In this document: positions 1-61,733 of the stretch, in pieces
How positions within the stretch are numbered: position 1 is the first letter of the stretch
Layout: every line of letters starts with the position of its first letter
DNA from: Sphaerochaetaceae bacterium
Lineage (GTDB): Bacteria > Spirochaetota > Spirochaetia > Sphaerochaetales > Sphaerochaetaceae
NCBI GenBank assembly: GCA_052170175.1
Contig: JBQNBA010000001.1
Span: forward strand, 1 to 61,733
Length of the DNA stretch: 61,733 bases
Direction of reading: 5' to 3'
Made by a program: the position numbers and the translations under genes
Notes under the pieces: model-generated
The model's database searches: none
Told to the model about the DNA's origin: nothing
The model's input: the letters and a program-made list of their open reading frames with translations, nothing else

Positions 1-763
1 TTGGCAAAACGAAACCCCCTTTTGGGATTTACTCCAACGAAAGGGGGTTAGTTCAATGCAGGCGGAGAATTTCTATGACGGGCTAGTCGAGGCAGATATC
101 TCCAGGGTTGATGGAATCAAGAGGGATTCTCAGAGAGCCAGGCTTCTGCTACGTTCATTATCCAGAAGAATCTCCACAGCTTCATCATACAACGTCATAA
201 AGGAAGATATGCGGGCCAATGATTCCGACAGGCTTGATGAAGACACGATAGCCGCTTATATTTCCGCTTTGAAGAAGCTGTATGTTCAAGATGACATTCG
301 CGCATGGAATCCTAACATAAGGTCAAAGGCCAGCATAAGAACTTCCGATACACGTTATTTCTGTGACCCCTCTTTGGCTTGCGCCGCCCTGGGACTTGGG
401 CCGTCAGACCTCTTTGGCGATATCCGGACCTTTGGCTTGCTTTTTGAAGCCCTTTGCATGCGGGATTTGAAGGTCTACGCTCAGGCATTGGGCGGGGATA
501 TCTATCACTATAGAGACAGCTCTGGATTGGAGAGCGATGCTGTCATTCACCTCCGGAATGGCTCCTGGGCGGCAGTTGAAATAAAGCTGGGCAGTGCAGA
601 GGGCATTGAGGCAGGGGCAAAGAGTCTGCTTGGACTTTCGGCAATCATTGACATTGAAAAAATGAAAAAGCCTTCTTTCCTCATGGTGCTGACTGCAACG
701 AAATATGCTTTCAGGAGACAGGATGGGGTATATGTGATTCCCGTCACATGCCTTAAAGACTGA
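1..763 (+). CDS. DUF4143-domain protein, C-terminal part of an AAA-ATPase-type protein (5' partial)
   Basis: The frame is open from the window edge to the stop at 763, with an internal ATG at 56 behind AAGGGGG. The sequence (DTRYFCDPSLACAALG, then DAVIHL...AAVEIKLG) resembles the DUF4143 C-terminal domain of COG1373-type ATPases. No N-terminal AAA domain is visible, so the gene is truncated or runs off-window. Confidence 0.5.
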   Translation, partial: WQNETPFWDLLQRKGVSSMQAENFYDGLVEADISRVDGIKRDSQRARLLLRSLSRRISTASSYNVIKEDMRANDSDRLDEDTIAAYISALKKLYVQDDIRAWNPNIRSKASIRTSDTRYFCDPSLACAALGLGPSDLFGDIRTFGLLFEALCMRDLKVYAQALGGDIYHYRDSSGLESDAVIHLRNGSWAAVEIKLGSAEGIEAGAKSLLGLSAIIDIEKMKKPSFLMVLTATKYAFRRQDGVYVIPVTCLKD

Positions 764-817
764 CTGCAGGCTATCTGCAAGCCAGCTCCATGCCTGTCTG
801 CAAGAACCGGGGCTTGC

Positions 818-1498
818 CTACATCTGCAGCAGCAGGGCTCCGAACACCAGCAGAAGCTGTGAGGTGGTGTAGGAAATCAGAACCGCTTCGCCGCGCGGTA
901 TGCGCTGTCCGGTGGCTCTTATCCCTATCATTGCGTCTGATATTGAGAAGAGGATTCCTCCGGCGAATGCGATGAGCGTTCCGGCTATGCACCCTCCGGT
1001 GATTGTGCTTGCGATTGCGGTCAGCAGGAATATCAGAAAGAATGAGTAGGGAACCATCTTCCTCGCCATCGGGTCGTCTGTCTTGCTGAGCTTTCTGGCG
1101 AGCAGTATGGCGAGCTGGATGAGGATTGCCAGGCATATGATGGCCGCCAGCAGGGAGTGGCGCAGATTCAGGCGCAGAAAGAACGAGCCGTAGAATATGT
1201 GCCCTATTATGAAAGACAGGACACCTGCCCCGAATATGTAAGGCTTCTTCTTCCATATGAGGCAGAAATCCCCGATTGCATAGAATATAAAGGCCATCTT
1301 TATCGGCCATTGGGATTGGGGAGCGGGAATGTTTGACCTGAGCATGGAAAGATAGAAGAACATGAGGCTTATCAGCATTATCGGCTTGGTGAAAATCTCC
1401 GCCTTGCCGCCGGCTAGGTATTTCAGACCTGTGCAGTTGACCGCCGAGAGAAGAACGTATATGGAAAGCAATGCTATGGAGAGAGCTGAGAAAGTCAT
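818..1498 (-). CDS. YhhN-family (lysoplasmalogenase-like) integral membrane protein
   Basis: Polytopic membrane protein with YhhN-like motifs (YAIGDFCLIW, IIGHIFY, LFSISDAMIG). Start placed at ATG 1498 (MTFSALSIALL). The longer ORF to 1630 runs through a 15-bp tandem repeat. Confidence 0.6.
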   Translation of the reverse strand: MTFSALSIALLSIYVLLSAVNCTGLKYLAGGKAEIFTKPIMLISLMFFYLSMLRSNIPAPQSQWPIKMAFIFYAIGDFCLIWKKKPYIFGAGVLSFIIGHIFYGSFFLRLNLRHSLLAAIICLAILIQLAILLARKLSKTDDPMARKMVPYSFFLIFLLTAIASTITGGCIAGTLIAFAGGILFSISDAMIGIRATGQRIPRGEAVLISYTTSQLLLVFGALLLQM

Positions 1499-1570
1499 GC
1501 TCCGATTGTAAGGGCATGGGGATGTAATTTCAAGAGGTTTGGCTTGCAATGAAGATGCCTTGCGGATAGT

Positions 1571-1615
1571 ATCGGACATATGGGCATCGGACGTATGGGT
1601 ATCGGACATATGAAT
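1571..1615. repeat. 3 x 15-bp tandem repeat (atcggacatatgggc / atcggacgtatgggt / atcggacatatgaat)
   Basis: Read directly. It lies in the divergent region between the YhhN and ClC genes and creates three in-frame ATGs (MGIGRMGIGHM) at the 5' end of the ClC ORF. Confidence 0.9.
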
Positions 1616-2914
1616 ACTTTGAAAGAGCAAACGCTATGGGTCATAAGGGCCGTTGCGCTTGGGCTTTTAGTGGGGCCGGCCTGCTATGCTCTGTCGGCGG
1701 CGGTGGGGTTTGCCCAGCAAATCAGGATTCAGCATTGGTGGGGCATATTCGCCCTTCCTCCGGCTGCGGCGGCCATCGCCCTGCTATACAACAGGGTTGA
1801 CCCTGTCCTGAGGGAAAGCTCCGGGATGACAATGGATATCATCAACTGGAACATACGCAAGCGCATCAGCCCTTCGCAGAAGGATGAGCCGCAGAGAAGA
1901 ATCTCCTTCCTGCTCGCACCGGTTGTATTTGCGTCCACCTTTGTCAGTCACCTTGCGGGCGCTTCAATTGGAAAGGAGGGGGCGGGGGTTCAGATAGGGA
2001 CATCCATAGCTTCTTTCATGTGCCGGATGGAGAAGAGGCTCTTTAGAAAGAAGAGGGAAAGCGATGCGGGCATCTGGCTCTGCATCGGCTCCGGAGCGGC
2101 ATTCGGCGCCCTTTTCAAGGCTCCCATTGCAGGCACGCTGTTCGGGATTATGGTGGCATCTCCAAACATCACCCGGTTCGATGCGATGCTTCCATGCCTT
2201 GCCGGTTCATTGATGGCCTCGCTCTTGTCATCGGCCTTGGGAATCAAGACACCGTTCATCGCCGGGGTCACGGAACTGCCATGGTCTGTGAGCAACATCA
2301 TGATTGTGCTTTTGCTGGGAATCGCCGCTGGGCTTGGCGCCAGGCTTTTCATGTTCTCAATCAGGGGTGCAGGCAAGCTGGCTGTCCGATTTTTCCCGCG
2401 TCAGTACACCCGGGTGGCGGTGTGCGGAACTGTGCTGCTTTGCGGCCTTCTTGCTGTTTACCTCGTCACAGGCGAGCTTGAATACGCCGGGCTTTCCGTA
2501 TCGCTGATGAATGATTCCCGGCCCTGGTCGTTTGCCTTGAAGCTTGCCTTGACCGCCGTTGCCATCTCAGCCGGATTCACAGGCGGAGAGGTTGTGCCGG
2601 CTCTCGTGGTGGGGGCGAGCCTGTTCCGGTCGCTTTCCGTCTTTGTTCCGCTTCCTGTCGAGACCTTGGCTGTCTTTGGGGCTGTGGGGATGCTCAGCGG
2701 AACAACCAATCTGCCGCTTGTCTGCCTTGCGCTTGGCATTGAGATGTTCGGTTTCGTTAATGTGCAGTATCTGTTCATAATCTGCGTGATGGCTTTCATT
2801 GTCAGCGGCCCTGACAGCATCTACCCCAACCAGCTTGCGGCTGTTGCAGAAAAGCCTGCTTTTGAAAAACATGCTTTTGAAAAACCTGCTTTTGAAAAGC
2901 CTGCTTTATCCTGA
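1580..2914 (+). CDS. ClC-family voltage-gated chloride channel/antiporter
   Basis: Multi-TM protein with ClC signature blocks GKEGAGVQIG and GSGAAFGALFKAPIAGTLFG. The start is ambiguous (ATG at 1580, 1595 or 1610). The C-terminus carries the repeat EKPAFEKHAFEKPAFEKPALS. Confidence 0.8.
   Translation: MGIGRMGIGHMNTLKEQTLWVIRAVALGLLVGPACYALSAAVGFAQQIRIQHWWGIFALPPAAAAIALLYNRVDPVLRESSGMTMDIINWNIRKRISPSQKDEPQRRISFLLAPVVFASTFVSHLAGASIGKEGAGVQIGTSIASFMCRMEKRLFRKKRESDAGIWLCIGSGAAFGALFKAPIAGTLFGIMVASPNITRFDAMLPCLAGSLMASLLSSALGIKTPFIAGVTELPWSVSNIMIVLLLGIAAGLGARLFMFSIRGAGKLAVRFFPRQYTRVAVCGTVLLCGLLAVYLVTGELEYAGLSVSLMNDSRPWSFALKLALTAVAISAGFTGGEVVPALVVGASLFRSLSVFVPLPVETLAVFGAVGMLSGTTNLPLVCLALGIEMFGFVNVQYLFIICVMAFIVSGPDSIYPNQLAAVAEKPAFEKHAFEKPAFEKPALS
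2849..2908 (+). repeat. 4 x 15-bp in-frame tandem repeat at the 3' end of the ClC gene
   Basis: Units gaaaagcctgctttt / gaaaaacatgctttt / gaaaaacctgctttt / gaaaagcctgcttta, encoding (EKPAF)-type pentapeptides just before the stop. Confidence 0.9.
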
Positions 2915-3024
2915 GAACGTGAGGCGCGGACTGATGCTTTGCATCAGAGGCTTCCCCCGGCATCACCTTGCATCATGAGGCAGATGCGAAGCCGCCAAGG
3001 TCTCTATAAGCAAAGAAGCGGGGT

Positions 3025-3053
3025 TTCACATTGAATCCTGATTCTGTTATAAT
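3025..3053 (+). promoter_or_regulatory. sigma70-like promoter: TTCACA-N17-TATAAT, ending 6 nt before the parE ATG
   Basis: TTCACA at 3025-3030, a 17-nt spacer, TATAAT at 3048-3053, then gactgc and ATG at 3060. No Shine-Dalgarno sequence is present. Confidence 0.4.
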
Positions 3054-3059
3054 GACTGC

Positions 3060-4874
3060 ATGGCAAAGCAAAGGAACACTGTCGTTGAATATGATGAGAA
3101 TGCTATTCAGACACTTGATTCGCTGGAGCACATAAGACTGCGGCCCGGCATGTATGTCGGACGGCTTGGGGATGGCTCCCACGTTGATGATGGAATATAT
3201 ATTCTCGTCAAGGAAATAATCGATAATGGCGTGGATGAGTTCACAATGCACTGCGGCAACAGGATAAACATAACGCTGCGGGATAATTGCATAAGCGTGA
3301 GGGATTTCGGGCGCGGCATACCTTTCGGCAAGGTGGTGGACTGCGTATCCACCATGAACACCGGCGCAAAATACAACACCGATGTCTTCATGTTCTCCGT
3401 GGGGCTCAACGGGGTGGGCACAAAGGCGGTCAATGCCCTCTCTTCATTCTTCCGGGTCACATCTTACAGGGACGGGGAATTCTTTGAGGCATCATTCGAG
3501 TGCGGGAAGCAGAAGTCTCAGAACGAGGGCAAGACCTCTGAGGTCAACGGCACGATGGTCGAATTCATTCCCGACCCCCGGATGTTCGGGAATTATCATT
3601 TCAATGAGGATTTCATCAGGAAGCGCCTTGAAAGCTACGCCTTCCTCAATGTCGGTCTGACGCTGTCTTTTAATAGGCAGATATTCAAATCGGCCAACGG
3701 GCTGATGGATTTGCTGGACAGGCAGGTGGGAGACGACCAGATATACCCTATAGTTCATTACAAGGCTGATTTCCTGGAGTTCGCATTCACCCATGTCCGC
3801 AACACCTACGGCGAGAATTATTTCTCATATGTGAACGGACAGCACACCAGCGACGGAGGCACGCATCTCTCCGCCTTCAAGGAAGGGCTTCTTAAAGGCG
3901 TGAACGAGCATTTCGGCAAGAACTGGTCGCCGCTTGATGTGCGTGACGGCATAGTGGGGGCCATCTCAATCAGAATCCAGAACCCTATGTTCGAGAGCCA
4001 GACCAAGAACAAGCTTGGCAATGTCGAGATACGCGGCCCCATAATAGCCCAGGTCAAGGAGGCCATAAGCGATTATCTGTTCAAGCATCCCGAAGATGCC
4101 CAGCTCCTGAGCCAGAGAATCATAAACAACGAGAAGCTGCACAAGGAGCTGAACGAGGTGAAGAAAGGGGCTAAGGAGGCGGCCAAGAAGGTCGCCCTCA
4201 ACATACCCAAGCTTAAGGATTGCAAATATCACCTTGGACAGACGAAGGACCCCTCAAAAGGCGAGGGAAGCATGATATTCCTCACCGAGGGGGATTCGGC
4301 ATCCGGCACCATAACCAGAACCAGAGATGTTTTCACCCAGGCGGTGTTCAGCCTCCGGGGCAAGATACTCAATGTCTGCGGGAAGCAGAAAACCGAGATA
4401 TACAAGAACGAGGAGCTGTACAACATGATGGTGGCTCTGGGAATCGAGAACGGGATTGAGGGGCTTCGGTACGGCAAGGTCATAATCGCGACCGATGCCG
4501 ACAACGATGGCTTCCATATCAGGAACCTGCTGATGACTTACTTCTTCTCGTTCTTTGAGGATCTTGTTCTGTCCGGCAGGCTTTACATTCTGGAAACCCC
4601 GCTTTTCAGGGTCCGGAACAAGAGCATGACCAGATATTGCTATTCGGAGCATGAGCGCGATGCTGCCGTGCAGGCAATCAAAGGCGCAGAGATAACCAGA
4701 TTCAAAGGGCTGGGGGAGATAGACTCAAAGGAATTCGGCGCTTTCATAGGCGAGGATATCAAGCTGGTTCCGGTCACGGCGATGTCCATGACGGATATAA
4801 GGAAGAACATAACCTTCTACATGGGCGGCAACACTCCTGAAAGAAGGGCCTTCATAATGGAGAATCTTGTCTGA
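3060..4874 (+). CDS. parE: Type IIA topoisomerase ATPase subunit, topoisomerase IV ParE-like (604 aa)
   Basis: GHKL N-terminus (LEHIRLRPGMYVG, KEIIDNGVDE) and Toprim motifs LTEGDSASG, SLRGKILNV and IATDADNDGFHI. It is shorter than canonical GyrB and lies directly upstream of the A subunit. Confidence 0.8.
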   Translation: MAKQRNTVVEYDENAIQTLDSLEHIRLRPGMYVGRLGDGSHVDDGIYILVKEIIDNGVDEFTMHCGNRINITLRDNCISVRDFGRGIPFGKVVDCVSTMNTGAKYNTDVFMFSVGLNGVGTKAVNALSSFFRVTSYRDGEFFEASFECGKQKSQNEGKTSEVNGTMVEFIPDPRMFGNYHFNEDFIRKRLESYAFLNVGLTLSFNRQIFKSANGLMDLLDRQVGDDQIYPIVHYKADFLEFAFTHVRNTYGENYFSYVNGQHTSDGGTHLSAFKEGLLKGVNEHFGKNWSPLDVRDGIVGAISIRIQNPMFESQTKNKLGNVEIRGPIIAQVKEAISDYLFKHPEDAQLLSQRIINNEKLHKELNEVKKGAKEAAKKVALNIPKLKDCKYHLGQTKDPSKGEGSMIFLTEGDSASGTITRTRDVFTQAVFSLRGKILNVCGKQKTEIYKNEELYNMMVALGIENGIEGLRYGKVIIATDADNDGFHIRNLLMTYFFSFFEDLVLSGRLYILETPLFRVRNKSMTRYCYSEHERDAAVQAIKGAEITRFKGLGEIDSKEFGAFIGEDIKLVPVTAMSMTDIRKNITFYMGGNTPERRAFIMENLV

Positions 4875-4907
4875 TGGGGAATCTTATCTAATGGAGAATC
4901 TTGTCTG
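4857..4907 (+). repeat. 3 x 17-bp tandem repeat covering the parE stop and the parC start
   Basis: Units atggagaatcttgtctg (4857-4873), atggggaatcttatcta (4874-4890) and atggagaatcttgtctg (4891-4907). Each unit starts with ATG, and the stop/start pairs overlap (TGATG, TAATG, TGATG). Confidence 0.95.
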
Positions 4908-6923
4908 ATGCCATACGCTGAATCGCTTTTCAAGAAGAACTACATCGAATACGCCTCATACGTCATAAAGGACAGGGCGATTCCTGAGATAAACGACGGC
5001 TTCAAGCCTGTTCAGAGAAGGATAATCCACACGCTGCTGGAGATGGACGACGGACGCTTCCACAAAGTGGCCAACGTCGTGGGCTTCTGCATGCGGTATC
5101 ATCCCCACGGCGATGCTTCAATCTACGAGGCTCTGGTCAATCTGGCCAACTATGACCTGCTGATAGACAAGCAGGGCAACTTCGGCAACTGGATGACAGG
5201 GGACGGAGCCGCGGCATCGCGGTACATAGAGTGCCGCATAAACCCGATAGCCAAGAAGATACTTTACAATCCTGAGATAACCGAGTTCGTGGATTCTTAT
5301 GATGGAAGGAACCGGGAGCCTGTGACGTTCCCCTCCAAGCTGCCTCTTGTCCTGATGCAAGGCTCCAGCGGAATCGCTCCGGGAATGGTCACGGAAATCT
5401 TCCCGCACAACATAATAGAGGTCATCGAGGCTCAGGAATGCGCCCTCAAGGGCGAGGAGTTTGAGCTGTTCCCCGACTTCCCGAGCGGAGGGATAATTGA
5501 CGTTTCGGACTACAGGGACGGCAACGGAACGGTCGTCTGCCGTGCCAAGATAGACACTTCGGACCCTAAGAAGATTGTCATATACGAGCTTCCATACGGG
5601 CTTGACAGCGGCAAGATGATAGACTCTATCGAGGACGCTGTGAAGAAAGGCCGTCTTAAGGTCAGCGCGATAAACGATTTCACGGCGGACTCGGTGAACA
5701 TCGAGATAAGCCTTTCCAAGGGGACTTATTCAAAGGATGTGATAGACGCCCTTTACGCCTACACTAAATGCGAAATGAAGCTTCAGGCGAGCTGTCTGGT
5801 CATAAACGACCGTCTGCCGGTCGTGACCACGGTGAGCGATATAATCCGCTATCATGCCAAGCATCTGGTGGATGTCCTGACGAGAGAGCTTGAGCTTGAG
5901 ATAAGCCATCTTGAGGATCGCCTCCAGGCCAGGACATTGGAGCGGATATTCGTTGAGGAGAGAATCTACAAGCGGATAGAGCAGAAGCGCTCTCAGGAAG
6001 CGATAGTCCAGGCGGTCAGAACGGGTTTCGAGCCATTTGCCTCTGATTTGTTCCGTCCGATATCCGATGAGGACATCGACAAGCTGCTGAAACTGCCCAT
6101 ACGCAGGATAAGCTTGTTTGACATAGAAAAGAACCGGAATGAGATTGAGGAGATAAACGCCGGCATAAAGACGGCTCGCAACCATCTCGCCCATATAGTC
6201 GATTATGCGCTCTCATACCTTGAGGACATCAAGAAGAACGAGATGAAGGGCGAGCGGTTCGAGCGCAAGACAGAAGTGAAGAGCTTCGAGACAATCAGCG
6301 CAAAGGAAATCGCCCAGCGTGACCAGAACCTCCGATATGACCAGGAGAGCGGCTATATAGGGTACAACCTGAGAAACGGAACAATCATGATGCAGGTCTC
6401 CATCTATGACAAGATACTGCTTGTCCATAAAACCGGAACATACAGCTACATGAATGCGCCTGAGAAGCTTTTTGTCGGAAAGGAGCTTTGCATCTGCTCT
6501 CTGGCGGACAGAAACGATGAAACGGTGTACACCGTCATATTCCAGGGCAAGAACAGCAAGAAGACTTTCATCAACAGAATAGTCCTGGGCGGGTTCATAA
6601 TGAACAAGGCCTATTCCTTCCTGCCGCCGGACACTGATGACGAGGCTTTCATCTGCAAGAAAATCTCAACGCTCCCGAACGCCAGGATAACAATCACCTA
6701 CAAGAGCGGGCGCGGCTACAAGAAGCTGGACGACGAGTTCTACTTCTCCGATTTCGCCATCCATCGCCATGGCCTTACAGGTGTCAGGCTCACCGACAAG
6801 GAGATTTCCTCGATGAAGATAACCCCGGTCAAGGAGCTGGACAAGGAGACGGAGCCTTCGTTGTTTGATGAGGGGGCCAAGGATGACGGCAAGGCCGGGC
6901 AAGATGGCAAGGACGAGGATTAG
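4908..6923 (+). CDS. parC: Type IIA topoisomerase DNA-cleavage subunit, topoisomerase IV ParC-like (671 aa)
   Basis: N-terminal GyrA/ParC blocks: DGFKPVQRRIIH, YHPHGDASIYEALV, and AASRYIECR with the catalytic Tyr. The C-terminal domain is much shorter than in GyrA. Confidence 0.8.
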   Translation: MPYAESLFKKNYIEYASYVIKDRAIPEINDGFKPVQRRIIHTLLEMDDGRFHKVANVVGFCMRYHPHGDASIYEALVNLANYDLLIDKQGNFGNWMTGDGAAASRYIECRINPIAKKILYNPEITEFVDSYDGRNREPVTFPSKLPLVLMQGSSGIAPGMVTEIFPHNIIEVIEAQECALKGEEFELFPDFPSGGIIDVSDYRDGNGTVVCRAKIDTSDPKKIVIYELPYGLDSGKMIDSIEDAVKKGRLKVSAINDFTADSVNIEISLSKGTYSKDVIDALYAYTKCEMKLQASCLVINDRLPVVTTVSDIIRYHAKHLVDVLTRELELEISHLEDRLQARTLERIFVEERIYKRIEQKRSQEAIVQAVRTGFEPFASDLFRPISDEDIDKLLKLPIRRISLFDIEKNRNEIEEINAGIKTARNHLAHIVDYALSYLEDIKKNEMKGERFERKTEVKSFETISAKEIAQRDQNLRYDQESGYIGYNLRNGTIMMQVSIYDKILLVHKTGTYSYMNAPEKLFVGKELCICSLADRNDETVYTVIFQGKNSKKTFINRIVLGGFIMNKAYSFLPPDTDDEAFICKKISTLPNARITITYKSGRGYKKLDDEFYFSDFAIHRHGLTGVRLTDKEISSMKITPVKELDKETEPSLFDEGAKDDGKAGQDGKDED

Positions 6924-6927
6924 CGGC

Positions 6928-6972
6928 GGCCTTGGCATTGGCCTTGGCATTGGCTTGGGCTTTGCTTTGGGC
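6928..6972. repeat. About 4 x 12-bp tandem repeat (ggccttggcatt) just after the parC stop
   Basis: ggccttggcatt appears twice perfectly, followed by ggcttgggcttt and gctttgggc. Confidence 0.85.
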
Positions 6973-7044
6973 AACGGCTTCTGCGGGCGGTGCATCGAGA
7001 ACCGGCATGGCTTTATGTTGAATGATTATTGAGGCAGAGGCAGC

Positions 7045-7755
7045 ATGGACATAGAGGACAGGATTCTTTATATCGACAACCATCTCATCGCAGTCAACAA
7101 GCTTCCCGGGGAGCTGACCCAAAGGGACGATACCGGGGACAGGACGCTCGCCGATGATATAAAGGAATATCTTAAGGTCAGGTTCGGCAAGCCCGGTAAT
7201 GTGTTTCTGGGCATCATCCACCGGCTTGATCGTCCGACAAGCGGCGCTGTCGTCTATGCCCGCACCGACAAGGCGCTCTCCCGCATGGGGCGGATTTTCA
7301 AGGCCGGCGATATCCGCAAGACGTACTGGGCGGTGGTGGACAGGCTGCCGCCCCAGAGCGAAGGCCGGCTTGTGAATCAGCTTGTGCGGGATGCCAAGCG
7401 TAACAAGAGCTTCGTTGTCAGGGCGAAGACCCCCGACAGTCAGGAAGCCCGTCTGCGCTACAAGGTGCTGGGTTCTTCTGAACATTATCATCTGCTTGAA
7501 ATCGAACTGGAAACCGGCCGTCACCACCAGATACGGGCGCAGCTTGCCGCTCTTGATATCCATATAAAAGGGGATTTGAAGTACGGCGCAGCCCGCTCAG
7601 ACCCCGATGGCGGCATTCATCTCCACGCCAGAAGCATCGAGTTTGTCCATCCCGTGGCAAATGTTCCGGTCGTCATGACCGCCCCGCCTCCGCATGACCC
7701 TTTGTGGGACTTCTTCTGCGAAAGGGGGAGCGATGAGGCGGGTGACAGGCAGTGA
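7045..7755 (+). CDS. RluA-family pseudouridine synthase
   Basis: Catalytic motif GIIHRLDRPTSGAVVYART, plus the HQIR block (GRHHQIRAQLA). Confidence 0.85.
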   Translation: MDIEDRILYIDNHLIAVNKLPGELTQRDDTGDRTLADDIKEYLKVRFGKPGNVFLGIIHRLDRPTSGAVVYARTDKALSRMGRIFKAGDIRKTYWAVVDRLPPQSEGRLVNQLVRDAKRNKSFVVRAKTPDSQEARLRYKVLGSSEHYHLLEIELETGRHHQIRAQLAALDIHIKGDLKYGAARSDPDGGIHLHARSIEFVHPVANVPVVMTAPPPHDPLWDFFCERGSDEAGDRQ

Positions 7756-7925
7756 TTGATTCAGAAATGATATCATGGATATGGAAGCCTGCAGGTTTGT
7801 ATAGCGTTGCGTCAATTTGTGAATGAAATTGACATAACGCTTAGAATAATGGTAAGGTGATGCTGTGATTAGCGTGCAGTCAGTTTCGTGTAATATTTGA
7901 CATAACACTTATGGAGGGCTTGACA

Positions 7926-8639
7926 ATGTGGGCAAATCAAGCAATGTGGAAGCTTTCCAATAAAACATATAGCAGGGAAGAATTATTTAAGATTTTTCAG
8001 AATGAGAAAAAAAACCTGACAGAAAGCGCCTTTCGTTGGTTTTTGTACAATATGCAGAAAGAACGGTTGCTTTTTCGAATGGATTACAACACCTATTCAA
8101 CAGTGCAGCCTAAGAGGCTTCCTTCTTATAAGCCGATTTATTCAGAGCAAAGTTTGACTGTGATGAAACGTCTCGAAGAAAAATATCCAGCTCTGCTGTT
8201 TGTAGTATTTGAGAGTATGTTGCTCAATGAATTTCTGAACCATCAGATTGCGCAGAATACGATATATGTTCAGGTGGAAAAATCCGTCAGTTATTACATT
8301 TTCAGTATCCTTCAGCAAGAGCATGCTGGCAGAGTGCTTTATAAACCTAGCAAGAATGACTTTCAGCGATATTGGACAAAAGACTGCATTGTTGTAGTGG
8401 ATATGGTAAGCCAGTCTCCTTTGTCTTTGGAATCTCCTCACGAGATGACTGTTGAGAAAATGCTGGTGGATATTGTTGCCGAGAAAGACATAGCTGCCAC
8501 ATTCAGTCCATCGGAGCTGCCATTCATATTTGAGAATGTCACGGAAAGCTATCGGGTGGATAAGCGCAGGATGAATCGTTACGCTGGACGAAGGGGGAAA
8601 GCAGCGATGATAGGCAAATATATGGGAACTGGAGACTGA
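7926..8639 (+). CDS. AbiEi-like antitoxin / transcriptional regulator partner of AbiEii (putative)
   Basis: A roughly 238-aa protein whose stop lies 1 nt before the AbiEii start. Size and position fit AbiEi-type partners. Start chosen at ATG 7926 behind GGAGGG (7913-7918); the ORF track begins at 7911. No strong motif was recognised. Confidence 0.5.
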   Translation: MWANQAMWKLSNKTYSREELFKIFQNEKKNLTESAFRWFLYNMQKERLLFRMDYNTYSTVQPKRLPSYKPIYSEQSLTVMKRLEEKYPALLFVVFESMLLNEFLNHQIAQNTIYVQVEKSVSYYIFSILQQEHAGRVLYKPSKNDFQRYWTKDCIVVVDMVSQSPLSLESPHEMTVEKMLVDIVAEKDIAATFSPSELPFIFENVTESYRVDKRRMNRYAGRRGKAAMIGKYMGTGD

Positions 8640-8640
8640 T

Positions 8641-9708
8641 ATGCTTTCAAGAGCTATGTATACCGATGATTATATACGGAGATTATATAATCGAACCGGC
8701 AATGATCCGATGCTTTTAGAAAGGGTCATCTACGCTTTTGGCCTTCTGGAGGCGATTCGAAAAGCTGAGCTTCCGTTTTGTTTCAAGGGCGGCACTTCTC
8801 TTATGTTGTTGCTTGACCACCCAAAAAGACTCAGCACGGATATTGATATCATTGTTGATCCGAATACTGATATAGATGAATATATCCACAGGGCAGGGGG
8901 GATATTTCCATTTGCGGAGGTGAAAGAGCATGTTCGAGCAGGGAGCGATGACATTGAAAAGCAGCATTTCAAATTCAAGTACCGTTCTCCGCGAAACGGT
9001 CGTGATGTTAATATTATGCTGGATGTGCTGTTCGGGGAAATTCAATATAAGAGCATAGTGCAGAGACCAATAAAAAATGAGTTGTTGCTTACTGAAGGCG
9101 AAGATCTTATGGTCAGTGTTCCTGACGTAAATAGTATTCTAGGGGATAAGCTGACAGCTTTTGCTCCGCACACGACAGGTGTTCCTTTTGGTGTGGGTAA
9201 GGAGATGGAAGTGATGAAGCAGCTTTTTGACTGCGGATCGCTGTTTGATGTAATGACCGATTACAGAAATGTTTGTGAAACTTACCACCGTATCGTCAAA
9301 TCTGAAATAACTTACAGAAAACTTTCAATTTCACCGGAAGACGTTCTTAAGGATACTATAAACGGGTGTCTCTGTGTTGCTAGCCGCGGCGCTTCCGATG
9401 AAATTGATTATGGGTATTTCAAGGATGGGATTTATAGAATCAGGAATCATATTATCAATGGAATATTCAGCGGGGAGATAGCGGGAGCATTTGCATGCCG
9501 TGTGATGTATCTGGCTGCAGCTTTATTAACCGGGCAGGATAATGTGATGAACATAAAAGATCATGCCGCATATATCTCTCCGAATATGGAATTTGAAAAG
9601 CCAAAGAGATTTTCATACATGCATATCATGGATCCGATTTCTTATGGATATCTTGTTGAAGCAGCAAGACTGCTTCGCGGGGCGAAACATCCCGCATTGA
9701 AGCTTTAG
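8641..9708 (+). CDS. Nucleotidyltransferase AbiEii/AbiGii toxin family protein (DUF1814)
   Basis: Signature FKGGTSLMLLL...RLSTDIDII (GGT-x-L plus the S-x-D-x-D nucleotidyltransferase motif). The length (355 aa) is typical. Confidence 0.8.
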   Translation: MLSRAMYTDDYIRRLYNRTGNDPMLLERVIYAFGLLEAIRKAELPFCFKGGTSLMLLLDHPKRLSTDIDIIVDPNTDIDEYIHRAGGIFPFAEVKEHVRAGSDDIEKQHFKFKYRSPRNGRDVNIMLDVLFGEIQYKSIVQRPIKNELLLTEGEDLMVSVPDVNSILGDKLTAFAPHTTGVPFGVGKEMEVMKQLFDCGSLFDVMTDYRNVCETYHRIVKSEITYRKLSISPEDVLKDTINGCLCVASRGASDEIDYGYFKDGIYRIRNHIINGIFSGEIAGAFACRVMYLAAALLTGQDNVMNIKDHAAYISPNMEFEKPKRFSYMHIMDPISYGYLVEAARLLRGAKHPALKL

Positions 9709-9824
9709 ACTGTTCCATGGTTTCAGCCAAAAGGATGATTCGGTTCGGGCGTGCCTGCACCAACTCTTCCCATCTCCAGAACCACAAGAACCTGCGCCGG
9801 CCTGCACGCAATGCTTGAACGGAT

Positions 9825-10667
9825 TCAACCCTTGACTCCGCCTGCCGTCAGACCCTTGACGAGATGCTTTTCGATGAACATGAACAGAACGATGACAGGA
9901 AGTGTCGCAAAGATTGAAGTTGCGAACAAATACTGCCACTGAATCATGTTGTAACCATAGAACGTGTTGATTCCCACTGTTATGGGCTTGAACGAATCGG
10001 TGGAAATCAAGGTCAAGGCCATTGTGTATTCATTCCATGAGTTGATGAAGACAAATATCAATGCGGTCACAATGCCCGGTGCGGCCATGGGCAGCAGTAT
10101 CTTGTTCAGAGCCTGGATTCTGCTGCATCCGTCTATGGTGGCGGCTTGCTCCATCTCGGAGCTTATGGACATGAATGTGCCTCTTAGAAGCCAGATGGCA
10201 AAGGCCTGGTTGAAGGCGGCGTTAAGGAGAACAAGGCCTATGACGCTATCTGTCAGAGACATGTTGACCATAAGCTTGTAGATGCCCGGCAGGAGGACGA
10301 CAGGGGCGAACATCTGGCTCATGATGACAAGACCCAGGAACACGGTTTTGCCTTTGAATCTCATCCGTGACAGGGCGTAGGCTGCCGGCACTCCGCACAT
10401 GATGGCCAGTATGGTTGCTCCGGATGCGACAAGCAACGAGTTTATGAAATACTTTGCCACCGGAGCCTGCGTCCAAATCTCACCATACGTTTCAAGATGC
10501 CAGACTTTTGGGAAAACGGTCATATTCTGGGCATAGAGCTCGTTTGTTTCCTTTGTTGAGGTTGTGAACATTACAAAATACGGATACAGAATCACCACGC
10601 ACAATACAATGCAGAAGATAAGGACGAGGCTTTTCTTCAACGGGCTTTTTTTCCATGCGCCTATCAT
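9825..10667 (-). CDS. Carbohydrate ABC transporter permease (MalG/CUT1 type)
   Basis: Six-TM permease with an EAA-like loop (EQAATIDGCSRIQALNKILLPMAAPG). Its start overlaps the stop of the upstream permease by 4 nt. Confidence 0.85.
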   Translation of the reverse strand: MIGAWKKSPLKKSLVLIFCIVLCVVILYPYFVMFTTSTKETNELYAQNMTVFPKVWHLETYGEIWTQAPVAKYFINSLLVASGATILAIMCGVPAAYALSRMRFKGKTVFLGLVIMSQMFAPVVLLPGIYKLMVNMSLTDSVIGLVLLNAAFNQAFAIWLLRGTFMSISSEMEQAATIDGCSRIQALNKILLPMAAPGIVTALIFVFINSWNEYTMALTLISTDSFKPITVGINTFYGYNMIQWQYLFATSIFATLPVIVLFMFIEKHLVKGLTAGGVKG

Positions 10668-11554
10668 AAGATGTCCTCCTTTTCTGATTTGAGCGACATG
10701 ATCATGTAAATGCCTGCGAACAGGCAGAGAATCATGAAGCCTATGACAGACACCGCTGCGGCTTCTCCTGACCTCCGGCTATAGAATGCAAGCTTGTAGA
10801 TGTAGGTCGCCAGAGTATGGGTCATGTCTGCGGGGTCGCCCTTGGTGATGGTCCATATGATTGGAAAGGAATTGAATACATAGATTATATTCAGGACAGT
10901 GGCCACTGTAAGGTTTTTCTTCAGCAGGGGCAGGGTGATTCGGATGAACTGATTCCATATTCCCGCTCCGTCAATCTCTGCTGATTCATAATAGGCGCTG
11001 TCAATGCTCTGGAGGCCTGACAGCACGCAGAATGTCACGAATGGCACGGTCACGAAGATGCCTACCCAGCATTCCCAGGCAAAGAATGCGCCGGCTGTGG
11101 GTGTCCAGTTGGCATACGATGAAAGGATTCCAAGCTTGTAAAGAATCACGTTCAGGGAACCATACTCCGCATTCAGTATGTATTTCCAAATCAGAGCCTG
11201 AATGATTAGCGAGGTGGCCCAGGGGAACACCACGATGGCCCTCACGAGCTTGCGCCCCTTGAAGTCCAGGTTCAGGGCAAGTCCGGTGATTATTCCGAGG
11301 ACTGTGGAGATTGAAACGACAGCGATTGTCCATATGAAAGTGTTTTTCAGTGTGTTTATGAACGTTGCTGACGCAAAGATGCTCTTGTAGTTCCCAAGAT
11401 TGTTGAAGCTTTTGATTATGCCTGATTTCGATACCTCGGCAAAAGACATTCTGAAAACAGTGACAATCGGGACAGCGATCATCAGCGACATGAGGATGAT
11501 GCTCGGCAGCAGCCAAATGTATGGGAGCCCGCTCTTGGTTTGCTTTATATTCAT
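10664..11554 (-). CDS. Carbohydrate ABC transporter permease (MalF/CUT1 type)
   Basis: EAA loop ESAEIDGAGIWNQFIRITLPLLK. Start placed at ATG 11554 (MNIKQTKSG). Confidence 0.85.
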   Translation of the reverse strand: MNIKQTKSGLPYIWLLPSIILMSLMIAVPIVTVFRMSFAEVSKSGIIKSFNNLGNYKSIFASATFINTLKNTFIWTIAVVSISTVLGIITGLALNLDFKGRKLVRAIVVFPWATSLIIQALIWKYILNAEYGSLNVILYKLGILSSYANWTPTAGAFFAWECWVGIFVTVPFVTFCVLSGLQSIDSAYYESAEIDGAGIWNQFIRITLPLLKKNLTVATVLNIIYVFNSFPIIWTITKGDPADMTHTLATYIYKLAFYSRRSGEAAAVSVIGFMILCLFAGIYMIMSLKSEKEDIL

Positions 11555-11630
11555 GATACCTCTGCAAACAGTGATTTCATCAAGCAACGATATCCCGACG
11601 ATATCAAGCGCATGATATCATCGTGATAAC

Positions 11631-11662
11631 ACACGATAGCACATGATAGCACATGATAGCAC
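11631..11662. repeat. 3 x 10-bp tandem repeat (acacgatagc / acatgatagc / acatgatagc)
   Basis: Read directly. It lies between the solute-binding-protein gene and the first permease gene. Confidence 0.9.
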
Positions 11663-11667
11663 GTAAA

Positions 11668-11689
11668 GGGAGACCCCGAAAGGTCTCCC
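11668..11689 (-). terminator. Intercistronic GC-rich stem-loop (GGGAGACC-ccgaaa-GGTCTCCC), attenuator or mRNA-stabiliser type
   Basis: Perfect 8-bp stem with a 6-nt loop between the binding-protein and permease genes. Only a short T-run (TTT) follows on the minus strand. Confidence 0.4.
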
Positions 11690-11811
11690 GGATTTGTGAA
11701 TGGATTATTTGAATGCGTTGCAATCCGTTTCAATGGCGCTTCGTTTCAACGACACTTCGTTTCAACGACACCCGAAGGACTTCGGCATTTAAATGACTTC
11801 GGACAGATTGG

Positions 11812-13083
11812 CTATTTCACAATCTGCTTCTGGAGAGCGTCAAGCGCATCCTTGGCCGTCACCTTGCCTAGGCAGACTTCCTGCTCGGCCTTTATCACCC
11901 CCTGCTTCACATCGTTCCATTCAACCTTTGAGGTCGGGTAGAAATTGCATGATGCGAGGATTTCGTTGAAGCTGGCGAAATAATCACTGTTCCCCTTGCC
12001 GTTGCCTCCGCCTTTCTCAAACTGCTCCGCATTCTTCGCAAGGAGGGCGGCGGAATCTGATGTCACCGGCAGGAAGCCTTCGAACACCATGTATGAGGCA
12101 TAGGTCTTCTCGTCATAGAATGCATCGAAGAACTTGCTTATCGCAGCTGTTCGGGCGGTCTGATTCTTCACGTTCTTCCTGAATGCCATGAGACGGTCGC
12201 AGACACCCATGTTCACGGAGGGGTTGTTTCCGTTTGTGGGCATCGAAGCCACTCCGAAGTTTATGTTCGCCGCAATGTCATAGAGATTGCAAGGCCCGAG
12301 CATCATGGCGAGCGAGCCGGCGGCGAAGGCATCCTGCTGAGGGTAGCGTGTCTCGGTGTACGGATTGGCTGTCGTGTAGCCGAGGTCTATGAGCTTCTTC
12401 ATGAACTCGACCGCTTCAATGTTCTCCTTGCTGTTGAGCGCCCAGTTTCCGTCCTTGTCAACGAATCCGCCTCCGTTGTTCCATGAATAATAGGAGAAGG
12501 CGGCCTGGCCTTCATCCGTAGAGATGTCGAGCGACCAGGGAACTATGTTGCTGTTATAGGCCTTGATTTTCGCACAGGCCTCAAGCACTTCGTTCCATGT
12601 CCTGGGCGCATCTTTCACCCCTGCTGCCGCCAGTATGTCCTTGTTGTAGAACAATGCGCGGGCGGATGCGAGGATGGGGAGCGCCCAGACCGTTCCGTCC
12701 ATTTCGTTTGCCGACCAGAACCCCTCGAATATCTTGGCCTTGACTGCGCTTGAAGTGTATTCTTCCGCCGGCATGAGAAGTTCATCCGCCACATAGTCTG
12801 CAAATGTATCTATGTTCAGGATGTCCGGCTGCTGGTTTGTTGAGATTCTGGTTCCGACAACCGTGTAGAGATCATTCCATGACACTATCTCGATGTTGAG
12901 ATTGATATCCGGGTTGTTTTTCTCAAAATCCTTTTCAAACTGATTCCACCAATCCTGAGTATAGTTTCCATACTGCGAGATTATAACGTTCAGCTCTGTC
13001 TTGCCGCTTGCTTCCTGAGCACCGCCGGCAAAGAGCATTGCAGCAACGCAGAGTGCCGCCAGCACCGATAAAAGTCTTTTCAT
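11812..13083 (-). CDS. Sugar ABC transporter extracellular solute-binding protein (family 1)
   Basis: Signal peptide MKRLLSVLAALCVAAMLFAGG behind GGAGGA. The fold-typical sequence and its position upstream of two CUT1 permeases support the call. Confidence 0.85.
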   Translation of the reverse strand: MKRLLSVLAALCVAAMLFAGGAQEASGKTELNVIISQYGNYTQDWWNQFEKDFEKNNPDINLNIEIVSWNDLYTVVGTRISTNQQPDILNIDTFADYVADELLMPAEEYTSSAVKAKIFEGFWSANEMDGTVWALPILASARALFYNKDILAAAGVKDAPRTWNEVLEACAKIKAYNSNIVPWSLDISTDEGQAAFSYYSWNNGGGFVDKDGNWALNSKENIEAVEFMKKLIDLGYTTANPYTETRYPQQDAFAAGSLAMMLGPCNLYDIAANINFGVASMPTNGNNPSVNMGVCDRLMAFRKNVKNQTARTAAISKFFDAFYDEKTYASYMVFEGFLPVTSDSAALLAKNAEQFEKGGGNGKGNSDYFASFNEILASCNFYPTSKVEWNDVKQGVIKAEQEVCLGKVTAKDALDALQKQIVK

Positions 13084-13320
13084 TTTTTCCTCCTGAATCA
13101 AATGAATCAAAAATCGCCTTGATTTTGACTCTTGATATTCTAGGATATGCCCCGGAGCTTGTCTATCCAATTCATTTTTCCAAACGGATATCGAGAATAT
13201 TGCAAATAAAAAGAATATTTATTGATTCCTCCGTCAGCCGATTCCTCCGTCAGCGGTTTTTCCGCTTGCCGATTTTCCGATTCCTGCTGTTTCAAATAAG
13301 CCGCAGCATGAGCCGCCGTC

Positions 13321-14409
13321 TCAGGATGTGGAAAGAAGCGGTGCATCAGGATGACCGGCCAGCCTGTCAATAGCATCCTGCATGGCATCCATCTTGTCCA
13401 GCATATCCTGGGCGAGAGCTATCTGGCAACGAGCCCGCACAAGGTTGTGTCCGGGGTAAGCCGTATGGTAATAGACATCGCCTTTCAGATAGTCCTCCAG
13501 AAACCGCGCCGCCTGCTCGGCTGTGATTGAGAAGCAGCCCGGAGCCAACGCCTTCTTCTCCTGATTGGATAAAATGGCTCCCGCCTCGGAGAGAAATCCT
13601 CCGGCGAATGAGATGAAGGTTTCAAGATCAAGCTTCGCCTCATCCAGATCCGGCGAGTCTTCGGGGGACATGGTGCGGATCGAGTCGCCGAAATCATAGG
13701 CCGACAGTCCTGGCATGACCGTATCCAGGTCGATTACGGCAAGCGCCTCTTTTGTGGCGGGGTCAAACAGCACATTGCTGATTTTGGCATCATTATGAGC
13801 CACACGCAGGGGAAGCCCCATCTCCGTTATCCGGCAGGCCGGACCGCGGAGAGCCTCCATCACCTCAAGCTCCCTTGCGGCTTCCTCTCTGAAAGGAGCG
13901 GAGAAAAGGTCATCAAAGCGCTTAGGGGTGTTGTGGAAGTCGGGGATTGTGACATGGAGCGAGGCGGCATCGAAGTCGACCAGCATCTTCTGAAAGGCTC
14001 CGAACGCCCTTCCTGCATTATATACAATCTGATTATCGTGGGAGCTTTCGTAGGTGACAGATGGTATGAAATTGAAAATCCGGATGAAGCGGTCATTTTG
14101 GCGGACATAGCTTTTCCCATCGCCTGTCTTGAAAACCTTAAGATTGACCCCATCAGGGTTCTTCCGCTGGATATGGGCGGTCACTTTCTCGATGTTCTCC
14201 ATCACTTCTACCGGATTGCGGAAAACAAAGGTGTTCAACGCCTGGATAAGGCAGCAAGCGTCATCCTCAAATCGCACCTTCCATGTTTTGTTGATATGAC
14301 CCGCCGTCATGGCGTCTATGGAGACCACCTTGCTGTCCAGTCCGAAGCGAGCCAATATATTGTCAAAGAAGTCCACCTCTTGATAGTCCACCTCTTGATT
14401 ATAAACCAT
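13321..14409 (-). CDS. APH-family sugar kinase, N-acetylhexosamine 1-kinase (NahK)-like
   Basis: N-terminal AGHINKTW (compare GHINTTY in NahK), Brenner motif VAHNDAKISNVLFD and IDLDTV. The start is uncertain; ATG 14409 gives NahK-like spacing, and the ORF track extends to 14487. Confidence 0.6.
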   Translation of the reverse strand: MVYNQEVDYQEVDFFDNILARFGLDSKVVSIDAMTAGHINKTWKVRFEDDACCLIQALNTFVFRNPVEVMENIEKVTAHIQRKNPDGVNLKVFKTGDGKSYVRQNDRFIRIFNFIPSVTYESSHDNQIVYNAGRAFGAFQKMLVDFDAASLHVTIPDFHNTPKRFDDLFSAPFREEAARELEVMEALRGPACRITEMGLPLRVAHNDAKISNVLFDPATKEALAVIDLDTVMPGLSAYDFGDSIRTMSPEDSPDLDEAKLDLETFISFAGGFLSEAGAILSNQEKKALAPGCFSITAEQAARFLEDYLKGDVYYHTAYPGHNLVRARCQIALAQDMLDKMDAMQDAIDRLAGHPDAPLLSTS

Positions 14410-14500
14410 CGGAGGCGTGTCCACAACCATGGAAGGGGATTTGCAATTGGCAAAAGGAGAGAGGGCAAAAGGAGAGGGGGAGGGCAAAAAGAGAGGGCTG

Positions 14501-14565
14501 GAAGAGGGGATTGCTTGACAGGTTCGCCTCTTGCATGGTCAAATCAGAGCTATGAGAGGCGGCAG
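14501..14565 (+). repeat. Copy 1 of a 65-nt duplicated promoter-like element
   Basis: It matches 17348-17412 with a single mismatch (a/t at 14555/17402) over 65 nt. It contains TTGACA (14515-14520)-N18-TCAAAT (14539-14544) with a TG extended -10. Confidence 0.85.
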
Positions 14566-14661
14566 CTCGAATCAGGCGGAGCGGCGGGTTTGATTCCCTG
14601 TCCATGGTTAAACGGCTGGCTTGCGCAGGATGACCGTGAGGCAGGATAAGCCGGGTTTTTT

Positions 14662-15783
14662 CTATTCGGCATTCCTTACCAGCCTGAAACCATCATATTT
14701 CCTCTGGTTTGTGGGGAGAAGGTATCCACGGTAGGCTGTGCGGAGATAAAGCTCCGTATCACGCCATCCGCCGCCTCGGAGAATGCGGTACTGGCCTGTG
14801 TCAGGGCCATGCGGATTGCTCTGGGGAGAGCTGGCATAAGGCTCGTGCCAGTCCCAGCACCATTCCCAGACGTTCCCGCTCATGTCAAACAACCCTAGTT
14901 CATTGGCATCCTTGCCGCCCACATCATGCGTCATATTCTCGCTGTTGCCTCTATGCCATGCGACAGCATCGATGTTGTCGCTTCCTGCATAGACATGGCC
15001 ATTGCTGTGATTGCCTCCGATTGCGGCGAACTCCCACTCTGCCTCGGTTGGAAGGCGGTAGCCGTTCTTTGTCCAATCGCAGGTCACATCCTCGCCATTG
15101 ATTTCATAGACCTTCTCATACCCCTCCCTTTCGCTCAAGGCATTTGCGAATGCCACCGCATCATACCAGCTCACCATGTTGACAGGCAGAAGGTCTCCCT
15201 CCCAGTTTGAAGGATTATTCCCCATTACGTCTTTGTAAAGCTTCTGGGTGATTTGATGCTGCCCGATATAGAAGCTGGACACTGTCACGCTATGGACCGG
15301 CGTTGCGGTGCCGTCCTTGCCCATCTGGAAGGTTCCGCCTTCTACAAGCACCATCGGGAAGGAGGTCTTTGTATACAGAACCGTAACGGCAGCGGTTGCG
15401 CACAGATTCTTGTTCGATTCCCTGTATATGAGGCTTATGGTTTGCGGAGAACCCGTATCCGAAATGGAAACCGTGTTATTGCCATTCGTTGAGTTGACAA
15501 AAAGCACGCTCGCATCGGTTATTGGAACTATCTCAGAAGGGGTCTTGAGGAATTTGACAGCTATGCTGTCCAGCCCTGCGGCTGCCAGCATTGTCTTTGT
15601 CAGCAGCACTTCATCGCTGTTGCCCTTGATTTCCAGAAAGGACTTCGATGGCGTGAGCGAGAGAATCTTATCATTCTGCTTGTATTCCACGGTGCATGTG
15701 CATAGCGCAAACGTCATCAGAAGAAGAATTGCAATCTTTGTGATGAATATGCCAAATGAATGTGCTTTGCTTCTTTTTTTCAT
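14662..15783 (-). CDS. Formylglycine-generating-enzyme (SUMF1/FGE-sulfatase) domain protein, secreted or lipoprotein
   Basis: The N-terminal signal ends in FALCTC. The C-terminal FGE-sulfatase domain blocks are present (VSWYDAVAFANALS, YRLPTEAEWEFAA, SGNVWEWCWDW, ILRGGGW, GFRLVRN). Confidence 0.8.
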   Translation of the reverse strand: MKKRSKAHSFGIFITKIAILLLMTFALCTCTVEYKQNDKILSLTPSKSFLEIKGNSDEVLLTKTMLAAAGLDSIAVKFLKTPSEIVPITDASVLFVNSTNGNNTVSISDTGSPQTISLIYRESNKNLCATAAVTVLYTKTSFPMVLVEGGTFQMGKDGTATPVHSVTVSSFYIGQHQITQKLYKDVMGNNPSNWEGDLLPVNMVSWYDAVAFANALSEREGYEKVYEINGEDVTCDWTKNGYRLPTEAEWEFAAIGGNHSNGHVYAGSDNIDAVAWHRGNSENMTHDVGGKDANELGLFDMSGNVWEWCWDWHEPYASSPQSNPHGPDTGQYRILRGGGWRDTELYLRTAYRGYLLPTNQRKYDGFRLVRNAE

Positions 15784-16955
15784 TTTGCTGCTCCCGTTGC
15801 CGACCGTGCCGCCGTTCCTGCCAGGCTTCGCAGGCTTATTCGGACTCCTGCGCTTCCTCTGTAATCAGGCACATGCACGTAAAGCCCTTCAAAGCCCAAT
15901 GCGAAGCTATTGCCCAGCCCGATTTCACAGGCAGCCCCCACCACCAAGGCATAAGAGCCGAAGAAAATCCGGCCAGTTGTCCTTTCCTCTGATTTTTCGG
16001 CTGGCGCTGCCGTCTCGACCCCCGCAAGGAGCGAGAGGACAAAGTGTTCGCTTGGGTGCATATCCACGCTGACCCGCGCCCCTGTGCCGATGATGTGATT
16101 CACCGCTTCCCATGTCGCATCCTTCCAATGGGTGCCATCTGCTGCTTTGCCGTATATGTTGGGCGTGTTCGCCGAGTATAGATGCGGTGCGTATATTGCA
16201 TAGGCATCAAATCCCAAGGTCAGCTTTTTGGCGATGGGAGCCTTTATGAAAAAACCTGCGCCAAAAGTGAACCTCATGGGGTCATAGCCGTTCCATCTGC
16301 CAAACCCCGCATAGTCCATGACGGCAATATCCGTGCCCGCAGATAGGAACGTGCCTTGACGCAAGGCTTGGGTTCCGGTTCTTTTCTGAGCTATCGCTTC
16401 TTGTGCTTCTTGCGTGGTTTCCTGTTGTCCTTCTTCGCGGGGAATGGCTGGAGGCTTGTATTCGGATTTGATGTCAGATTCCAGCGGGGCATCCTCATTT
16501 TCTGATTCCTGCCGGATTGTATCCATTGAGTCCTTGATGTTTTTTTCATCGGTTTCAGATGCCTTGGATTCGAAGGATTCGAAGGATTCGGAGGGTTCGG
16601 CAGGTTCAGCAAGTTCGGCTTCGGCGCCGCAGACGGTTTCATCCTCAGCGGCAACGTCATCCTCTGTGGTTTCCATGTCGGTTGTTACGCCGGAGGCCTC
16701 TTGCGGCTCAGATGGTTGAGGCTCTGACGGTTGAGACGGTTGGGGCTCTGCTGGTTGCTGCTCCGATTGGCGCAGCTTTGATGGCTGCAGTTCTGGCGGG
16801 AAATCTGGCCTCTCCTGTTCAAGTTCCTTTGCTTCGGTTTCTTCTATTTGGATTTCTTCTGCTTGGACTTCTTCTGTTTTAATTTTTTCTATAGAAGTGT
16901 TTTGGCCATCAAGATTCTGAATGTGTATGGGGGGGGGAAGCTGGATGTTGTTCAA
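15780..16955 (-). CDS. Hypothetical protein: long acidic low-complexity region plus a beta-rich C-terminal domain (possible beta-barrel). Probably the 3' part of a single gene split at a homopolymer.
   Basis: There is no ATG or SD (the ORF opens at TTG 16955 next to the C9 tract). E/Q/P-rich repeats (PQPSQPSEPQPSEPQ, ESFESFES) are present. The C-terminal ~190 aa alternates hydrophobic residues, as in OMP beta-strands. Its stop overlaps the FGE-gene start (ATGA). Confidence 0.5.
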   Translation of the reverse strand: MNNIQLPPPIHIQNLDGQNTSIEKIKTEEVQAEEIQIEETEAKELEQERPDFPPELQPSKLRQSEQQPAEPQPSQPSEPQPSEPQEASGVTTDMETTEDDVAAEDETVCGAEAELAEPAEPSESFESFESKASETDEKNIKDSMDTIRQESENEDAPLESDIKSEYKPPAIPREEGQQETTQEAQEAIAQKRTGTQALRQGTFLSAGTDIAVMDYAGFGRWNGYDPMRFTFGAGFFIKAPIAKKLTLGFDAYAIYAPHLYSANTPNIYGKAADGTHWKDATWEAVNHIIGTGARVSVDMHPSEHFVLSLLAGVETAAPAEKSEERTTGRIFFGSYALVVGAACEIGLGNSFALGFEGLYVHVPDYRGSAGVRISLRSLAGTAARSATGAAK

Positions 16956-17190
16956 ATTCGGCCGGGGCTTCGCCCGTCAGCAGGGAAGCTTGCTCTGTCT
17001 CGTCGGAGAAGAAGGACTGAGATTCATTGGCGTCCTGTGCGGATGAAATCGGCTTGCCGGCGTTTTCCGCATTGGGCAGCTTGCTCCACTTTTCATAAGC
17101 GTATATGACCAGTATGATTCCTGCGCCGAATATGATTAGGAGCAGCATCAAGATGAATCTGTCAAATACCCTTTTCTTAGCTTCGGACAT
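16909..17190 (-). CDS. Small single-pass membrane protein (signal-anchor). Probably the 5' part of the gene continued in 15780..16955.
   Basis: MSEAKKRVFDRFILMLLLIIFGAGIILVIYAY is one TM helix, followed by an acidic tail. The ORF ends 18 nt past the C9 tract. Confidence 0.45.
   Translation of the reverse strand: MSEAKKRVFDRFILMLLLIIFGAGIILVIYAYEKWSKLPNAENAGKPISSAQDANESQSFFSDETEQASLLTGEAPAEFEQHPASPPHTHSES
16929..16937. repeat. G9 (C9 on the coding strand) homopolymeric tract
   Basis: Counted directly. It lies within the 47-nt overlap of ORFs 16909..17190 and 15780..16955. Confidence 0.95.
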
Positions 17191-17347
17191 GCTCCACCCC
17201 CTCTGCCTGAAAGCATCTTTTGCTCCAGTATTTCAGATTTCCACAATATATACAAGCGAGACGGCCGGATTTGAAACTTGCATTTGAAAAGGTGTCGCCA
17301 GGCTCTCCGGGAGCGTTTCCTTCGGGGTGATGGGATTGCCGCAGCGA

Positions 17348-17412
17348 GAAGAGGGGATTGCTTGACAGGTTCGCCTCTTGCATGGTCAAATCAGAGCTAT
17401 GTGAGGCGGCAA
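17348..17412 (+). repeat. Copy 2 of the 65-nt duplicated promoter-like element (upstream of the phosphohexomutase gene)
   Basis: Same sequence as 14501-14565. TTGACA at 17362-17367 and TCAAAT at 17386-17391, about 150 nt upstream of ATG 17542. Confidence 0.85.
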
Positions 17413-17541
17413 GCCAATAGAATGCGACAAGGCGGTTTTTGACTAAATCACAGGATTCCAGCTAAGGCGGGAGTTCAAGCAAGGCAAGGGTTGTGCCGGC
17501 GTGGGGTTTTGACCAAGAGCCGCGGTTTTCAGGAGGATGAG

Positions 17542-18873
17542 ATGGGTGCTTTCAAGGCATATGATATCAGAGGGGTTTGGGGAGAGGATGTCACCGAGGA
17601 GCTTGTTTACAAGGTGGGGTATTTTCTTCCAAGGCTGCTTGGATGCAGGCAGATAGTCGTGGGGCGTGACATGAGGGTTTCAAGCGAGACGATGTTTGCA
17701 GCCCTGTCCCGGGGCATCACCGATGCCGGTGCGGATGTGCTGAATCTGGGCCAGGCTTCGACTCCGATGGTGTATTTCTCCACAGTCCACTTCAAGGCGG
17801 GCGGCTCCGTGCAGATAACGGCCAGCCACAATCCGGCCAAGTACAATGGTCTCAAGATAAGCCGGAAGGATGCTGTTCCGGTTGGCGGCGAAACCGGCTT
17901 GCAGGAGCTTGAGCGGATGTGCAAAGAGGAGAAGGTGGCGGTCTCCGGCAAGAAAGGCGTTGTCATCCCGATTGACGGAAAGACTCCGTATCTGGAGTTT
18001 CTTAGGCGCTATCTCCCTGATTTCTCCAATCTCAAGCTTGCCATAGACTGCTCGAATGGAATGTCCTCTTATATAATCAAGGACCTTCTTGGCAGGCAGC
18101 ATATCTATCTGAACGATTGGCTTGACGGCAGCTTCCCCGCCCATGAGCCGAATCCGCTTGACCCTTCGACCTGCAAGCAGCTCCAGAAAGCTGTTCTGGA
18201 CAACAGTTGTGACTTGGGAATCATATATGACGGCGATGCGGACAGGGTCATGTTCATTGATGAGAAAGGCCGCTACATACAGGCGGATTTCGCAATGGCG
18301 CTGATAGGATTGGAAGTGTTCCGGAACAAAGGCGACAAGTGCGTGGCCGATATACGCACCAGCAAGAGCACCACCGAGTTCCTTTCCAGCCTGGGCTACG
18401 AAGTCCTTGTGTGGAAGGTCGGACATGTGCATGCCAAGGCCAAGATAAGGGAGACTGGAGCAGTCTTCGGCGGCGAACTTGCCGGGCACTACTACTTCCG
18501 AGAGTTCTTCTGCTGCGACAGCGCCGCATTCGCAACGATGATGATGCTCAGCGCGCTTGCGAAGGCGAAGCGGGAGGGCAAGAGCTTCTCCGGCCTGATT
18601 GATGGCATTGTCAAGTATTTCTCTTCCGGCGAGATAAACTTCAAGCTTGAAGCGAAAGACGCAGCCATGGAGGCGCTTTATGCGAAGTACGCTCCGGGAG
18701 CGGAGAGAGTGTTTGACTTCGATGGCTATAGGATTGAATATCCGACCTGGTGGTTCAACATCCGCAAGAGCAACACCGAGCCTTATCTGCGGCTTGTCCT
18801 GGAGGCTCACTCCCAGCAGGAGCTGAAAGAGAAGGTGGCCGAGGTCGAGGCTGTTATAAAGCAGTTCAGCTGA
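17542..18873 (+). CDS. Phosphomannomutase/phosphoglucomutase (alpha-D-phosphohexomutase family)
   Basis: Active-site ITASHNPAKYNG and the metal loop GIIYDGDADR. Start at ATG 17542 behind AGGAGG. Confidence 0.85.
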   Translation: MGAFKAYDIRGVWGEDVTEELVYKVGYFLPRLLGCRQIVVGRDMRVSSETMFAALSRGITDAGADVLNLGQASTPMVYFSTVHFKAGGSVQITASHNPAKYNGLKISRKDAVPVGGETGLQELERMCKEEKVAVSGKKGVVIPIDGKTPYLEFLRRYLPDFSNLKLAIDCSNGMSSYIIKDLLGRQHIYLNDWLDGSFPAHEPNPLDPSTCKQLQKAVLDNSCDLGIIYDGDADRVMFIDEKGRYIQADFAMALIGLEVFRNKGDKCVADIRTSKSTTEFLSSLGYEVLVWKVGHVHAKAKIRETGAVFGGELAGHYYFREFFCCDSAAFATMMMLSALAKAKREGKSFSGLIDGIVKYFSSGEINFKLEAKDAAMEALYAKYAPGAERVFDFDGYRIEYPTWWFNIRKSNTEPYLRLVLEAHSQQELKEKVAEVEAVIKQFS

Positions 18874-19013
18874 TCTGGTCGGCAATCGCTGCGGCTCTGC
18901 GGTGGTGTTTGACCCTAATCCATATGTTTGACTGAAAATTGCGGATTAGCGTAGTAATCGGTTCAAAAATTGATGGTATGATAAAACAGGCCTGCCGAAA
19001 CGGTTTTTTATCG

Positions 19014-19042
19014 TTGACAAATGGAATAGGCGGGTTTACCAT
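19014..19042 (+). promoter_or_regulatory. sigma70-like promoter TTGACA-N17-TACCAT upstream of gdhA
   Basis: TTGACA at 19014-19019 and TACCAT at 19037-19042, about 90 nt before ATG 19132. Confidence 0.35.
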
Positions 19043-19131
19043 TTCCACGTTGGATTGCATAGCGCATCCTGCACAGCAGCATAGCAGCATAGCAGCATGG
19101 ATAAACGGATTAATATCCTATGGAGGGTACA

Positions 19132-20469
19132 ATGTACAATTTAGACGAGTTCATGGCGGAGCTTGAGAGAAAGAACCCAGCTGAGCCAGAGTTCATCGAG
19201 GCGGCCCGCGAGGTCATCGCTTCAGTCATCGATGTGGTCAATAGCACGCCGAAGTATCTTGAGAACAGGATTCTTGACAGAATCGTGGAGCCGGACAGAA
19301 CCTTCATGTTCAAGGTCGAATGGGAAGACGACAATGGCAAGATTCAGGTGAACCGCGGCTATCGTGTTCAGTTCAACAATGCGATAGGGCCTTACAAGGG
19401 CGGCCTGCGGTTCCATCCAAGCGTGACGCTTGGGACTCTTAAGTTCCTTGGGTTCGAGCAGATATTCAAGAACAGCCTCACCACGCTTCCGATGGGCGGC
19501 GGCAAGGGCGGCTCGGATTTCAATGCCAAGGGGCGTTCAAATGCAGAGATTCTGCGTTTCTGCCGCTCTTTCATGACGGAGCTTCAGAAGTACATCGGGC
19601 CTGACACTGATGTTCCGGCGGGAGACATCGGGGTGGGCGCCCGCGAGATTGGATTCCTCTATGGCCAGTACAAGCGGCTCAGGGATGAGAATACAGGCGT
19701 TCTGACAGGGAAGGGCATCAACTGGGGCGGCTCTCTGGTAAGACCGGAGGCGACTGGATTCGGAACAATGTACTTCGCAAACGAAGTCCTGAAAGCCCAC
19801 AATGATTCCATCAAGGGCAAGAGAATCGCTGTCTCCGGATTCGGAAACGTCGCCTGGGGCGCTGTGACGAAGGCCTCCCAGCTTGGAGCCAAGGTTGTGA
19901 CCATCAGCGGCCCGGACGGATACATCTATGATGAGGAAGGCGTCAGCACTAAGGAGAAGATTGACTATATGCTGGAGCTGAGGGCTTCCAACAATGATGT
20001 GGTCGAGCCGTACGCCAAGAAATTCGGGGCGAAGTTCGTTGCCGGGAAGAAACCGTGGGAAGTTCCCGTTGACATGGCTTTCCCATGCACCATCCAGAAT
20101 GAGCTGGGGCTTGAAGATGCCCGGCAGCTTATAAAGAACGGGTGCAAGTACGTCATCGAGACTTCCAACATGGGCTGCAAGGCCGAAGCGGTTGAGTGGA
20201 TGCTGGCGAACAAGGTCGTGTTTGCACCGGGCAAGGCGGCGAATGCCGGCGGCGTTTCCGTGAGCGGACTGGAAATGAGCCAGAACTCCATGAAATACAA
20301 CTGGTCTGCCCAGGAGGTGGACGAGAAGCTTCATGTCATCATGAAGAACATCCACGACGCTTGCGTCAGGGAAGGGAAGCAGCCGGATGGGTACATCAAC
20401 TATGTCAAGGGAGCCAATATCGCGGGATTCAAGAAAGTCGCCGATGCCATGTGCGACCTGGGCTATTGA
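19132..20469 (+). CDS. gdhA: NADP-specific glutamate dehydrogenase
   Basis: Typical GDH blocks: GPYKGGLRFHP, LPMGGGKGGSDF, and the Rossmann motif VSGFGNVAWG. Start at ATG 19132 behind GGAGGG. Confidence 0.9.
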   Translation: MYNLDEFMAELERKNPAEPEFIEAAREVIASVIDVVNSTPKYLENRILDRIVEPDRTFMFKVEWEDDNGKIQVNRGYRVQFNNAIGPYKGGLRFHPSVTLGTLKFLGFEQIFKNSLTTLPMGGGKGGSDFNAKGRSNAEILRFCRSFMTELQKYIGPDTDVPAGDIGVGAREIGFLYGQYKRLRDENTGVLTGKGINWGGSLVRPEATGFGTMYFANEVLKAHNDSIKGKRIAVSGFGNVAWGAVTKASQLGAKVVTISGPDGYIYDEEGVSTKEKIDYMLELRASNNDVVEPYAKKFGAKFVAGKKPWEVPVDMAFPCTIQNELGLEDARQLIKNGCKYVIETSNMGCKAEAVEWMLANKVVFAPGKAANAGGVSVSGLEMSQNSMKYNWSAQEVDEKLHVIMKNIHDACVREGKQPDGYINYVKGANIAGFKKVADAMCDLGY

Positions 20470-20506
20470 TTCATCAGAGCTTAGGCATAGAGCAAATTCA
20501 ATTCAA

Positions 20507-20543
20507 GATGCCCTGGGATTTATCCCGGGGCATCGCTTTATTC
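20507..20543 (+). terminator. Rho-independent-type terminator after gdhA
   Basis: 12-bp stem GATGCCCTGGGA / TCCCGGGGCATC (one G-U pair) with loop TTTA, followed by gctttattc. Confidence 0.6.
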
Positions 20544-20618
20544 ACAAACTCTTGAATCTGATGTAAACTTCGCAGGAAGGGACAGGTGTTTTAATCAGTT
20601 TTATGGAATCATGTGAGA

Positions 20619-22199
20619 ATGTACAAGCTGCTTATAGTTGACGATGAAATCTGGATAAGGCAGAGGCTGTGCGAGACTGTCGATTGGAAAAGCATCGAGA
20701 TTGATACGGTGCTTTCTGCAAGAAACGGCAAGGAGGCGCTTGAGATTTCAAGAGAATCTCATCCAGATCTTCTTATAACCGATATCCGCATGCCAATCAT
20801 TGATGGCATCGGTCTTCTTAAGAATTTTGAAAACGAGGGAATACAGGTCAAGACTATAATCTTGAGCGGATACGATGAGTTTCAATATGCGCAGCAAGCC
20901 ATGAAATTTGGAGTCAAGGAGTATTTGCTGAAGCCGATAGATGCGGTTCAGCTTCTTGAAGCTGCGAAGCGGTGTATAAATGAAATAAAAGCGGAGTCCA
21001 AGCAAAAGAGCATTTTGGAGTCTCTTGACAATCAGATTAGAAAAAACAGGCCGCTTCTTAAAAAGTATTATCTTCATGCATTGCTGGCAGACGCTCCTCT
21101 GGGAGAAGATCTTACTGCAGATTTAAGGACTTCGATGTATTCTGATGTGCTTTCTCACATTTGCTTGGTGACGCTGTTCCCCTCCCGCCAATCAGCAAGG
21201 GAAACAGAGGAAAAGGCGAATTCATTCATTGAATCAGTTCTATCGAAGCAGTTTTTCTCCGTTGAAAGGCTTTCGCTTCACCTTAGGGAGACGGCTTATG
21301 TGGTCTCATCGGTGCTAAGCTTGCCTGAGCTTGAAGAGAAAGCTGAAGCGGTTATCGAGAGCATAAGAAGGGAGTTTGGAAAGACGGATAACGAACCTCC
21401 CATGATAGGCAGAGGCTGCTCCTGCGAATCGCTTTTTGCCATTTCTGTTTCGTTCAGACAGGCTCATCAGGCAGTGCAGGGCTTCAAGCCTAAATACGAC
21501 AATGAAGAGCTGCCCAGCAGAGATATTCCGGTTATCCTGACGCCTTTTGCTCTCTCAAGCAATTTGGAAAGAATCAAAGCAAGGATAAATGAAAAGGACA
21601 GGGAAGGCGCAAAGAGCGAAGCTCTTGAGCTGCTTGGGGCCATCTCCAGGCAAAATCCGAATCCGCTTTCTCTGAAAATTCTGTTTTCAGAGTTCTTCTA
21701 TTCAATCATCAAGGACTCCCGTGAGTTATCCGCTGCTCTCAGAGACCTTTCAATTGTAGGTGGGGATCTTGTCAACCTCATTAATGGGATATCCGGCATT
21801 GAGAGCTTTGAATCCAGCATAGATAGGGCAATCTTATTGTTCATAGGCTATATGGAAAGAGCAATGAGCGAAAGGAAACCCAAGAAAGTCATAGATAATG
21901 CATTGGACTATATGCGCAAGCATTTCCCAGAGCCGATTTCGCTTTGTATGATGGCGGATATGATGTCCTTGAACCCTTCGTATTTCAGCAAGCTGTTTGC
22001 AAAGGAGACGGGAAAATCCTTTGTGAAGGTTCTTAAGGGCATTCGCATGCAGCATGCAGTTGAATTGATGAAAGACCCCTCTCTCAAGATTTATGAAATA
22101 GCCGAAAGGTGCGGTTTCTCCGATGTTCAGTATTTCTCCAGGGTTTTCAAGGAGGAGGAAGACATGTCGCCCACAGAGTTCAGGGATAAAATAGTATGA
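20619..22199 (+). CDS. Two-component response regulator with C-terminal AraC-type HTH (YesN-like)
   Basis: Receiver domain (KLLIVDDE, DLLITDIRMP, SGYDEF, KEYLLKP) and a C-terminal AraC HTH (PSYFSKLFAKETG, FSDVQYFSRVFKEE). Confidence 0.85.
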   Translation: MYKLLIVDDEIWIRQRLCETVDWKSIEIDTVLSARNGKEALEISRESHPDLLITDIRMPIIDGIGLLKNFENEGIQVKTIILSGYDEFQYAQQAMKFGVKEYLLKPIDAVQLLEAAKRCINEIKAESKQKSILESLDNQIRKNRPLLKKYYLHALLADAPLGEDLTADLRTSMYSDVLSHICLVTLFPSRQSARETEEKANSFIESVLSKQFFSVERLSLHLRETAYVVSSVLSLPELEEKAEAVIESIRREFGKTDNEPPMIGRGCSCESLFAISVSFRQAHQAVQGFKPKYDNEELPSRDIPVILTPFALSSNLERIKARINEKDREGAKSEALELLGAISRQNPNPLSLKILFSEFFYSIIKDSRELSAALRDLSIVGGDLVNLINGISGIESFESSIDRAILLFIGYMERAMSERKPKKVIDNALDYMRKHFPEPISLCMMADMMSLNPSYFSKLFAKETGKSFVKVLKGIRMQHAVELMKDPSLKIYEIAERCGFSDVQYFSRVFKEEEDMSPTEFRDKIV

Positions 22200-22325
22200 A
22201 AAACACAAAAAATAACAAAAAAGTAATATGGAAGGTGTTTTTTCATGGTGTTAGAATAAAATATGCAGGAATGTCCAAATATCTGGCATTTAGATTGCAA
22301 TTTATGTTGCATTTAGGAGGGAACC

Positions 22326-23348
22326 ATGAAAGCTGCGTTTTTAAAAGCTCCTTACAAGTTCGAATTGCGGGATGTGGAGCTTAGAGATATCCATGACGAT
22401 GAGGTCCTTGTTAAGGTAAAGGCCTGCGGTTTCTGCGGTCACGACAATATTCTGGCCAGGTATGCCGCAAAGGATTGGGAGCCGTTTGGACACGAATTCA
22501 GCGGGATTGTTGTGAAAAAAGGCAAGAATGTGAATCACTTGTCCATTGGTGACAAAGTTGTTGCCGAAACGTCGACTTTTGATCCTCTTGCTGAGTGTGC
22601 GCTCAATGGACGCGTTGATTGGGATCCGTCGGGGCCTACTATAATGGATGGCAAGAAGGAGTCGCTTGGATTTGCCGAATACATCATTGTTCCCGCTGTG
22701 CTTTGCATTAAATTCGATGGGCTGGAGTTTCCGGAGGCCAGCATGATCGAACCTCTTGGTGTTGCTTATGATCTGGTGCTTACCGGTGATATACATCTTG
22801 GAGACGATGTGCTTGTCATGGGGCTTGGGGCAATTGGGCTGATGGCTTTGAAGATGGCCAAGTCAAGCGGAGCCAGGCGGATTTATGCGGCAGAGTTCTC
22901 AAATGCGGTAAAAAAATGCGATCTGGCCCGACAGTTCGGCGCTGATAAGATAATCCACACTGACAAGATTCCGCTTGAGGATTTTAAATTTGAAAAGGGC
23001 GGAGTCGATAGGGTTTTGGTTACAACGCCGCCCAAGACAATCGGATCGGCGGTGACGGTTCTCAAAGAGGGCGGAAAGCTTGCCTTCCTCGGCATAGGAT
23101 ATGGCGAAGAAGCCCCGGCAACATTTGATTCAAACGTTGTCCACCTTAGGAAGCTGACGATTCAGGCATCGAATGCCATACCCGCCTTGTATTTCCCAAA
23201 ATGCATCGATCTGCTTAAATCAGGCTTGGTTGAGACAAAATCCCTCATCACAAACACCTTTGATTTGGACAATGCGGTGAATGGGCTGAGCCAATTCATC
23301 AACGACAGGGCAAATAGCGTCAAGGCTGTCATGGTTTCAAAGGACTGA
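22326..23348 (+). CDS. Zinc-dependent medium-chain dehydrogenase (sorbitol/threonine-dehydrogenase-like polyol dehydrogenase)
   Basis: Zn-ligand region VKACGFCGHD...GHEFSG and Rossmann motif VMGLGAIGL. Confidence 0.75.
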   Translation: MKAAFLKAPYKFELRDVELRDIHDDEVLVKVKACGFCGHDNILARYAAKDWEPFGHEFSGIVVKKGKNVNHLSIGDKVVAETSTFDPLAECALNGRVDWDPSGPTIMDGKKESLGFAEYIIVPAVLCIKFDGLEFPEASMIEPLGVAYDLVLTGDIHLGDDVLVMGLGAIGLMALKMAKSSGARRIYAAEFSNAVKKCDLARQFGADKIIHTDKIPLEDFKFEKGGVDRVLVTTPPKTIGSAVTVLKEGGKLAFLGIGYGEEAPATFDSNVVHLRKLTIQASNAIPALYFPKCIDLLKSGLVETKSLITNTFDLDNAVNGLSQFINDRANSVKAVMVSKD

Positions 23349-23378
23349 ATCGGCAGAACGACGGGATAGACGTTCATC

Positions 23379-25136
23379 ATGGGGGTGAAAATGAACTTGA
23401 GGCAGAAAATCTTCATTTCTATTTTCACTTCCATCTTTTTTGTAGCTCTTTTATCAAGCTTTCTGGTTATAAACAGCTCCGAGGCGACTATAGTGGAGCA
23501 GACGCGCAAGCAAGGAGAGGCCGGGCTCTTCGCTTCTGTCAGTTCGATTGATAATGCGCTTTCGACTCTTGCCAGGCTGTTTTCAATAACCCTTGAGGAC
23601 AGCGAATTTGTTTCCTTGGTCGAAGCGACCAGCAAGATTTCCATAGCTGATAATGCGCAGGAGCATTATGCAGAGCTTTATCAGATTCTTAAAAAGCATA
23701 TGTCTCGAATAAAAGCTCCGCAAGTTTCGCCAGAGATAGATTCAATTTACCTGCACATTATTTCCCGTGACGTGATTCTTACCACAGATACCACATATTA
23801 TGAAGATGTTCCTGACGCCATTTTGTCTTCTGAGCTTGATTCCGGCTGGTTTCTTTCCACGCCCGTGAATTATTTTACGATTTCCGGGCAGAGTGAAGAT
23901 AAAACCCTGATTTCATATGCATTGCCTGTTGTTTCCGAGAATCAAGACACAATAGGCTACTGCATCCTTAATTTGAAGAAGCATATTCTTTCAAGCGCAT
24001 CCGCTCTTCTTCCTTATTCACCAAGCCTTCTTGTATATCACAAGGACTCTGTTCTGTTCTCAGACCTGACTGGCGCATACTCAGACTGGGAGATCCAGAT
24101 GGTTGGCAGGGAGGCCGCATCTTCTTATGTCAGCCACGCCCTGAATCTGCACGGCGGCAAGGAGCTTCTTATATCAGACACATCGGCATACACGGGGTGG
24201 AAATATGCGGCCTTGTTCCGATTTGAAGATTTTCTGAGCCAGCTTTATGAAGTGCGCAAGCTTTTTTTCCCAATCATTCTTTTTGTATTTATTCTTGCAT
24301 CCAGTATCTCGACCGCATTCATGAAATCGGCATATGCCCCTGTTAATGAAACAATCAGAGCCATGAAGGAAATCGGGAAGGGCAATCTATCCGTTCGAAT
24401 CAACGAAAAGCGCTCCGATGAATTTCAGTTGGCTTTTGACGGATTCAATGCGATGGCGCAGGAGCTGAACAGCCTTGTCGATAAGCTCACCACAGAGCGG
24501 CTTCTTAACAAGGAGGCGCGCATAAAGCTTCTTCAAGCCCAGATTAATCCTCATTTTTTATATAATACTCTTGATTCAATGTACAGCATTGCCGTGCTTA
24601 ACAAGCAAGAGCAGATTTCAGAGATGGCATATGCGATGTCCAATTTTTTCAGAGTCAGCTTATCCGCAGGAAAGGATATCATTACGCTGAAAGAGGCTCT
24701 TGAAATATCCAATAGCTACATGACCATACAGAAAATAAGATTTAAGGATAAGTTTGCATATAATATTGATATTCCATCTGGCTTGATGAAAGCGATGGTT
24801 CCGAAGCTGATCATCCAGCCTTTTGTCGAGAATTCCATTTATCATGGATTGGAGCCGCGGGAAGAGGGTGGAAGGCTCTGCATATCCGGGATGCAGCAAA
24901 AGGGCAACCTGATTCTGACAGTTGAGGACAATGGAGTAGGAATCCCAAGGGAGAAGATGCTTTCCATCGAACGGATGCTGAAAGATGATGCCGTGGGGAA
25001 TCCGGAGAACAATTTTGCAATTCATAACATCAATCTTCAGCTCAAATTGATATATGGGCTGCAATATGGCGTCAAGATTGAAAGCAATGAAGCAAAAGGA
25101 ACAAAGGTTGCCATCTCCATTCCTTTCATTGCTTAG
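23379..25136 (+). CDS. Sensor histidine kinase (YesM-like: TM, extracellular domain, TM, HAMP, His_kinase, HATPase)
   Basis: HAMP region (EIGKGNLSVRINEKRSDEF), H-box LQAQINPHFLYNTLDS, and ATPase blocks (ENSIYHG, DNGVGI). An alternative start is at 23391. Confidence 0.85.
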   Translation: MGVKMNLRQKIFISIFTSIFFVALLSSFLVINSSEATIVEQTRKQGEAGLFASVSSIDNALSTLARLFSITLEDSEFVSLVEATSKISIADNAQEHYAELYQILKKHMSRIKAPQVSPEIDSIYLHIISRDVILTTDTTYYEDVPDAILSSELDSGWFLSTPVNYFTISGQSEDKTLISYALPVVSENQDTIGYCILNLKKHILSSASALLPYSPSLLVYHKDSVLFSDLTGAYSDWEIQMVGREAASSYVSHALNLHGGKELLISDTSAYTGWKYAALFRFEDFLSQLYEVRKLFFPIILFVFILASSISTAFMKSAYAPVNETIRAMKEIGKGNLSVRINEKRSDEFQLAFDGFNAMAQELNSLVDKLTTERLLNKEARIKLLQAQINPHFLYNTLDSMYSIAVLNKQEQISEMAYAMSNFFRVSLSAGKDIITLKEALEISNSYMTIQKIRFKDKFAYNIDIPSGLMKAMVPKLIIQPFVENSIYHGLEPREEGGRLCISGMQQKGNLILTVEDNGVGIPREKMLSIERMLKDDAVGNPENNFAIHNINLQLKLIYGLQYGVKIESNEAKGTKVAISIPFIA

Positions 25137-25303
25137 ATGCCCAAGATGCATTTGCTTTCATTGCGGCGATGTGCAACAAGAAATCGATTGACAAAAAAAT
25201 GCAAAAAAGAACTAATAATTCGTGTTGTTGGCTGAAAAGCGGCTCCATATAATTATTTATAGTCGGGAAGTTCCGATCATTGTCTGCACAAGGAGGTAAT
25301 TGT

Positions 25304-26317
25304 ATGGACAAAAAAATCATCAGCATTCTATTGATAATGGTGCTTGTCTCTCCATTTGCGATTTTCGCCAATGGCGCGAAGGAGGCGAGTTCGGCTTCCA
25401 AGTCTCTTGCTCCGGAAGATATAACAGTCGCTGGAATAGTGTATCTGGAAGACCAGTTCATGAAATTGCTTACAAAAGGATATCAGGATGCCGCCAAGGC
25501 CGCCGGCGTCAAGTGTCTTACAAGCAATGTCAACAATGATCAGTCCAAGGAAACGAATCTGATTAACACCTATATCGCTCAGGGGATAAACGGAATCGCA
25601 ATTGCGCCTCTTAACGAAGAATCATCCATAGTCGCCGTTAAGAACGCCGCCAATAATGGATTGAAAGTGACCCTTGCCGACAGCACCCTTCTGAACGCAG
25701 AGTTCATTGTGGGCGGATTCACATCCGATCAGTCACAGCTCGGGTCTTCCACTGGAGCCGTTGCTGCGAAGTTCATCCAAGAGAAGCTTGGGGGAAAAGC
25801 AAAGATCGGCATTGTCCAGTTCAAATCTCTGCTCCCGGAAAAAAGCTCCGCTCGTGTGAATGGCTTCCTCAGCCAGGTCAAGAATCTCCCCGGTGTCGAA
25901 GTTGTTGCAGACCAGGATGCATGGATGCAGGATACGGCAGTATCCACTTGCAGCGATATGCTCACCGCTCATCCCGAAATCAACTTGATTTTCGCAGCGA
26001 ATGACGGCGGCACTGTAGGATCCACCATGGCTGTCAGAAATGCGGGCAAGGCTGGGAAGGTATTCGTTTTCGGAATAGATGCCAGCGAACAGATCGCATC
26101 AATGCTTCAGTCGGATGACAACGTGCTTCAGGCAGTTACAGGCCAGGATCCCTATCAGATGGGTTACGAGGCCATGTCGTTGCTTATCGAGGCCATTGAG
26201 GGAAAGGATACAGGGAAAGCCGGTCAGGTCCTTATTGTTGACGGTCTTCTTCTTGACAGGTCGAACCAGAAGGGAATCTCTGAGTTCCTCGTGAATCTGG
26301 CAGAGAGAACGAAATAA
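25304..26317 (+). CDS. Sugar ABC transporter periplasmic binding protein (RbsB/PBP1 type)
   Basis: Signal peptide MDKKIISILLIMVLVSPFAIFANG behind AAGGAGG, and a PBP1-like sequence (GINGIAIAPLN...FAANDGG). Confidence 0.8.
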   Translation: MDKKIISILLIMVLVSPFAIFANGAKEASSASKSLAPEDITVAGIVYLEDQFMKLLTKGYQDAAKAAGVKCLTSNVNNDQSKETNLINTYIAQGINGIAIAPLNEESSIVAVKNAANNGLKVTLADSTLLNAEFIVGGFTSDQSQLGSSTGAVAAKFIQEKLGGKAKIGIVQFKSLLPEKSSARVNGFLSQVKNLPGVEVVADQDAWMQDTAVSTCSDMLTAHPEINLIFAANDGGTVGSTMAVRNAGKAGKVFVFGIDASEQIASMLQSDDNVLQAVTGQDPYQMGYEAMSLLIEAIEGKDTGKAGQVLIVDGLLLDRSNQKGISEFLVNLAERTK

Positions 26318-26364
26318 GCATCTAGGAATCAGACTCGGGGAAAAGGCAGCGAATCGGAGGGAAT

Positions 26365-27858
26365 ATGGGCGTTTTGGAAGCTAGGGGCATCACCAAGATC
26401 TTCCCAGGAACAGTGGCTCTTGATAATGTGAATGTTTCATTTGCAAGCGGGGGGATCCATGCTCTGGTCGGGAAGAATGGTTCAGGAAAATCCACTTTGC
26501 TCAAGGTCATATCAGGCGCCCAGAAAGCAACCTGCGGTGAGCTTTATCTTGATGGCTCGAAACTTGAAATAGATTGCACTTTTGATGCTTTCAGCAAGGG
26601 GATAGCCACTGTTTACCAAGAACTGAGTTTGATTCCAACATTGACCGTAATGGAGAACATTCTGATCAATCGCCTTCCGGCTAAAAGGGGGCTTATTGAT
26701 TGGAAAGCTGCGCAAACCAAGGCGGAAGGGATTCTTGATAGCCTTGAAATCGATATCCCGGCTGATGAGGTGGTCTCAAATCTGAGCATGTGGCAGATGC
26801 AGATGGTTGAAATAGCCAAGGCGATGAGCTTCAACCCCAAGGTCCTGCTTCTTGATGAGCCCACCTCTGCCTTGAATAAAAGCGAGGTTGAGAATTTATT
26901 CAGGATAATAAAGAATCTCAAGATGCGGGATATAATAATCATTTATGTTTCGCACAAGCTTGACGAGCTTTGGGAGGCTGCGGATCATTGCACGGTTCTA
27001 AGAGATGGGAAACTGATTGGCACCGTTGAGATGAAATCAACCAGTCACAAAGATTTGATTCACATGATGTTCGGCGATGTTGTTATCCCGAAGCGCCCCA
27101 AAGTTTCATATGTTTCCGATCAGGTTGTGCTGAAAGTTGAGCATTTGACCAGAGACAGGGCTTTCAAGGATATCTCATTCGAGCTCAGGAAGGGCGAGAT
27201 TCTTGGAATAGCGGGGATGCTGGGCTCTGGCAGGACCGAGCTTCTCAGGGCTATCTTCGGAGCAGACCAGTTTGATTCCGGAACAATTGAATTCGGCGGC
27301 GAAACCATGACATCCGCCAATCTTATCAAAATGAAGAGCCTTGGGATGGCGCTCACGCCGGAAGATAGAAAAACCCAGGGCCTGATTCTCGATGCCTCAA
27401 TTCGGGAGAATCTCTGCTATGCAAGTCTTGACTTGCTTGCCAGCAAGCATGGATTGATGAAGGTGGAAAAGGAAAAGCATTTTTCCAAGAAGCAGATCAG
27501 CAACCTTCAGATCAAGATTTCAAGCGACGAAGAGAAGGTTTACAACCTTTCTGGAGGCAATCAGCAGAAAGTCGTCATAGGCAACTGGCTTAATACGGAG
27601 CCTAGTGTCATGTTGTTTGACGAACCCTCAAGAGGCATTGATGTCAATGCCAAGCAGCAGATTTTCAAAATCATGTGGGAGCAATCAAAGAAAGGCGTTT
27701 CCTGCATTATGGTTTCAACTGAATTGGAGGAGCTTCTTGAAGTCTGTGACCGTATATTGATTCTTTGGGGAGGGGAGATAATCGGAGAAATCAAAGATCC
27801 CCAGAGGCGCACAAGCAATGAAATCTATGAACTTTGCATGAAAGGGAAAACAGTATGA
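26365..27858 (+). CDS. Sugar ABC transporter ATP-binding protein with duplicated ABC domains (RbsA/MglA type)
   Basis: Walker A GKNGSGKST, Walker B LLLDEPTSAL, and a second signature LSGGNQQKV plus MLFDEPSRGID. Confidence 0.9.
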   Translation: MGVLEARGITKIFPGTVALDNVNVSFASGGIHALVGKNGSGKSTLLKVISGAQKATCGELYLDGSKLEIDCTFDAFSKGIATVYQELSLIPTLTVMENILINRLPAKRGLIDWKAAQTKAEGILDSLEIDIPADEVVSNLSMWQMQMVEIAKAMSFNPKVLLLDEPTSALNKSEVENLFRIIKNLKMRDIIIIYVSHKLDELWEAADHCTVLRDGKLIGTVEMKSTSHKDLIHMMFGDVVIPKRPKVSYVSDQVVLKVEHLTRDRAFKDISFELRKGEILGIAGMLGSGRTELLRAIFGADQFDSGTIEFGGETMTSANLIKMKSLGMALTPEDRKTQGLILDASIRENLCYASLDLLASKHGLMKVEKEKHFSKKQISNLQIKISSDEEKVYNLSGGNQQKVVIGNWLNTEPSVMLFDEPSRGIDVNAKQQIFKIMWEQSKKGVSCIMVSTELEELLEVCDRILILWGGEIIGEIKDPQRRTSNEIYELCMKGKTV

Positions 27859-28838
27859 AGTCATTTGATAAGCAAAAAACCATTTCTTTCTTGGACAAGC
27901 ATATCCTTGAGCTGATTCTTGTAGCGATTTTTCTTGTCATGGTTTTTTCATCCAAGGTCTTTATAAGGCCTGCAAACCTGTTCAATATTCTTAGAAATGT
28001 GTCAATGACAGGAATAATTGCATTTGGCATGTCCTTTGTGATTATTTCTGGAGAAATAGACCTTTCAATCGGCTCGATGGTCGGGCTCAGCGGGGTTCTT
28101 ACTGCATTGACTGTTGAAAGGCTCTCAAAAGCCGGGATGTCCATGACTTCTGCGGTTGTCTTGGGGATGGCTTTCGCACTTATCCTGTCGGTTGTTGTCG
28201 GCTTTCTGACAGGGTTGCTTCTTACTAGATTCAAGATGCCTTCGTTCATCATAACTCTGGGAATGCTCAATATTCTTTACGGAACGGCTTCTGTAATTTC
28301 CGGCGGATTCCCGATAACCAAGCTTCCGCAGTGGTATAACAAGATCGGCGCCGGCATGCTGTTCAACGTTATACCTGTTCCTGCATTGATTCTTGTGTGC
28401 GTGTACATTGTGTCTTTCATAGTTCTCAATAAAACGAAATTCGGACGCTCTGTGTACGCTGTTGGCGGAAATGCCGAATCGGCCAGGCTGTCAGGGATAA
28501 ATGTGAACAAAGTCAAGATAATTGTCATGATGATCGTTCAGTTTTGCTCAGCGCTGAGCGGAATCATACTTTCCTCGCAGGTCATGTCCGGGACTTTCTC
28601 ATTTGGTAAAGGTTGGGAGATGACTTCTATCTCTGCGGTCATAATAGGCGGTGCGAGCCTTTCCGGCGGCAAAGGAACCGTGTGGGGGACTTTTCTAGGC
28701 TTGCTGTTCCTTGGAATCATCCAGAATGCGATGACGCTTTTCGGAGTTGATGAGTACGTTCAGTATATTGTGCAGGGGGGGCTCATCATCGGAGCTGTTC
28801 TTATCAATTCGATAAAAGACAGCAAGCATAGATTATGA
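27855..28838 (+). CDS. Sugar ABC transporter permease (RbsC type)
   Basis: Polytopic BPD_transp_2-like protein (GEIDLSIGS, AVGGNAESARLSGINV). Its ATG overlaps the upstream stop (ATGA). Confidence 0.85.
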   Translation: MKSFDKQKTISFLDKHILELILVAIFLVMVFSSKVFIRPANLFNILRNVSMTGIIAFGMSFVIISGEIDLSIGSMVGLSGVLTALTVERLSKAGMSMTSAVVLGMAFALILSVVVGFLTGLLLTRFKMPSFIITLGMLNILYGTASVISGGFPITKLPQWYNKIGAGMLFNVIPVPALILVCVYIVSFIVLNKTKFGRSVYAVGGNAESARLSGINVNKVKIIVMMIVQFCSALSGIILSSQVMSGTFSFGKGWEMTSISAVIIGGASLSGGKGTVWGTFLGLLFLGIIQNAMTLFGVDEYVQYIVQGGLIIGAVLINSIKDSKHRL

Positions 28839-28860
28839 CTTGATCGCAAGGAGAAAACTA

Positions 28861-29538
28861 ATGAAACGCAGTGAAGTCAATGAATATATAAAGGAAGCGG
28901 AACGGATTCTTGCCGGCAATCACTTCTTTCTCCCGCAATGGGCAAGCTGGAAGCCAGAAGACTGGCAAAGGAACCGGGCGCTTTGTGACGAGGTCATTCA
29001 ATCCATGTTGGGATGGGACATAACGGATTTCGGAAGCGGGGATTACCTTAAAACAGGGCTTTTCCTTTTCACTCTCAGAAATGGCAATCCCAACCTCAAT
29101 AAAAAAGTCTATGCTGAGAAAATCATGATTGTAAAGGAAAACCAAGTTTGCCCGCTTCATTTTCATTGGATAAAGAATGAGGATATAATCAACAGAGGCG
29201 GCGGCACTTTGGTGTTCCAGCTTTATAAGGCTGCCGAGAACGGGGATCTCTCAGATGAGGATGTGGCAATACAGCTTGATGGAGTGACGACCAGGATAAG
29301 GCCAGGCGAGCCCTTGGAGATAGGCAATGGACAAAGCGTATCCCTTGCTCCGTATATTTATCACCGTTTCTTTGCAAAAGAAAAATCCGGATATGTGCTT
29401 GCGGGTGAGGTCAGCTCAATAAATGATGACAACACGGACAACAGGTTCTTTGAGCCGACTGGAAGGTTTCCCCAGATTGAAGAAGATGAGCCTGTATACA
29501 GATATTTGGTTGCGGATTACGAAAAATATCTGAAATAG
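28861..29538 (+). CDS. D-lyxose/D-mannose-family sugar isomerase (cupin)
   Basis: N-terminus MKRSEVNEYIKEAERIL...FFLPQWASWKPEDW and the cupin His block CPLHFHW match my recollection of this family. Start at ATG 28861 behind AAGGAG. Confidence 0.55.
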   Translation: MKRSEVNEYIKEAERILAGNHFFLPQWASWKPEDWQRNRALCDEVIQSMLGWDITDFGSGDYLKTGLFLFTLRNGNPNLNKKVYAEKIMIVKENQVCPLHFHWIKNEDIINRGGGTLVFQLYKAAENGDLSDEDVAIQLDGVTTRIRPGEPLEIGNGQSVSLAPYIYHRFFAKEKSGYVLAGEVSSINDDNTDNRFFEPTGRFPQIEEDEPVYRYLVADYEKYLK

Positions 29539-29857
29539 CAATATAAATTGCGCTTCATTCATTTGAGTGTTATCTTTCTCTTTTATTGATCATCGCACTG
29601 TTTGTTTCTTATTGACCCAAAGACAAAATCGTGGTTTATTGTATTTGACAGGCGGCGGAGCCGTCTTATCTTGAAGTGGAGGTGGCGTTGTGGATGACCC
29701 TCTGAGTTGCCAATGCGTTTTCAGTGACCTGCCAGGCCCATATTGCGCCACGAATCGCCGCTTGGCCCTCCGCTAAGCTTTCTTTCCGGGCGTCTTTGAG
29801 CCAGACGGGTCTTATTGCCGACCCTTGCTGGGGATTGTAAAGACGGAGGAAAGCAAA

Positions 29858-31219
29858 ATGAAGCAGATAAATCAGGCTCTCGTGAAGATTCTTGACGGGC
29901 TGCTTCTCAATGGGAAGACAGCCGCGTTCTCCGAGGTGCTTCTGACCATGAATCCCGCTGATGCGGGAATTTATCTCAACAGCATAGAGGAAGAGGAGCT
30001 GGACAAGGTTTTCACCCAGATATCCAGTTCAAATGCAGCTCTGCTTTTTGTCGAGCTTGACACGGCCAGGCAGGAAGCTCTGGTCAATGACATGGACGAT
30101 GACCAGCTTAGGGATATGCTGGAAGATTTGTATGCGGATGATCTCAGGGCTTTGATGAAGGGTCTTTCGGACGCTTCTGCGGAAAGGGCAAGAGGTCTGC
30201 TGAGCCTTGAGACCGTCAGGCAGCTTGATTTGATGATGAGCTACCCTGAGGACAGCATCGGAAACCTGATGAACACCGAGTTTCTCAGCCTCAGGCCATC
30301 GATGACAATCATGGAGGCGATTGCAAGCATAAGAAGCCAAGGCATGGACAAGGAGACTGTCAATGTCTGCTTCGTCACGGACAGAAGCAGGCGTCTGGTG
30401 GGTTCGGTTCAGCTGCGTTCTCTTGTGACCGCCAGGAATGATCGTCTGAGGATTTCGCAGATAATGGATGCCAAGCCAATATCGGTCAGAGCCGACGAAG
30501 ACAGGGAGGCGGTGTCTTTTGTATTCAAGAAATACGACCTCTCGGTGCTTCCTGTGCTGGACGATTCCGACAGGCTGGTGGGAATAGCGACTGTTGATGA
30601 TGCGATTGATGTGATAGACGACGAGGCGACAGAGGATATCCAGAAGATGGCGGCCATCATACCCTCCGAGACCCCTTATCTCCAGACTTCTGTCGTCAGG
30701 CTGTGGCTAAGCCGGATTCCCTGGCTTCTTACTCTCATGATAGGGGCCACGTTCACCGCCAAGGTCATAACCAGCTTCGAAGACGCTTTGGCCTCCTGCG
30801 TGATTCTGACAGCCTTCATCCCGATGCTGATGGACACCGCAGGAAATGCGGGGTCTCAGTCCTCTGTCACGGTGGTGAGAAGCCTGGCTCTGGGCGATCT
30901 GCGATTCGGCGACATCGTCAAGGTGCTGTGGAAGGAATTCAGGGTCGCTCTGATGTGCGCCGTAGTGCTTGTCGCATGCAATTTCGGCAAGCTGCTGCTT
31001 ATTGACAGGGTGACCGTTCCGGTTGCGTCCACAGTCTGCACGGCTCTTTTCATCGCAGTCATCATGTCCAAGCTTATCGGCTCCATGCTCCCGATTGCGA
31101 TTGGAAGCATAGGGCTTGACCCTGCTGTGATGGCCGGGCCTATTCTGACCACCATAGTCGATGCTCTTACGCTGCTTGTGTATTTCACCATTGCAGGATG
31201 GCTGCTCGGGATTGGATGA
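29858..31219 (+). CDS. mgtE: Magnesium transporter MgtE
   Basis: MgtE N-domain, a CBS pair, and the TM domain with MDTAGNAGSQSS. Start at ATG 29858 behind GGAGGA. Confidence 0.9.
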   Translation: MKQINQALVKILDGLLLNGKTAAFSEVLLTMNPADAGIYLNSIEEEELDKVFTQISSSNAALLFVELDTARQEALVNDMDDDQLRDMLEDLYADDLRALMKGLSDASAERARGLLSLETVRQLDLMMSYPEDSIGNLMNTEFLSLRPSMTIMEAIASIRSQGMDKETVNVCFVTDRSRRLVGSVQLRSLVTARNDRLRISQIMDAKPISVRADEDREAVSFVFKKYDLSVLPVLDDSDRLVGIATVDDAIDVIDDEATEDIQKMAAIIPSETPYLQTSVVRLWLSRIPWLLTLMIGATFTAKVITSFEDALASCVILTAFIPMLMDTAGNAGSQSSVTVVRSLALGDLRFGDIVKVLWKEFRVALMCAVVLVACNFGKLLLIDRVTVPVASTVCTALFIAVIMSKLIGSMLPIAIGSIGLDPAVMAGPILTTIVDALTLLVYFTIAGWLLGIG

Positions 31220-31244
31220 TTGCTGTGTCTCATGCAGAGCGCTG

Positions 31245-31301
31245 AAAAAAGGGTTCTTCACGGATTTCTGTGGGATTGACATTCTCGAGACTGGCCAGGG
31301 C
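31245..31301 (+). repeat. Dispersed intergenic repeat, copy a (core CTTCACGGATTTCTGTGGGATTGACATTCTCGAGACTGGCCA)
   Basis: Near-identical to 49024-49078 and 61672-61728. Confidence 0.9.
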
Positions 31302-31370
31302 AGCCTCGGGATCATGGCGTTCTCTGATGCTCTCCTATCTTGATTCACCAAGATAAAGGATTGAAGAAAG

Positions 31371-31405
31371 CATCCCACAGAAATCCGTGAAGAGCCGAAA
31401 AAAGG
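31371..31405 (-). repeat. Dispersed intergenic repeat, partial inverted copy b
   Basis: Its reverse complement reads GGCTCTTCACGGATTTCTGTGGGATG. It forms a perfect 21-bp inverted repeat with 31256-31276. Confidence 0.9.
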
Positions 31406-31565
31406 CTGCCGAAAAAAGACTGCTGAAAAACCCGGTTCTTTCAGCAGCGCCGGGCGATTCCTTGTAATTGCAAACAACGGAAGCACCTAGACGAAGCGCT
31501 GTGTTTTTTTGATATATTTGGGATTTGGTGGTGTTTTCCATTAGATTGCTATTGAATTTATATAA

Positions 31566-31581
31566 ACACTATATATAGTGG
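31566..31581. promoter_or_regulatory. NrdR-box-like palindrome ACACTATATATAGTGG upstream of nrdJ
   Basis: 15 of 16 positions match the palindromic NrdR consensus acaCwAtATaTwgtgt. It lies about 120 nt upstream of the nrdJ start. Confidence 0.55.
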
Positions 31582-31701
31582 CAGTGCAAAGAAATAGACG
31601 CTACAGGTATTGCTTTACGGAAGCAACTATGTTATTGTGGTTCACGAGTCCGAAATCACGGGCTTGTTAATTCAGATGGCATTTGAGCCGAGGACAAGGT
31701 G

Positions 31702-34233
31702 ATGAGTGAGAAGAATCAACTTAGCAGGCTGGGAAGAAAGATATTCCTGGATAGATACGCTCTGAAGGATGCGAAGAAGGCGACATTGAAGGTCGGCGAT
31801 GTCGTGGTCGCCGTCGCCAATGCGGTGACAGGGCAGAGGGAGATAGGCGTTGTCTCTCGTCTGGACTTTGAGAATGATTCGATAAGCGTCAAGCTTGATG
31901 ACGGAACCGTTGTCGATACGAAGATAGAGAGCGTGGACAAGCCTCTGGAGACGGAGCCGGAGCAGATGCTCCGCAGGGTTGCGAAAGGCATAAGCGGACA
32001 AGAGAAGCCCGGTGATAGGAAAGTCTGGGAGGCTGAGTTCAACTGGCTGCTTGAGGATTGGAAGTTCGTTCCCGGCGGCAGGATTCTCACAGGCGCCGGA
32101 ACCGACATGAACCTCACTTATTTCAACTGTTATGTGATACCTTCTCCGAAGGACAGCCGCAAGGGCATCATGGACAGCCTGGGGCAGATGACCGAGATAA
32201 TGAGCCGTGGAGGCGGGGTCGGGATGAACCTCTCATCCTTGAGGCCGCGCTATGCCTACGTGAAAGGAGTCAATGGACGTTCGAGCGGAAGCGTGTCGTG
32301 GGGCGGCTTGTTCAGCTTTGTGACAGGCCTCATAGAGCAAGGCGGCTCACGCAGGGGCGCTCTGATGCTCATCCTGGATGTATGGCATCCGGATATAATC
32401 GATTTCATCAATGCCAAGCGCGACATGAGCAAAATTGTGAATGCCAATATAAGCGTGGGCATCACCGATGAGTTCATGGCAGCCGTCCGGGCCGATGAGG
32501 ATTGGAACACTATGTTCCCCGATACTTCCGATCCGGACTACAACACGGTGTGGGACGGGGATATCAAGAAGTGGATTGCGTCCGGCAGGAAGACAGTCAA
32601 GTTCAGGACGTACAAGGCGCGTGAGATGTGGAACGCCATAATAGAGAGCGCATGGGCATCCGCCGAGCCGGGCGTGTTCTTCTGCGATCGATACAACAGG
32701 ATGAGCAACAGCTACTATTACTGCACCATCCGTTCAACCAACCCCTGCGGCGAACAGGGTCTTCCTCCGTGGGGTGTGTGCAACCTGGGCTCAATCAACC
32801 TCTCGAAGTTCGTCACCAGAGAAGGCAAGGTTCTGTGGGAGGACTTGAAGAGGGCCGTCCGCGCTGCGGCAAGGTTCCTGGATGATGTGATAGACGACAC
32901 CCCTTATTTCTTTGAGGAAAACAAGGAGCGCCAGCAGTCGGAGCGCCGGATAGGGCTGGGCACCATGGGGCTTGCCGACATGCTTATAAGATGCAAGCTT
33001 CCCTATGGGAGCGACGCCTCTCTGGAGTTCATCGACAAGCTTTTCAAGTTCATATGCGTGGAGGCGTACAAAGCAAGTTCAGACAATGCCAAGGAAAAAG
33101 GCTCTTTCCCGCTTTTTGATGCTGACAAGCTGCTTGAAAGCGGATTCATGAAGCAGATGCCGGAGGATATCAGGAAGAAGGTGAAAGAGGACGGTCTGCG
33201 GAATGTGACGTTGCTCACGCAGGCTCCTACAGGCACGACCGGAACCATGGTGGGAACCAGCACGGGAATCGAGCCTTATTATTTCTGGGAATGGGAAAGA
33301 ACCGGCCGCATGGGCAAGAACATCGAGAGGGTCGGCGTATACGATGAGTGGGTCAAGGCCAACCCCGGCAAGGAGAAGCCCGCTTATTTCGTCAGCGCCA
33401 TGGATCTCGCTCCGGAAGGGCATGTCCGGGTTCAGGCTGCCATCCAGCGTTGGGTTGATTCCTCCATATCCAAGACGGGCAACACGCCAAAGGATTATAC
33501 GGTGGAGCAGACGGGCAAGCTCTATGAGCTGCTTTACGACATGGGGTGCAAGGGCGGCACCACATATCGGGATGGATCGCGCGATACACAGGTTCTGATT
33601 GCCAAGACCGAAGAAAAGACCGATGACAAGAATGACGGTCAGACCGGCGGAGCTCAGCAGCATGCCGTTGCCGGCAAGCTTAAGGCGAGGGTAAGAACCA
33701 CATCGCTGAGGGGAACCACGTATCGCAAGGCGACTCCGATCGGCACCGCATATGTGACGGTCAATTCCGGCGGCGAAGCCTCGGATGAGCCTTTTGAGGT
33801 TTTCATCAATGTAGCCAAGGTGGGCTCTGATGTCGCCGCCGATGCGGAGGGGATAGGAAGGCTCATAAGCCTGATTCTCAGAATGCCAAGCCCGCTTGCC
33901 CCTAAGGAAAGGGCCAGGGCTGTGATTGCGCAGTTGAAGGGAATAGGCAGCGGCCATTCGCTGGGATTCGGAAAGAACAAGGTCATGAGCCTCCCCGATG
34001 CTGTGGCGCAGGTGCTGGAGGAATACGTGGGCTCTCTGGATGCGGAGAACGCAGGAGATGCGAAGCTCCCTGACGAAGGGGAGGACGATGGCTCATCCGG
34101 GCAGCTTGAGCTTGGGTTCGAGCCTCCTAGGAACAGCATCACTCCGGATATCTGCCCCATTTGCGGAAACGTCTCTTTCGTCAACATAGAGGGCTGCAGG
34201 AAATGCTTCTCCTGCGGGCACAGCGAGTGCTGA
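31702..34233 (+). CDS. nrdJ: Adenosylcobalamin-dependent (class II) ribonucleotide reductase
   Basis: Active-site block STNPCGEQGLPPWGVCNLGSINL. It is a single large subunit with a C-terminal Cys-rich tail (CPICGN...CRKCFSCGHSEC). Confidence 0.9.
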   Translation: MSEKNQLSRLGRKIFLDRYALKDAKKATLKVGDVVVAVANAVTGQREIGVVSRLDFENDSISVKLDDGTVVDTKIESVDKPLETEPEQMLRRVAKGISGQEKPGDRKVWEAEFNWLLEDWKFVPGGRILTGAGTDMNLTYFNCYVIPSPKDSRKGIMDSLGQMTEIMSRGGGVGMNLSSLRPRYAYVKGVNGRSSGSVSWGGLFSFVTGLIEQGGSRRGALMLILDVWHPDIIDFINAKRDMSKIVNANISVGITDEFMAAVRADEDWNTMFPDTSDPDYNTVWDGDIKKWIASGRKTVKFRTYKAREMWNAIIESAWASAEPGVFFCDRYNRMSNSYYYCTIRSTNPCGEQGLPPWGVCNLGSINLSKFVTREGKVLWEDLKRAVRAAARFLDDVIDDTPYFFEENKERQQSERRIGLGTMGLADMLIRCKLPYGSDASLEFIDKLFKFICVEAYKASSDNAKEKGSFPLFDADKLLESGFMKQMPEDIRKKVKEDGLRNVTLLTQAPTGTTGTMVGTSTGIEPYYFWEWERTGRMGKNIERVGVYDEWVKANPGKEKPAYFVSAMDLAPEGHVRVQAAIQRWVDSSISKTGNTPKDYTVEQTGKLYELLYDMGCKGGTTYRDGSRDTQVLIAKTEEKTDDKNDGQTGGAQQHAVAGKLKARVRTTSLRGTTYRKATPIGTAYVTVNSGGEASDEPFEVFINVAKVGSDVAADAEGIGRLISLILRMPSPLAPKERARAVIAQLKGIGSGHSLGFGKNKVMSLPDAVAQVLEEYVGSLDAENAGDAKLPDEGEDDGSSGQLELGFEPPRNSITPDICPICGNVSFVNIEGCRKCFSCGHSEC

Positions 34234-34252
34234 GCCAACGCATTTCCAAGCG

Positions 34253-34318
34253 GCTGTGAATGCCGGCCGTGAATGCCGCCGTGAATGGCGACTATGAATG
34301 CCGGCCGTGAACAGCGGC
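34253..34318. repeat. About 5 x 12-13-bp tandem repeat (gtgaatgcc core) just after the nrdJ stop
   Basis: The core occurs at 34256, 34269, 34281, 34294 and 34307. Confidence 0.85.
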
Positions 34319-34568
34319 TGGGATGCTGCCTTTGTGTTTGATTCTCCAGTCACATGGACTGTTTGATTTCAATTCCATCATCGTCCCGGCTATCCGGGCA
34401 AGACCCCCATTCGTTGGAGCAAATCCGACATGGGGTTTGTTTCGCCGTTTGTTTCGCCGCCATGCTTTCGGAGTCCTCAAGGTTGAAAAACTTGACCTTA
34501 TGATTTACAATATATTTTGGTTCTTTGATTTGCAAAGTCAAGAAAATCATAAATATATGGAGTGTGTT

Positions 34569-37500
34569 ATGGGTAACAAGAAAATGGTTACAATCGATGG
34601 CAATACAGCGGCCGCTCATGTGGCATATGCTTTCAGTGAAGTCGCTGCTATTTACCCGATCACCCCTTCTTCTCCTATGGGTGAGTATGCTGATTCCTGG
34701 GCAAGCGTCGGGAGGGTCAACATGTGGGGCAAGAAGGTCGACATCATGGAAATGCAGTCGGAGGCAGGGGCCGCCGGGGCTGTTCACGGCTCTCTTGCAG
34801 CAGGAGCCATGACGACTACCTTCACTGCATCTCAGGGGCTTCTTCTCATGATTCCGAATATGCACAAAATCGCCGGCGAGATGCTTCCGACTGTCTTCCA
34901 TGTCTCCGCAAGATCTCTGGCGGCCCAGTCGCTCTCAATCTTCGGCGATCATTCGGATGTCATGTCTTGCCGCAACACCGGGTTTGCAATGACGGCCGCC
35001 TCCAGCATTCAGGAGACAATGGACATGGCGCTTGTCGCCCATCTTTCCACTCTGAAATCATCAGTTCCATTCCTTGCGTTCTTTGACGGTTTCAGAACAT
35101 CGCATGAAATCCAGAAGGTCGAGGAAATCCCCTACGAGGACATGAAGAGCCTCATCGAGCCGCAGTATATCGAGAAATTCAGAGAACGCGCCCAGCGTCC
35201 TGACAAGCCTATGATAAAGGTTGCGGCGCAGAACGAAGACGTGTATTTCCAAGGGAGAGAGACTGTCAACAAGTACTACGATGAGCTTCCGGCCATCGTT
35301 CAGGATTACATGGACAAGGTCGCCAAGCTCACCGGCAGGCAGTATCACCTGTTTGACTATTTCGGAGCCGCCGATGCCACCGATGTCGTCATTGTGATGG
35401 GAAGCGGCGCTGATACATTCGAATGGGTTGTCAAATATCTCAACGCAAAGGGCGCCAAGGTCGGCGTTCTGAAAGTTCACCTCTACAGACCGTTCAGCGC
35501 AAAGCATTTTGTCGCCGCATTGCCCAAAAGCGTGAAGAGAATCGCCGTGATGGACAGGACAAAGGAGCCTGGCTCAATCGGAGAGCCGCTGTACCTTGAT
35601 GTGGTGGCCGCCCTTGACCAGATGAAGGTTGAAGGCATCAAGGTCATCGGAGGCCGCTTCGGGCTTTCCAGCAAGGATTTCCCGCCTTCGCACGCAAAAG
35701 CAGTGTTTGACCATCTGGCAGCTGACGGATTCAATGGCTTCACAGTCGGAATCAACGATGATGTCACCCACAAGTCAATTCCCGTGAAGGACAAGATTGA
35801 CGTCATCCCGCAGGGAGTCATCTCCTGCATGTTCTGGGGTCTTGGCTCCGATGGCACAGTTGGTGCGAACAAGAACTCCATCAAAATCATCGGTGACAAC
35901 ACCGATCAGAATGCACAGGCTTATTTCGCCTATGACTCCAAGAAGTCCGGCGGCATAACAATCAGCCATCTCCGCTTCGGGAAAGGCTCTCTGGATATGC
36001 CATGGCTCATCGATGCGGCTGACTTCGTAGCTTGCCACAATCCGGCTTACATAGGCCGCTATGATATGCTCGGTCCGCTTAAGGAGGGCGGCATCTTCCT
36101 GCTCAACAGCCAGATTCCGTCAGACGAGGTGTTCTACCATCTCACGGCAAAGGAGCAGCAGGAGATAATCGACAAGAAGATAAGATTCTTCAACATCGAT
36201 GCGCTGAGCATTGCGAACAAGGTCGGCCTTGGGGCCAGAATCAACACTGTGATGCAGGCCGCATTCTTCAAGATTTCCAAGGTTCTGCCTGAGAGCGAGG
36301 CTATCGCCCTCATCAAGAAGTACATTCAGAAGACATTCGCCAAGAAAGGCGAAGCTGTCGTCAACATGAACTGGGCGGCGGTGGATGAAGCATCGGCGGC
36401 TCTTCATGAGGTCGTTATTCCTTCCAAGGTTGATCCTAAGAAGGCTTTCGTTCCCAAGAAGCTCATAAGCGATGACGCTTCTGATTTCGCAAAGAACATA
36501 ATGCTGCCGATAATGCACCTTAAGGGAAACGACATCCCGGTGTCCGCCATGAGCATTGACGGAACGTTGCCGAGCGCAACAGCGAAGCTTGAGAAGCGCG
36601 GCGTCGCTCCGTTCGTTCCAGCATGGGACAGCACAAAGTGCATCCAGTGCAACCAGTGCGTGCAGGCTTGTCCGCATGCCGCCATCAGAGCGAAGCAGAT
36701 TGATCCGGCCGACCTCAAGGGCGCGCCTGATAACTTCACGACTCTCAAATCCACGACAAAGAACACGAAGGATCTTAAGTTCAGGATTCAGGTGTTCGCC
36801 GAGGACTGCATGGGCTGCGGAGTCTGCGTTGAGACATGTCCTGCAAAGGAGAAGGCTCTCAGCCTTGTTCCGTTAACGGATGCAATCTCCAGCGGTGCGG
36901 TTGAGGCTGCCAGCTTCTTTGAGAAGCTTCCTGAGAATGTTCTGGACGGCGCTCCCGAGACCACGGTCAAGGGGCTGCAGTTCAAGCAGCCGCTGTTTGA
37001 GTTCTCAGGCGCCTGCGCCGGCTGCGGCGAGACTCCGTATGTGAAGATGGTCACCCAGATCTGCGGCGAAAGGATGCTTGTCGCCAACGCCACCGGCTGC
37101 TCGTCAATCTACTCCGGAACTTTCCCATCGATTCCTTACTGCAAGAGACCTGACGGCCGCGGGCCGGCATGGGGCAACAGCCTGTTTGAGGATAACGCCG
37201 AATACGGGCTTGGCATGAGGCTTGCTGTGGATAACAACAGGACGCTGCTCAGAATGAAGGTCGAGCGGCTGTTGGAGCTTGGAACAACCGATGAGCTGTC
37301 TGCCGCGCTCAAGAAGAACCTTGAGCTGTGGGATGACACCACCGAGGCTTCAATCGATGCCCAGAAGGCCACCCAGAAGGTCCTGGATGGACTTTGCCCC
37401 TGCAGCCTCGAAGGAGAGCAGAAGGAGCTTCTGTCCAAGATAAAGGAGCTCAAGGACTACTTCACCGACAAATCGGTGTGGATAATAGGCGGTGACGGAT

Positions 37501-38108
37501 GGGCGTATGACATCGGTTACGGCGGCGTTGACCATGTGGTTGCATCCGGAAAGGATGTCAACATTCTGGTTCTGGACACCGAGGTCTACTCCAACACCGG
37601 CGGACAGGCTTCCAAGTCCACTCCGCTCGGAGCGGTCGCGAAGTTCGCCAATTCCGGCAAGCAGATTGGAAAGAAGAACATGGGATTCATGTGCATGAGC
37701 TATGGCTATGTCTACGTTGCTTCCATTGCGATGGGCTCCAACAGACAGCATGCGCAGAAGGCCTTGCAGGAAGCTGTGGCCTACAAGGGGCCGTCCATCG
37801 TCTTCTGCTATGCGCCTTGCATCAACCATGGACTTAACATGAGGTTCAGCCAGGTCGAGGAGAAGAAGGCTGTTGAAGCCGGCTACTGGCCGTTGTATCG
37901 CTACAATCCTCTGTTGGAAGAGGGCAAGCGGTTCAGCTGGGATACAAAGGAGCCGACAGCGGATTATCAGGAATTCATCAAGGGTGAAATCCGGTACTCC
38001 TCGCTGTACAAGACCAATCCCGCCAACGCTGATGAGCTGTTTGCCAAGGCAGAATCTGATGCGAAGCGCAGGATGGCCTTCTACAAGAATGTCGGTCAGG
38101 TCATGTAG
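34569..38108 (+). CDS. nifJ: Pyruvate:ferredoxin (flavodoxin) oxidoreductase, single-polypeptide type
   Basis: About 1179 aa. N-terminus [34 protein letters not shown], two ferredoxin CxxCxxCxxxCP motifs ([24 protein letters not shown]), and the TPP region [10 protein letters not shown]. Start at ATG 34569. Confidence 0.9.
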   Translation: [1179 protein letters not shown]

Positions 38109-38261
38109 GCCGGTTGCCGGCTTGATGCCATGCTGGACATCATAGGCTTGGTCGGGCGGTGGGCTTGCTGTCCTGACCGGGCTGCTATGAGCTTGGCTGA
38201 GGTATGATGCTTATGGCTATATGAAGCTTAAGCCGACCAATTTAAAGACCAAGCAGGGTCG

Positions 38262-39373
38262 CTATTAGGTAATTTGTTCCCGCCTTTTTCTGTAAGAGTT
38301 AGTTACAATTTTACGCCAAGGGTGATAAGGAGCAGGTTTCCACTTAGGTTTCTCGGTTTTTGGCGGTTGACGGGTAAGTTCTTCAATTTGTGTTTCTGTG
38401 ATTTCAGCATCTTTTGTTTCGTAGAACTTGCCATCGTAAATGGCAACTACGGTTTTATCAAATGTGAGATAAACATATAAATGTTCTTTAGGACTGATTC
38501 TGATGGTTTTGTTATTTGAGTCCTTCAGTTGAAGCTTTTTTCCAAGGAACTTAAAAGAAGAACCAAGGTCAGCTTTTCTATGGTAGAGAACAGAAAGGCA
38601 GTAATTGATTTCTTCTTCTATGGACTTGTGTTTATCTGGAATTTTTCTGTTTCAAAGATAGTTCTGTTATCTGAATGGAAACTTTCAGGAATCCCATATT
38701 CTAAAAGAATTTGTTTAAGCATGTTGTAATAGCCTTTCAGAGTTTCTTCCTTGTCAAAGTGCAAACCCATTGCAGTTCCGGTAGAATCATCAATAGCTTC
38801 ATGTAAAGCTGCTTTGGGATAATCAGGGCCAAACCATGGATGAAGAGAAGCATCTATTTGCAGCATCTCTCCAAGATTCTCTTTTCTTGGACGCAAAGGG
38901 TGAATATCTGCTTTCTTCTTTCTGTGCTGTTTCCTAGGTGATTTGAAGCCGGCTTCTGTAAGGATTCTGTAAAGGGAGCCGTATGTAATCCTGATGTTTT
39001 CATCTTCAACCAGTTTCTCCAAAAAGTGACTGAAATTAAAGCCGGCATATTTACCGGAATAGAGCTCGACTATTGTCTGCTCCAAAGCTGGATTTGTTTT
39101 CCAGGCTCTCTGTTTTCCCGTGTTGCCATGCTTGAAGCAATTCATCCCTGTTTCTTGATATTTGACTTTTAGCTTATTTGCATAACGTTTCGAAATTCCG
39201 AGTTGCATTGCTGCTTGTTTTGAGCTGATGGTTCCCTTTATTGCTCTTTTGATTATTCCTTCTACAAAACCATTTGAAAAATTCTTCATGTTTTTACCCC
39301 AAATAGAAGAATTATCAAAAATCAGGTGGGAACAATTAACCTAATAACTATGTGGGAACAAATAAACTAATAA
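38262..39373 (-). mobile_element. Decayed ISNCY-like insertion sequence (about 1.1 kb) with imperfect terminal inverted repeats
   Basis: The left end CTATTAGGTAATTTGTTCCC (38262-38281) matches the reverse complement of the right ends GGGAACAATTAACCTAATA (39329-39347) and GGGAACAAATAAACTAATA (39355-39373). The right IR is present twice in tandem. Confidence 0.6.
38265..39289 (-). pseudogene. ISNCY-family-like (HTH plus rve/DDE) transposase, frameshifted and internally shortened
   Basis: Residues 1-223 show an N-terminal HTH, FKHGNTGKQ, LQIDASLHPWF, AIDDSTG and GIPESFHSDNRTIFE. Reading then stops at 38618 and continues for about 115 codons in the +1 frame (switch near an A5 run) to the TAA at 38265. 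The region expected to carry the catalytic Glu appears to be missing. Confidence 0.6.
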
Positions 39374-39394
39374 CCACACCTGTTAGAATAGCAG

Positions 39395-39422
39395 TTGACA
39401 AATAAGAAATATCAGTTAGGAT
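39395..39422 (+). promoter_or_regulatory. Near-consensus sigma70 promoter TTGACA-N16-TAGGAT in front of the peptide/radical SAM operon
   Basis: TTGACA at 39395-39400 and TAGGAT at 39417-39422, about 37 nt before the small-ORF ATG. Confidence 0.45.
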
Positions 39423-39458
39423 AATAATATAAATAGTTTAGAAAAAGGGGCGGCAAGA

Positions 39459-39584
39459 ATGGTTTTAGTTAACGAAGCGTTAGTGTTTCCAAATACGGAA
39501 TTAGTTGACAATCCGCCGGAAGGTCTGATGTGCTTGGATGCCTGCAAGTGTATCGGGGATGATTTCTGTGAAATATGTTTATAA
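39459..39584 (+). CDS. Candidate RiPP precursor peptide, 41 aa, Cys-rich C-terminus (not in the ORF track)
   Basis: Manual translation gives MVLVNEALVFPNTELVDNPPEGLMCLDACKCIGDDFCEICL. SD AAAGGGG lies 8 nt upstream. The ORF is immediately 5' of a radical SAM/SPASM gene. Confidence 0.55.
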   Translation: MVLVNEALVFPNTELVDNPPEGLMCLDACKCIGDDFCEICL

Positions 39585-39628
39585 TCATCCAGTTTCAGCT
39601 CATTGCAAATTTATAGGGTGGAACTGTT

Positions 39629-40905
39629 TTGCTTAAGGAAAGCATATACAATAATGTTATTATAGATAATCACCAAACTTACATTTATAACTCTTTAACC
39701 AAGGCACGTATTTTACTTGAAAACGAGGAGGAATTCTCAAAAATAATTACCGATATAAAAGAGGGGAATGCAATTGGTTCAGCTTGTTTTAAAGAGCTTC
39801 AAATGCTTATTGATAATGGATTTCTTGTTGAGGATAGTATTGATGAACAAGAGGTCTTAAAGTATATCTTTTATAAACGTTTTTTTGAATCGGATAAGTT
39901 TGGACTAATATTAATGCCAACATTAAGGTGTAATTTTAATTGTCCTTACTGTTTTGAGAAATCAAGCAAGAACCTTATTTTTGAAGAGAATAGCGATTAT
40001 TTCGAGGTAATTTATAGATTTATTGCCAAAACATTCAAAGGTATAGACATTGTCATTTGAATTTTTTTGGAGGAGAACCTTTATTGCAAAAGAATCAGAT
40101 ATCCGGCTTTGCGTTAAAGTTCACTAGACTTGCTCAAGATGCCAAGTTGTCTTTTGATTCATCAATGGTTACTAATGGTTCCTTGATAGATGAAGGAGTG
40201 ATTCAGACATTAAAAATTTTAAATACTCGATTATTACAAGTTACAATTGATGGTGGTAAAGTACAGCACGATCAAACACGTTGTTATATGAATGGAGAGC
40301 CTTCGTTTGACCTAATAATTGCAAAAATAATCCAAGTTGTGCGGGCTATGGACAAAGACGGAATATGTTTTCTTATCCGATTCAATCTTAACAGTTCTTC
40401 CATTGATGAAGTGGAAAGCAGTCTAAACGTTATTCCATCGTCACTTCGAAGAAGGATTCATGTTATGTTTCGCCCAATCTTTAGTACTCCGCTATACCAT
40501 GTTAATAATAAAACCACTTATGATGATCTTGATGGTTTTAATTCAGTAGCAAGTGAAATGGGTTTTTTAATCTACAAGAACAAAAGAATGTTTCTTTCGT
40601 GCGAAGCTTGTGGAGATAAAAACTTCTTTCATGTGTTACCAGACCTTTCTCTATGGAAATGTATCAATGACTTTTCATTTCAAGAAGCCAGGATAGGGCA
40701 GATGCTGAAGGATGGTTCTATAAAATGGAATGTTCAACGGATAAACAACTGGTTCAAAAATGCAGATTTTTTTAACGACGAAAAATGTAAAGGTTGTTCT
40801 GTCGCCCCTGATTGTCTTGGGGGATGCATCAGGCAATATGCCATAACAAAAAAACGGCGCTGTGGTTCTTGCAAATCTTTATCTTCAGCATATAAATATA
40901 GATGA
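39629..40905 (+). pseudogene. Radical SAM/SPASM peptide-modifying enzyme (sactisynthase/ranthipeptide-synthase-like), split by a 1-nt frameshift at about 40056
   Basis: ORF1 (39629..40060) has an RRE-like N-terminus followed by CNFNCPYC (Cx3Cx2C). ORF2 (40057..40905) begins at FFGGEPLL and carries VTNGSL, VTIDG and Cys-rich SPASM blocks (CEACGD...WKC, CKGCSVAPDCLGGC). The two frames join if one T is added to the ttt at 40056-40058. Confidence 0.75.
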
Positions 40906-42614
40906 ACACTTGCATTCCGCATAAAGAGACCTTGATCATTCCGCTGGCTATATCGGCCATTTCGAGTGCTCTGGGAACGCTTCTTATTCTTGCAAGAAGC
41001 AGGATGATAGATTATGCAATAGCCAAGAGCAGTTCTCTGTTCATGTCAGCGCTTGTCTTTGTCGGCATGCTTCTGGCGATAAGCCTCTTGAACATCATTT
41101 CAGATCATAGACTTGAATCCTTGTGTTTGAAGGAAGGGAGAAAGCTGGATGATGGGAGAATGCGACACTGTTCAAGACTCCCATATTCATATCTCCAATC
41201 CACTGCTTTCGCTCAATTGAATGACCATGCATCTCAAGCCCAAGAGCTGGATTCCACTGTCAAGAAAAGGCTTGCTTCCTTGGTCAAGGATTCTGTTCTT
41301 CTTTTTTCAAGCCTCATCTTGGTTGCGACAATCAGTCCAATATCAGCAGCCGCAATGCTTCTTGCAATTAGCTTGGAATTGCTTGTAAACAAGATTTTGA
41401 TTAAAAAAACCGGAGGGCTTTGGGTTGATTATCGCAAGAATATCCTTAAGGCTGACTACTTGTCTTCAATGCTCCTCGATAGGGATTTCTCACAGGAAAG
41501 AAAGATTTTTGGATACAATGAGGAGATTGAAACCAGATTTAAAAAGGAATGGAAAGAAGGAAATGCCAAGAACACTCGTCTAGGGTTTTTAAGACTAAGC
41601 CTGGAGAGCCTGTCAAGCATCATTGATGCAGCATTTGCAGTGCTATTGCTCGTCCTTATGCTGCCCTCATTGATTAACAACAGCATAACCCTTGGCTTAT
41701 ACATCTCATTCTTCACTGCTTCTCTTTCTATGCTCAAAGCCAATGAGCGGCTTCTTGGCGCAATTCATGACTACGCCGCCTCAAAGGAGAAGATGGCCTC
41801 TTATGGCTTATTGATGAATGTCGCAGAAGAGAATGACCCGGATTCTGGAATAGTGCTGGAGAACTTTGAGAACCTGGAGTTCTCTCATGTTTCTTTTGCC
41901 TATCCAGAGGCAGACAAGCCGGCTTTAAACGATGTCTCATTTATTATGGAGAAAGGGAAAGGCTATGCGCTTGTAGGAGAGAATGGCAGTGGGAAAACAA
42001 CAATTGTCAAGCTTATGCTTGGGCTTTTCTCGCCATCAAGCGGACAGATCAGAATCAATGGGCGCGACCTGGCTTCATATTCCATCAATAGTATAAGGAA
42101 GGCTTTCGGCGTAGTCTTTCAAGACTTCTTTGCTTATCCCTTGACCATCAGAGAAAACATCACAGCGGGCAAAAACCTTGAGGAAGAGGACGTTCAAAGC
42201 GTTGTAGCCGCTCTTGATTTAACAAGCCAGATTCAGCGATTGTCTCTGGGGCTGGATACCAGCATGATGTTTCTGAAGGAAGGTAGCACCTGCTTGTCAA
42301 AGGGTCAATTGCAGAAGCTGGCAATAGCAAGATGCATTCTTTCCGAGTGTTCCTTGGCCATTCTTGATGAACCCAACAGCTCTCTGGATCCAATCATTGA
42401 GGCAGCTGTGTTCGAGGCCTATAGAGGAATGCTGAATGAAAGGGCAAGCCTTTTCATTTCCCATAGGCTAGGCTTTGTACGCATGGCAAAGAATATTCTT
42501 GTCTTAAAGGAAGGAAGGATCATTGCATCCGGTGATCATGAAGGGCTTATGCGAGAGTGTCCATACTACAATGAGATGTTCTCTAAGCAGAAGGCGCAAT
42601 ATGAGAAGGAATGA
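40902..42614 (+). CDS. ABC exporter, fused permease/ATPase (570 aa)
   Basis: N-terminal 6-TM-type domain, Walker A GENGSGKTT, signature LSKGQLQKLAIAR, Walker B AILDEP. No N-terminal C39 peptidase domain. Its ATG overlaps the radical SAM stop (ATGA). Confidence 0.85.
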   Translation: MNTCIPHKETLIIPLAISAISSALGTLLILARSRMIDYAIAKSSSLFMSALVFVGMLLAISLLNIISDHRLESLCLKEGRKLDDGRMRHCSRLPYSYLQSTAFAQLNDHASQAQELDSTVKKRLASLVKDSVLLFSSLILVATISPISAAAMLLAISLELLVNKILIKKTGGLWVDYRKNILKADYLSSMLLDRDFSQERKIFGYNEEIETRFKKEWKEGNAKNTRLGFLRLSLESLSSIIDAAFAVLLLVLMLPSLINNSITLGLYISFFTASLSMLKANERLLGAIHDYAASKEKMASYGLLMNVAEENDPDSGIVLENFENLEFSHVSFAYPEADKPALNDVSFIMEKGKGYALVGENGSGKTTIVKLMLGLFSPSSGQIRINGRDLASYSINSIRKAFGVVFQDFFAYPLTIRENITAGKNLEEEDVQSVVAALDLTSQIQRLSLGLDTSMMFLKEGSTCLSKGQLQKLAIARCILSECSLAILDEPNSSLDPIIEAAVFEAYRGMLNERASLFISHRLGFVRMAKNILVLKEGRIIASGDHEGLMRECPYYNEMFSKQKAQYEKE

Positions 42615-44346
42615 AACAGCCAGTGCGGTCTATGCTCTCAAGATTGCCTTTGCTTTCTGCCCGGGCGCCATTTCACTGATGCTTGTAGCAGGCTTGATGG
42701 AATGTGCTCTGGCTTCAATAGGGATTTTCCTGACAAGGAGTCTTTTTGAGGCTATCAGCATGATTGCTTCAAAGAGAGCTGGCTTAAACCAATATGCCAG
42801 CTTGTTCATCCTGTATGGCGTCTGGCTTATAGCTTCAGCCTCTGCTTCATTCTTGTTCAATCGCTTTATTGTTCAGTTCAGGCTGCTTCCCGAATTTGAA
42901 GCGAGGATGCTCAGGAAGCTTCATGACAAAGCCCAGAGGATACCTAATGAAGCTCTTCAATCACCTTCGGCTCTTCTGCTTATCAGGCAGGCCAAGACAT
43001 CAAGGCAAGTTGTCTTCAGATACGCACAGATATGCGTTAATATCTTGGTAGGAGTGCTTCAGGCCATTGCCATCACAGCTTCGGCCAGCGTCTTCTCGCC
43101 TTGGTTCATTCTTTTTTTGCCACTGGCGCTGCTGTCGGCTTTCATTGAAGGCTTTCAGGAAAGCAAGTTGCTGAAGAAGAACTTGATGATGATTGCCCAA
43201 TGCAAAAAGGAAGAAAGCGAGTATGAGAAAAGCCTCTTTGATGAATCTGCTTCCAAAGAGACAAAAGCATGTGGCTTGACAAGCTTGATTTTGCAGAAAT
43301 GGGGCTTGAGCAGAGAGAAGAGATATGAGACTGAGAATGCTCATAATCGCATGAAGAGCAGGCTCAAGCTACTTATGATGCCATTGCAAGTGCTTGGATC
43401 CAGTGCAGGGCTGCTGCTGGGAGTCCTGCTACTTGGCAGAGGAAGCATTGATTTTGCCTCGTTCACTGCATGTGTGACTGCCTTTTCCAGCATTGTTGCC
43501 AGCTATCGCCAAGTGCTGCAGATGTCGGTCAATCAGCGCCAGTATCTTATCATGCTCAAGCCTTTCCTGGATTATTGGAATCTAGAGGAGAGAGAGCAGG
43601 ATTCACACGATTGCGCAATAAGCCCTGCAGTCAAGATTCAGAATGTCAGCTTCGCTTATCCGGGTCAAGACAGCTTTGCCTTGAAGAATATCAACCTTGA
43701 GATTCCGAAAGGTTCAATAATAGCCATTGTTGGAGCCAATGGATCTGGCAAGACCACCTTGGCTCAGATAGCATTAGGTCTTTTCCGACCAACAAAGGGA
43801 GCTGTTTGCTTCGGACAGCATTGCGCCTCTGATCTCGGAGAAAGAAACATACACAGAAAACAATCCATTGTAAGCCAGGATTTCTGCAAATATAGGCTTA
43901 GCGTTGAGGATAATATCCGCCTTGGTGATATAAGAAGCGACAAGCCCATAGGAGAGGGCGATATTCAGCAGATGCTTGGCATCTCCATAACCAAGGGGAC
44001 GTTGCTTGGCAAGCAGCTTGGAGGCACAGATCTCTCGCAAGGTCAGTGGCAAAGGCTTTCATGTGCCAGAGGATTCTACAAGGATGCCGATTTCATCGCC
44101 ATGGATGAACCTACAAGCTCTATAGACCCTTTCGAGGAGAGAAGGCTTCTTGACAGCTTCTCCCAAGCTCTCAATGGTCGTACTGGTCTTATAATCACCC
44201 ATCGCCTTGCCCTGGCAAGGCTTGCTGACAGAATAATTGTGCTTGATGAAGGGCAGATAGTCGAAAGCGGCTCTCATGAGGAGCTTCTCAGCCAAGAAGG
44301 CCTGTACAACAGGATGTGGAAGAATCAGGCAGAGCTGTATGACTGA
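42601..44346 (+). CDS. ABC exporter, fused permease/ATPase (581 aa)
   Basis: Walker A GANGSGKTT, signature LSQGQWQRLSCAR, Walker B IAMDEP. Start at ATG 42601, overlapping the previous gene by 14 nt. Confidence 0.85.
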   Translation: MRRNETASAVYALKIAFAFCPGAISLMLVAGLMECALASIGIFLTRSLFEAISMIASKRAGLNQYASLFILYGVWLIASASASFLFNRFIVQFRLLPEFEARMLRKLHDKAQRIPNEALQSPSALLLIRQAKTSRQVVFRYAQICVNILVGVLQAIAITASASVFSPWFILFLPLALLSAFIEGFQESKLLKKNLMMIAQCKKEESEYEKSLFDESASKETKACGLTSLILQKWGLSREKRYETENAHNRMKSRLKLLMMPLQVLGSSAGLLLGVLLLGRGSIDFASFTACVTAFSSIVASYRQVLQMSVNQRQYLIMLKPFLDYWNLEEREQDSHDCAISPAVKIQNVSFAYPGQDSFALKNINLEIPKGSIIAIVGANGSGKTTLAQIALGLFRPTKGAVCFGQHCASDLGERNIHRKQSIVSQDFCKYRLSVEDNIRLGDIRSDKPIGEGDIQQMLGISITKGTLLGKQLGGTDLSQGQWQRLSCARGFYKDADFIAMDEPTSSIDPFEERRLLDSFSQALNGRTGLIITHRLALARLADRIIVLDEGQIVESGSHEELLSQEGLYNRMWKNQAELYD

Positions 44347-45237
44347 CAGAATGTTTCTAATCGGGGTGCATCTTCTTATCAATGTAGGTTCCAGAAGATT
44401 TGTCTATAATTCTAAGACTGGAACTATTTATGAAGTTGATACGTTGACTTGGGAAATCATTAAGTTTGCTGAAAACAATGGGGGTTTTTTTGACTCCAAT
44501 AAAAGGACAATGATAAAGCAACCCATGATTTGCATAGAAAATTCAAGAATGGTTGTGGAACATACGAGCAAGTTATAAAAGGACTAAAATCAATATTTCT
44601 TTTATCGCCAACAATCCGCTCTACCGTTACTCCTTATTTGTTGAATATAAGAAAGCCATTAATATCGTCAGTTCCCTTTTTTATTGACTTCACTTATGAA
44701 CTGTTCTTGCAAAAAAACTTAATTCCACAAATAAAACAGTTGTTATTTCAAATGTTGGGTATATTTTGCGACGATCTCTACAAAGGTTGTTATGTTGTGT
44801 GTAAAGAGAACCTAACGGTATATCAAGTTATTAAGCGTTATGCTTTTTTTCATAATAGACAATTTTTTTGTGATTCAATGCTGCATGGGATAGCGGTTGA
44901 TAAAGATGGACTTTTTTATCCATGCCATCGATTTTGTACTAATCGCTCTTTTAACATCGGAAATATTCATAGCGGGTTAGATGAAAAAAAGGTCATTGAC
45001 TTTTTATCCGTTATCAGTATTCAAAATAACGACACATGTAACGTTTGCTGGGCTCAGAATATTTGTGGAGGGTTTTGCCCATATGTTAATTTCTCTCTAT
45101 TTGGTAATTATCAAAAGCGAAACTATGAGCTTTGTGGCGTTTTTAAAGATTTTTATCAAGAAGTATTAAAATTATTTCTTTCATTAACTGATCAAGAAAA
45201 AATTGCTCTGGGATTGACACATAATATCAAAACTTGA
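44339..45237 (+). pseudogene. Second radical SAM/SPASM maturase, remnant lacking the Cx3Cx2C core
   Basis: Frame a (44339..44578) has an RRE/PqqD-like N-terminus (FVYNSKTGTIYEVDTLTWEIIKF). Frame b (open from 44503) starts mid-domain (THDLHRKFKNGCGTYEQVIKGLK) and ends in a SPASM domain (DGLFYPCHRF, CNVCWAQNICGGFCPY). No CxxxCxxC motif occurs in either frame. Confidence 0.6.
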
Positions 45238-45260
45238 AAACAATAGGGCAGGATTGGTTT

Positions 45261-46673
45261 TCAGAACCCTTTCGCTTCCCAGACTTGAAGCTGCTTCTCC
45301 ACGCTGGTCTTGGACGGGCCGCCCTCCGATGTGCGTCTGCCAAGGCAGTTGTCCAAGTCGATTGCTGTGAAAATATCGTTCTCAAACAGCCCGGAGAAGG
45401 TCTTGTAATCGTCAAGCGACATCGTTTCCAGCGTCTTGCCGTTTTTGATGGCCCAGCTGATGATTTCGCCGGTCAGCTTATAGGCTTCCCGGAACGGCAG
45501 CCCCTTGGCGCACAGGTAGTCGGCGCAGTCCGTGGCGTTTATGAAGCCTGTTGAGGCGGCGATGCGCATCGCAGTCTTGTTGACCGTCATGGTGGTTATC
45601 ATCGGAGCGAAGAGAGAGAGGCAATGCTTGACCGTGTCGATGCTGTCAAACAATGCTTCCTTGTCCTCCTGCATATCCTTGTTGTATGCAAGCGGAAGAC
45701 CCTTCATGGTTGTCAGGATTCCTATCAGATTTCCATAGACCCGGCCTGTCTTGCCGCGCACAAGCTCTGCCATGTCGGGGTTCTTCTTCTGGGGCATTAT
45801 GGATGAGCCTGTGCAGAATGCATCGTCAAAGGTTATGAAGCCGAATTCTGATGAGCAGTGGAGGATTATCTCTTCGCTCATCCGGGAAAGGTGCATCTGA
45901 ACCATGGATAGGGCGTAGCAGGCATCGGCAACGAAATCCCTGTCGGATACCGCATCGATGCTGTTGGGGATGATTGATGAGAACCCAAGCTGGGCGGCCG
46001 TCATCCTGCGGTCAATCGGGAACGAGGTTCCGGCAAGGGCCGCTGCTCCCAAAGGGGAGGAATCAGCGCTTTCCCGGGCGTTTTGCAGTCGTTTCATATC
46101 TCGCTCAAACATTCCGGCATAGGCGAGCAGGTAATGGGCGTACGTAACCGGCTGGGCCCGTTGAAGGTGCGTGTAGCCCGGCATGAGAGCATCTGTGCTG
46201 GCTCTGGCCTTGTCCACTATCGCCGAGATGAGCGATTTCAGCAGGGCCTCTGTCTCCTCAAGCTGGCCTTTCACGTGCATCCGCAGGTCAAGGGCGACCT
46301 GATCGTTGCGTGAGCGGGCGGTGTGAAGGCGCTTTGCAGGATTGCCGATTCTGCTGCCCATTTCGATTTCGATGAACGAATGGATGTCCTCGCTTGTCCG
46401 GTCGATTTCAAGCTTGCCGGAATCAATGTCGGATTTGATTGATCTCAGTGCCTTGATTATTGATTCTGCTTCGTTTTCTGGAATTATTCCTTGCTTTGCG
46501 AGCATCGTTGCATGGGCGATGGAACCGGCGATGTCCTCTTTGTACAGTCTGCTGTCAAAGGCTATGGAGCGATTGAAGGCATCGGCTTCCTTGTCGAGCG
46601 GCTTTGAGAATCTCCCCTCCCACAGCTTTGCCGACTTTGCCTTTGGCGCCTTGGCTCCTGGCTTCTTAGGCAT
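45261..46673 (-). CDS. argH: Argininosuccinate lyase
   Basis: LWEGRF N-terminus and the fumarate-lyase signature [12 protein letters not shown]. Confidence 0.9.
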
Positions 46674-47901
46674 TTGCTTTCTCCTTCATCATGGCCATGA
46701 CCTTTATCGGCAATCCGAAGAGATTGATGAAGCCTGTGCTGTCGGCTTGGTTATAAACCTCATCCTCGCTGAATGTGGCGATGTTCTCATCGTAAAGCGA
46801 GTTCGGCGATGATATGCCGTCCGGAATCATGTTGCCTTTGTAAAGCTTGAGCTTCACTGTGCCGGTGACAGTCTCCTGTGTCTTGTCGACAAAGGCGCTT
46901 ATGGCCTCCCGCAGCGGGGTGAACCACTTGCCGTAGTATGTCAATTCGGCGAACTTCTGGGCAACCAGTGATTTGCAATGCATTGTGTCTCTGTCCAGCG
47001 TTATGGTCTCCAGCAGCTCATGCGCCTTGTAGAGAATCGCTCCGCCGGGTGTTTCGTACAAGCCCCGGCTCTTCATGCCCACAAGGCGGTTCTCCACCAT
47101 GTCCAGAAGTCCTATGCCGTTCTCTCCGCCTATCTTGTTGAGGTATTCCACCATTGCGACGGGCTCCATGGTCTTGCCGTCTATCTTGACCGGTATGCCT
47201 TTCTCGAATTCTATGCAGATATCCGCAGGCTTGTCCGGGGCCTTGTACGGGGAGACGCCCATCTCCAGGAAGCCGGGCTTGTCGTACTGAGGGGTGTTGG
47301 CTGGATTCTCAAGGTCGAGACCCTCATGGGAAAGATGCCACAGATTCTTGTCCTTTGAGTAATTTGTGCTTTTGGTTATCTTGAGGGGGACGTTGTGCGC
47401 CTCTGCGTATTCGATTTCCTCTTCCCGGCTCTTGATGTTCCATACCCTCCAAGGGGCTATCACGGGCATTTCCGGAGTGACTGATTTTATGGCGAGTTCG
47501 AAGCGCACCTGATCGTTGCCTTTCCCGGTGCATCCGTGGCAGATGGCGTCCGCTCCCTCTTCAAGCGCGATTTTTGCAAGCTGCTGGGCAATCAGAGGTC
47601 TTGCAAGCGCCGTTCCCAGAAGGTATTCGCCCTCGTATTTCGCCCCTGCCTTTAGCGCCGGCCAGATGTAGTCGGTGACGAATTCTTTCTTTAAGTCCAT
47701 CACTATGAGCTTGCTTGCGCCGGTCGCCAGCGCTTTTTCTTCAAGCCCATCAAGCTCTGAACCCTGACCCACATCTCCGGACACGGCTATGACTTCGCAG
47801 CCTTTGTAGTTTTCCTTGAGCCATGGGATTATCACGGAGGTATCCAGACCGCCGGAATAGGCGAGAACGATTTTCTTGAGATTCTTTTTTTCTTGTTTCA
47901 T
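46666..47901 (-). CDS. argG: Argininosuccinate synthase
   Basis: [12 protein letters not shown]-binding motif, plus the [13 protein letters not shown] and SHEGL blocks. It overlaps argH by 8 nt. Confidence 0.9.
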
Positions 47902-47920
47902 ATCAGCATCCTTTGCATTG

Positions 47921-47970
47921 TTGTCTGCTCGTGCATAAATATTTAATTAATATTGATAATATGCAGACAA
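47921..47970. promoter_or_regulatory. 50-bp AT-rich palindromic region 20-70 bp upstream of argG (candidate operator)
   Basis: Perfect 8-bp arms TTGTCTGC / GCAGACAA flank TGCATAAATATTTAATTAATATTGATAATATGCA. Confidence 0.35.
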
Positions 47971-48001
47971 TATACCAAAAAAGATATTGATTCAAGGGGT
48001 T

Positions 48002-48019
48002 TTAGAATAAATATTCAAT
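48002..48019. promoter_or_regulatory. ARG-box-like site TTAGAATAAATATTCAAT
   Basis: 17 of 18 positions match the E. coli-type ARG box consensus TNTGAATWWWWATTCANW. It lies about 100 nt upstream of argG. Confidence 0.35.
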
Positions 48020-48148
48020 ATTTTGCATGGTACGAGGCGATTCTGCCCATGGCTGCGGTTTTGCTTATGGCCTTGACTTCGGTCTTGGCCTCGGCCTTGG
48101 CTTCAAGCTTGACCTCGCACGGTTCTTTAAAGCTGAACCGGGGGCTTG

Positions 48149-48937
48149 TCAGTTCTCCTTCCATTCCTCAATCATAAGTTCTGCCGAGCGGTTCATCTCC
48201 GCCATGAAGGCGCTCATGTGCTTTTTGAAATAGTATCTGTCAGCGATGCTGCCGGTATTGTTGAAAGGAAGCTGGTGGGTTGCGCGGAATCCTTCTTCAT
48301 GCGCCTTGTATGCTTTTTCAAGTTGCTTAAGATGCGGCTCAATGTATTCATTTTCCATGAAAATGGCATCGGCGGGGCATCTTGGCGTAAGGTTGGAAGT
48401 CGCTCTGTTTTCATTCTTTGGATAGCCGATTATAAGCATGCAGGCCACCATGACGTTAGGCTTGAGGTTCAGAAGAGTCTTCATTTCCTCGTGATTTTCC
48501 AGAACATCGCCTATATAGCACGAGCCAAGCCCCAGGGATTCGGCGGCAACGACGCAGTTCTGCGCCGCTATTATGGCATCCTGCATGGCCAGATGCATGT
48601 CGCCCAAGCCTAGCTTTCTGGGCTGGATGCCTTGCTCCAGTCCTTTTGCAACCGAGCCGGCCTCCTTGTAGAAGTTCTCCCATTTTAGACAGTCAGCCAG
48701 AAACACCCACACAAGAGGGGCGTTGGCTATCATGATCTGGTTGTCGCACAGCCTTGCCAGTTCTTTCTTTTTTTCGGGCGAAGTGACCTCCACTATGGAG
48801 TAGAACATCTGGTTTCCCGCCGTGGGCGCGCGGAGCGTTGCGCTCTTGAGGGTTTGAAGAGTTGCTTCATCTACAGCTCTGCTGGAGAAGGCTCTGAGGC
48901 TTTGCCGTTTGGTTATCAGTTCAATTGCAGGATTCAT
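48149..48937 (-). CDS. NfsA/Frp-type NADPH-dependent nitroreductase-family oxidoreductase
   Basis: N-terminus RQSLRAFSS...APTAGNQMFYSIVEV and a C-terminal extension typical of the NfsA group. Confidence 0.75.
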   Translation of the reverse strand: MNPAIELITKRQSLRAFSSRAVDEATLQTLKSATLRAPTAGNQMFYSIVEVTSPEKKKELARLCDNQIMIANAPLVWVFLADCLKWENFYKEAGSVAKGLEQGIQPRKLGLGDMHLAMQDAIIAAQNCVVAAESLGLGSCYIGDVLENHEEMKTLLNLKPNVMVACMLIIGYPKNENRATSNLTPRCPADAIFMENEYIEPHLKQLEKAYKAHEEGFRATHQLPFNNTGSIADRYYFKKHMSAFMAEMNRSAELMIEEWKEN

Positions 48938-49023
48938 GGATTCACTATACCACAGACAGCCTGATTCGAGGCAGGGGTTTCAGTGCATTCAGTGCATTCA
49001 GCACATTCGGCGTATTTGCGCAT

Positions 49024-49078
49024 TTTTTGGCTCTTCACGGATTTCTGTGGGATTGACATTCTCGAGACTGGCCATGGC
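49024..49078 (+). repeat. Dispersed intergenic repeat, copy c
   Basis: TTTTTTGGCTCTTCACGGATTTCTGTGGGATTGACATTCTCGAGACTGGCCATGGC. Confidence 0.9.
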
Positions 49079-49121
49079 TGGTTCGATTCGCTCTGAGAAG
49101 ACACGGGAAGTTCCGATTGGG

Positions 49122-50462
49122 TTATTTGTCAAGGTTTGATATCCAGTCTTCAATCAGCTTGAGGACATCATCGCGCATCGGCTCTCCGGCTGTCGCGTAT
49201 TCCGTTGCCATGCCGGTCGTGGCGGACTGGAACAGGTGGTTCACCCCATCGATGCAGATGACAGCTGATTTGCCGTTCCCTGCTGTTTTTATGGCTTGCC
49301 TCGCCAGCGGGGCGTTGAGCGCGCAGGAAACCTGGGTGTCAAGCGAGCCGTACAGGCAGAGCGCAGGGCATTTTGCCTTGGAAAGGAATGCGCCGGAATC
49401 GGTTTTCAGGAATTCTCGGTACCAAGGGGAGAAAAGTGTCTGCATCTGGGCTTCTATCGCCTCCCTCGGCATTCCGGTTTTATCAAGGAGCCTGCGGACT
49501 TCGGATTTCCTGTCTTCCTCGCTGCGTGATTCGTCCGTCACAGCGGAGAATATCTGCTTGTTTGTCCGCTGGGCGCTGGCTATGACAAGCGGGCCGGCTT
49601 TCCGGGTCTTCAATGCGGTTTCATTCTGGTCAAGCACTATCTGCAAGCCGGTTGCGGCCGGGCCGGCAAGGCATATGATGAAACTGATGTCATCATCTTC
49701 CGCCGCTATCATGGCGGCTATTGTTCCACCCTCGCTGTGGCCTGCAAGTCCTACGCCGCTGACGTAGCTTTGCCGTCTAAGGTATTCCACCGCCCCCAAG
49801 GCATCCCGGCAGAGGTCACGGGTGGTGGCGTTGCTTGCATCGCCCTCGGATGAGCCGAATCCACGGTCGTCATAACGCAGAACCACCAGTCCTGCCTTGG
49901 CAAGGGCATCGGCGATTCTTTTGAAAGGCTTGAGACCGTATATCGTTTCGTCTCTGTCCTGGGAGCCTGAGCCGGTTATCAGCACAACGGCTTGATGCGG
50001 CGACCGGTCATCAGGCCGCGTTATCGTGCCTGATATGGTGAAGCCTTCCTTTGCGTTTCTGAATGTCACATCTTGGACTATGTACGGCGGGCTTTCCTCC
50101 TGCGGCGGAGCGTCCTGGGCCGTTTCGGTCGTTCGCGGGGTGAAGCTAATGCTGAAATCTTTTCCGGCTTGAGTGTATGTTCCGACGTATGCATCATTAT
50201 CCCAAACGCCTGAGAATGATGCGTTCATTGCCTTGAAATCGATATTAAGGACACCGTTCGCAAGCTCATAGGTCAGAGGGATTCCATAGGCGTTCTGCTC
50301 CGGGACATCCAGCGTGCCGCTTTTGACGTCATCAAGATGCACGATGAGGGTGAGGGCTCCCAGAAGCTTGCCTTCCAGTTCAGCTCCTGCCGCCGTGGTG
50401 ATGCAGGCGATGCCGAGAATCACCGCCATCAGAACAGCCGCTGGTTTACTGTGCCGTTCCAT
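49122..50462 (-). CDS. Secreted alpha/beta-hydrolase-fold protein
   Basis: Signal peptide (MERHSKPAAVLMAVILGIACITTAAGA) and the nucleophile elbow GLAGHSEGG. Start at ATG 50462 behind AGGAGG. Confidence 0.7.
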   Translation of the reverse strand: MERHSKPAAVLMAVILGIACITTAAGAELEGKLLGALTLIVHLDDVKSGTLDVPEQNAYGIPLTYELANGVLNIDFKAMNASFSGVWDNDAYVGTYTQAGKDFSISFTPRTTETAQDAPPQEESPPYIVQDVTFRNAKEGFTISGTITRPDDRSPHQAVVLITGSGSQDRDETIYGLKPFKRIADALAKAGLVVLRYDDRGFGSSEGDASNATTRDLCRDALGAVEYLRRQSYVSGVGLAGHSEGGTIAAMIAAEDDDISFIICLAGPAATGLQIVLDQNETALKTRKAGPLVIASAQRTNKQIFSAVTDESRSEEDRKSEVRRLLDKTGMPREAIEAQMQTLFSPWYREFLKTDSGAFLSKAKCPALCLYGSLDTQVSCALNAPLARQAIKTAGNGKSAVICIDGVNHLFQSATTGMATEYATAGEPMRDDVLKLIEDWISNLDK

Positions 50463-50478
50463 CGTGCTCCTCCTTCGC

Positions 50479-51447
50479 TTAATTGTCCTCGTACTGCCCA
50501 AGAACCTTGCGGAGATAGCCGCAGAATTTGTTCTTGAATGAAAGCGGCTCGATTATCTTTGCGGAGGCCCCGCATTGGATGATTCTGAGCAGCAGCTCTA
50601 TGGAATTCTCGACCTTCATCCTACATATGTATGACCCATCTTTCTGGGGCGTCAGCTCCGGAACGGAGTGGGCAAGGGTGACAAAGGCATTGATGGCGGA
50701 TTTCTCCTTTAGATGCAGCACAAGAGGCACCATGTCCGGAGAGGCCATCTCTTCTGATTCCGACTTTTTCTTGAATGCCTTGAGGTTGTCCGGAATGGTA
50801 TAGGTTTCATTAAGGATTTCGGCGCTCAGTATGTCTGCTATCTCAAGCGTTTCTATGTTGGTTGTGTGGCGGAGCCTGCCGGTGACGCTTATGGGGTTGC
50901 GTCCGTCCTCGCTTTCCATGAAGCCGATGAAATACGGGGCGAATTCCGTCTCTTCGATTCCCGCCGCCGTCTGATGGCGCACCTTGACGATTTTTCCGGA
51001 TACCCAGCCGTCTATCATGGCCTCCATGACCACATTGTACTGGTTTGAGTCCTCCTGCTTCACAATCTTCTTGTCAATCTCTTCGGCAAGCTTCATTATG
51101 TCTGCGCTCACCGATGGGGCGTACGCTGCCATGTGCATGGCTATCTTTCTGAGACCGGTCACCAGATGCGGATTCTGAACATCGGTCTTGCTGGCAAGCA
51201 TCTTGGCGCTCATGTTGAAGGCCAGGCACTCGTATACGCTGAGATTAAGCGGCTCGTCATCCGGTTTCTTCGCAAGTTTTATAAGATTGTTGTCCTCTGT
51301 CAGCTCGGTGTATTTCTTAAGTTCCTCGACGTATCGGCTTACGGTGGAGCGGTGGACTCCTATCCGTCTGGCTATCTCGGCCTTTCGCATCCCTTCCGGA
51401 TGCGAATGAAGCAGCAGCTCAAGCTGCGCGACTTTTTCGCCTTTCAT
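50479..51447 (-). CDS. HTH plus WYL-like plus WCX-domain transcriptional regulator (YafY/BrxR/CapW-like)
   Basis: N-terminal HTH MRKAEIARRIGVHRSTVSRYVEEL, a central WYL-type beta-domain pattern (KIVKVRH...FAPYFIGF...ISVTGRL) and a C-terminal WCX-like segment (DGSYICRMKV...AKIIEPLSF). Confidence 0.6.
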   Translation of the reverse strand: MKGEKVAQLELLLHSHPEGMRKAEIARRIGVHRSTVSRYVEELKKYTELTEDNNLIKLAKKPDDEPLNLSVYECLAFNMSAKMLASKTDVQNPHLVTGLRKIAMHMAAYAPSVSADIMKLAEEIDKKIVKQEDSNQYNVVMEAMIDGWVSGKIVKVRHQTAAGIEETEFAPYFIGFMESEDGRNPISVTGRLRHTTNIETLEIADILSAEILNETYTIPDNLKAFKKKSESEEMASPDMVPLVLHLKEKSAINAFVTLAHSVPELTPQKDGSYICRMKVENSIELLLRIIQCGASAKIIEPLSFKNKFCGYLRKVLGQYEDN

Positions 51448-51627
51448 CTCTTTCTCCTCGCTTTTGTTGAATAGAATTATAACATTAATACAACAATTCA
51501 CAAGAAAAAATACAACAAATAGCAACAATGCTGCAACAAATTGCGTCTAGACTGAGCGGGCGGTCGGTTTGTCAGGTGGAAAGAATCTCCTTTGCTTTTC
51601 CTAAATAATACTCAAGTAATTCTGACA

Positions 51628-53316
51628 TTACGCCATTAACCATTGCGCAACGCACTTTTGAATTTTATTATTCCAGTCGTTTTCATCGACAGCAAGCTCT
51701 TCTTGCCGCATAAGTTCGTCAAGAAACTGCTTGATATCATGCGGCGTAGGCTGTGAGGGATGATTGTATGAATTTTCCACAAGGCGCATGAACTGGTCTA
51801 ATTCAAGTGGTATTATCTTTGTTTTGCCACCATAATAAGATATATCCATTTTATTCAGTGCAAAAAAATGAGCTAAGCTCGCTTTGTTGATAGAAGGAGC
51901 AATGAACAGGCAGTATGCTTCTTTGCCGGTTCTTTTCTTTATTTGTCCCAGATGGCGTGCTACGGTTTCGCTCTCGCTCTCATATTGGCGTTGCCCTTGC
52001 TGCATCGTAACTTCAACTGAAAGCACAAAATCATTATAATCGCATTCAATGTCAGGCAGGTTGCCCGATGCAGTTGAAAGGGGTTGCCCTGCATCATCAA
52101 ACTTAAAGTTTCCTTTTATATTTCCACCGTCAAGCATTGTCATAGCTCGCCACGTATTGTATTCCAGCATCAATGGCGCATCATAGTATCCATCAGAAAT
52201 AATTTCATTATAGGTATCGATGATTTCTGAATATAAGGCATAAGACTTGATTGCTGTCACCTGTTCTTTTATAACAGCTTCTTTACGCTCCGCAATAATA
52301 GCATCGCGCATATCTTTTATTTCCTCTATGCTTTTCCCTGCGAGCTGCCTTTGTGTATAATCACTTATACGCATTAAATGGTCAATGACATTTGTAATAT
52401 TATCAACGTACAGCGTAGGAGCTGAGGCATTAAACAAGTAGTCTTTGTATCTTCCCTCATCATCGACAAACACAGGATTACGGTTTATATTTGCGAGGAT
52501 AAAATTAACTTCTTTCAACTTGTCAGAATAAAATGAAATGGAACGATTCTTATGGGAAATTGAAACAAGACCTGTATACCGAAGATATCTAAAACAAGCA
52601 TCTGCATAGTCCCGAGCATTGTTTTTCTTAGTGTTCAAAAACTTTTTCAGACTTTTGTCTGACGTTTCGCGTGTTCGGGTTTCCCCTGCATCTATAGCAT
52701 CGGCATATGTCTGTAAAAGAGCCTCGGTCCATTTTTCATCGATTAGCTTTTTGTATTGCCTCTTATGTGATTCTTTTTCTTTCCGGAATGAAATAATGGC
52801 ATTCTTGACCGTATCGTATTTTCTATAATCTGTCAGCATCAGTGCAAAAATCTTTAATTCATCAAAAGACAGGCTTTGCAAGTCTCTAATAAGCCTCATG
52901 ATTTCTAAATACGGCTTAATAAAGAAATTCCCTTCAATCTTCGTTGTTTCAATGTGATAAGGTGATGGTAATTGAAATTTCAGCAGCTGGCGCAGAAATG
53001 TTTCTTGCGGACGTTTTCCGAATATTAATGCCTTTCCCGCATCAGTCAATTCAATTTTCGGGGATAGTTCAATAAAGCCTAACGCCTTTGGCGCACGGTT
53101 GATTCTATCCCTTGCGCTGAAATCCTTGTTGTCTGACGAACCGCTACCCTCAAAGAACCCCGACCGAGCTAGAAGATTGATAAACTCAATTTGCGATTGC
53201 TTATTCCATTTTCGCCCTGCGAAATGTTCATTTAATAACTGTATCTCCGGTATTATTTTAGACGGAGTTCTAGGTGATGTTGTAAAGAATAAGGTTTTAT
53301 TTTTCAAGTATGCCAT
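51628..53316 (-). CDS. Putative type II/IIS restriction endonuclease (AlwI-family-like), 562 aa
   Basis: It sits 17 nt downstream of a Dam-like methyltransferase gene in an AT-rich block. The N-terminus FFTTSPRTPSKIIPEI...WNKQSQIEF resembles my recollection of AlwI-family N-termini. The C-terminal third has a PD...EVT nuclease-like motif (LPDIECDYNDFVLSVEVT). Confidence 0.5.
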   Translation of the reverse strand: MAYLKNKTLFFTTSPRTPSKIIPEIQLLNEHFAGRKWNKQSQIEFINLLARSGFFEGSGSSDNKDFSARDRINRAPKALGFIELSPKIELTDAGKALIFGKRPQETFLRQLLKFQLPSPYHIETTKIEGNFFIKPYLEIMRLIRDLQSLSFDELKIFALMLTDYRKYDTVKNAIISFRKEKESHKRQYKKLIDEKWTEALLQTYADAIDAGETRTRETSDKSLKKFLNTKKNNARDYADACFRYLRYTGLVSISHKNRSISFYSDKLKEVNFILANINRNPVFVDDEGRYKDYLFNASAPTLYVDNITNVIDHLMRISDYTQRQLAGKSIEEIKDMRDAIIAERKEAVIKEQVTAIKSYALYSEIIDTYNEIISDGYYDAPLMLEYNTWRAMTMLDGGNIKGNFKFDDAGQPLSTASGNLPDIECDYNDFVLSVEVTMQQGQRQYESESETVARHLGQIKKRTGKEAYCLFIAPSINKASLAHFFALNKMDISYYGGKTKIIPLELDQFMRLVENSYNHPSQPTPHDIKQFLDELMRQEELAVDENDWNNKIQKCVAQWLMA

Positions 53317-53333
53317 ATGCTCACCCTTTCATT

Positions 53334-54191
53334 TTAATAGTTCTTGACAACAATATGAAGTTTATCATTATTAAAACGATTCTTAATATTCACAGCGTAG
53401 TTTTTATAATATTCATCAAAAATATAATTACTGTATAGCTCCGTCGTTAATGGGGTTTTGCCTATAACCATAAGCGCACGGCATGAAAGATTTTTAAAAT
53501 CAGCAGCTAACCGTCTATGCTCTGTTTCGTCAAAACCGTTCATCATGTCAATGTTGCCATAATCATTAAACACACAATCATACGGAGGGTCGAGAAAAAT
53601 AAAATCATTCTCTCCAGCCATATCAAATATTTTGCTATAATCAAGATTATAAATCTCTGCACCACGCAATAAATAACTATGCTGTGCTGTAATTAATTGC
53701 GTATTAAGATTAGGATAGTGTCCGAATGGCACATTATATTCTCCGTTGCTATTATATCTAATCATGCCGGAATATGCTGTCTTATTAATAAAGAAATACA
53801 CGACGCTGTCTAGATAGCTACCATCGGGGTGGTTAAAAAGCTCTCGCATTTTATAATATAAATCTTCATTCGCATTGGGCAAGTGTTCGTCGGGTTTCTG
53901 CGATTTCAACTGCTTGAAAGCAATTTGGTTGTCCTCATATATGCGCTGTATTTTATCAAGCTGCATTCGCATTTCCTGGTAATTATCGCGCAATTGACGA
54001 TAGAATAACGCAAGTCGTTTATTGACATCATTAATAATGGCTGATTCAGGCTCAAGAAAGAAATAGACAGCTCCGCCACCAAAGAATGGTTCAATATATC
54101 TGTCAAAGTCATCTGGGATATAATGTAGAAAGCGAGGGATTTCCCGCGATTTTCCACCTCTATATTTTAACACTGGGTTCATTCGCGGCAC
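53334..54191 (-). CDS. Dam-like (D12 class, alpha-group) N6-adenine DNA methyltransferase
   Basis: KYRGGKSREI, motif I EPFFGGGAVYF and motif IV FLDPPYD, in alpha order. Confidence 0.85.
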   Translation of the reverse strand: MPRMNPVLKYRGGKSREIPRFLHYIPDDFDRYIEPFFGGGAVYFFLEPESAIINDVNKRLALFYRQLRDNYQEMRMQLDKIQRIYEDNQIAFKQLKSQKPDEHLPNANEDLYYKMRELFNHPDGSYLDSVVYFFINKTAYSGMIRYNSNGEYNVPFGHYPNLNTQLITAQHSYLLRGAEIYNLDYSKIFDMAGENDFIFLDPPYDCVFNDYGNIDMMNGFDETEHRRLAADFKNLSCRALMVIGKTPLTTELYSNYIFDEYYKNYAVNIKNRFNNDKLHIVVKNY

Positions 54192-54370
54192 CTCATTTTC
54201 TATAATATAAAGACTCTATACTGAAAATATAGCATATTGATTAGGAAAATAGTAGCATTTTTTTTCTTAAACGACTCAACGAAACGACTTTTTTCTGTGT
54301 AGGCTGTGGCTGTTCGTATTGATTCTTTCATAGTATTGTTCAGGAGTGCCAAGAATGCTATCATGCAGCC

Positions 54371-54562
54371 ATGGACGATCATATAACCGAGTTGCAGATA
54401 AAGTTCTCCTATCTTGAGGATGAAGCCGCTGCTTTGAACAAGATAGTGACCGCCCAGCAGAGCCTTGTCGATGCCCTTGAGAGGAAGGTCCGTGCGCTTG
54501 AGAAGCGCATCGAGGAGCTTGAAGAAGAGGGCAAGCCTGACAGAAGGCCGCCGCATTATTGA
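54371..54562 (+). CDS. slyX: SlyX-family coiled-coil protein
   Basis: 63-aa coiled coil ending RRPPHY, like the PPPHY terminus of E. coli SlyX. Confidence 0.7.
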   Translation: MDDHITELQIKFSYLEDEAAALNKIVTAQQSLVDALERKVRALEKRIEELEEEGKPDRRPPHY

Positions 54563-54574
54563 TTTGAAGGGGGA

Positions 54575-55135
54575 ATGGGTATGACAGTAGCTATCATAAT
54601 CGCCGTGGTTGTCATTCTCGCATTGTATGTTATAGGCTGTTATAACAAATTCGTGACGCTTAAGAATCAGGCGGAGGAATCTGTATCGCAGATTGACGCC
54701 CATCTTAAGCAGAGATATGACCTTGTGCCGAATCTGGTGGAAACGGTGAAAGGGTATGCGAAGCATGAATCAAGCACTTTGGAGGCCGTGATAAAGGCTC
54801 GCAATGCCGGGCTTGGCGCCACAACCCTCCAGGAGAAGGATCAGGCGGCGGCAGGACTGACCGGTGCGCTCAAGCAGCTTTTCGCCTTGAGTGAATCATA
54901 CCCGGAGCTTAAGGCGAACGAGGGCTTTGTGAATCTCCAGAGCCAGCTCATGGCGTTGGAGGATAAGATTCTAAGCGCCCGCAAGTACTACAATGCCGTG
55001 GTCAAGACTTTCAACACCGCTATACAGGTGTTTCCGGGGTCTGTGGTCGCCGGTCTCTTTGGTGGGAAATTCGCCAAGCTGGAGTATCTGCAGATTGAGG
55101 ATGAGGCCAAGCAGAACGTGAAGGTTCAGTTCTGA
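54575..55135 (+). CDS. lemA: LemA-family membrane protein
   Basis: N-terminal TM helix followed by YNKFVTLKNQAEESVSQIDAHLKQRYDLVPNLVETVKGYAKHE and ARKYYNAVVKTFNT. An alternative start is at 54581. Confidence 0.85.
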   Translation: MGMTVAIIIAVVVILALYVIGCYNKFVTLKNQAEESVSQIDAHLKQRYDLVPNLVETVKGYAKHESSTLEAVIKARNAGLGATTLQEKDQAAAGLTGALKQLFALSESYPELKANEGFVNLQSQLMALEDKILSARKYYNAVVKTFNTAIQVFPGSVVAGLFGGKFAKLEYLQIEDEAKQNVKVQF

Positions 55136-55176
55136 GCCTTGCCATTCATGAAGCTTGCCTTGGGGTGATATTTGAC

Positions 55177-57060
55177 ATGAATATAAGAAAAGCTATGCTG
55201 GCGGCAGCCTGCCTTTTTGCCGTGCTTGCCCTTCCGCTTTCGGCCGCTGATTATGCCATCAGGGAGTTCAATGCCGACATCGTGGTGGGAAGGGATGCGG
55301 TGCTTGATATAGATGAGACGGTGAAGGCCGAGTTCTTCCGTCCGCTTCATGGTATATTCCGTGGGATTCCGATTGGATATTACAACGGCAAGAGGGCGAT
55401 TGTTTCTGATTTGAGCGCCTCCAGCCCGTTCGAGATATACGACAGCGGGAAAAACTATATCAGGCTCAGATTCGGCGAGGAGGCTGTGGTTCTGACCGGG
55501 CCGCAGGAGTATGCGCTGCATTACAGATATGATGTCGGCGCAGATACGAATGAGGGCTACGATGAGCTTTACTACAATCTTGTGGGAGAGGGCTGGCAGG
55601 AGACTCTTGAAAGCTGCACGTTCCGCATCAAGTTCCCGTCGGCGGTGGATTCCTCCAGCATATGGTTCACCAGAGGGAAGTACGGCTCTGTTTCCCAAGA
55701 GGGCGTGAGCTGGCATATGGAAGGGGCGGACACAATAGTCGCCCAGGTCGCCTCGATGCGTCCGGGGGAGGAGCTGACCGTCAGGGTGCAGCTTCCCGAT
55801 GGCTACTATGCCGGGGCCCGGGAGATTGTCAACAAGACGCCTCTGTTCTTTGCATTGACGGCGGCAAGCTGCCTTGTTGCATTGGGAATCGCCGTTATGC
55901 TCTGGATGAGATTCGGAAAGGATGCTGTTCCTGTGTTTTATGCGGAAAGCACGCCTCCGGAGGGGATGACGCCGATGCAGATGGGTTATCTGGCTGATGG
56001 CGTTGTCGATGGCAAGGATATAACCTCGATGCTCTTCTATTGGGCTGACAAGGGGCTGCTGAGGATTTCAAAGCAGGGTAAAAGAAAGGATAGCTTCGCC
56101 TTCACAAAGCTTAAGGATATCGGATCTGAGGCGTTGGAGATGGAGAGGTATCTCTTTGATTCATTCTTTGACTGCGGAAAGAAAGGCGCAGACGGGGTTG
56201 TGGTCACTGAAAAGAACCTTGCCGGCTTCGCCGAGAAGGCTGAGAAGACGAAGCTCAAGATTGCTTCGTACTATAAGGGGGAAAGGCGGCTTTATGACAC
56301 GAAAAGCAGCGTTGCTCAGGGGCTGAGCCTTCTGCTGGGCCTTATCCCGCTGTTCTTCTGCGCAATGACTTTCACCTGGGACTATCCCGGAGCCTTGACC
56401 ATCGTTCTGATGGGTGCTGGGTTTGTGTTCATGCTGGTTCAGTCCGGGCTTATGTCCCGGCTGTTCGGAAGGTGGTATGTGATTAAGATGGCAAGGGGGC
56501 TGGCCTTTGCTCTCGCCTGTCTGCCGACTGTTCTGATGCTGGCTCTTGTTTTCATTGTCAATGATGCCGCCCAGTCGCTTGCCTTGCAGATGGTCGGTTC
56601 GCTGCTCACCGTGCTGGGGCTTGGAGCGCTGGCTTTCTTCTGCTCCATAATGACCAGGAGAAGCCCATATGCCCAGAAGCTTCTTGAGCAGGTGCTTGGC
56701 TACAGGGAGTTCCTGGACAAGGTGGAGATGGACAAGCTCAAGATGATGATTGATGAAGACCCCGAGGTTTATTACCATAATCTTTCTTATGCAATAGTGC
56801 TTGGGCTTGATGACAAATGGGCTCGAAAGTTCAGCGGAATGACGATGAATCCGCCGGAATGGTATGCCGGCAATGATTTTGCACTGAACGCATTGTTTTA
56901 TAGCTCGCTTGCCCGAAGCTGGAATGACAGGTTCCAGGCGACGGCCATGCCCAGGAGCTCTTCAAGCCGTTCAACAGGCATGAGGTTCGGAGGCTCTTCG
57001 TTCGGAGGGAGCGGATTCTCCGGAGGCGGATTTGGAGGCGGCGGCGGAGGCGCTTGGTGA
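55177..57060 (+). CDS. DUF2207-domain membrane protein
   Basis: Signal peptide, an N-terminal beta-rich domain, several TM helices and a Gly-rich C-terminal tail (GGSGFSGGGFGGGGGGAW). It pairs with LemA in the usual arrangement. Confidence 0.7.
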   Translation: MNIRKAMLAAACLFAVLALPLSAADYAIREFNADIVVGRDAVLDIDETVKAEFFRPLHGIFRGIPIGYYNGKRAIVSDLSASSPFEIYDSGKNYIRLRFGEEAVVLTGPQEYALHYRYDVGADTNEGYDELYYNLVGEGWQETLESCTFRIKFPSAVDSSSIWFTRGKYGSVSQEGVSWHMEGADTIVAQVASMRPGEELTVRVQLPDGYYAGAREIVNKTPLFFALTAASCLVALGIAVMLWMRFGKDAVPVFYAESTPPEGMTPMQMGYLADGVVDGKDITSMLFYWADKGLLRISKQGKRKDSFAFTKLKDIGSEALEMERYLFDSFFDCGKKGADGVVVTEKNLAGFAEKAEKTKLKIASYYKGERRLYDTKSSVAQGLSLLLGLIPLFFCAMTFTWDYPGALTIVLMGAGFVFMLVQSGLMSRLFGRWYVIKMARGLAFALACLPTVLMLALVFIVNDAAQSLALQMVGSLLTVLGLGALAFFCSIMTRRSPYAQKLLEQVLGYREFLDKVEMDKLKMMIDEDPEVYYHNLSYAIVLGLDDKWARKFSGMTMNPPEWYAGNDFALNALFYSSLARSWNDRFQATAMPRSSSSRSTGMRFGGSSFGGSGFSGGGFGGGGGGAW

Positions 57061-57722
57061 TGGATGACAGAATAAAAGGTCTGATATTGTCGTTTGCGCT
57101 TATATGCGCAGTGCTTTTCTTTGGTTGGGTCATTGGAAAGGGAAAAGAAGGCTCAAAGGAGCTTTCCAGGAAATTCGTCCATATAGGCGTCTCCTTCTTT
57201 TATTTCATCTATGCCCGCTATCTGTTTGGAACAGGGCTTCTTGTTGAGCTCGCCATGCCTGTGCTTTTCGTATTCTCCAATCTGTACGTTTCGCTTACCG
57301 GGAAGCCCAAGGCGCTTTCCAAGGCGATGTCCGGGGGCAGCCGGTTCGGCACTGTCTATTATCCGATTGCCATGGTGATTCTGATTCTGCTGTCAAGGGT
57401 TGATGGATTGGATCTGGGCATAAAGGATATCGGAGCCGGAATGCTGGTGATGGGTGTCGGCGACGGATTTGCCGGTCTGACAGGGGTGTTCTTTGGGAAA
57501 AAGAAGATCGGCGTGCTGTTTGGGGACAAGACCTGGCTCGGCTCCTTGGTGATGCTGGCGGCATCCTTTGCCGTCATGATGCTGATTTACGGCAGTTCGG
57601 AATGGTGGCTGCGCGCCGCGGCGGCTTTATTCGCCGCAGTTGTGGAGGCTATGACGCCGAACGGGTTGGACAACCTGACGGTCCCGGTGCTTTCCGCCTT
57701 GTTCTGCATGCTTGTTATGTGA
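57060..57722 (+). CDS. CTP-dependent polyprenol/diacylglycerol kinase-family membrane protein (dolichol/phytol-kinase-like, COG0170)
   Basis: Polytopic protein with the SRKFVHIGV motif and a GDGFAGLTG block. Its ATG overlaps the DUF2207 stop (TGATG). Confidence 0.5.
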   Translation: MDDRIKGLILSFALICAVLFFGWVIGKGKEGSKELSRKFVHIGVSFFYFIYARYLFGTGLLVELAMPVLFVFSNLYVSLTGKPKALSKAMSGGSRFGTVYYPIAMVILILLSRVDGLDLGIKDIGAGMLVMGVGDGFAGLTGVFFGKKKIGVLFGDKTWLGSLVMLAASFAVMMLIYGSSEWWLRAAAALFAAVVEAMTPNGLDNLTVPVLSALFCMLVM

Positions 57723-57798
57723 TGTGTGCTTGTGCTGCTGATTTTGTGATGTGGGTTTTGTGACGCCGGATATGCGGTTATGACAAGGTGCGTTGTCG

Positions 57799-58626
57799 AT
57801 GGTTGAGTATCTGAACAAGTTGGTTTTCTCACTGGAATATCCTTTCAGCCTGCTTCTGGTCGTGGGCATCCTGTCTGTCATCTGCCTTGTCTCTTATCTT
57901 GCCCATGCCCTGACGTTGTCCGGCTGCCTTGCCGCATTTGCGGTTGGGTTCCCGTCCTTCTGGGGCTTGAGGTTCGAGGGCTTCTTTCTGCTGATGTTCT
58001 TCTTCATAAGCGCCGGCGTTCTGGGAAGGCTTTCCAAAAAGAGCAAGACGGAAGGCATAGAGAAGAAGACAGGCGCACGTGATTCGGCGCAGGTCTTTGC
58101 AAATGGCTTTCCTGCCGCCCTCGGGGCGCTGGGGTATCATTTGACCTCAAATGCTTTATTCCTTGGGGTGTTTGTGGCGTGTCTTGCCGAGGCCAATTCC
58201 GATACATGGGCGGGGGAGATAGGACGGCTGAGCCGCAGAGGCCCGGTGTCAATCCGCACGTTCAGGCCTGTGGAGAAGGGGATGAGCGGCGGAATCACCG
58301 CGCTTGGAATCCTGGGCGGGTTTCTGGGCGCTGCCTGCGAGGCGGCGCTGATGGGATTCCTGCTGCCCGTGAAGGGTGCGTGGGGGATTGCCTCCATGTC
58401 CTGCCTTGCGGGATTCGCCGGCTGTCTGCTGGATAGTTTCCTCGGCGCCACGGTGCAGGTGCAGTACTTCAACCCCAAGACGGGAATGCGCACAGAGAAC
58501 GAAGAGGACGAGCAGGGAAACAAGCTTGAGATAAGCCGCGGGATAAGATGGGTGGACAACGATATGGTGAATTTCATGTCGAACTTGTTTTCCATGGTTC
58601 TGGCAATGGCTTTGCTGTCGTTCTGA
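57799..58626 (+). CDS. DUF92 (TMEM19/VTE6-like, COG1836) integral membrane protein
   Basis: Polytopic protein with GARDSAQVFANG and the NSDTWAGEIG motif, as I remember for DUF92. Confidence 0.55.
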   Translation: MVEYLNKLVFSLEYPFSLLLVVGILSVICLVSYLAHALTLSGCLAAFAVGFPSFWGLRFEGFFLLMFFFISAGVLGRLSKKSKTEGIEKKTGARDSAQVFANGFPAALGALGYHLTSNALFLGVFVACLAEANSDTWAGEIGRLSRRGPVSIRTFRPVEKGMSGGITALGILGGFLGAACEAALMGFLLPVKGAWGIASMSCLAGFAGCLLDSFLGATVQVQYFNPKTGMRTENEEDEQGNKLEISRGIRWVDNDMVNFMSNLFSMVLAMALLSF

Positions 58627-58658
58627 TAAGAGACCCATCCCCGCAATGAGCCTATGCT

Positions 58659-58737
58659 GCATTTGCCGCTTCCGATAGTCCCGCAGGGCATTTGCACACA
58701 CGGCATTTGCCGCTTCCGATAGTCCCGCAGGGCATTT
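58659..58737. repeat. 2 x 35-bp direct repeat (gcatttgccgcttccgatagtcccgcagggcatttg) with a 9-bp spacer, upstream of alaS
   Basis: The copies are at 58659-58693 and 58703-58737 and are identical. Confidence 0.9.
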
Positions 58738-58780
58738 GTCGCCTTGACATGGAACAGGTTTGTCAATAGCATCATTAGTC

Positions 58781-60565
58781 ATGACTGCAAACGAATTAAG
58801 AAAAAGATACATTGAGTTCTTCGTGTCAAAAGGCCATGCGCACATAACCGGCGCATCTCTCATACCTGAAAACGATCCGACTGTGCTGTTCACCACGGCC
58901 GGCATGCATCCGCTTGTGCCTTACATATTGGGGCAGGAGCATCCGGCGGGCAATATGCTGACTGATTATCAGAAGTGCATCAGGACAGGGGATATAGACA
59001 GCGTTGGCGATTCGCACCATCTGACGTTCTTTGAGATGCTGGGCAACTGGTCGCTCGGCGCTTATTTCAAGAAAGAGGCCATACAATACAGCTATGAGTT
59101 CCTGACCACGGTTCTGGGCATAGACCCGGACGTTCTCAGCGTGACGGTGTTCGCCGGAGACGATGAAGTTCCGCGGGATGAGGAATCAGCCGCTGTATGG
59201 GAAAGCCTCGGGATACCGCGGGAGAGAATCTTCTTCATGCCGCGCGAGGACAACTGGTGGGGGCCGGCTGGCGAAACAGGCCCCTGCGGTCCGGACACCG
59301 AGATGTTCATAGACACCGGCAAGCCTAAGTGCGGCCCGGACTGCAAGCCAGGCTGCCATTGCGGCAAATACCTTGAAATCTGGAACGATGTTCTCATGCA
59401 GTACCAAAAGAACGCCGATGGAACATTCACCGAGATGGAACGCAAGTGCATCGATACGGGGATGGGGCTTGAGAGGACGGCATGCATTCTCCAGGGGCTC
59501 AAAAGCGTCTATGAAACAGAGCTTTTCACCCCAATCATCGAGGCGATAGAGAAGCTTTCGGGATATAAGTTCCATTCTGACGAGCAGAAGGACAGCTCCG
59601 TGCGGATAATAGCCGACCATGCAAAGGCAAGCGTTTTCATTCTGGGCGACCAGAGGGGGATTGCGCCCTCAAACGTAGGGCAGGGGTACATCCTGCGCCG
59701 CCTGATTCGCCGAGCCGTCCGCCATGCCCGCAAGCTGGGCATAGAGGGACAGTTCATGGGTTCCATAGCCGATGTTGTGCTTAAGATGTACAAGGATGTC
59801 TATCCGGAGCTTGAGGAGCACAGGGATTTCATAATGGACAACCTGGGCGCTGAGGAGAACAAGTTCAGCGAGGCTCTTTCCAAGGGCGAGAAGGAGTTCG
59901 AGAAGGTCATCGAGGGCATGATGAAGGGCAGCAGCCGCCAGATAAGCGGACGGGTTGCATTCAGGCTTTATGACACTTATGGCTTTCCCATCGAGCTTAC
60001 ACAGGAGCTTGCATCAGAAAGGGGCTTCGATGTCGACCTTGAGGGCTTCCATGCCGCTTTCCAGAAGCATCAGGAGATTTCAAGGGCGGGGGCGCAGGAG
60101 CAGTTCAAGGGCGGGCTTGCCGACCATGGCGAGCTTACCACGGCGCTGCACACCGCAACGCACCTTCTTCACAAAGCGCTCTGCGATGTTCTGGGCGGAT
60201 ACGTGAAGCAGCTTGGCTCAAACATCACCGCCGAGCGTCTGCGGTTTGACTTCAACCACGATAAGCCGATGACATCCGAGGAATTGAAGCAGGTCGAGGA
60301 CATTGTCAACGAGCAGATTCGCAAGGATTTGCCGGTCAGATGCGATGTCATGACCATTGCCGAAGCCCAGGAAAACGGAGCCTTTGCGCAGTTCAATGCA
60401 AAATACGGCGAGCAGGTCAAGGTTTATTCAATAGGCGATTTCTCCAAGGAAGTCTGCGGCGGACCCCACGTGACCCATACCGGCGACATGGGGCATTTCA
60501 GAATCGTTAAGGAGCAGTCCTCTTCGGCCGGAGTCAGACGAATCAAGGCGGTGCTTGAGAAGTAG
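58781..60565 (+). CDS. alaS: Alanine--tRNA ligase, short form without the C-Ala domain
   Basis: Class II catalytic blocks (FTTAGM, FFEMLGNWS, WNDVLMQY) and editing-domain motifs HTATHLLH and CGGPHV. The protein ends shortly after the editing domain. Confidence 0.9.
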   Translation: MTANELRKRYIEFFVSKGHAHITGASLIPENDPTVLFTTAGMHPLVPYILGQEHPAGNMLTDYQKCIRTGDIDSVGDSHHLTFFEMLGNWSLGAYFKKEAIQYSYEFLTTVLGIDPDVLSVTVFAGDDEVPRDEESAAVWESLGIPRERIFFMPREDNWWGPAGETGPCGPDTEMFIDTGKPKCGPDCKPGCHCGKYLEIWNDVLMQYQKNADGTFTEMERKCIDTGMGLERTACILQGLKSVYETELFTPIIEAIEKLSGYKFHSDEQKDSSVRIIADHAKASVFILGDQRGIAPSNVGQGYILRRLIRRAVRHARKLGIEGQFMGSIADVVLKMYKDVYPELEEHRDFIMDNLGAEENKFSEALSKGEKEFEKVIEGMMKGSSRQISGRVAFRLYDTYGFPIELTQELASERGFDVDLEGFHAAFQKHQEISRAGAQEQFKGGLADHGELTTALHTATHLLHKALCDVLGGYVKQLGSNITAERLRFDFNHDKPMTSEELKQVEDIVNEQIRKDLPVRCDVMTIAEAQENGAFAQFNAKYGEQVKVYSIGDFSKEVCGGPHVTHTGDMGHFRIVKEQSSSAGVRRIKAVLEK

Positions 60566-61039
60566 ATGAGAATCGCATTGGTTTCCTGCTGCCTGGAGAG
60601 GGGCAATCTGTCTTTTCCCCTTGGAGCCCTCTGCATAGAGGCGGCCATATCGCAGGATCCGGTGCTTTTCAGCAACCCCACAAGGCACTTTTCGTATTTG
60701 AACGACTCCGATGACCCCGCTTCCGCAGCTCGGGAGGTTCTGGCCTGGCATCCTGATGCCGTGGGTCTGTCTGTGTACTTATGGAATCGCAGATGGTTTG
60801 ACTCATTTGCCTCATGTCTTGCCGGTTCCGATTCGGGTCAAAGATTACCCGCAGATTCAGCGCATCCGTTGATATTCGCCGGCGGCCCTGAAGTCACAGC
60901 CAGGATGGGATGCGATGCCGATGAGCTGTATGAGATTCAGGATGATTTTGCCCGGCTCAGGAAGCCTTTCCGTTCCAAGCGGAATTATCAGCTTTTTCAG
61001 AACGACGACGGCTCGATAGCCTTTCTGGAGGTATCATGA
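60566..61039 (+). CDS. B12-binding-like domain protein resembling only the N-terminus of B12-binding radical SAM enzymes
   Basis: RIALVSCC...FPLGALCIEAA, PDAVGLSVYLWN and IFAGGPEVT mirror the N-terminal domain of B12-binding radical SAM proteins, but there is no CxxxCxxC core. The start abuts the alaS stop, and the stop overlaps the next ATG (ATGA). Confidence 0.4.
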   Translation: MRIALVSCCLERGNLSFPLGALCIEAAISQDPVLFSNPTRHFSYLNDSDDPASAAREVLAWHPDAVGLSVYLWNRRWFDSFASCLAGSDSGQRLPADSAHPLIFAGGPEVTARMGCDADELYEIQDDFARLRKPFRSKRNYQLFQNDDGSIAFLEVS

Positions 61040-61497
61040 CACGCATAGCTGTCAGCGCCTGTCTCGTGGGGGAGAAGTGCCGGTACGATGGCAAGTCAAA
61101 CCGCAGCGGGAATGTAATTGCCCTAGGCGATAAGGTCGAGCTTGTTCCGGTCTGCCCCGAAGTGGCAGGAGGGCTTTCTGTTCCCCGTCCATGCGCCGAG
61201 ATAAAAGACGGCAGGGTGGTCACCGATGATGGCATCGACGTGACGAGGCAATTTGAGGATGGCGCAGAGGACTGCCTCAGATGCCTTCAAGCCCAAGGCT
61301 GCAAGGCAGCGGTGCTCAAGGCACGAAGCCCCTCCTGCGGGGCGGGCGAGATTTACGATGGCAGCTTCTCTCATTCTGTCGTCAAGGGCAACGGCGTGTT
61401 TGCAGGGCTTCTGGAAAAGGCTGGAATAAGAGTGTTCACCGAGGAGCAGGTGGATGAATTGGAAGCGTATTTGAGCATCGGCAGCAACACTGTTTAG
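61036..61497 (+). CDS. DUF523 (TudS/YbbK-like, 4Fe-4S) family protein
   Basis: N-terminus IAVSACLVGEKCRYDGKSN and later SPSCG, which are the conserved Cys ligands of DUF523. Confidence 0.75.
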   Translation: MTRIAVSACLVGEKCRYDGKSNRSGNVIALGDKVELVPVCPEVAGGLSVPRPCAEIKDGRVVTDDGIDVTRQFEDGAEDCLRCLQAQGCKAAVLKARSPSCGAGEIYDGSFSHSVVKGNGVFAGLLEKAGIRVFTEEQVDELEAYLSIGSNTV

Positions 61498-61661
61498 CAC
61501 CAATAGCAACACTGTTTAGCACAGGATTAACACAATTTAGCACCAGCGGCAATTGATATCAGTAGCAACACTGTTTAGCACAGGATTAACACAATTTAGC
61601 ACCAGCGGCAATTGATATCAGTAACAACACTATTTAGCACGGGATGAACACTATTTAGCAC
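61481..61661 (+). repeat. Array of 7 TTTAGCAC-containing units, including a perfect 2 x 59-bp tandem repeat, seeded by the 3' end of the DUF523 gene
   Basis: TTTAGCAC occurs at 61493, 61515, 61536, 61574, 61595, 61633 and 61654. Unit 61504-61562 is identical to 61563-61621. The first motif contains the gene's TAG stop. Confidence 0.9.
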
Positions 61662-61671
61662 GAACGAGGCG

Positions 61672-61728
61672 AAAAAAAGGCTCTTCACGGATTTCTGTGG
61701 GATTGACATTCTCGAGACCGGCCATGGC
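61672..61728 (+). repeat. Dispersed intergenic repeat, copy d
   Basis: AAAAAAAGGCTCTTCACGGATTTCTGTGGGATTGACATTCTCGAGACCGGCCATGGC, close to the window end. Confidence 0.9.
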
Positions 61729-61733
61729 ACCCT

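Follow-up and report, generated by a model that had tools for sequence, protein, structure and literature searches.

A radical-SAM RiPP cassette in Sphaerochaetaceae with disrupted maturase genes and a retained ABC exporter pair

Does the interval between nifJ and argH in the metagenome-assembled genome (MAG) of a Sphaerochaetaceae bacterium hold a working operon for a crosslinked peptide, or a cassette of which some parts have been lost and others kept? The interval lies within a 61,733-nucleotide stretch of DNA (contig JBQNBA010000001.1, assembly GCA_052170175.1), referred to here as the window. It holds the remains of an ISNCY element, a promoter-like site, a Cys-rich ORF of 41 codons, a gene with RRE-like, radical-SAM and SPASM parts (rSAM1), two ABC genes (ABC1 and ABC2) and a second SPASM gene (rSAM2; Table 1). 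The original prediction described these as a horizontally acquired operon for a thioether-type RiPP. Here the cassette is considered together with homologous loci, which carry L numbers.

Setting and composition of the cassette

The predicted AT-rich block is indeed low in GC (0.32–0.47 between 38.2 and 45.25 kb in 500-nt windows; 0.51–0.57 in nifJ and argH/argG), but it is not uniform, the rSAM genes standing at 0.33 versus 0.44–0.475 for the ABC genes. At third codon positions, GC is 0.29–0.52 in the cassette versus 0.68 in host genes. The L093 orthologue of nifJ carries POR_N, PFOR_II, POR, EKR and TPP_enzyme_C domains, nifJ DNA is 91.7–93.3% identical to that of sister loci, and argH orthologues carry Lyase_1 and ASL_C2 domains. 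Rfam and tRNA scans of the window gave no match to an RNA gene.

Table 1. Features of the nifJ–argH interval and its flanks, in window coordinates.
Feature	Position	Strand	Basis or remark
nifJ (pyruvate:ferredoxin oxidoreductase), left chromosomal flank	34569..38108	+	domains of L093 orthologue
Degraded ISNCY-family insertion sequence	38208..39391	-	transposase fragment 38618-39289
Promoter-like site TTGACA-N16-TAGGAT	39395..39422	+	10/12 positions, best in region
Precursor peptide gene, intact, MVLVNEALVFPNTELVDNPPEGLMCLDACKCIGDDFCEICL	39459..39584	+	41-codon ORF, AAGGGG upstream
rSAM1 pseudogene (RRE-like N-terminus, radical-SAM core CNFNCPYC, SPASM)	39629..40905	+	ORF split; intact allele
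ABC1, fused permease/ATPase half-transporter, 570 aa, intact	40902..42614	+	ABC_tran and ABC_membrane
ABC2, second fused permease/ATPase half-transporter, 581 aa, intact	42601..44346	+	ABC_tran
rSAM2 remnant (PapB-like rSAM/SPASM maturase)	44339..45237	+	alignment to intact L009 allele
argH (argininosuccinate lyase), right chromosomal flank	45261..46673	-	NCBI name

The IS remnant expected upstream of the cassette is a transposase fragment that matches NF033594 (5.9e-61, 206.7 bits, under the cutoff of 250) over profile positions 2–202 of 368, with a C-terminal-like stretch in a different frame. Homology of the window with L002 and L093 stops at 38208 and restarts at 39392, and the IS occupies the site at which sister lineages have a Rob/SoxS-like AraC/GyrI regulator; a search for a remnant of that regulator beneath the IS revealed none.

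The near-consensus promoter is present as predicted, although the frequency of such sites says little, the region containing 15 of them compared with 14.2 +/- 4.0 in shuffled sequence, which is no excess. Its support comes instead from conservation between diverged sister loci: neither hexamer has changed in L093 or L002, where the surrounding 75-bp block is only 85–87% identical and where the site lies directly 5′ of ABC1. In the window the whole cassette would apparently be driven from this one promoter 5′ of the peptide gene, and the predicted tight coupling of the genes is likewise found, with an ATGA at 40902 and overlaps of ABC1 with ABC2 (42601–42614) and of ABC2 with rSAM2 (44339–44346).

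The precursor and its two maturases

The 41-codon ORF with its Shine–Dalgarno-like AAGGGG is where the original prediction had placed it, and the peptide it encodes, MVLVNEALVFPNTELVDNPPEGLMCLDACKCIGDDFCEICL, occurs as an identical copy in three other assemblies. The core EGLMCLDACKCIGDD[FL]C is invariant in the homologues found 5′ of rSAM1 relatives of 50–54% identity, a DAC.C peptide lies 5′ of 13 of 14 more distant maturase homologues, and further members were recovered by profile search. Within the 300 nt upstream of the 17 closest homologues there are 13 occurrences of DAC.C, against 6 elsewhere in 860 kb searched in six frames. A small gene for a leader followed by a Cys-rich core, adjoining a maturase gene, is conserved across homologous loci, as expected of a RiPP precursor; the refuting outcome named with the original prediction, homologous loci lacking such an ORF, did not arise. 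The peptide matches no Pfam or NCBIfam model even at E = 10, in keeping with the original view that it falls outside the named precursor families, and literature searches on the core motif strings, TIGR04463, Clo7bot, Cys-every-fifth and OhkG gave nothing relevant. On these sequence grounds the ORF is a genuine precursor of an unnamed family.

The first maturase has the predicted CNFNCPYC, FFGGEPLL and Cys-rich C-terminus. Ten cysteines are invariant in its family (3 + 7, the seven being C-terminal), and its C-terminus scores 37.9 bits against the SPASM model TIGR04085, above the cutoff of 27. Its best full-length matches, running from the N-terminal domain through SPASM, are TIGR04463 (the best in NCBIfam), CefB (Cys-every-fifth) and Clo7bot (CtpM), which are defined as maturases of short Cys-rich peptides; the scores of 176, 154 and 150 bits fall below the membership cutoffs of 525, 600 and 600, however, and the precursor matches no model. 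No experimental work on these three families was found in the literature searched. The closest solved structure to both maturases by sequence is the SCIFF/thermocellin enzyme CteB (PDB 5WGG/5WHY), which combines RRE, rSAM and SPASM domains with two auxiliary clusters. An AF2 model of the rSAM1 homologue P0015 (pLDDT 92.6), whose N-terminus forms four beta-strands followed by two helices, a short strand and a third helix, has RRE-bearing CteB (5WGG) as its best PDB match, with a TM of 0.70 over the full length. Nevertheless, identity to CteB is only ~19%, the SCIFF model (cutoff 425) gives 67 and 167 bits, and the window precursor is unrelated to SCIFF peptides.

The second maturase, in its intact allele of 455 aa, has the PapB family NF047865 as its best NCBIfam match, at 256.5 bits and so below the cutoff of 340. 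PapB joins Cys-S to Asp-C-beta at CX3D motifs (PMC9413430). The likeness to the freyrasin system PapA/PapB, a ranthipeptide of Paenibacillus polymyxa, extends to the precursor, whose core contains Cys-X3-Asp; the differences are that there is one CX3D site here versus six, that the peptide family is constantly accompanied by an unrelated enzyme, rSAM1, and that rSAM2 has an additional RRE-like N-terminus of ~95 residues outside the 330-position PapB profile. The cores at the loci with two maturases (the window, L006, L098 and L100) contain CX3D, but the association is not strict, since L013 has a CX3D core without rSAM2 on its contig.

RiPP maturase families outscore the anaerobic sulfatase maturase family by a wide margin (1e-52 versus 2e-17; anSME scores of 63 bits for rSAM1 and 101 for rSAM2), neither enzyme has anSME, PqqE, MftC or NirJ as its best family match, and the locus contains no sulfatase or cofactor gene. 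The other refuting outcome named with the original prediction, a grouping with such maturases beside their usual substrates, did not arise either. The order peptide–rSAM1–ABC–ABC–rSAM2 recurs in L006, L098, L100 and L009. The prediction of a radical-SAM/SPASM RiPP cassette with a Cys-rich precursor is thus upheld by domain and family matches as well as by layout, and the locus is best read as a new member of the thioether-type class. Because both maturases score below all curated family cutoffs, thioether formation, its sites and the carbon attacked are points that we infer from these best matches; in sactipeptides such a bond joins S to C-alpha, in ranthipeptides S to C-beta or C-gamma.

Neither maturase gene in the window has an intact reading frame that includes CxxxCxxC, whereas both do in L009, an allele from another sample that is 99.8% identical. 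What had been taken for one first rSAM gene is two ORFs, 39629–40060 and 40057–40905 (143 + 282 aa, compared with 425 aa in L009), separated by a 1-nt deletion in an A-run at ~40027 that shifts the frame 3′ of the radical-SAM motif and leads to a stop at 40058. L009 has A5 at this run, whereas the window, L010 and L011 have A4. An assembly error was considered and rejected, as the A4 allele is common to three independent assemblies from different samples and the fourth has A5. The second SPASM enzyme proved to be a remnant: a 469-bp internal deletion at 44504/44505 (positions 5187–5655 of L009) has removed ~156 codons, among them CNMSCDYC (the CxxxCxxC) and GGEPLL, and shifted the frame, so that what remains matches PapB profile positions 120–328 and the SPASM model TIGR04085 (49.6 bits, cutoff 27). 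This second lesion was also counted against an assembly error. With both maturases inactivated, there is no working operon in the window genome. As read from its DNA, the cassette is a non-producer allele that has kept its promoter, peptide gene and two ABC genes undamaged.

Repeated loss of the maturases and retention of the ABC pair

The damage is not peculiar to the window. Through independent lesions in related loci, rSAM1 has lost a T (L012), gained an A (L097), been reduced to a mere scrap (L103) or disappeared entirely (L099), while rSAM2 has gained CT (L010) or been replaced (L097 and L099), and L094 bears IS truncations. L093 and L001-5 have lost the peptide gene and the two maturases completely, with scars left at the junctions: one fuses the first few peptide codons (ATGGTTTT...) to the last 12–14 nt of rSAM1, and another retains the start of rSAM2 with an 'ITIGFMGGEP' fragment. 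All of these loci have both ABC ORFs at full length. Several of them were found by ABC1 search, which favours intact ABC genes; among loci ascertained by the peptide, the ABC pair is intact in six of six and each maturase in two of six. Two further host lineages show the same decay.

The ABC genes evolve under constraint. Compared with L093, dN/dS is 0.18 for ABC1 and 0.18 for ABC2, the range across comparisons being 0.16–0.21, and dS (0.33 for ABC1) equals that of nifJ and of the flanks generally. In L002, whose flanks are 99–100% identical to those of L093, the orphan ABC block has been replaced by a producer-type allele that is 99.4% identical to the window. Hence the maturases of this cassette have been destroyed repeatedly while its ABC pair has been kept under purifying selection.

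The same data bear on the age of the cassette. The match of ABC dS with that of nifJ and argG, together with the deletion scars in the sister lineage, places it at this site in the common ancestor, and a fresh, IS-linked acquisition was not borne out. A foreign origin as such is likely, given GC3 and the homes of the closest intact relatives, which sit in low-GC loci, one labelled Lachnospiraceae. Carriage on a plasmid was rejected, the best plasmid homologues of rSAM1 being <30% identical. The GC step within the block might also suggest a native ABC pair around which the rSAM genes were later placed, an idea rejected because the sister loci carry scars of the peptide, rSAM1 and rSAM2 genes. 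The five-gene order in unrelated hosts counts against it too.

Possible product and the role of the exporters

On balance, we think it probable that this is a RiPP cassette, here in a non-producer state, whose ABC pair has been retained, most likely for immunity, and whose intact allele would make a crosslinked peptide. In such an allele the RRE-like N-terminus of the maturases would bind the conserved leader M-[EV]-L-[ILV]-N-E-A-L...EG-L-M, and the two enzymes would place intramolecular crosslinks on a core of 13–17 residues (C-L-D-A-C-K-C-I-G-D-D-F-C here). Maturase 2 probably forms a Cys-S to Asp-C-beta thioether at Cys-X3-Asp (CIGDD here; CTDPD in relatives), and maturase 1 may act on the LDACxC part common to the whole wider family. 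The product would then leave through a heterodimeric, peptidase-less ABC pair. Both of the predicted fused permease/ATPase exporters are present and intact; neither has a match to a C39 or other peptidase domain in Pfam, they align to the permease/ATPase part of TIGR03796 and TIGR01193 from about position 150 on, and the cassette includes no leader protease.

The complete set of expected parts, tightly coupled, in DNA of foreign composition beside an IS remnant and with an intact allele known in the same species, invites the view that this is a working thioether-RiPP operon, newly arrived with the flanking IS and now making and exporting its peptide. We regard this as highly improbable: rSAM1 is frameshifted in three independent assemblies, within an A4 run too short for efficient slippage rescue, rSAM2 lacks both of its motifs, and the ABC divergence and sister scars put the cassette at the site before the lineages split. 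A more serious alternative, though still an unlikely one, is that the ABC pair has been co-opted for general efflux of drugs or toxins, with no further connection to the peptide, and that the peptide and maturase genes are decaying junk. In L093 and L001-5 the pair adjoins a divergent AraC regulator with a GyrI-like ligand domain whose best family matches are SoxS, Rob, RamA and MarA, activators of efflux pumps, an arrangement that would suit such a pump as well as it suits immunity. Models of MsbA and of multidrug exporters likewise match the ABC proteins. Yet the pair is retained in hosts without that regulator, and the window, L097 and L099 keep the peptide gene and promoter alongside it. 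Moreover, outside Sphaerochaetaceae the nearest ABC relatives examined belong to such cassettes: those of ABC1 (34–39% identical outside its own clade; L006, L013, L100 and L103) all lie in homologous RiPP cassettes or decayed copies, and ABC2 and the second ABC gene of L006 and of L013 are best matches of each other (38–40%). The possibility that the window pair is not orthologous to that of the RiPP clusters was rejected on these reciprocal matches (ABC1 with ABC1, ABC2 with ABC2), and a search of 5.8 billion proteins gave no closer ABC relative outside a cluster.

It is also conceivable, if rather improbable, that the peptide serves in signalling (quorum-sensing-like) or metal binding and not as an antagonist, the maturases having been lost through social cheating or because the need for them relaxed. 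In favour of this, a small core with many Cys and Asp residues is presumably secreted, the exporter is the sole candidate for a dedicated immunity protein, and producers and non-producers coexist in related populations. This would leave unexplained, however, why the exporter remains under purifying selection after deletion of the peptide gene in L093 and L001-5, and why a resident ABC block was replaced by a producer-type allele. 

On the reading favoured here, the benefit of the ABC pair would be independent of production and would most likely be immunity to the mature peptide of neighbouring producers; in that case, the product would be an antagonistic peptide and the window strain an immune non-producer. 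More tentatively, and with somewhat less than even confidence, the loci may represent a new two-maturase thioether family with a CLDACxC...D..C core, acting as antagonists among gut anaerobes with the exporter as immunity, and an ongoing polymorphism. Its series would run from intact through frameshifted and internally deleted to exporter-only alleles and include import of producer-type exporters into exporter-only strains. Spirochaete MAG hosts and low-GC ones (probably Firmicutes) would each have come to this polymorphism separately.

There are precedents for the elements of this scheme. Thuricin CD (TrnC/TrnD, TrnF/G) and the sporulation killing factor (SkfB, SkfEF) are thioether loci in which one or more rSAM maturases accompany an ABC transporter, and the Skf transporter also serves as producer immunity. 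Their precursors differ from the one here, with no known orthology, and two fused half-transporters, set between the maturase genes, make up the exporter in the present cassette. At the pneumococcal blp locus, non-producer ('cheater') strains have orphan bacteriocin-immunity or transporter loci; the likeness is that one species includes producers, broken producers and strains left with protection or export genes only, and the difference is that this is an rSAM RiPP of uncultured gut anaerobes known from comparative genomics alone.

For annotation, the locus is a warning, as gene content alone suggests a complete cluster where the cluster is dead. Recurrent maturase loss with exporter retention, and even allelic replacement, would provide a testable signature of immunity-driven social dynamics in uncultured organisms, and the intact L009 allele and its relatives L098 and L100 are ready templates for expression. 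The sub-family with a PapB-like second maturase and CX3D offers a compact substrate on which two radical enzymes may act on one core. It belongs to an unnamed precursor family defined by the leader MELxNEAL...EGLM, the core (C)LDACxC[TI]G[DN] and a dedicated rSAM-SPASM maturase with an RRE-like N-terminus; both the family and its maturase are found in MAGs from gut and rumen that span several phyla.

The nifJ–argH cassette and its precursor family

Between nifJ and argH, the 61,733-bp contig of this Sphaerochaetaceae MAG (protein names are those of NCBI) carries a cassette of a short peptide gene, a radical-SAM/SPASM maturase gene (rSAM1), two fused permease/ATPase half-transporter genes (ABC1 and ABC2) and a second maturase gene (rSAM2). 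The original prediction of a sacti/ranthipeptide-type RiPP operon at this site described the block largely correctly, and the gene overlaps it listed match the sequence exactly. The block is indeed AT-rich, with a GC content of 0.32–0.47 compared with 0.51–0.57 in the flanks, although unevenly so: both rSAM genes lie at 0.33 but the ABC genes at 0.44 and 0.475.

Features of the block between nifJ and argH in the window
Feature	Position	Strand	Remark
nifJ	ends 38108		left flank
ISNCY transposase gene, truncated and frameshifted	38618–39289	minus	NF033594 positions 2–202 of 368
TTGACA-N16-TAGGAT	39395–39422		top promoter-like site of the region; frequency of such sites not above that in shuffles
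Peptide ORF, 41 codons	39459–39584		purine-rich ribosome-binding site
rSAM1	39629–40905		
ABC1	40902–42614		
ABC2	42601–44346		
rSAM2 (second rSAM-related gene)	44339–45237		
argH	45261–46673	minus	convergent; right flank

The maturases match RiPP enzymes better than anaerobic sulfatase maturases, as predicted. Specifically, intact rSAM1 gives full-length matches to the NCBIfam models TIGR04463 (9e-52), CefB (5e-45) and Clo7bot (6e-44), each scoring far under its curated cutoff (176 bits versus 525 for TIGR04463), but only 2e-17 to the sulfatase maturase model. At 37.9 bits, its C-terminal region clears the cutoff of 27 for the SPASM domain, and across its family three cysteines of the radical-SAM motif and seven C-terminal ones are invariant. 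Furthermore, the AlphaFold model of P0015, a homologue 53% identical to rSAM1 (mean pLDDT 92.6), begins with β-strands followed by helices and has as its best PDB match, over the whole length, the RRE-bearing thioether maturase CteB (TM 0.70), which is also the closest solved relative of rSAM2. The PapB ranthipeptide maturase family is the best match for intact rSAM2, yet the score of 256.5 bits is below the cutoff of 340.

Similar Cys-rich peptides do precede homologous rSAM genes. Immediately before rSAM1 homologues of 50–54% identity (loci L006 and L098) lie peptide genes with the invariant core EGLMCLDACKCIGDD[F/L]C. For more distant homologues (34–49% identical), upstream sequence is present at 14 loci, and 13 of these have a short ORF with the ending ...LDAC.C[TI]G[ND]...; the MAGs concerned are labeled Lachnospiraceae, Bacilli, Clostridia, Treponemataceae, Muribaculaceae, Methanothrix and a Nanoarchaeota bin. 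Within the 300 nt preceding the 17 closest homologues the DAC.C motif is present 13 times; the rest of the 860 kb searched, in all six frames, contains it six times. Searching 1.8 billion representative proteins with a profile returned further members, such as ...EGLMCLDACLCIGDDFCSAQD and ...QGLMCLDACRCTGNC.... The original prediction recognised no named precursor family in the peptide, and none of these peptides is matched by a Pfam or NCBIfam model; full-text literature searches for the motif or the nearest maturase families returned nothing relevant. The five-gene order peptide-rSAM1-ABC-ABC-rSAM2 is found again in L006, L098 and L100. Reading the cassette as a RiPP locus is correct in kind. 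Though itself uncharacterised, it belongs to a well-populated class, with nearly 15,000 RiPP-associated rSAM proteins listed in one published compendium (PMC10288494); what it adds is a defined precursor family, intact templates in other assemblies, and a parallel pattern of dead maturases beside a live exporter.

Maturase lesions and the retained exporter

In the window, rSAM1 is broken into two ORFs (143 and 282 amino acids), and the N-terminal and SPASM-bearing C-terminal stretches of rSAM2 lie in different frames, with the CxxxCxxC motif absent from the gene. Among other assemblies with the locus, retrieved by exact-peptide look-up, L009 (SRR21874894) is 99.8% identical to window positions 39321–47114 and carries the identical peptide, an unbroken 425-aa rSAM1, both ABC genes and an unbroken 455-aa rSAM2. 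Relative to this intact allele, the window lacks one A from an A5 run at about 40027 in rSAM1 and 469 bp between 44504 and 44505 in rSAM2, the latter encoding residues ~56–212, including CNMSCDYC and GFMGGEPLL; therefore both maturases are pseudogenes in this genome. The promoter, peptide gene and ABC genes are untouched. The original prediction under-weighted the lesions that break both genes, and the operon is not functional in this genome. The A-deletion allele of rSAM1 also occurs in L010 (DRR582176) and L011 (ERZ14236300), so the deletion is real; assembly error was considered and ruled out, as the allele is common to all three.

Maturase-inactivating events by locus
Locus	Gene	Event
Window, L010, L011	rSAM1	1-nt deletion (an A)
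L012 (lineage 12% diverged)	rSAM1	1-nt deletion (a T) in FFGGEP codons
Window	rSAM2	469-bp deletion
L010	rSAM2	+CT
L093, L001–L005	both	complete deletions
L094	both	truncated by IS
L097 (second host lineage; intact form L098)	rSAM1	+A
L099 (second host lineage)	rSAM1	deleted
L097, L099	rSAM2	replaced by duplicated regulator gene
L103 (third lineage)	rSAM1, peptide	last ~40 rSAM1 codons and a peptide-like scrap only, upstream of the intact ABC pair

These events are independent. Both ABC ORFs are full length at every one of these loci, a pattern that is partly ascertainment because some of the loci were located with ABC1 as query; in the set retrieved with the peptide, intact copies number 6/6 for the ABC pair and 2/6 for each maturase.

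Three of the decayed loci have further features. In L097 (14080–15900) and L099 (12915–14735), the gene at the rSAM2 position encodes a 606-aa protein and shares about 71% DNA identity with the gene for the 597-aa HTH_3 protein that precedes the cassette; the decayed cluster has thus received a duplicate of a regulator-like gene. In L094, the copy of the ABC pair is 87% identical and is flanked by two different IS transposase genes (118–1104 and 5016–6170; one of rve/HTH_38 type, one InsA-like) that truncate rSAM1 and rSAM2, a bracketing that hints that the exporter pair can travel as a composite element.

History of the site

The sister lineages that have only the exporter (L093 and L001–L005) show the order nifJ, AraC/GyrI (Rob/SoxS-like) regulator, ABC1, ABC2, argH, with the peptide and rSAM genes absent from this locus. 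Their left junction retains the promoter hexamers and ribosome-binding site of the window, then the first few peptide codons (ATGGTTTT...) joined to the final 12–14 nt of rSAM1, and their right junction retains, 3′ of ABC2, the rSAM2 start and a scrap encoding ITIGFMGGEP. These scars mark the exporter-only loci as deletion derivatives of a complete cassette.

Horizontal acquisition had been suggested, and the cassette does remain visibly foreign: GC3 is 0.29 for both rSAM genes and 0.49–0.52 for the ABC genes, compared with 0.68 for host genes (window 39629–45237; L009 310–6388). Recent acquisition does not hold, as the sister lineages carry scars and synonymous divergence between the window and L093 is the same for ABC1 (0.33) and ABC2 (0.29) as for nifJ (0.33) and argG (0.29). 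This equality, with a dN/dS of about 0.18 for the ABC genes, shows vertical inheritance of the pair at this site and purifying selection even where peptide and maturases are gone, and acquisition is old relative to the window and sister lineages. The orphan ABC genes of L093 have a GC3 of 0.59–0.61, and in L098, whose cassette belongs to another host lineage, all four genes lie at 0.20–0.28. One tentative idea for the large GC3 step between ABC and rSAM genes of a single operon is that the ABC block recombines more often, with GC-biased conversion. In the exporter-only locus L002, the flanks and the AraC/Rob-like regulator are 99–100% identical to L093, but the ABC block (3591–7082; window 40892–44383) shares 99.4% identity with the window and just 88–92% with L093; this is a clean allelic replacement, and its limits coincide with those of shared homology.

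Putative pathway, possible exporter role and other islands

The identity of the cassette, its conserved precursor, the lesions and the retention of the ABC pair under selection are established, whereas the pathway is putative. The leader would be recognised via the RRE-like domain and the Cys/Asp-rich core crosslinked by the two radical enzymes. PapB forms Cys-S to Asp-Cβ links at CX3D motifs (PMC9413430), and the PapB-like rSAM2 may act at the Cys-X3-Asp site (CIGDD in the window, CTDPD in L100), with rSAM1 acting on the LDACxC segment common to the whole family; the product would then be exported by a peptidase-less heterodimeric ABC transporter. The asymmetry between maturases and exporter is best explained by a benefit of the exporter that would be independent of production. 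The most economical idea is immunity against mature peptide that kin produce; the main rival is that the exporter has been co-opted as a regulated efflux pump.

Elsewhere in the window, a second AT-rich island (51628–54191, minus strand; GC about 0.37) carries genes for an AlwI-family restriction endonuclease (PF09491, 6e-60) and a D12-class N6-adenine methyltransferase (PF02086, 2e-36), probably a type II restriction-modification pair. A patch with a GC of 0.42–0.44 (7911–9708, plus strand) holds the gene for a DUF6577 protein and, after it, one for a homologue of the AbiEii nucleotidyltransferase toxin; together they resemble an AbiE-like pair of the type IV toxin-antitoxin or abortive-infection kind. 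The 10-kb stretch at 20000–30000 has a GC of 0.45–0.48, compared with about 0.52–0.55 elsewhere in the contig.

Follow-up and report, generated by a model that had tools for sequence, protein, structure and literature searches.

The unannotated 41-codon open reading frame (ORF) at 39459-39584 of the window, i.e., of the whole 61,733-nucleotide stretch of Sphaerochaetaceae DNA analysed here, is very probably the precursor gene of a peptide synthesised by ribosomes and then modified post-translationally (RiPP), which would be matured by the mechanism proposed below and which belongs to a decaying low-GC cluster. Our confidence is high that this is a true precursor gene, and low to moderate for the specific cross-links, which are proposed by analogy. 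The gene and its signals are:

39459-39584, plus strand: gene of the precursor peptide (41 aa and a stop codon), ATG start, read in the sequence; product MVLVNEALVFPNTELVDNPPEGLMCLDACKCIGDDFCEICL
39459-39530, plus strand: leader, approximately residues 1-24; M-x-L-[IV]-N-x-A is conserved at its N-terminus
39531-39581, plus strand: core, residues 25-41, CLDACKCIGDDFCEICL, the Cys-rich C-terminal part
39444-39450, plus strand: Shine-Dalgarno-like AAAGGGG, read directly, with the ATG 8 nt further on
39395-39422, plus strand: promoter-like TTGACA-16-TAGGAT, 10 of 12 consensus matches

The first-pass annotation of this DNA had given the ORF an ATG, a Shine-Dalgarno sequence at 8 nt and a distance of 44 nt to the radical SAM gene, which starts with TTG at 39629 and is called rSAM1 here. 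All of this is read as claimed, as are the five cysteines (C25, C29, C31, C37 and C40) within the final 17 residues. The proposed arrangement, in which a peptide with its leader at the N-terminus and a Cys-rich core at the C-terminus goes with a radical SAM/SPASM maturase, recurs in homologous clusters. A single-sequence search against 5.8 billion proteins returned four relatives of the window peptide (E 2e-18 to 2e-8), all of which occur in the same gene context. None of the four equals the window peptide, so the exact product has apparently not been called in the sources, and the ORF was rightly described as unannotated. The sequence EGLMCLDACKCIGDD is identical in all four close relatives and the whole 17-residue EGLMCLDACKCIGDDFC in three of them; the variable parts are the mid-leader and the C-terminal tail. 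Since the core is identical where rSAM1 shares only 54-55% and the ABC proteins 35-38% identity with the window, the peptide core is the best-conserved element of the cluster. Absence of the ORF from syntenic loci, which had been named as the observation that speaks against a precursor, was checked for, and the opposite was found: conservation of the peptide exceeds that of the enzymes. The gene order peptide, rSAM (approximately 424 aa), ABC, ABC, rSAM (approximately 450 aa) is shared by the related loci L002, L007 and L021. Nearly all loci inspected have an LDACxC peptide immediately upstream of their rSAM1 homologue; in L031, the upstream peptide is encoded on the opposite strand.

A 14-peptide profile retrieved 79 proteins, which together with the window peptide give 80 sequences with DACxC. 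The deeply conserved element of this family is L26-D27-A28-C29-x-C31 in window numbering. The invariance of DACxC across the 80 peptides is partly an effect of ascertainment, because both the word index and the regular expression select for it. Independent support for LDACxC conservation, at the level of sequence, comes from the loci that were found via the enzyme (L021, L025 and L028-L031), each of which carries an LDACxC small ORF at the rSAM1 homologue. Two subtypes predominate. The first, which includes the window peptide, follows (C)LDACxC-[T/I]-x-D/P-[D/E]-x-C; the second follows xLDAC[T/K]CTGNC, and its peptides often end one residue further on. C25 is found in 52 of the 80 peptides, and D35 is confined to the first subtype. 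The pair C31-x3-D35 is kept as C-x3-[D/E] in 25 of the 80, i.e., in the subfamily of the window, and is absent from 53 TGNC-type members; the window peptide carries a single site of this kind, not repeated. The pattern C-x3-C-x-C-x5-C-x2-C, which had been proposed as a search signature, does not hold up: besides the limited distribution of C25 and D35, C40 is missing in the closest relative L112, which has the tail TIDL.

One subtype-one peptide (P0135) was seen on 320 contigs; the index of the sequence collection lists its maturase in 406 blocks, many of them from human gut samples. No Pfam or NCBIfam model matches any of 11 family peptides (the window peptide and ten relatives), and for the window peptide no NCBIfam model, that for SCIFF included, gave a match even at E values up to 10. 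A full-text search of the searchable literature retrieved no paper with LDACxC-type core motifs. When species-representative genomes were scanned with an rSAM1 alignment, only distant enzymes (at most 27% identity) were obtained, with no LDACxC peptide nearby and no syntenic relatives. An rSAM1-based metagenome scan gave 80 loci, of which only L029-L031 are close and the remainder belong to other SPASM families. The LDACxC peptides are widespread and form an apparently undescribed peptide family. The unannotated ORF thus becomes the entry point to a defined family of approximately 80 distinct database peptides, and the LDACxC signature, which is covered by neither curated models nor searchable papers, offers genome miners a fresh handle.

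Downstream of rSAM1, the window encodes a two-subunit ABC exporter; further genes adjoin the cluster in its relatives:

40902-42614, plus strand: ABC exporter subunit 1 (ABC1), 570 aa, with a transmembrane domain and an ATPase and lacking a C39 peptidase domain
42601-44346, plus strand: ABC exporter subunit 2 (ABC2), no C39 domain; ORF open from 42523
L026 7283-8305 and L113 9054-9977: HExxH (GHELTH) protein, 307-340 aa, after the maturase; no Pfam or NCBIfam match
L002 7887-9680, L001 15080-16900, L021 3637-5442 and L007 8897-10174: HTH/TPR-like regulator

ABC1 can be aligned over its whole length with its counterparts in L002 and L007, with approximately 36% identity. The start of ABC2 is likely the ATG at 42601; this subunit aligns with ABC2 of L002 from residue 35 onward (approximately 38% identity). 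No Gly-Gly motif occurs in the window peptide, and a domain search found no match to Peptidase_C39 on either ABC protein. Both statements had been made before and both hold, so that the window cluster shows neither mark of the double-glycine/C39-exporter type. A possible leader peptidase, judged from its sequence, is the GHELTH protein of L026 and L113. The loci that carry it have peptides without a Cys before LDAC, i.e., of a different subfamily, and the window has no counterpart. As a separate observation, L114 (7001-10491) combines a peptide ending in SCLDACTCTGNCE with a pair of radical SAM genes and a kinase of the APH family, and has no ABC exporter.

A hairpin between a precursor gene and the gene downstream is a usual way to over-produce the precursor transcript. 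Strong hairpins followed by a U-run lie between peptide gene and maturase in L001 (10181-10240, z = -5.2) and L005 (10133-10180, z = -4.5) and resemble leaky terminators; there is none after the peptide gene in the window (z = -0.1) or in L021.

In the Clostridia-like relatives L001-L004, L007 and L021/L029, the cluster is adjoined by an HTH_3 protein of 597-606 aa with a weak, sub-threshold TPR match, and a paralogue of this regulator (63% identical) takes the place of the second maturase, rSAM2, in L001, L003 and L004. Both observations would suit a peptide that serves as a cell-to-cell signal sensed via the HTH/TPR regulator, instead of as an antimicrobial, and that is made by the same RiPP biosynthesis. 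Streptococcal radical-SAM RiPP clusters are indeed under quorum-sensing control (PMC9389541). Yet the regulator is absent from the window, L028 and L110, and a regulator in the neighbourhood does not reveal what a product does. We therefore consider the signal role rather unlikely; the assignment of the ORF as a RiPP precursor gene is the same under either role.

The family-defining maturase is encoded directly downstream of the peptide gene:

39629-40905, plus strand: rSAM1, radical SAM/SPASM maturase, disrupted; ORFs 39629-40060 and 40057-40905

In the protein, residues 101-108 form the CxxxCxxC motif and the SPASM motif Cx2Cx5Cx3C is complete; it has 477 homologues at E values up to 1e-20. 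Curated models were scored with the repaired window protein and with the intact L002 enzyme. The best score of the repaired rSAM1 was 174 bits against TIGR04463 (cut-off 525); the two proteins scored 148-160 bits against CefB (NF038107, cut-off 600) and 146-172 bits against Clo7bot (TIGR04334, cut-off 600). With 146-174 bits against cut-offs of 525-600, rSAM1 is a member of none of these three families, and as it stays under all named-family cut-offs, no characterised orthologue anchors its reaction. An AlphaFold model (pLDDT 88, pTM 0.86) has an N-terminal beta-sheet/helix domain of the RRE type. The best fold match among solved structures, over the full length, is CteB (PDB 5WGG, TM 0.66), the SCIFF maturase that forms thioethers in its precursor CteA. 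CteB is also the best PDB sequence match (E 4e-24). As modelled, rSAM1 combines RRE, radical SAM and SPASM parts in the way CteB does, and leader binding is predicted.

By comparison with L112 and L002, the window copy of rSAM1 has suffered a 1-nt deletion near 40026-40030 (gccaa-aac), past which the true frame (NIQRYRHCHLNFFGGEPLL) runs on in that of the ORF at 40057. A lesion at the TGA at 40058 was also considered and is ruled out by the L112 comparison, which sets the lesion approximately 30 nt upstream. Nine residues are incorrect in the rSAM1 sequence that was used for the alignment and the AlphaFold model, which leaves the conclusions unaffected. No X-XXY-YYZ slippery site was found at the lesion, and programmed -1 frameshifting was rejected. 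The NCBI annotation shows at this place only a 273-aa SPASM fragment (P0005). The frameshift could be an assembly error in a metagenome-assembled genome. Related loci are broken at nearly the same place:

Window 40015-40070: 1-nt deletion, approximately codon 133
L112 680-710: T7 to T6 in Phe-Phe codons
L116 880-910: T7 to T6 in Phe-Phe codons, independent of L112
L001 and L004 (L001 10630-10645): A7 to A8; L002 is intact
L110 and L111 (L110 4170-4178): in-frame TAA, codon 131

These are five independent lesions, all within codons 127-146 (approximately) of 424, and the peptide gene is intact each time. Three of the breaks occur at A7/T7 homopolymers and one is the in-frame TAA. The clustering may reflect a mutational hot spot, a selected truncation or an ascertainment effect. 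On a rival reading, the cluster of this genome and of several relatives does not simply decay, and breaks that recur between CxxxCxxC and GGEP would turn off or split the maturase deliberately: either the homopolymer tracts would act as an on/off switch, or a stand-alone N-terminal leader-binding fragment would be made together with a re-initiated catalytic fragment. The concentration of the five lesions points this way, as do the recurrence of several of them across independent assemblies, the sparing of the other homopolymers of at least 7 bases in the same genes, and, in the window, a TTG at 40057 that overlaps the TGA of the upstream rSAM1 piece. The omega of 0.21 for the N-terminal part of rSAM1 (window versus L112) fits as well; it indicates that selection acted on the enzyme through most of the divergence and that its loss is recent. 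On the other hand, classical phase variation would call for longer tracts than 7-8 nt, slippage does not explain two of the five lesions, rSAM1 is deleted altogether in L003, and P0120 may be broken elsewhere, at approximately codon 325. No functional split within a radical SAM barrel is known, L112 lacks a good restart codon ahead of the GGEP motif, and the sample is small and was partly gathered by following fragment matches. A deliberate switch or split is thus quite improbable, and we prefer to read the window copy as an enzyme in decay.

The peptide gene itself has been held to its protein sequence. Relative to L112, at 88% nucleotide identity, the core of the window peptide shows four synonymous and no non-synonymous changes, and omega for the whole peptide is 0.12, compared with the above value for rSAM1. 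Across lineages, the invariant residues are spelled with varied codons: five for Leu, four for Ala and two to four for Cys, Asp and Gly. Purine-rich AGG/GGA boxes stand at the place of the window Shine-Dalgarno sequence in L001, L005 and L021. Of the claim that the gene has its own promoter, the TTGACA-16-TAGGAT match itself stands, and its TTGACA box is retained in L112; such matches are not enriched in the AT-rich stretch (2 found, 1.9 expected from shuffles), and a promoter of the peptide gene is thus merely plausible. A terminator-like match inside the ORF (39524-39557) was taken as chance. The notion that an open frame arose by chance in AT-rich intergenic DNA, to which a length of only 41 codons, the surrounding 30-40% GC, the promoter-like match at background level and the missing annotation in the source record might lend themselves, is already refuted on comparative grounds, i.e., by homologues in every related cluster, a core unchanged where all nucleotide changes are synonymous, the E values against 5.8 billion proteins and the conserved ribosome-binding site, and its probability is practically nil. 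These comparisons demonstrate a real gene that is under protein-level purifying selection and obligatorily linked to rSAM1 homologues.

The second maturase of the window is reduced to a remnant:

44346-45237, plus strand: rSAM2 remnant, PapB-like radical SAM/SPASM; an N-terminal stretch of approximately 45 aa and a C-terminal part of 235 aa, in different frames

Approximately 160 codons are deleted, the CxxxCxxC cluster motif among them, and a tblastn search of the window with the intact L002 enzyme recovered only residues 213-448. The C-terminal part of the remnant matches positions 129-328 of the PapB model with 105 bits. Intact second maturases (L002, L021 and L110) are closest to PapB (NF047865) at 251-302 bits, under the cut-off of 340; rSAM2 of L007 is a homologue with 62% identity. 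Of seven loci with a Cys directly before LDAC in their peptide, six have a second radical SAM gene, versus none of four loci without this Cys. The association is suggestive, but the set of 11 loci is small and lacks phylogenetic independence. The second radical SAM enzyme of L114 is not PapB-like and belongs to another lineage. The PapB-like enzyme is absent in L028 and most TGNC-type loci, with the exception of L110, where it occurs together with a peptide that has no C-x3-D/E at the corresponding site. The C-x3-[D/E] site alone was also tried as a predictor of the PapB-like enzyme and fails on L110 and L028. The earlier idea of a ranthipeptide-like linkage from Cys to Asp gains indirect support: the PapB-like enzyme of intact relatives and the C-x3-[D/E] of 25 of the 80 peptides speak for it, while the scores below 340 and the L110 exception do not.

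The whole cluster is set in an island of foreign appearance:

38108-45261: low-GC island of approximately 7 kb, between the pyruvate:ferredoxin oxidoreductase gene and argH
38618-39289, minus strand: truncated transposase of the ISNCY family (223 aa), matching positions 2-202 of the 368 in the model with 207 bits (cut-off 250)

The GC content is 32-46% in the island and 51-57% in the flanks (pyruvate:ferredoxin oxidoreductase and argininosuccinate genes), and the transposase fragment lies at the left edge. Within the island, the ABC genes have 46% GC versus 32-34% in the radical SAM genes, which hints at a mosaic origin. In relatives, the cluster is found in an unrelated chromosomal context. 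An LDACKCTGNC-type cluster of Roseburia hominis (L113, CP159990.1, 3145119-3159277) is located directly beside a TraG/T4SS coupling protein and ArdC, and its gene neighbourhood suggests carriage on an integrative conjugative element. Low GC, transposase fragment, broken enzymes, unrelated contexts and the conjugation neighbour together argue for horizontal acquisition followed by decay. Since rSAM1 is frameshifted and rSAM2 a deletion remnant, the peptide is probably not matured in the window genome; with the adjacent maturase being broken, it may be a relic without current function. For this genome, we thus see a horizontally acquired cluster in mid-decay. The first-pass annotation overlooked the rSAM1 split, the rSAM2 remnant, the transposase fragment and the island. 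At the left border, the pyruvate:ferredoxin oxidoreductase ORF (1261 aa, 34323-38108) as listed has approximately 80 codons ahead of the conserved N-terminus (MGNKKMVTIDG), and its real start is probably an internal ATG.

For intact members of the family, we propose a route in four steps, in which substrate relationship, thioether chemistry and the order of steps are taken from the enzyme class and the closest structural relative. The leader of approximately 24 residues, with M-x-L-[IV]-N-x-A, would be bound by the N-terminal RRE-like domain of rSAM1. The enzyme would then act on the LDACxC core, most likely forming a thioether from a Cys thiol to a carbon of a nearby residue, with Asp27 as the best candidate acceptor. 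In the subfamily with a Cys before LDAC, the second maturase would add a further cross-link; in the window type this enzyme is PapB-like, and C31-x3-D35 would be a plausible Cys-Asp site. Finally, the heterodimeric ABC exporter, which has no peptidase domain, would secrete the product. A more far-reaching combination is improbable: that LDACxC peptides form a widespread human-gut RiPP class with a so far undescribed type or topology of cross-link, for instance a compact cage on the invariant Asp-x-Cys-x-Cys, and that at the same time the rSAM1 breaks at one 20-codon spot are a selected switch or split and not random decay. The core, which goes down to 11 residues, would make a small test substrate for the TIGR04463/CefB/Clo7bot-like branch of radical SAM/SPASM enzymes.

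Several known systems resemble the window cluster in part. In sactipeptides, the donor cysteines of the hairpin are N-terminal and the acceptors C-terminal. This layout is not matched, because the conserved Asp comes before the conserved Cys pair in LDACxC. Judged by its sequences, the window system stays outside the sactipeptides; an alpha-carbon linkage would be chemically possible. The similarity to thuricin CD and ruminococcin C lies in the cluster content, i.e., two radical SAM/SPASM enzymes and ABC transport with small Cys-containing precursors, as two-maturase sactipeptide clusters are described in PMC12093266 and PMC10470295. The differences are a single precursor gene in the window cluster and, for ruminococcin C, a RumMC model score of only 36-43 bits against rSAM1 (cut-off 720). 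StsB and GggB were not among the top model matches for rSAM1.

Freyrasin contains Cys-Asp beta-thioethers in repeated C-x3-D motifs, with six repeats. The window system resembles the PapA-PapB pair of freyrasin in that the second maturase of intact relatives best matches PapB (NF047865), with a remnant in the window, and in that C31-x3-D35 is retained as C-x3-[D/E] in the window's subfamily. PapB was reported to join Cys to Asp or Glu (PMC9413430). Assignment to freyrasin is opposed by PapB-model scores that all lie below 340 (remnant 105, intact relatives 251-302) and by one C-x3-D site in the window peptide versus six repeats. The roles of the enzymes differ as well: the PapB-like enzyme is accessory here and its window copy non-functional, and rSAM1 is the family-defining enzyme.

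Among curated families, TIGR04463, CefB and Clo7bot come closest to rSAM1, with matches along its full length, and each of them goes together with very short Cys-rich peptides. We know of no determined product structure for any of these families. The window system differs from them in an rSAM1 far under the equivalog cut-offs and in a peptide that matches no NCBIfam model. The SCIFF/thermocellin systems share with it a short Cys-rich precursor directly upstream of an RRE + radical SAM + SPASM maturase of approximately 420-450 aa. They are set apart by the score of rSAM1, which reaches only 61-77 bits against TIGR03974 (cut-off 425) and so stays outside that family, by the LDACxC core in place of the six-Cys SCIFF pattern, and by the two ABC proteins, often with a second maturase, of window-type clusters. 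What the window system has in full are the general marks of a radical SAM/SPASM RiPP precursor: a co-oriented adjacent small ORF, purifying selection and a maturase with RRE, CxxxCxxC and SPASM parts. It works like the known radical SAM/SPASM thioether RiPPs, and its peptides are an apparently undescribed family, not a new kind of system.
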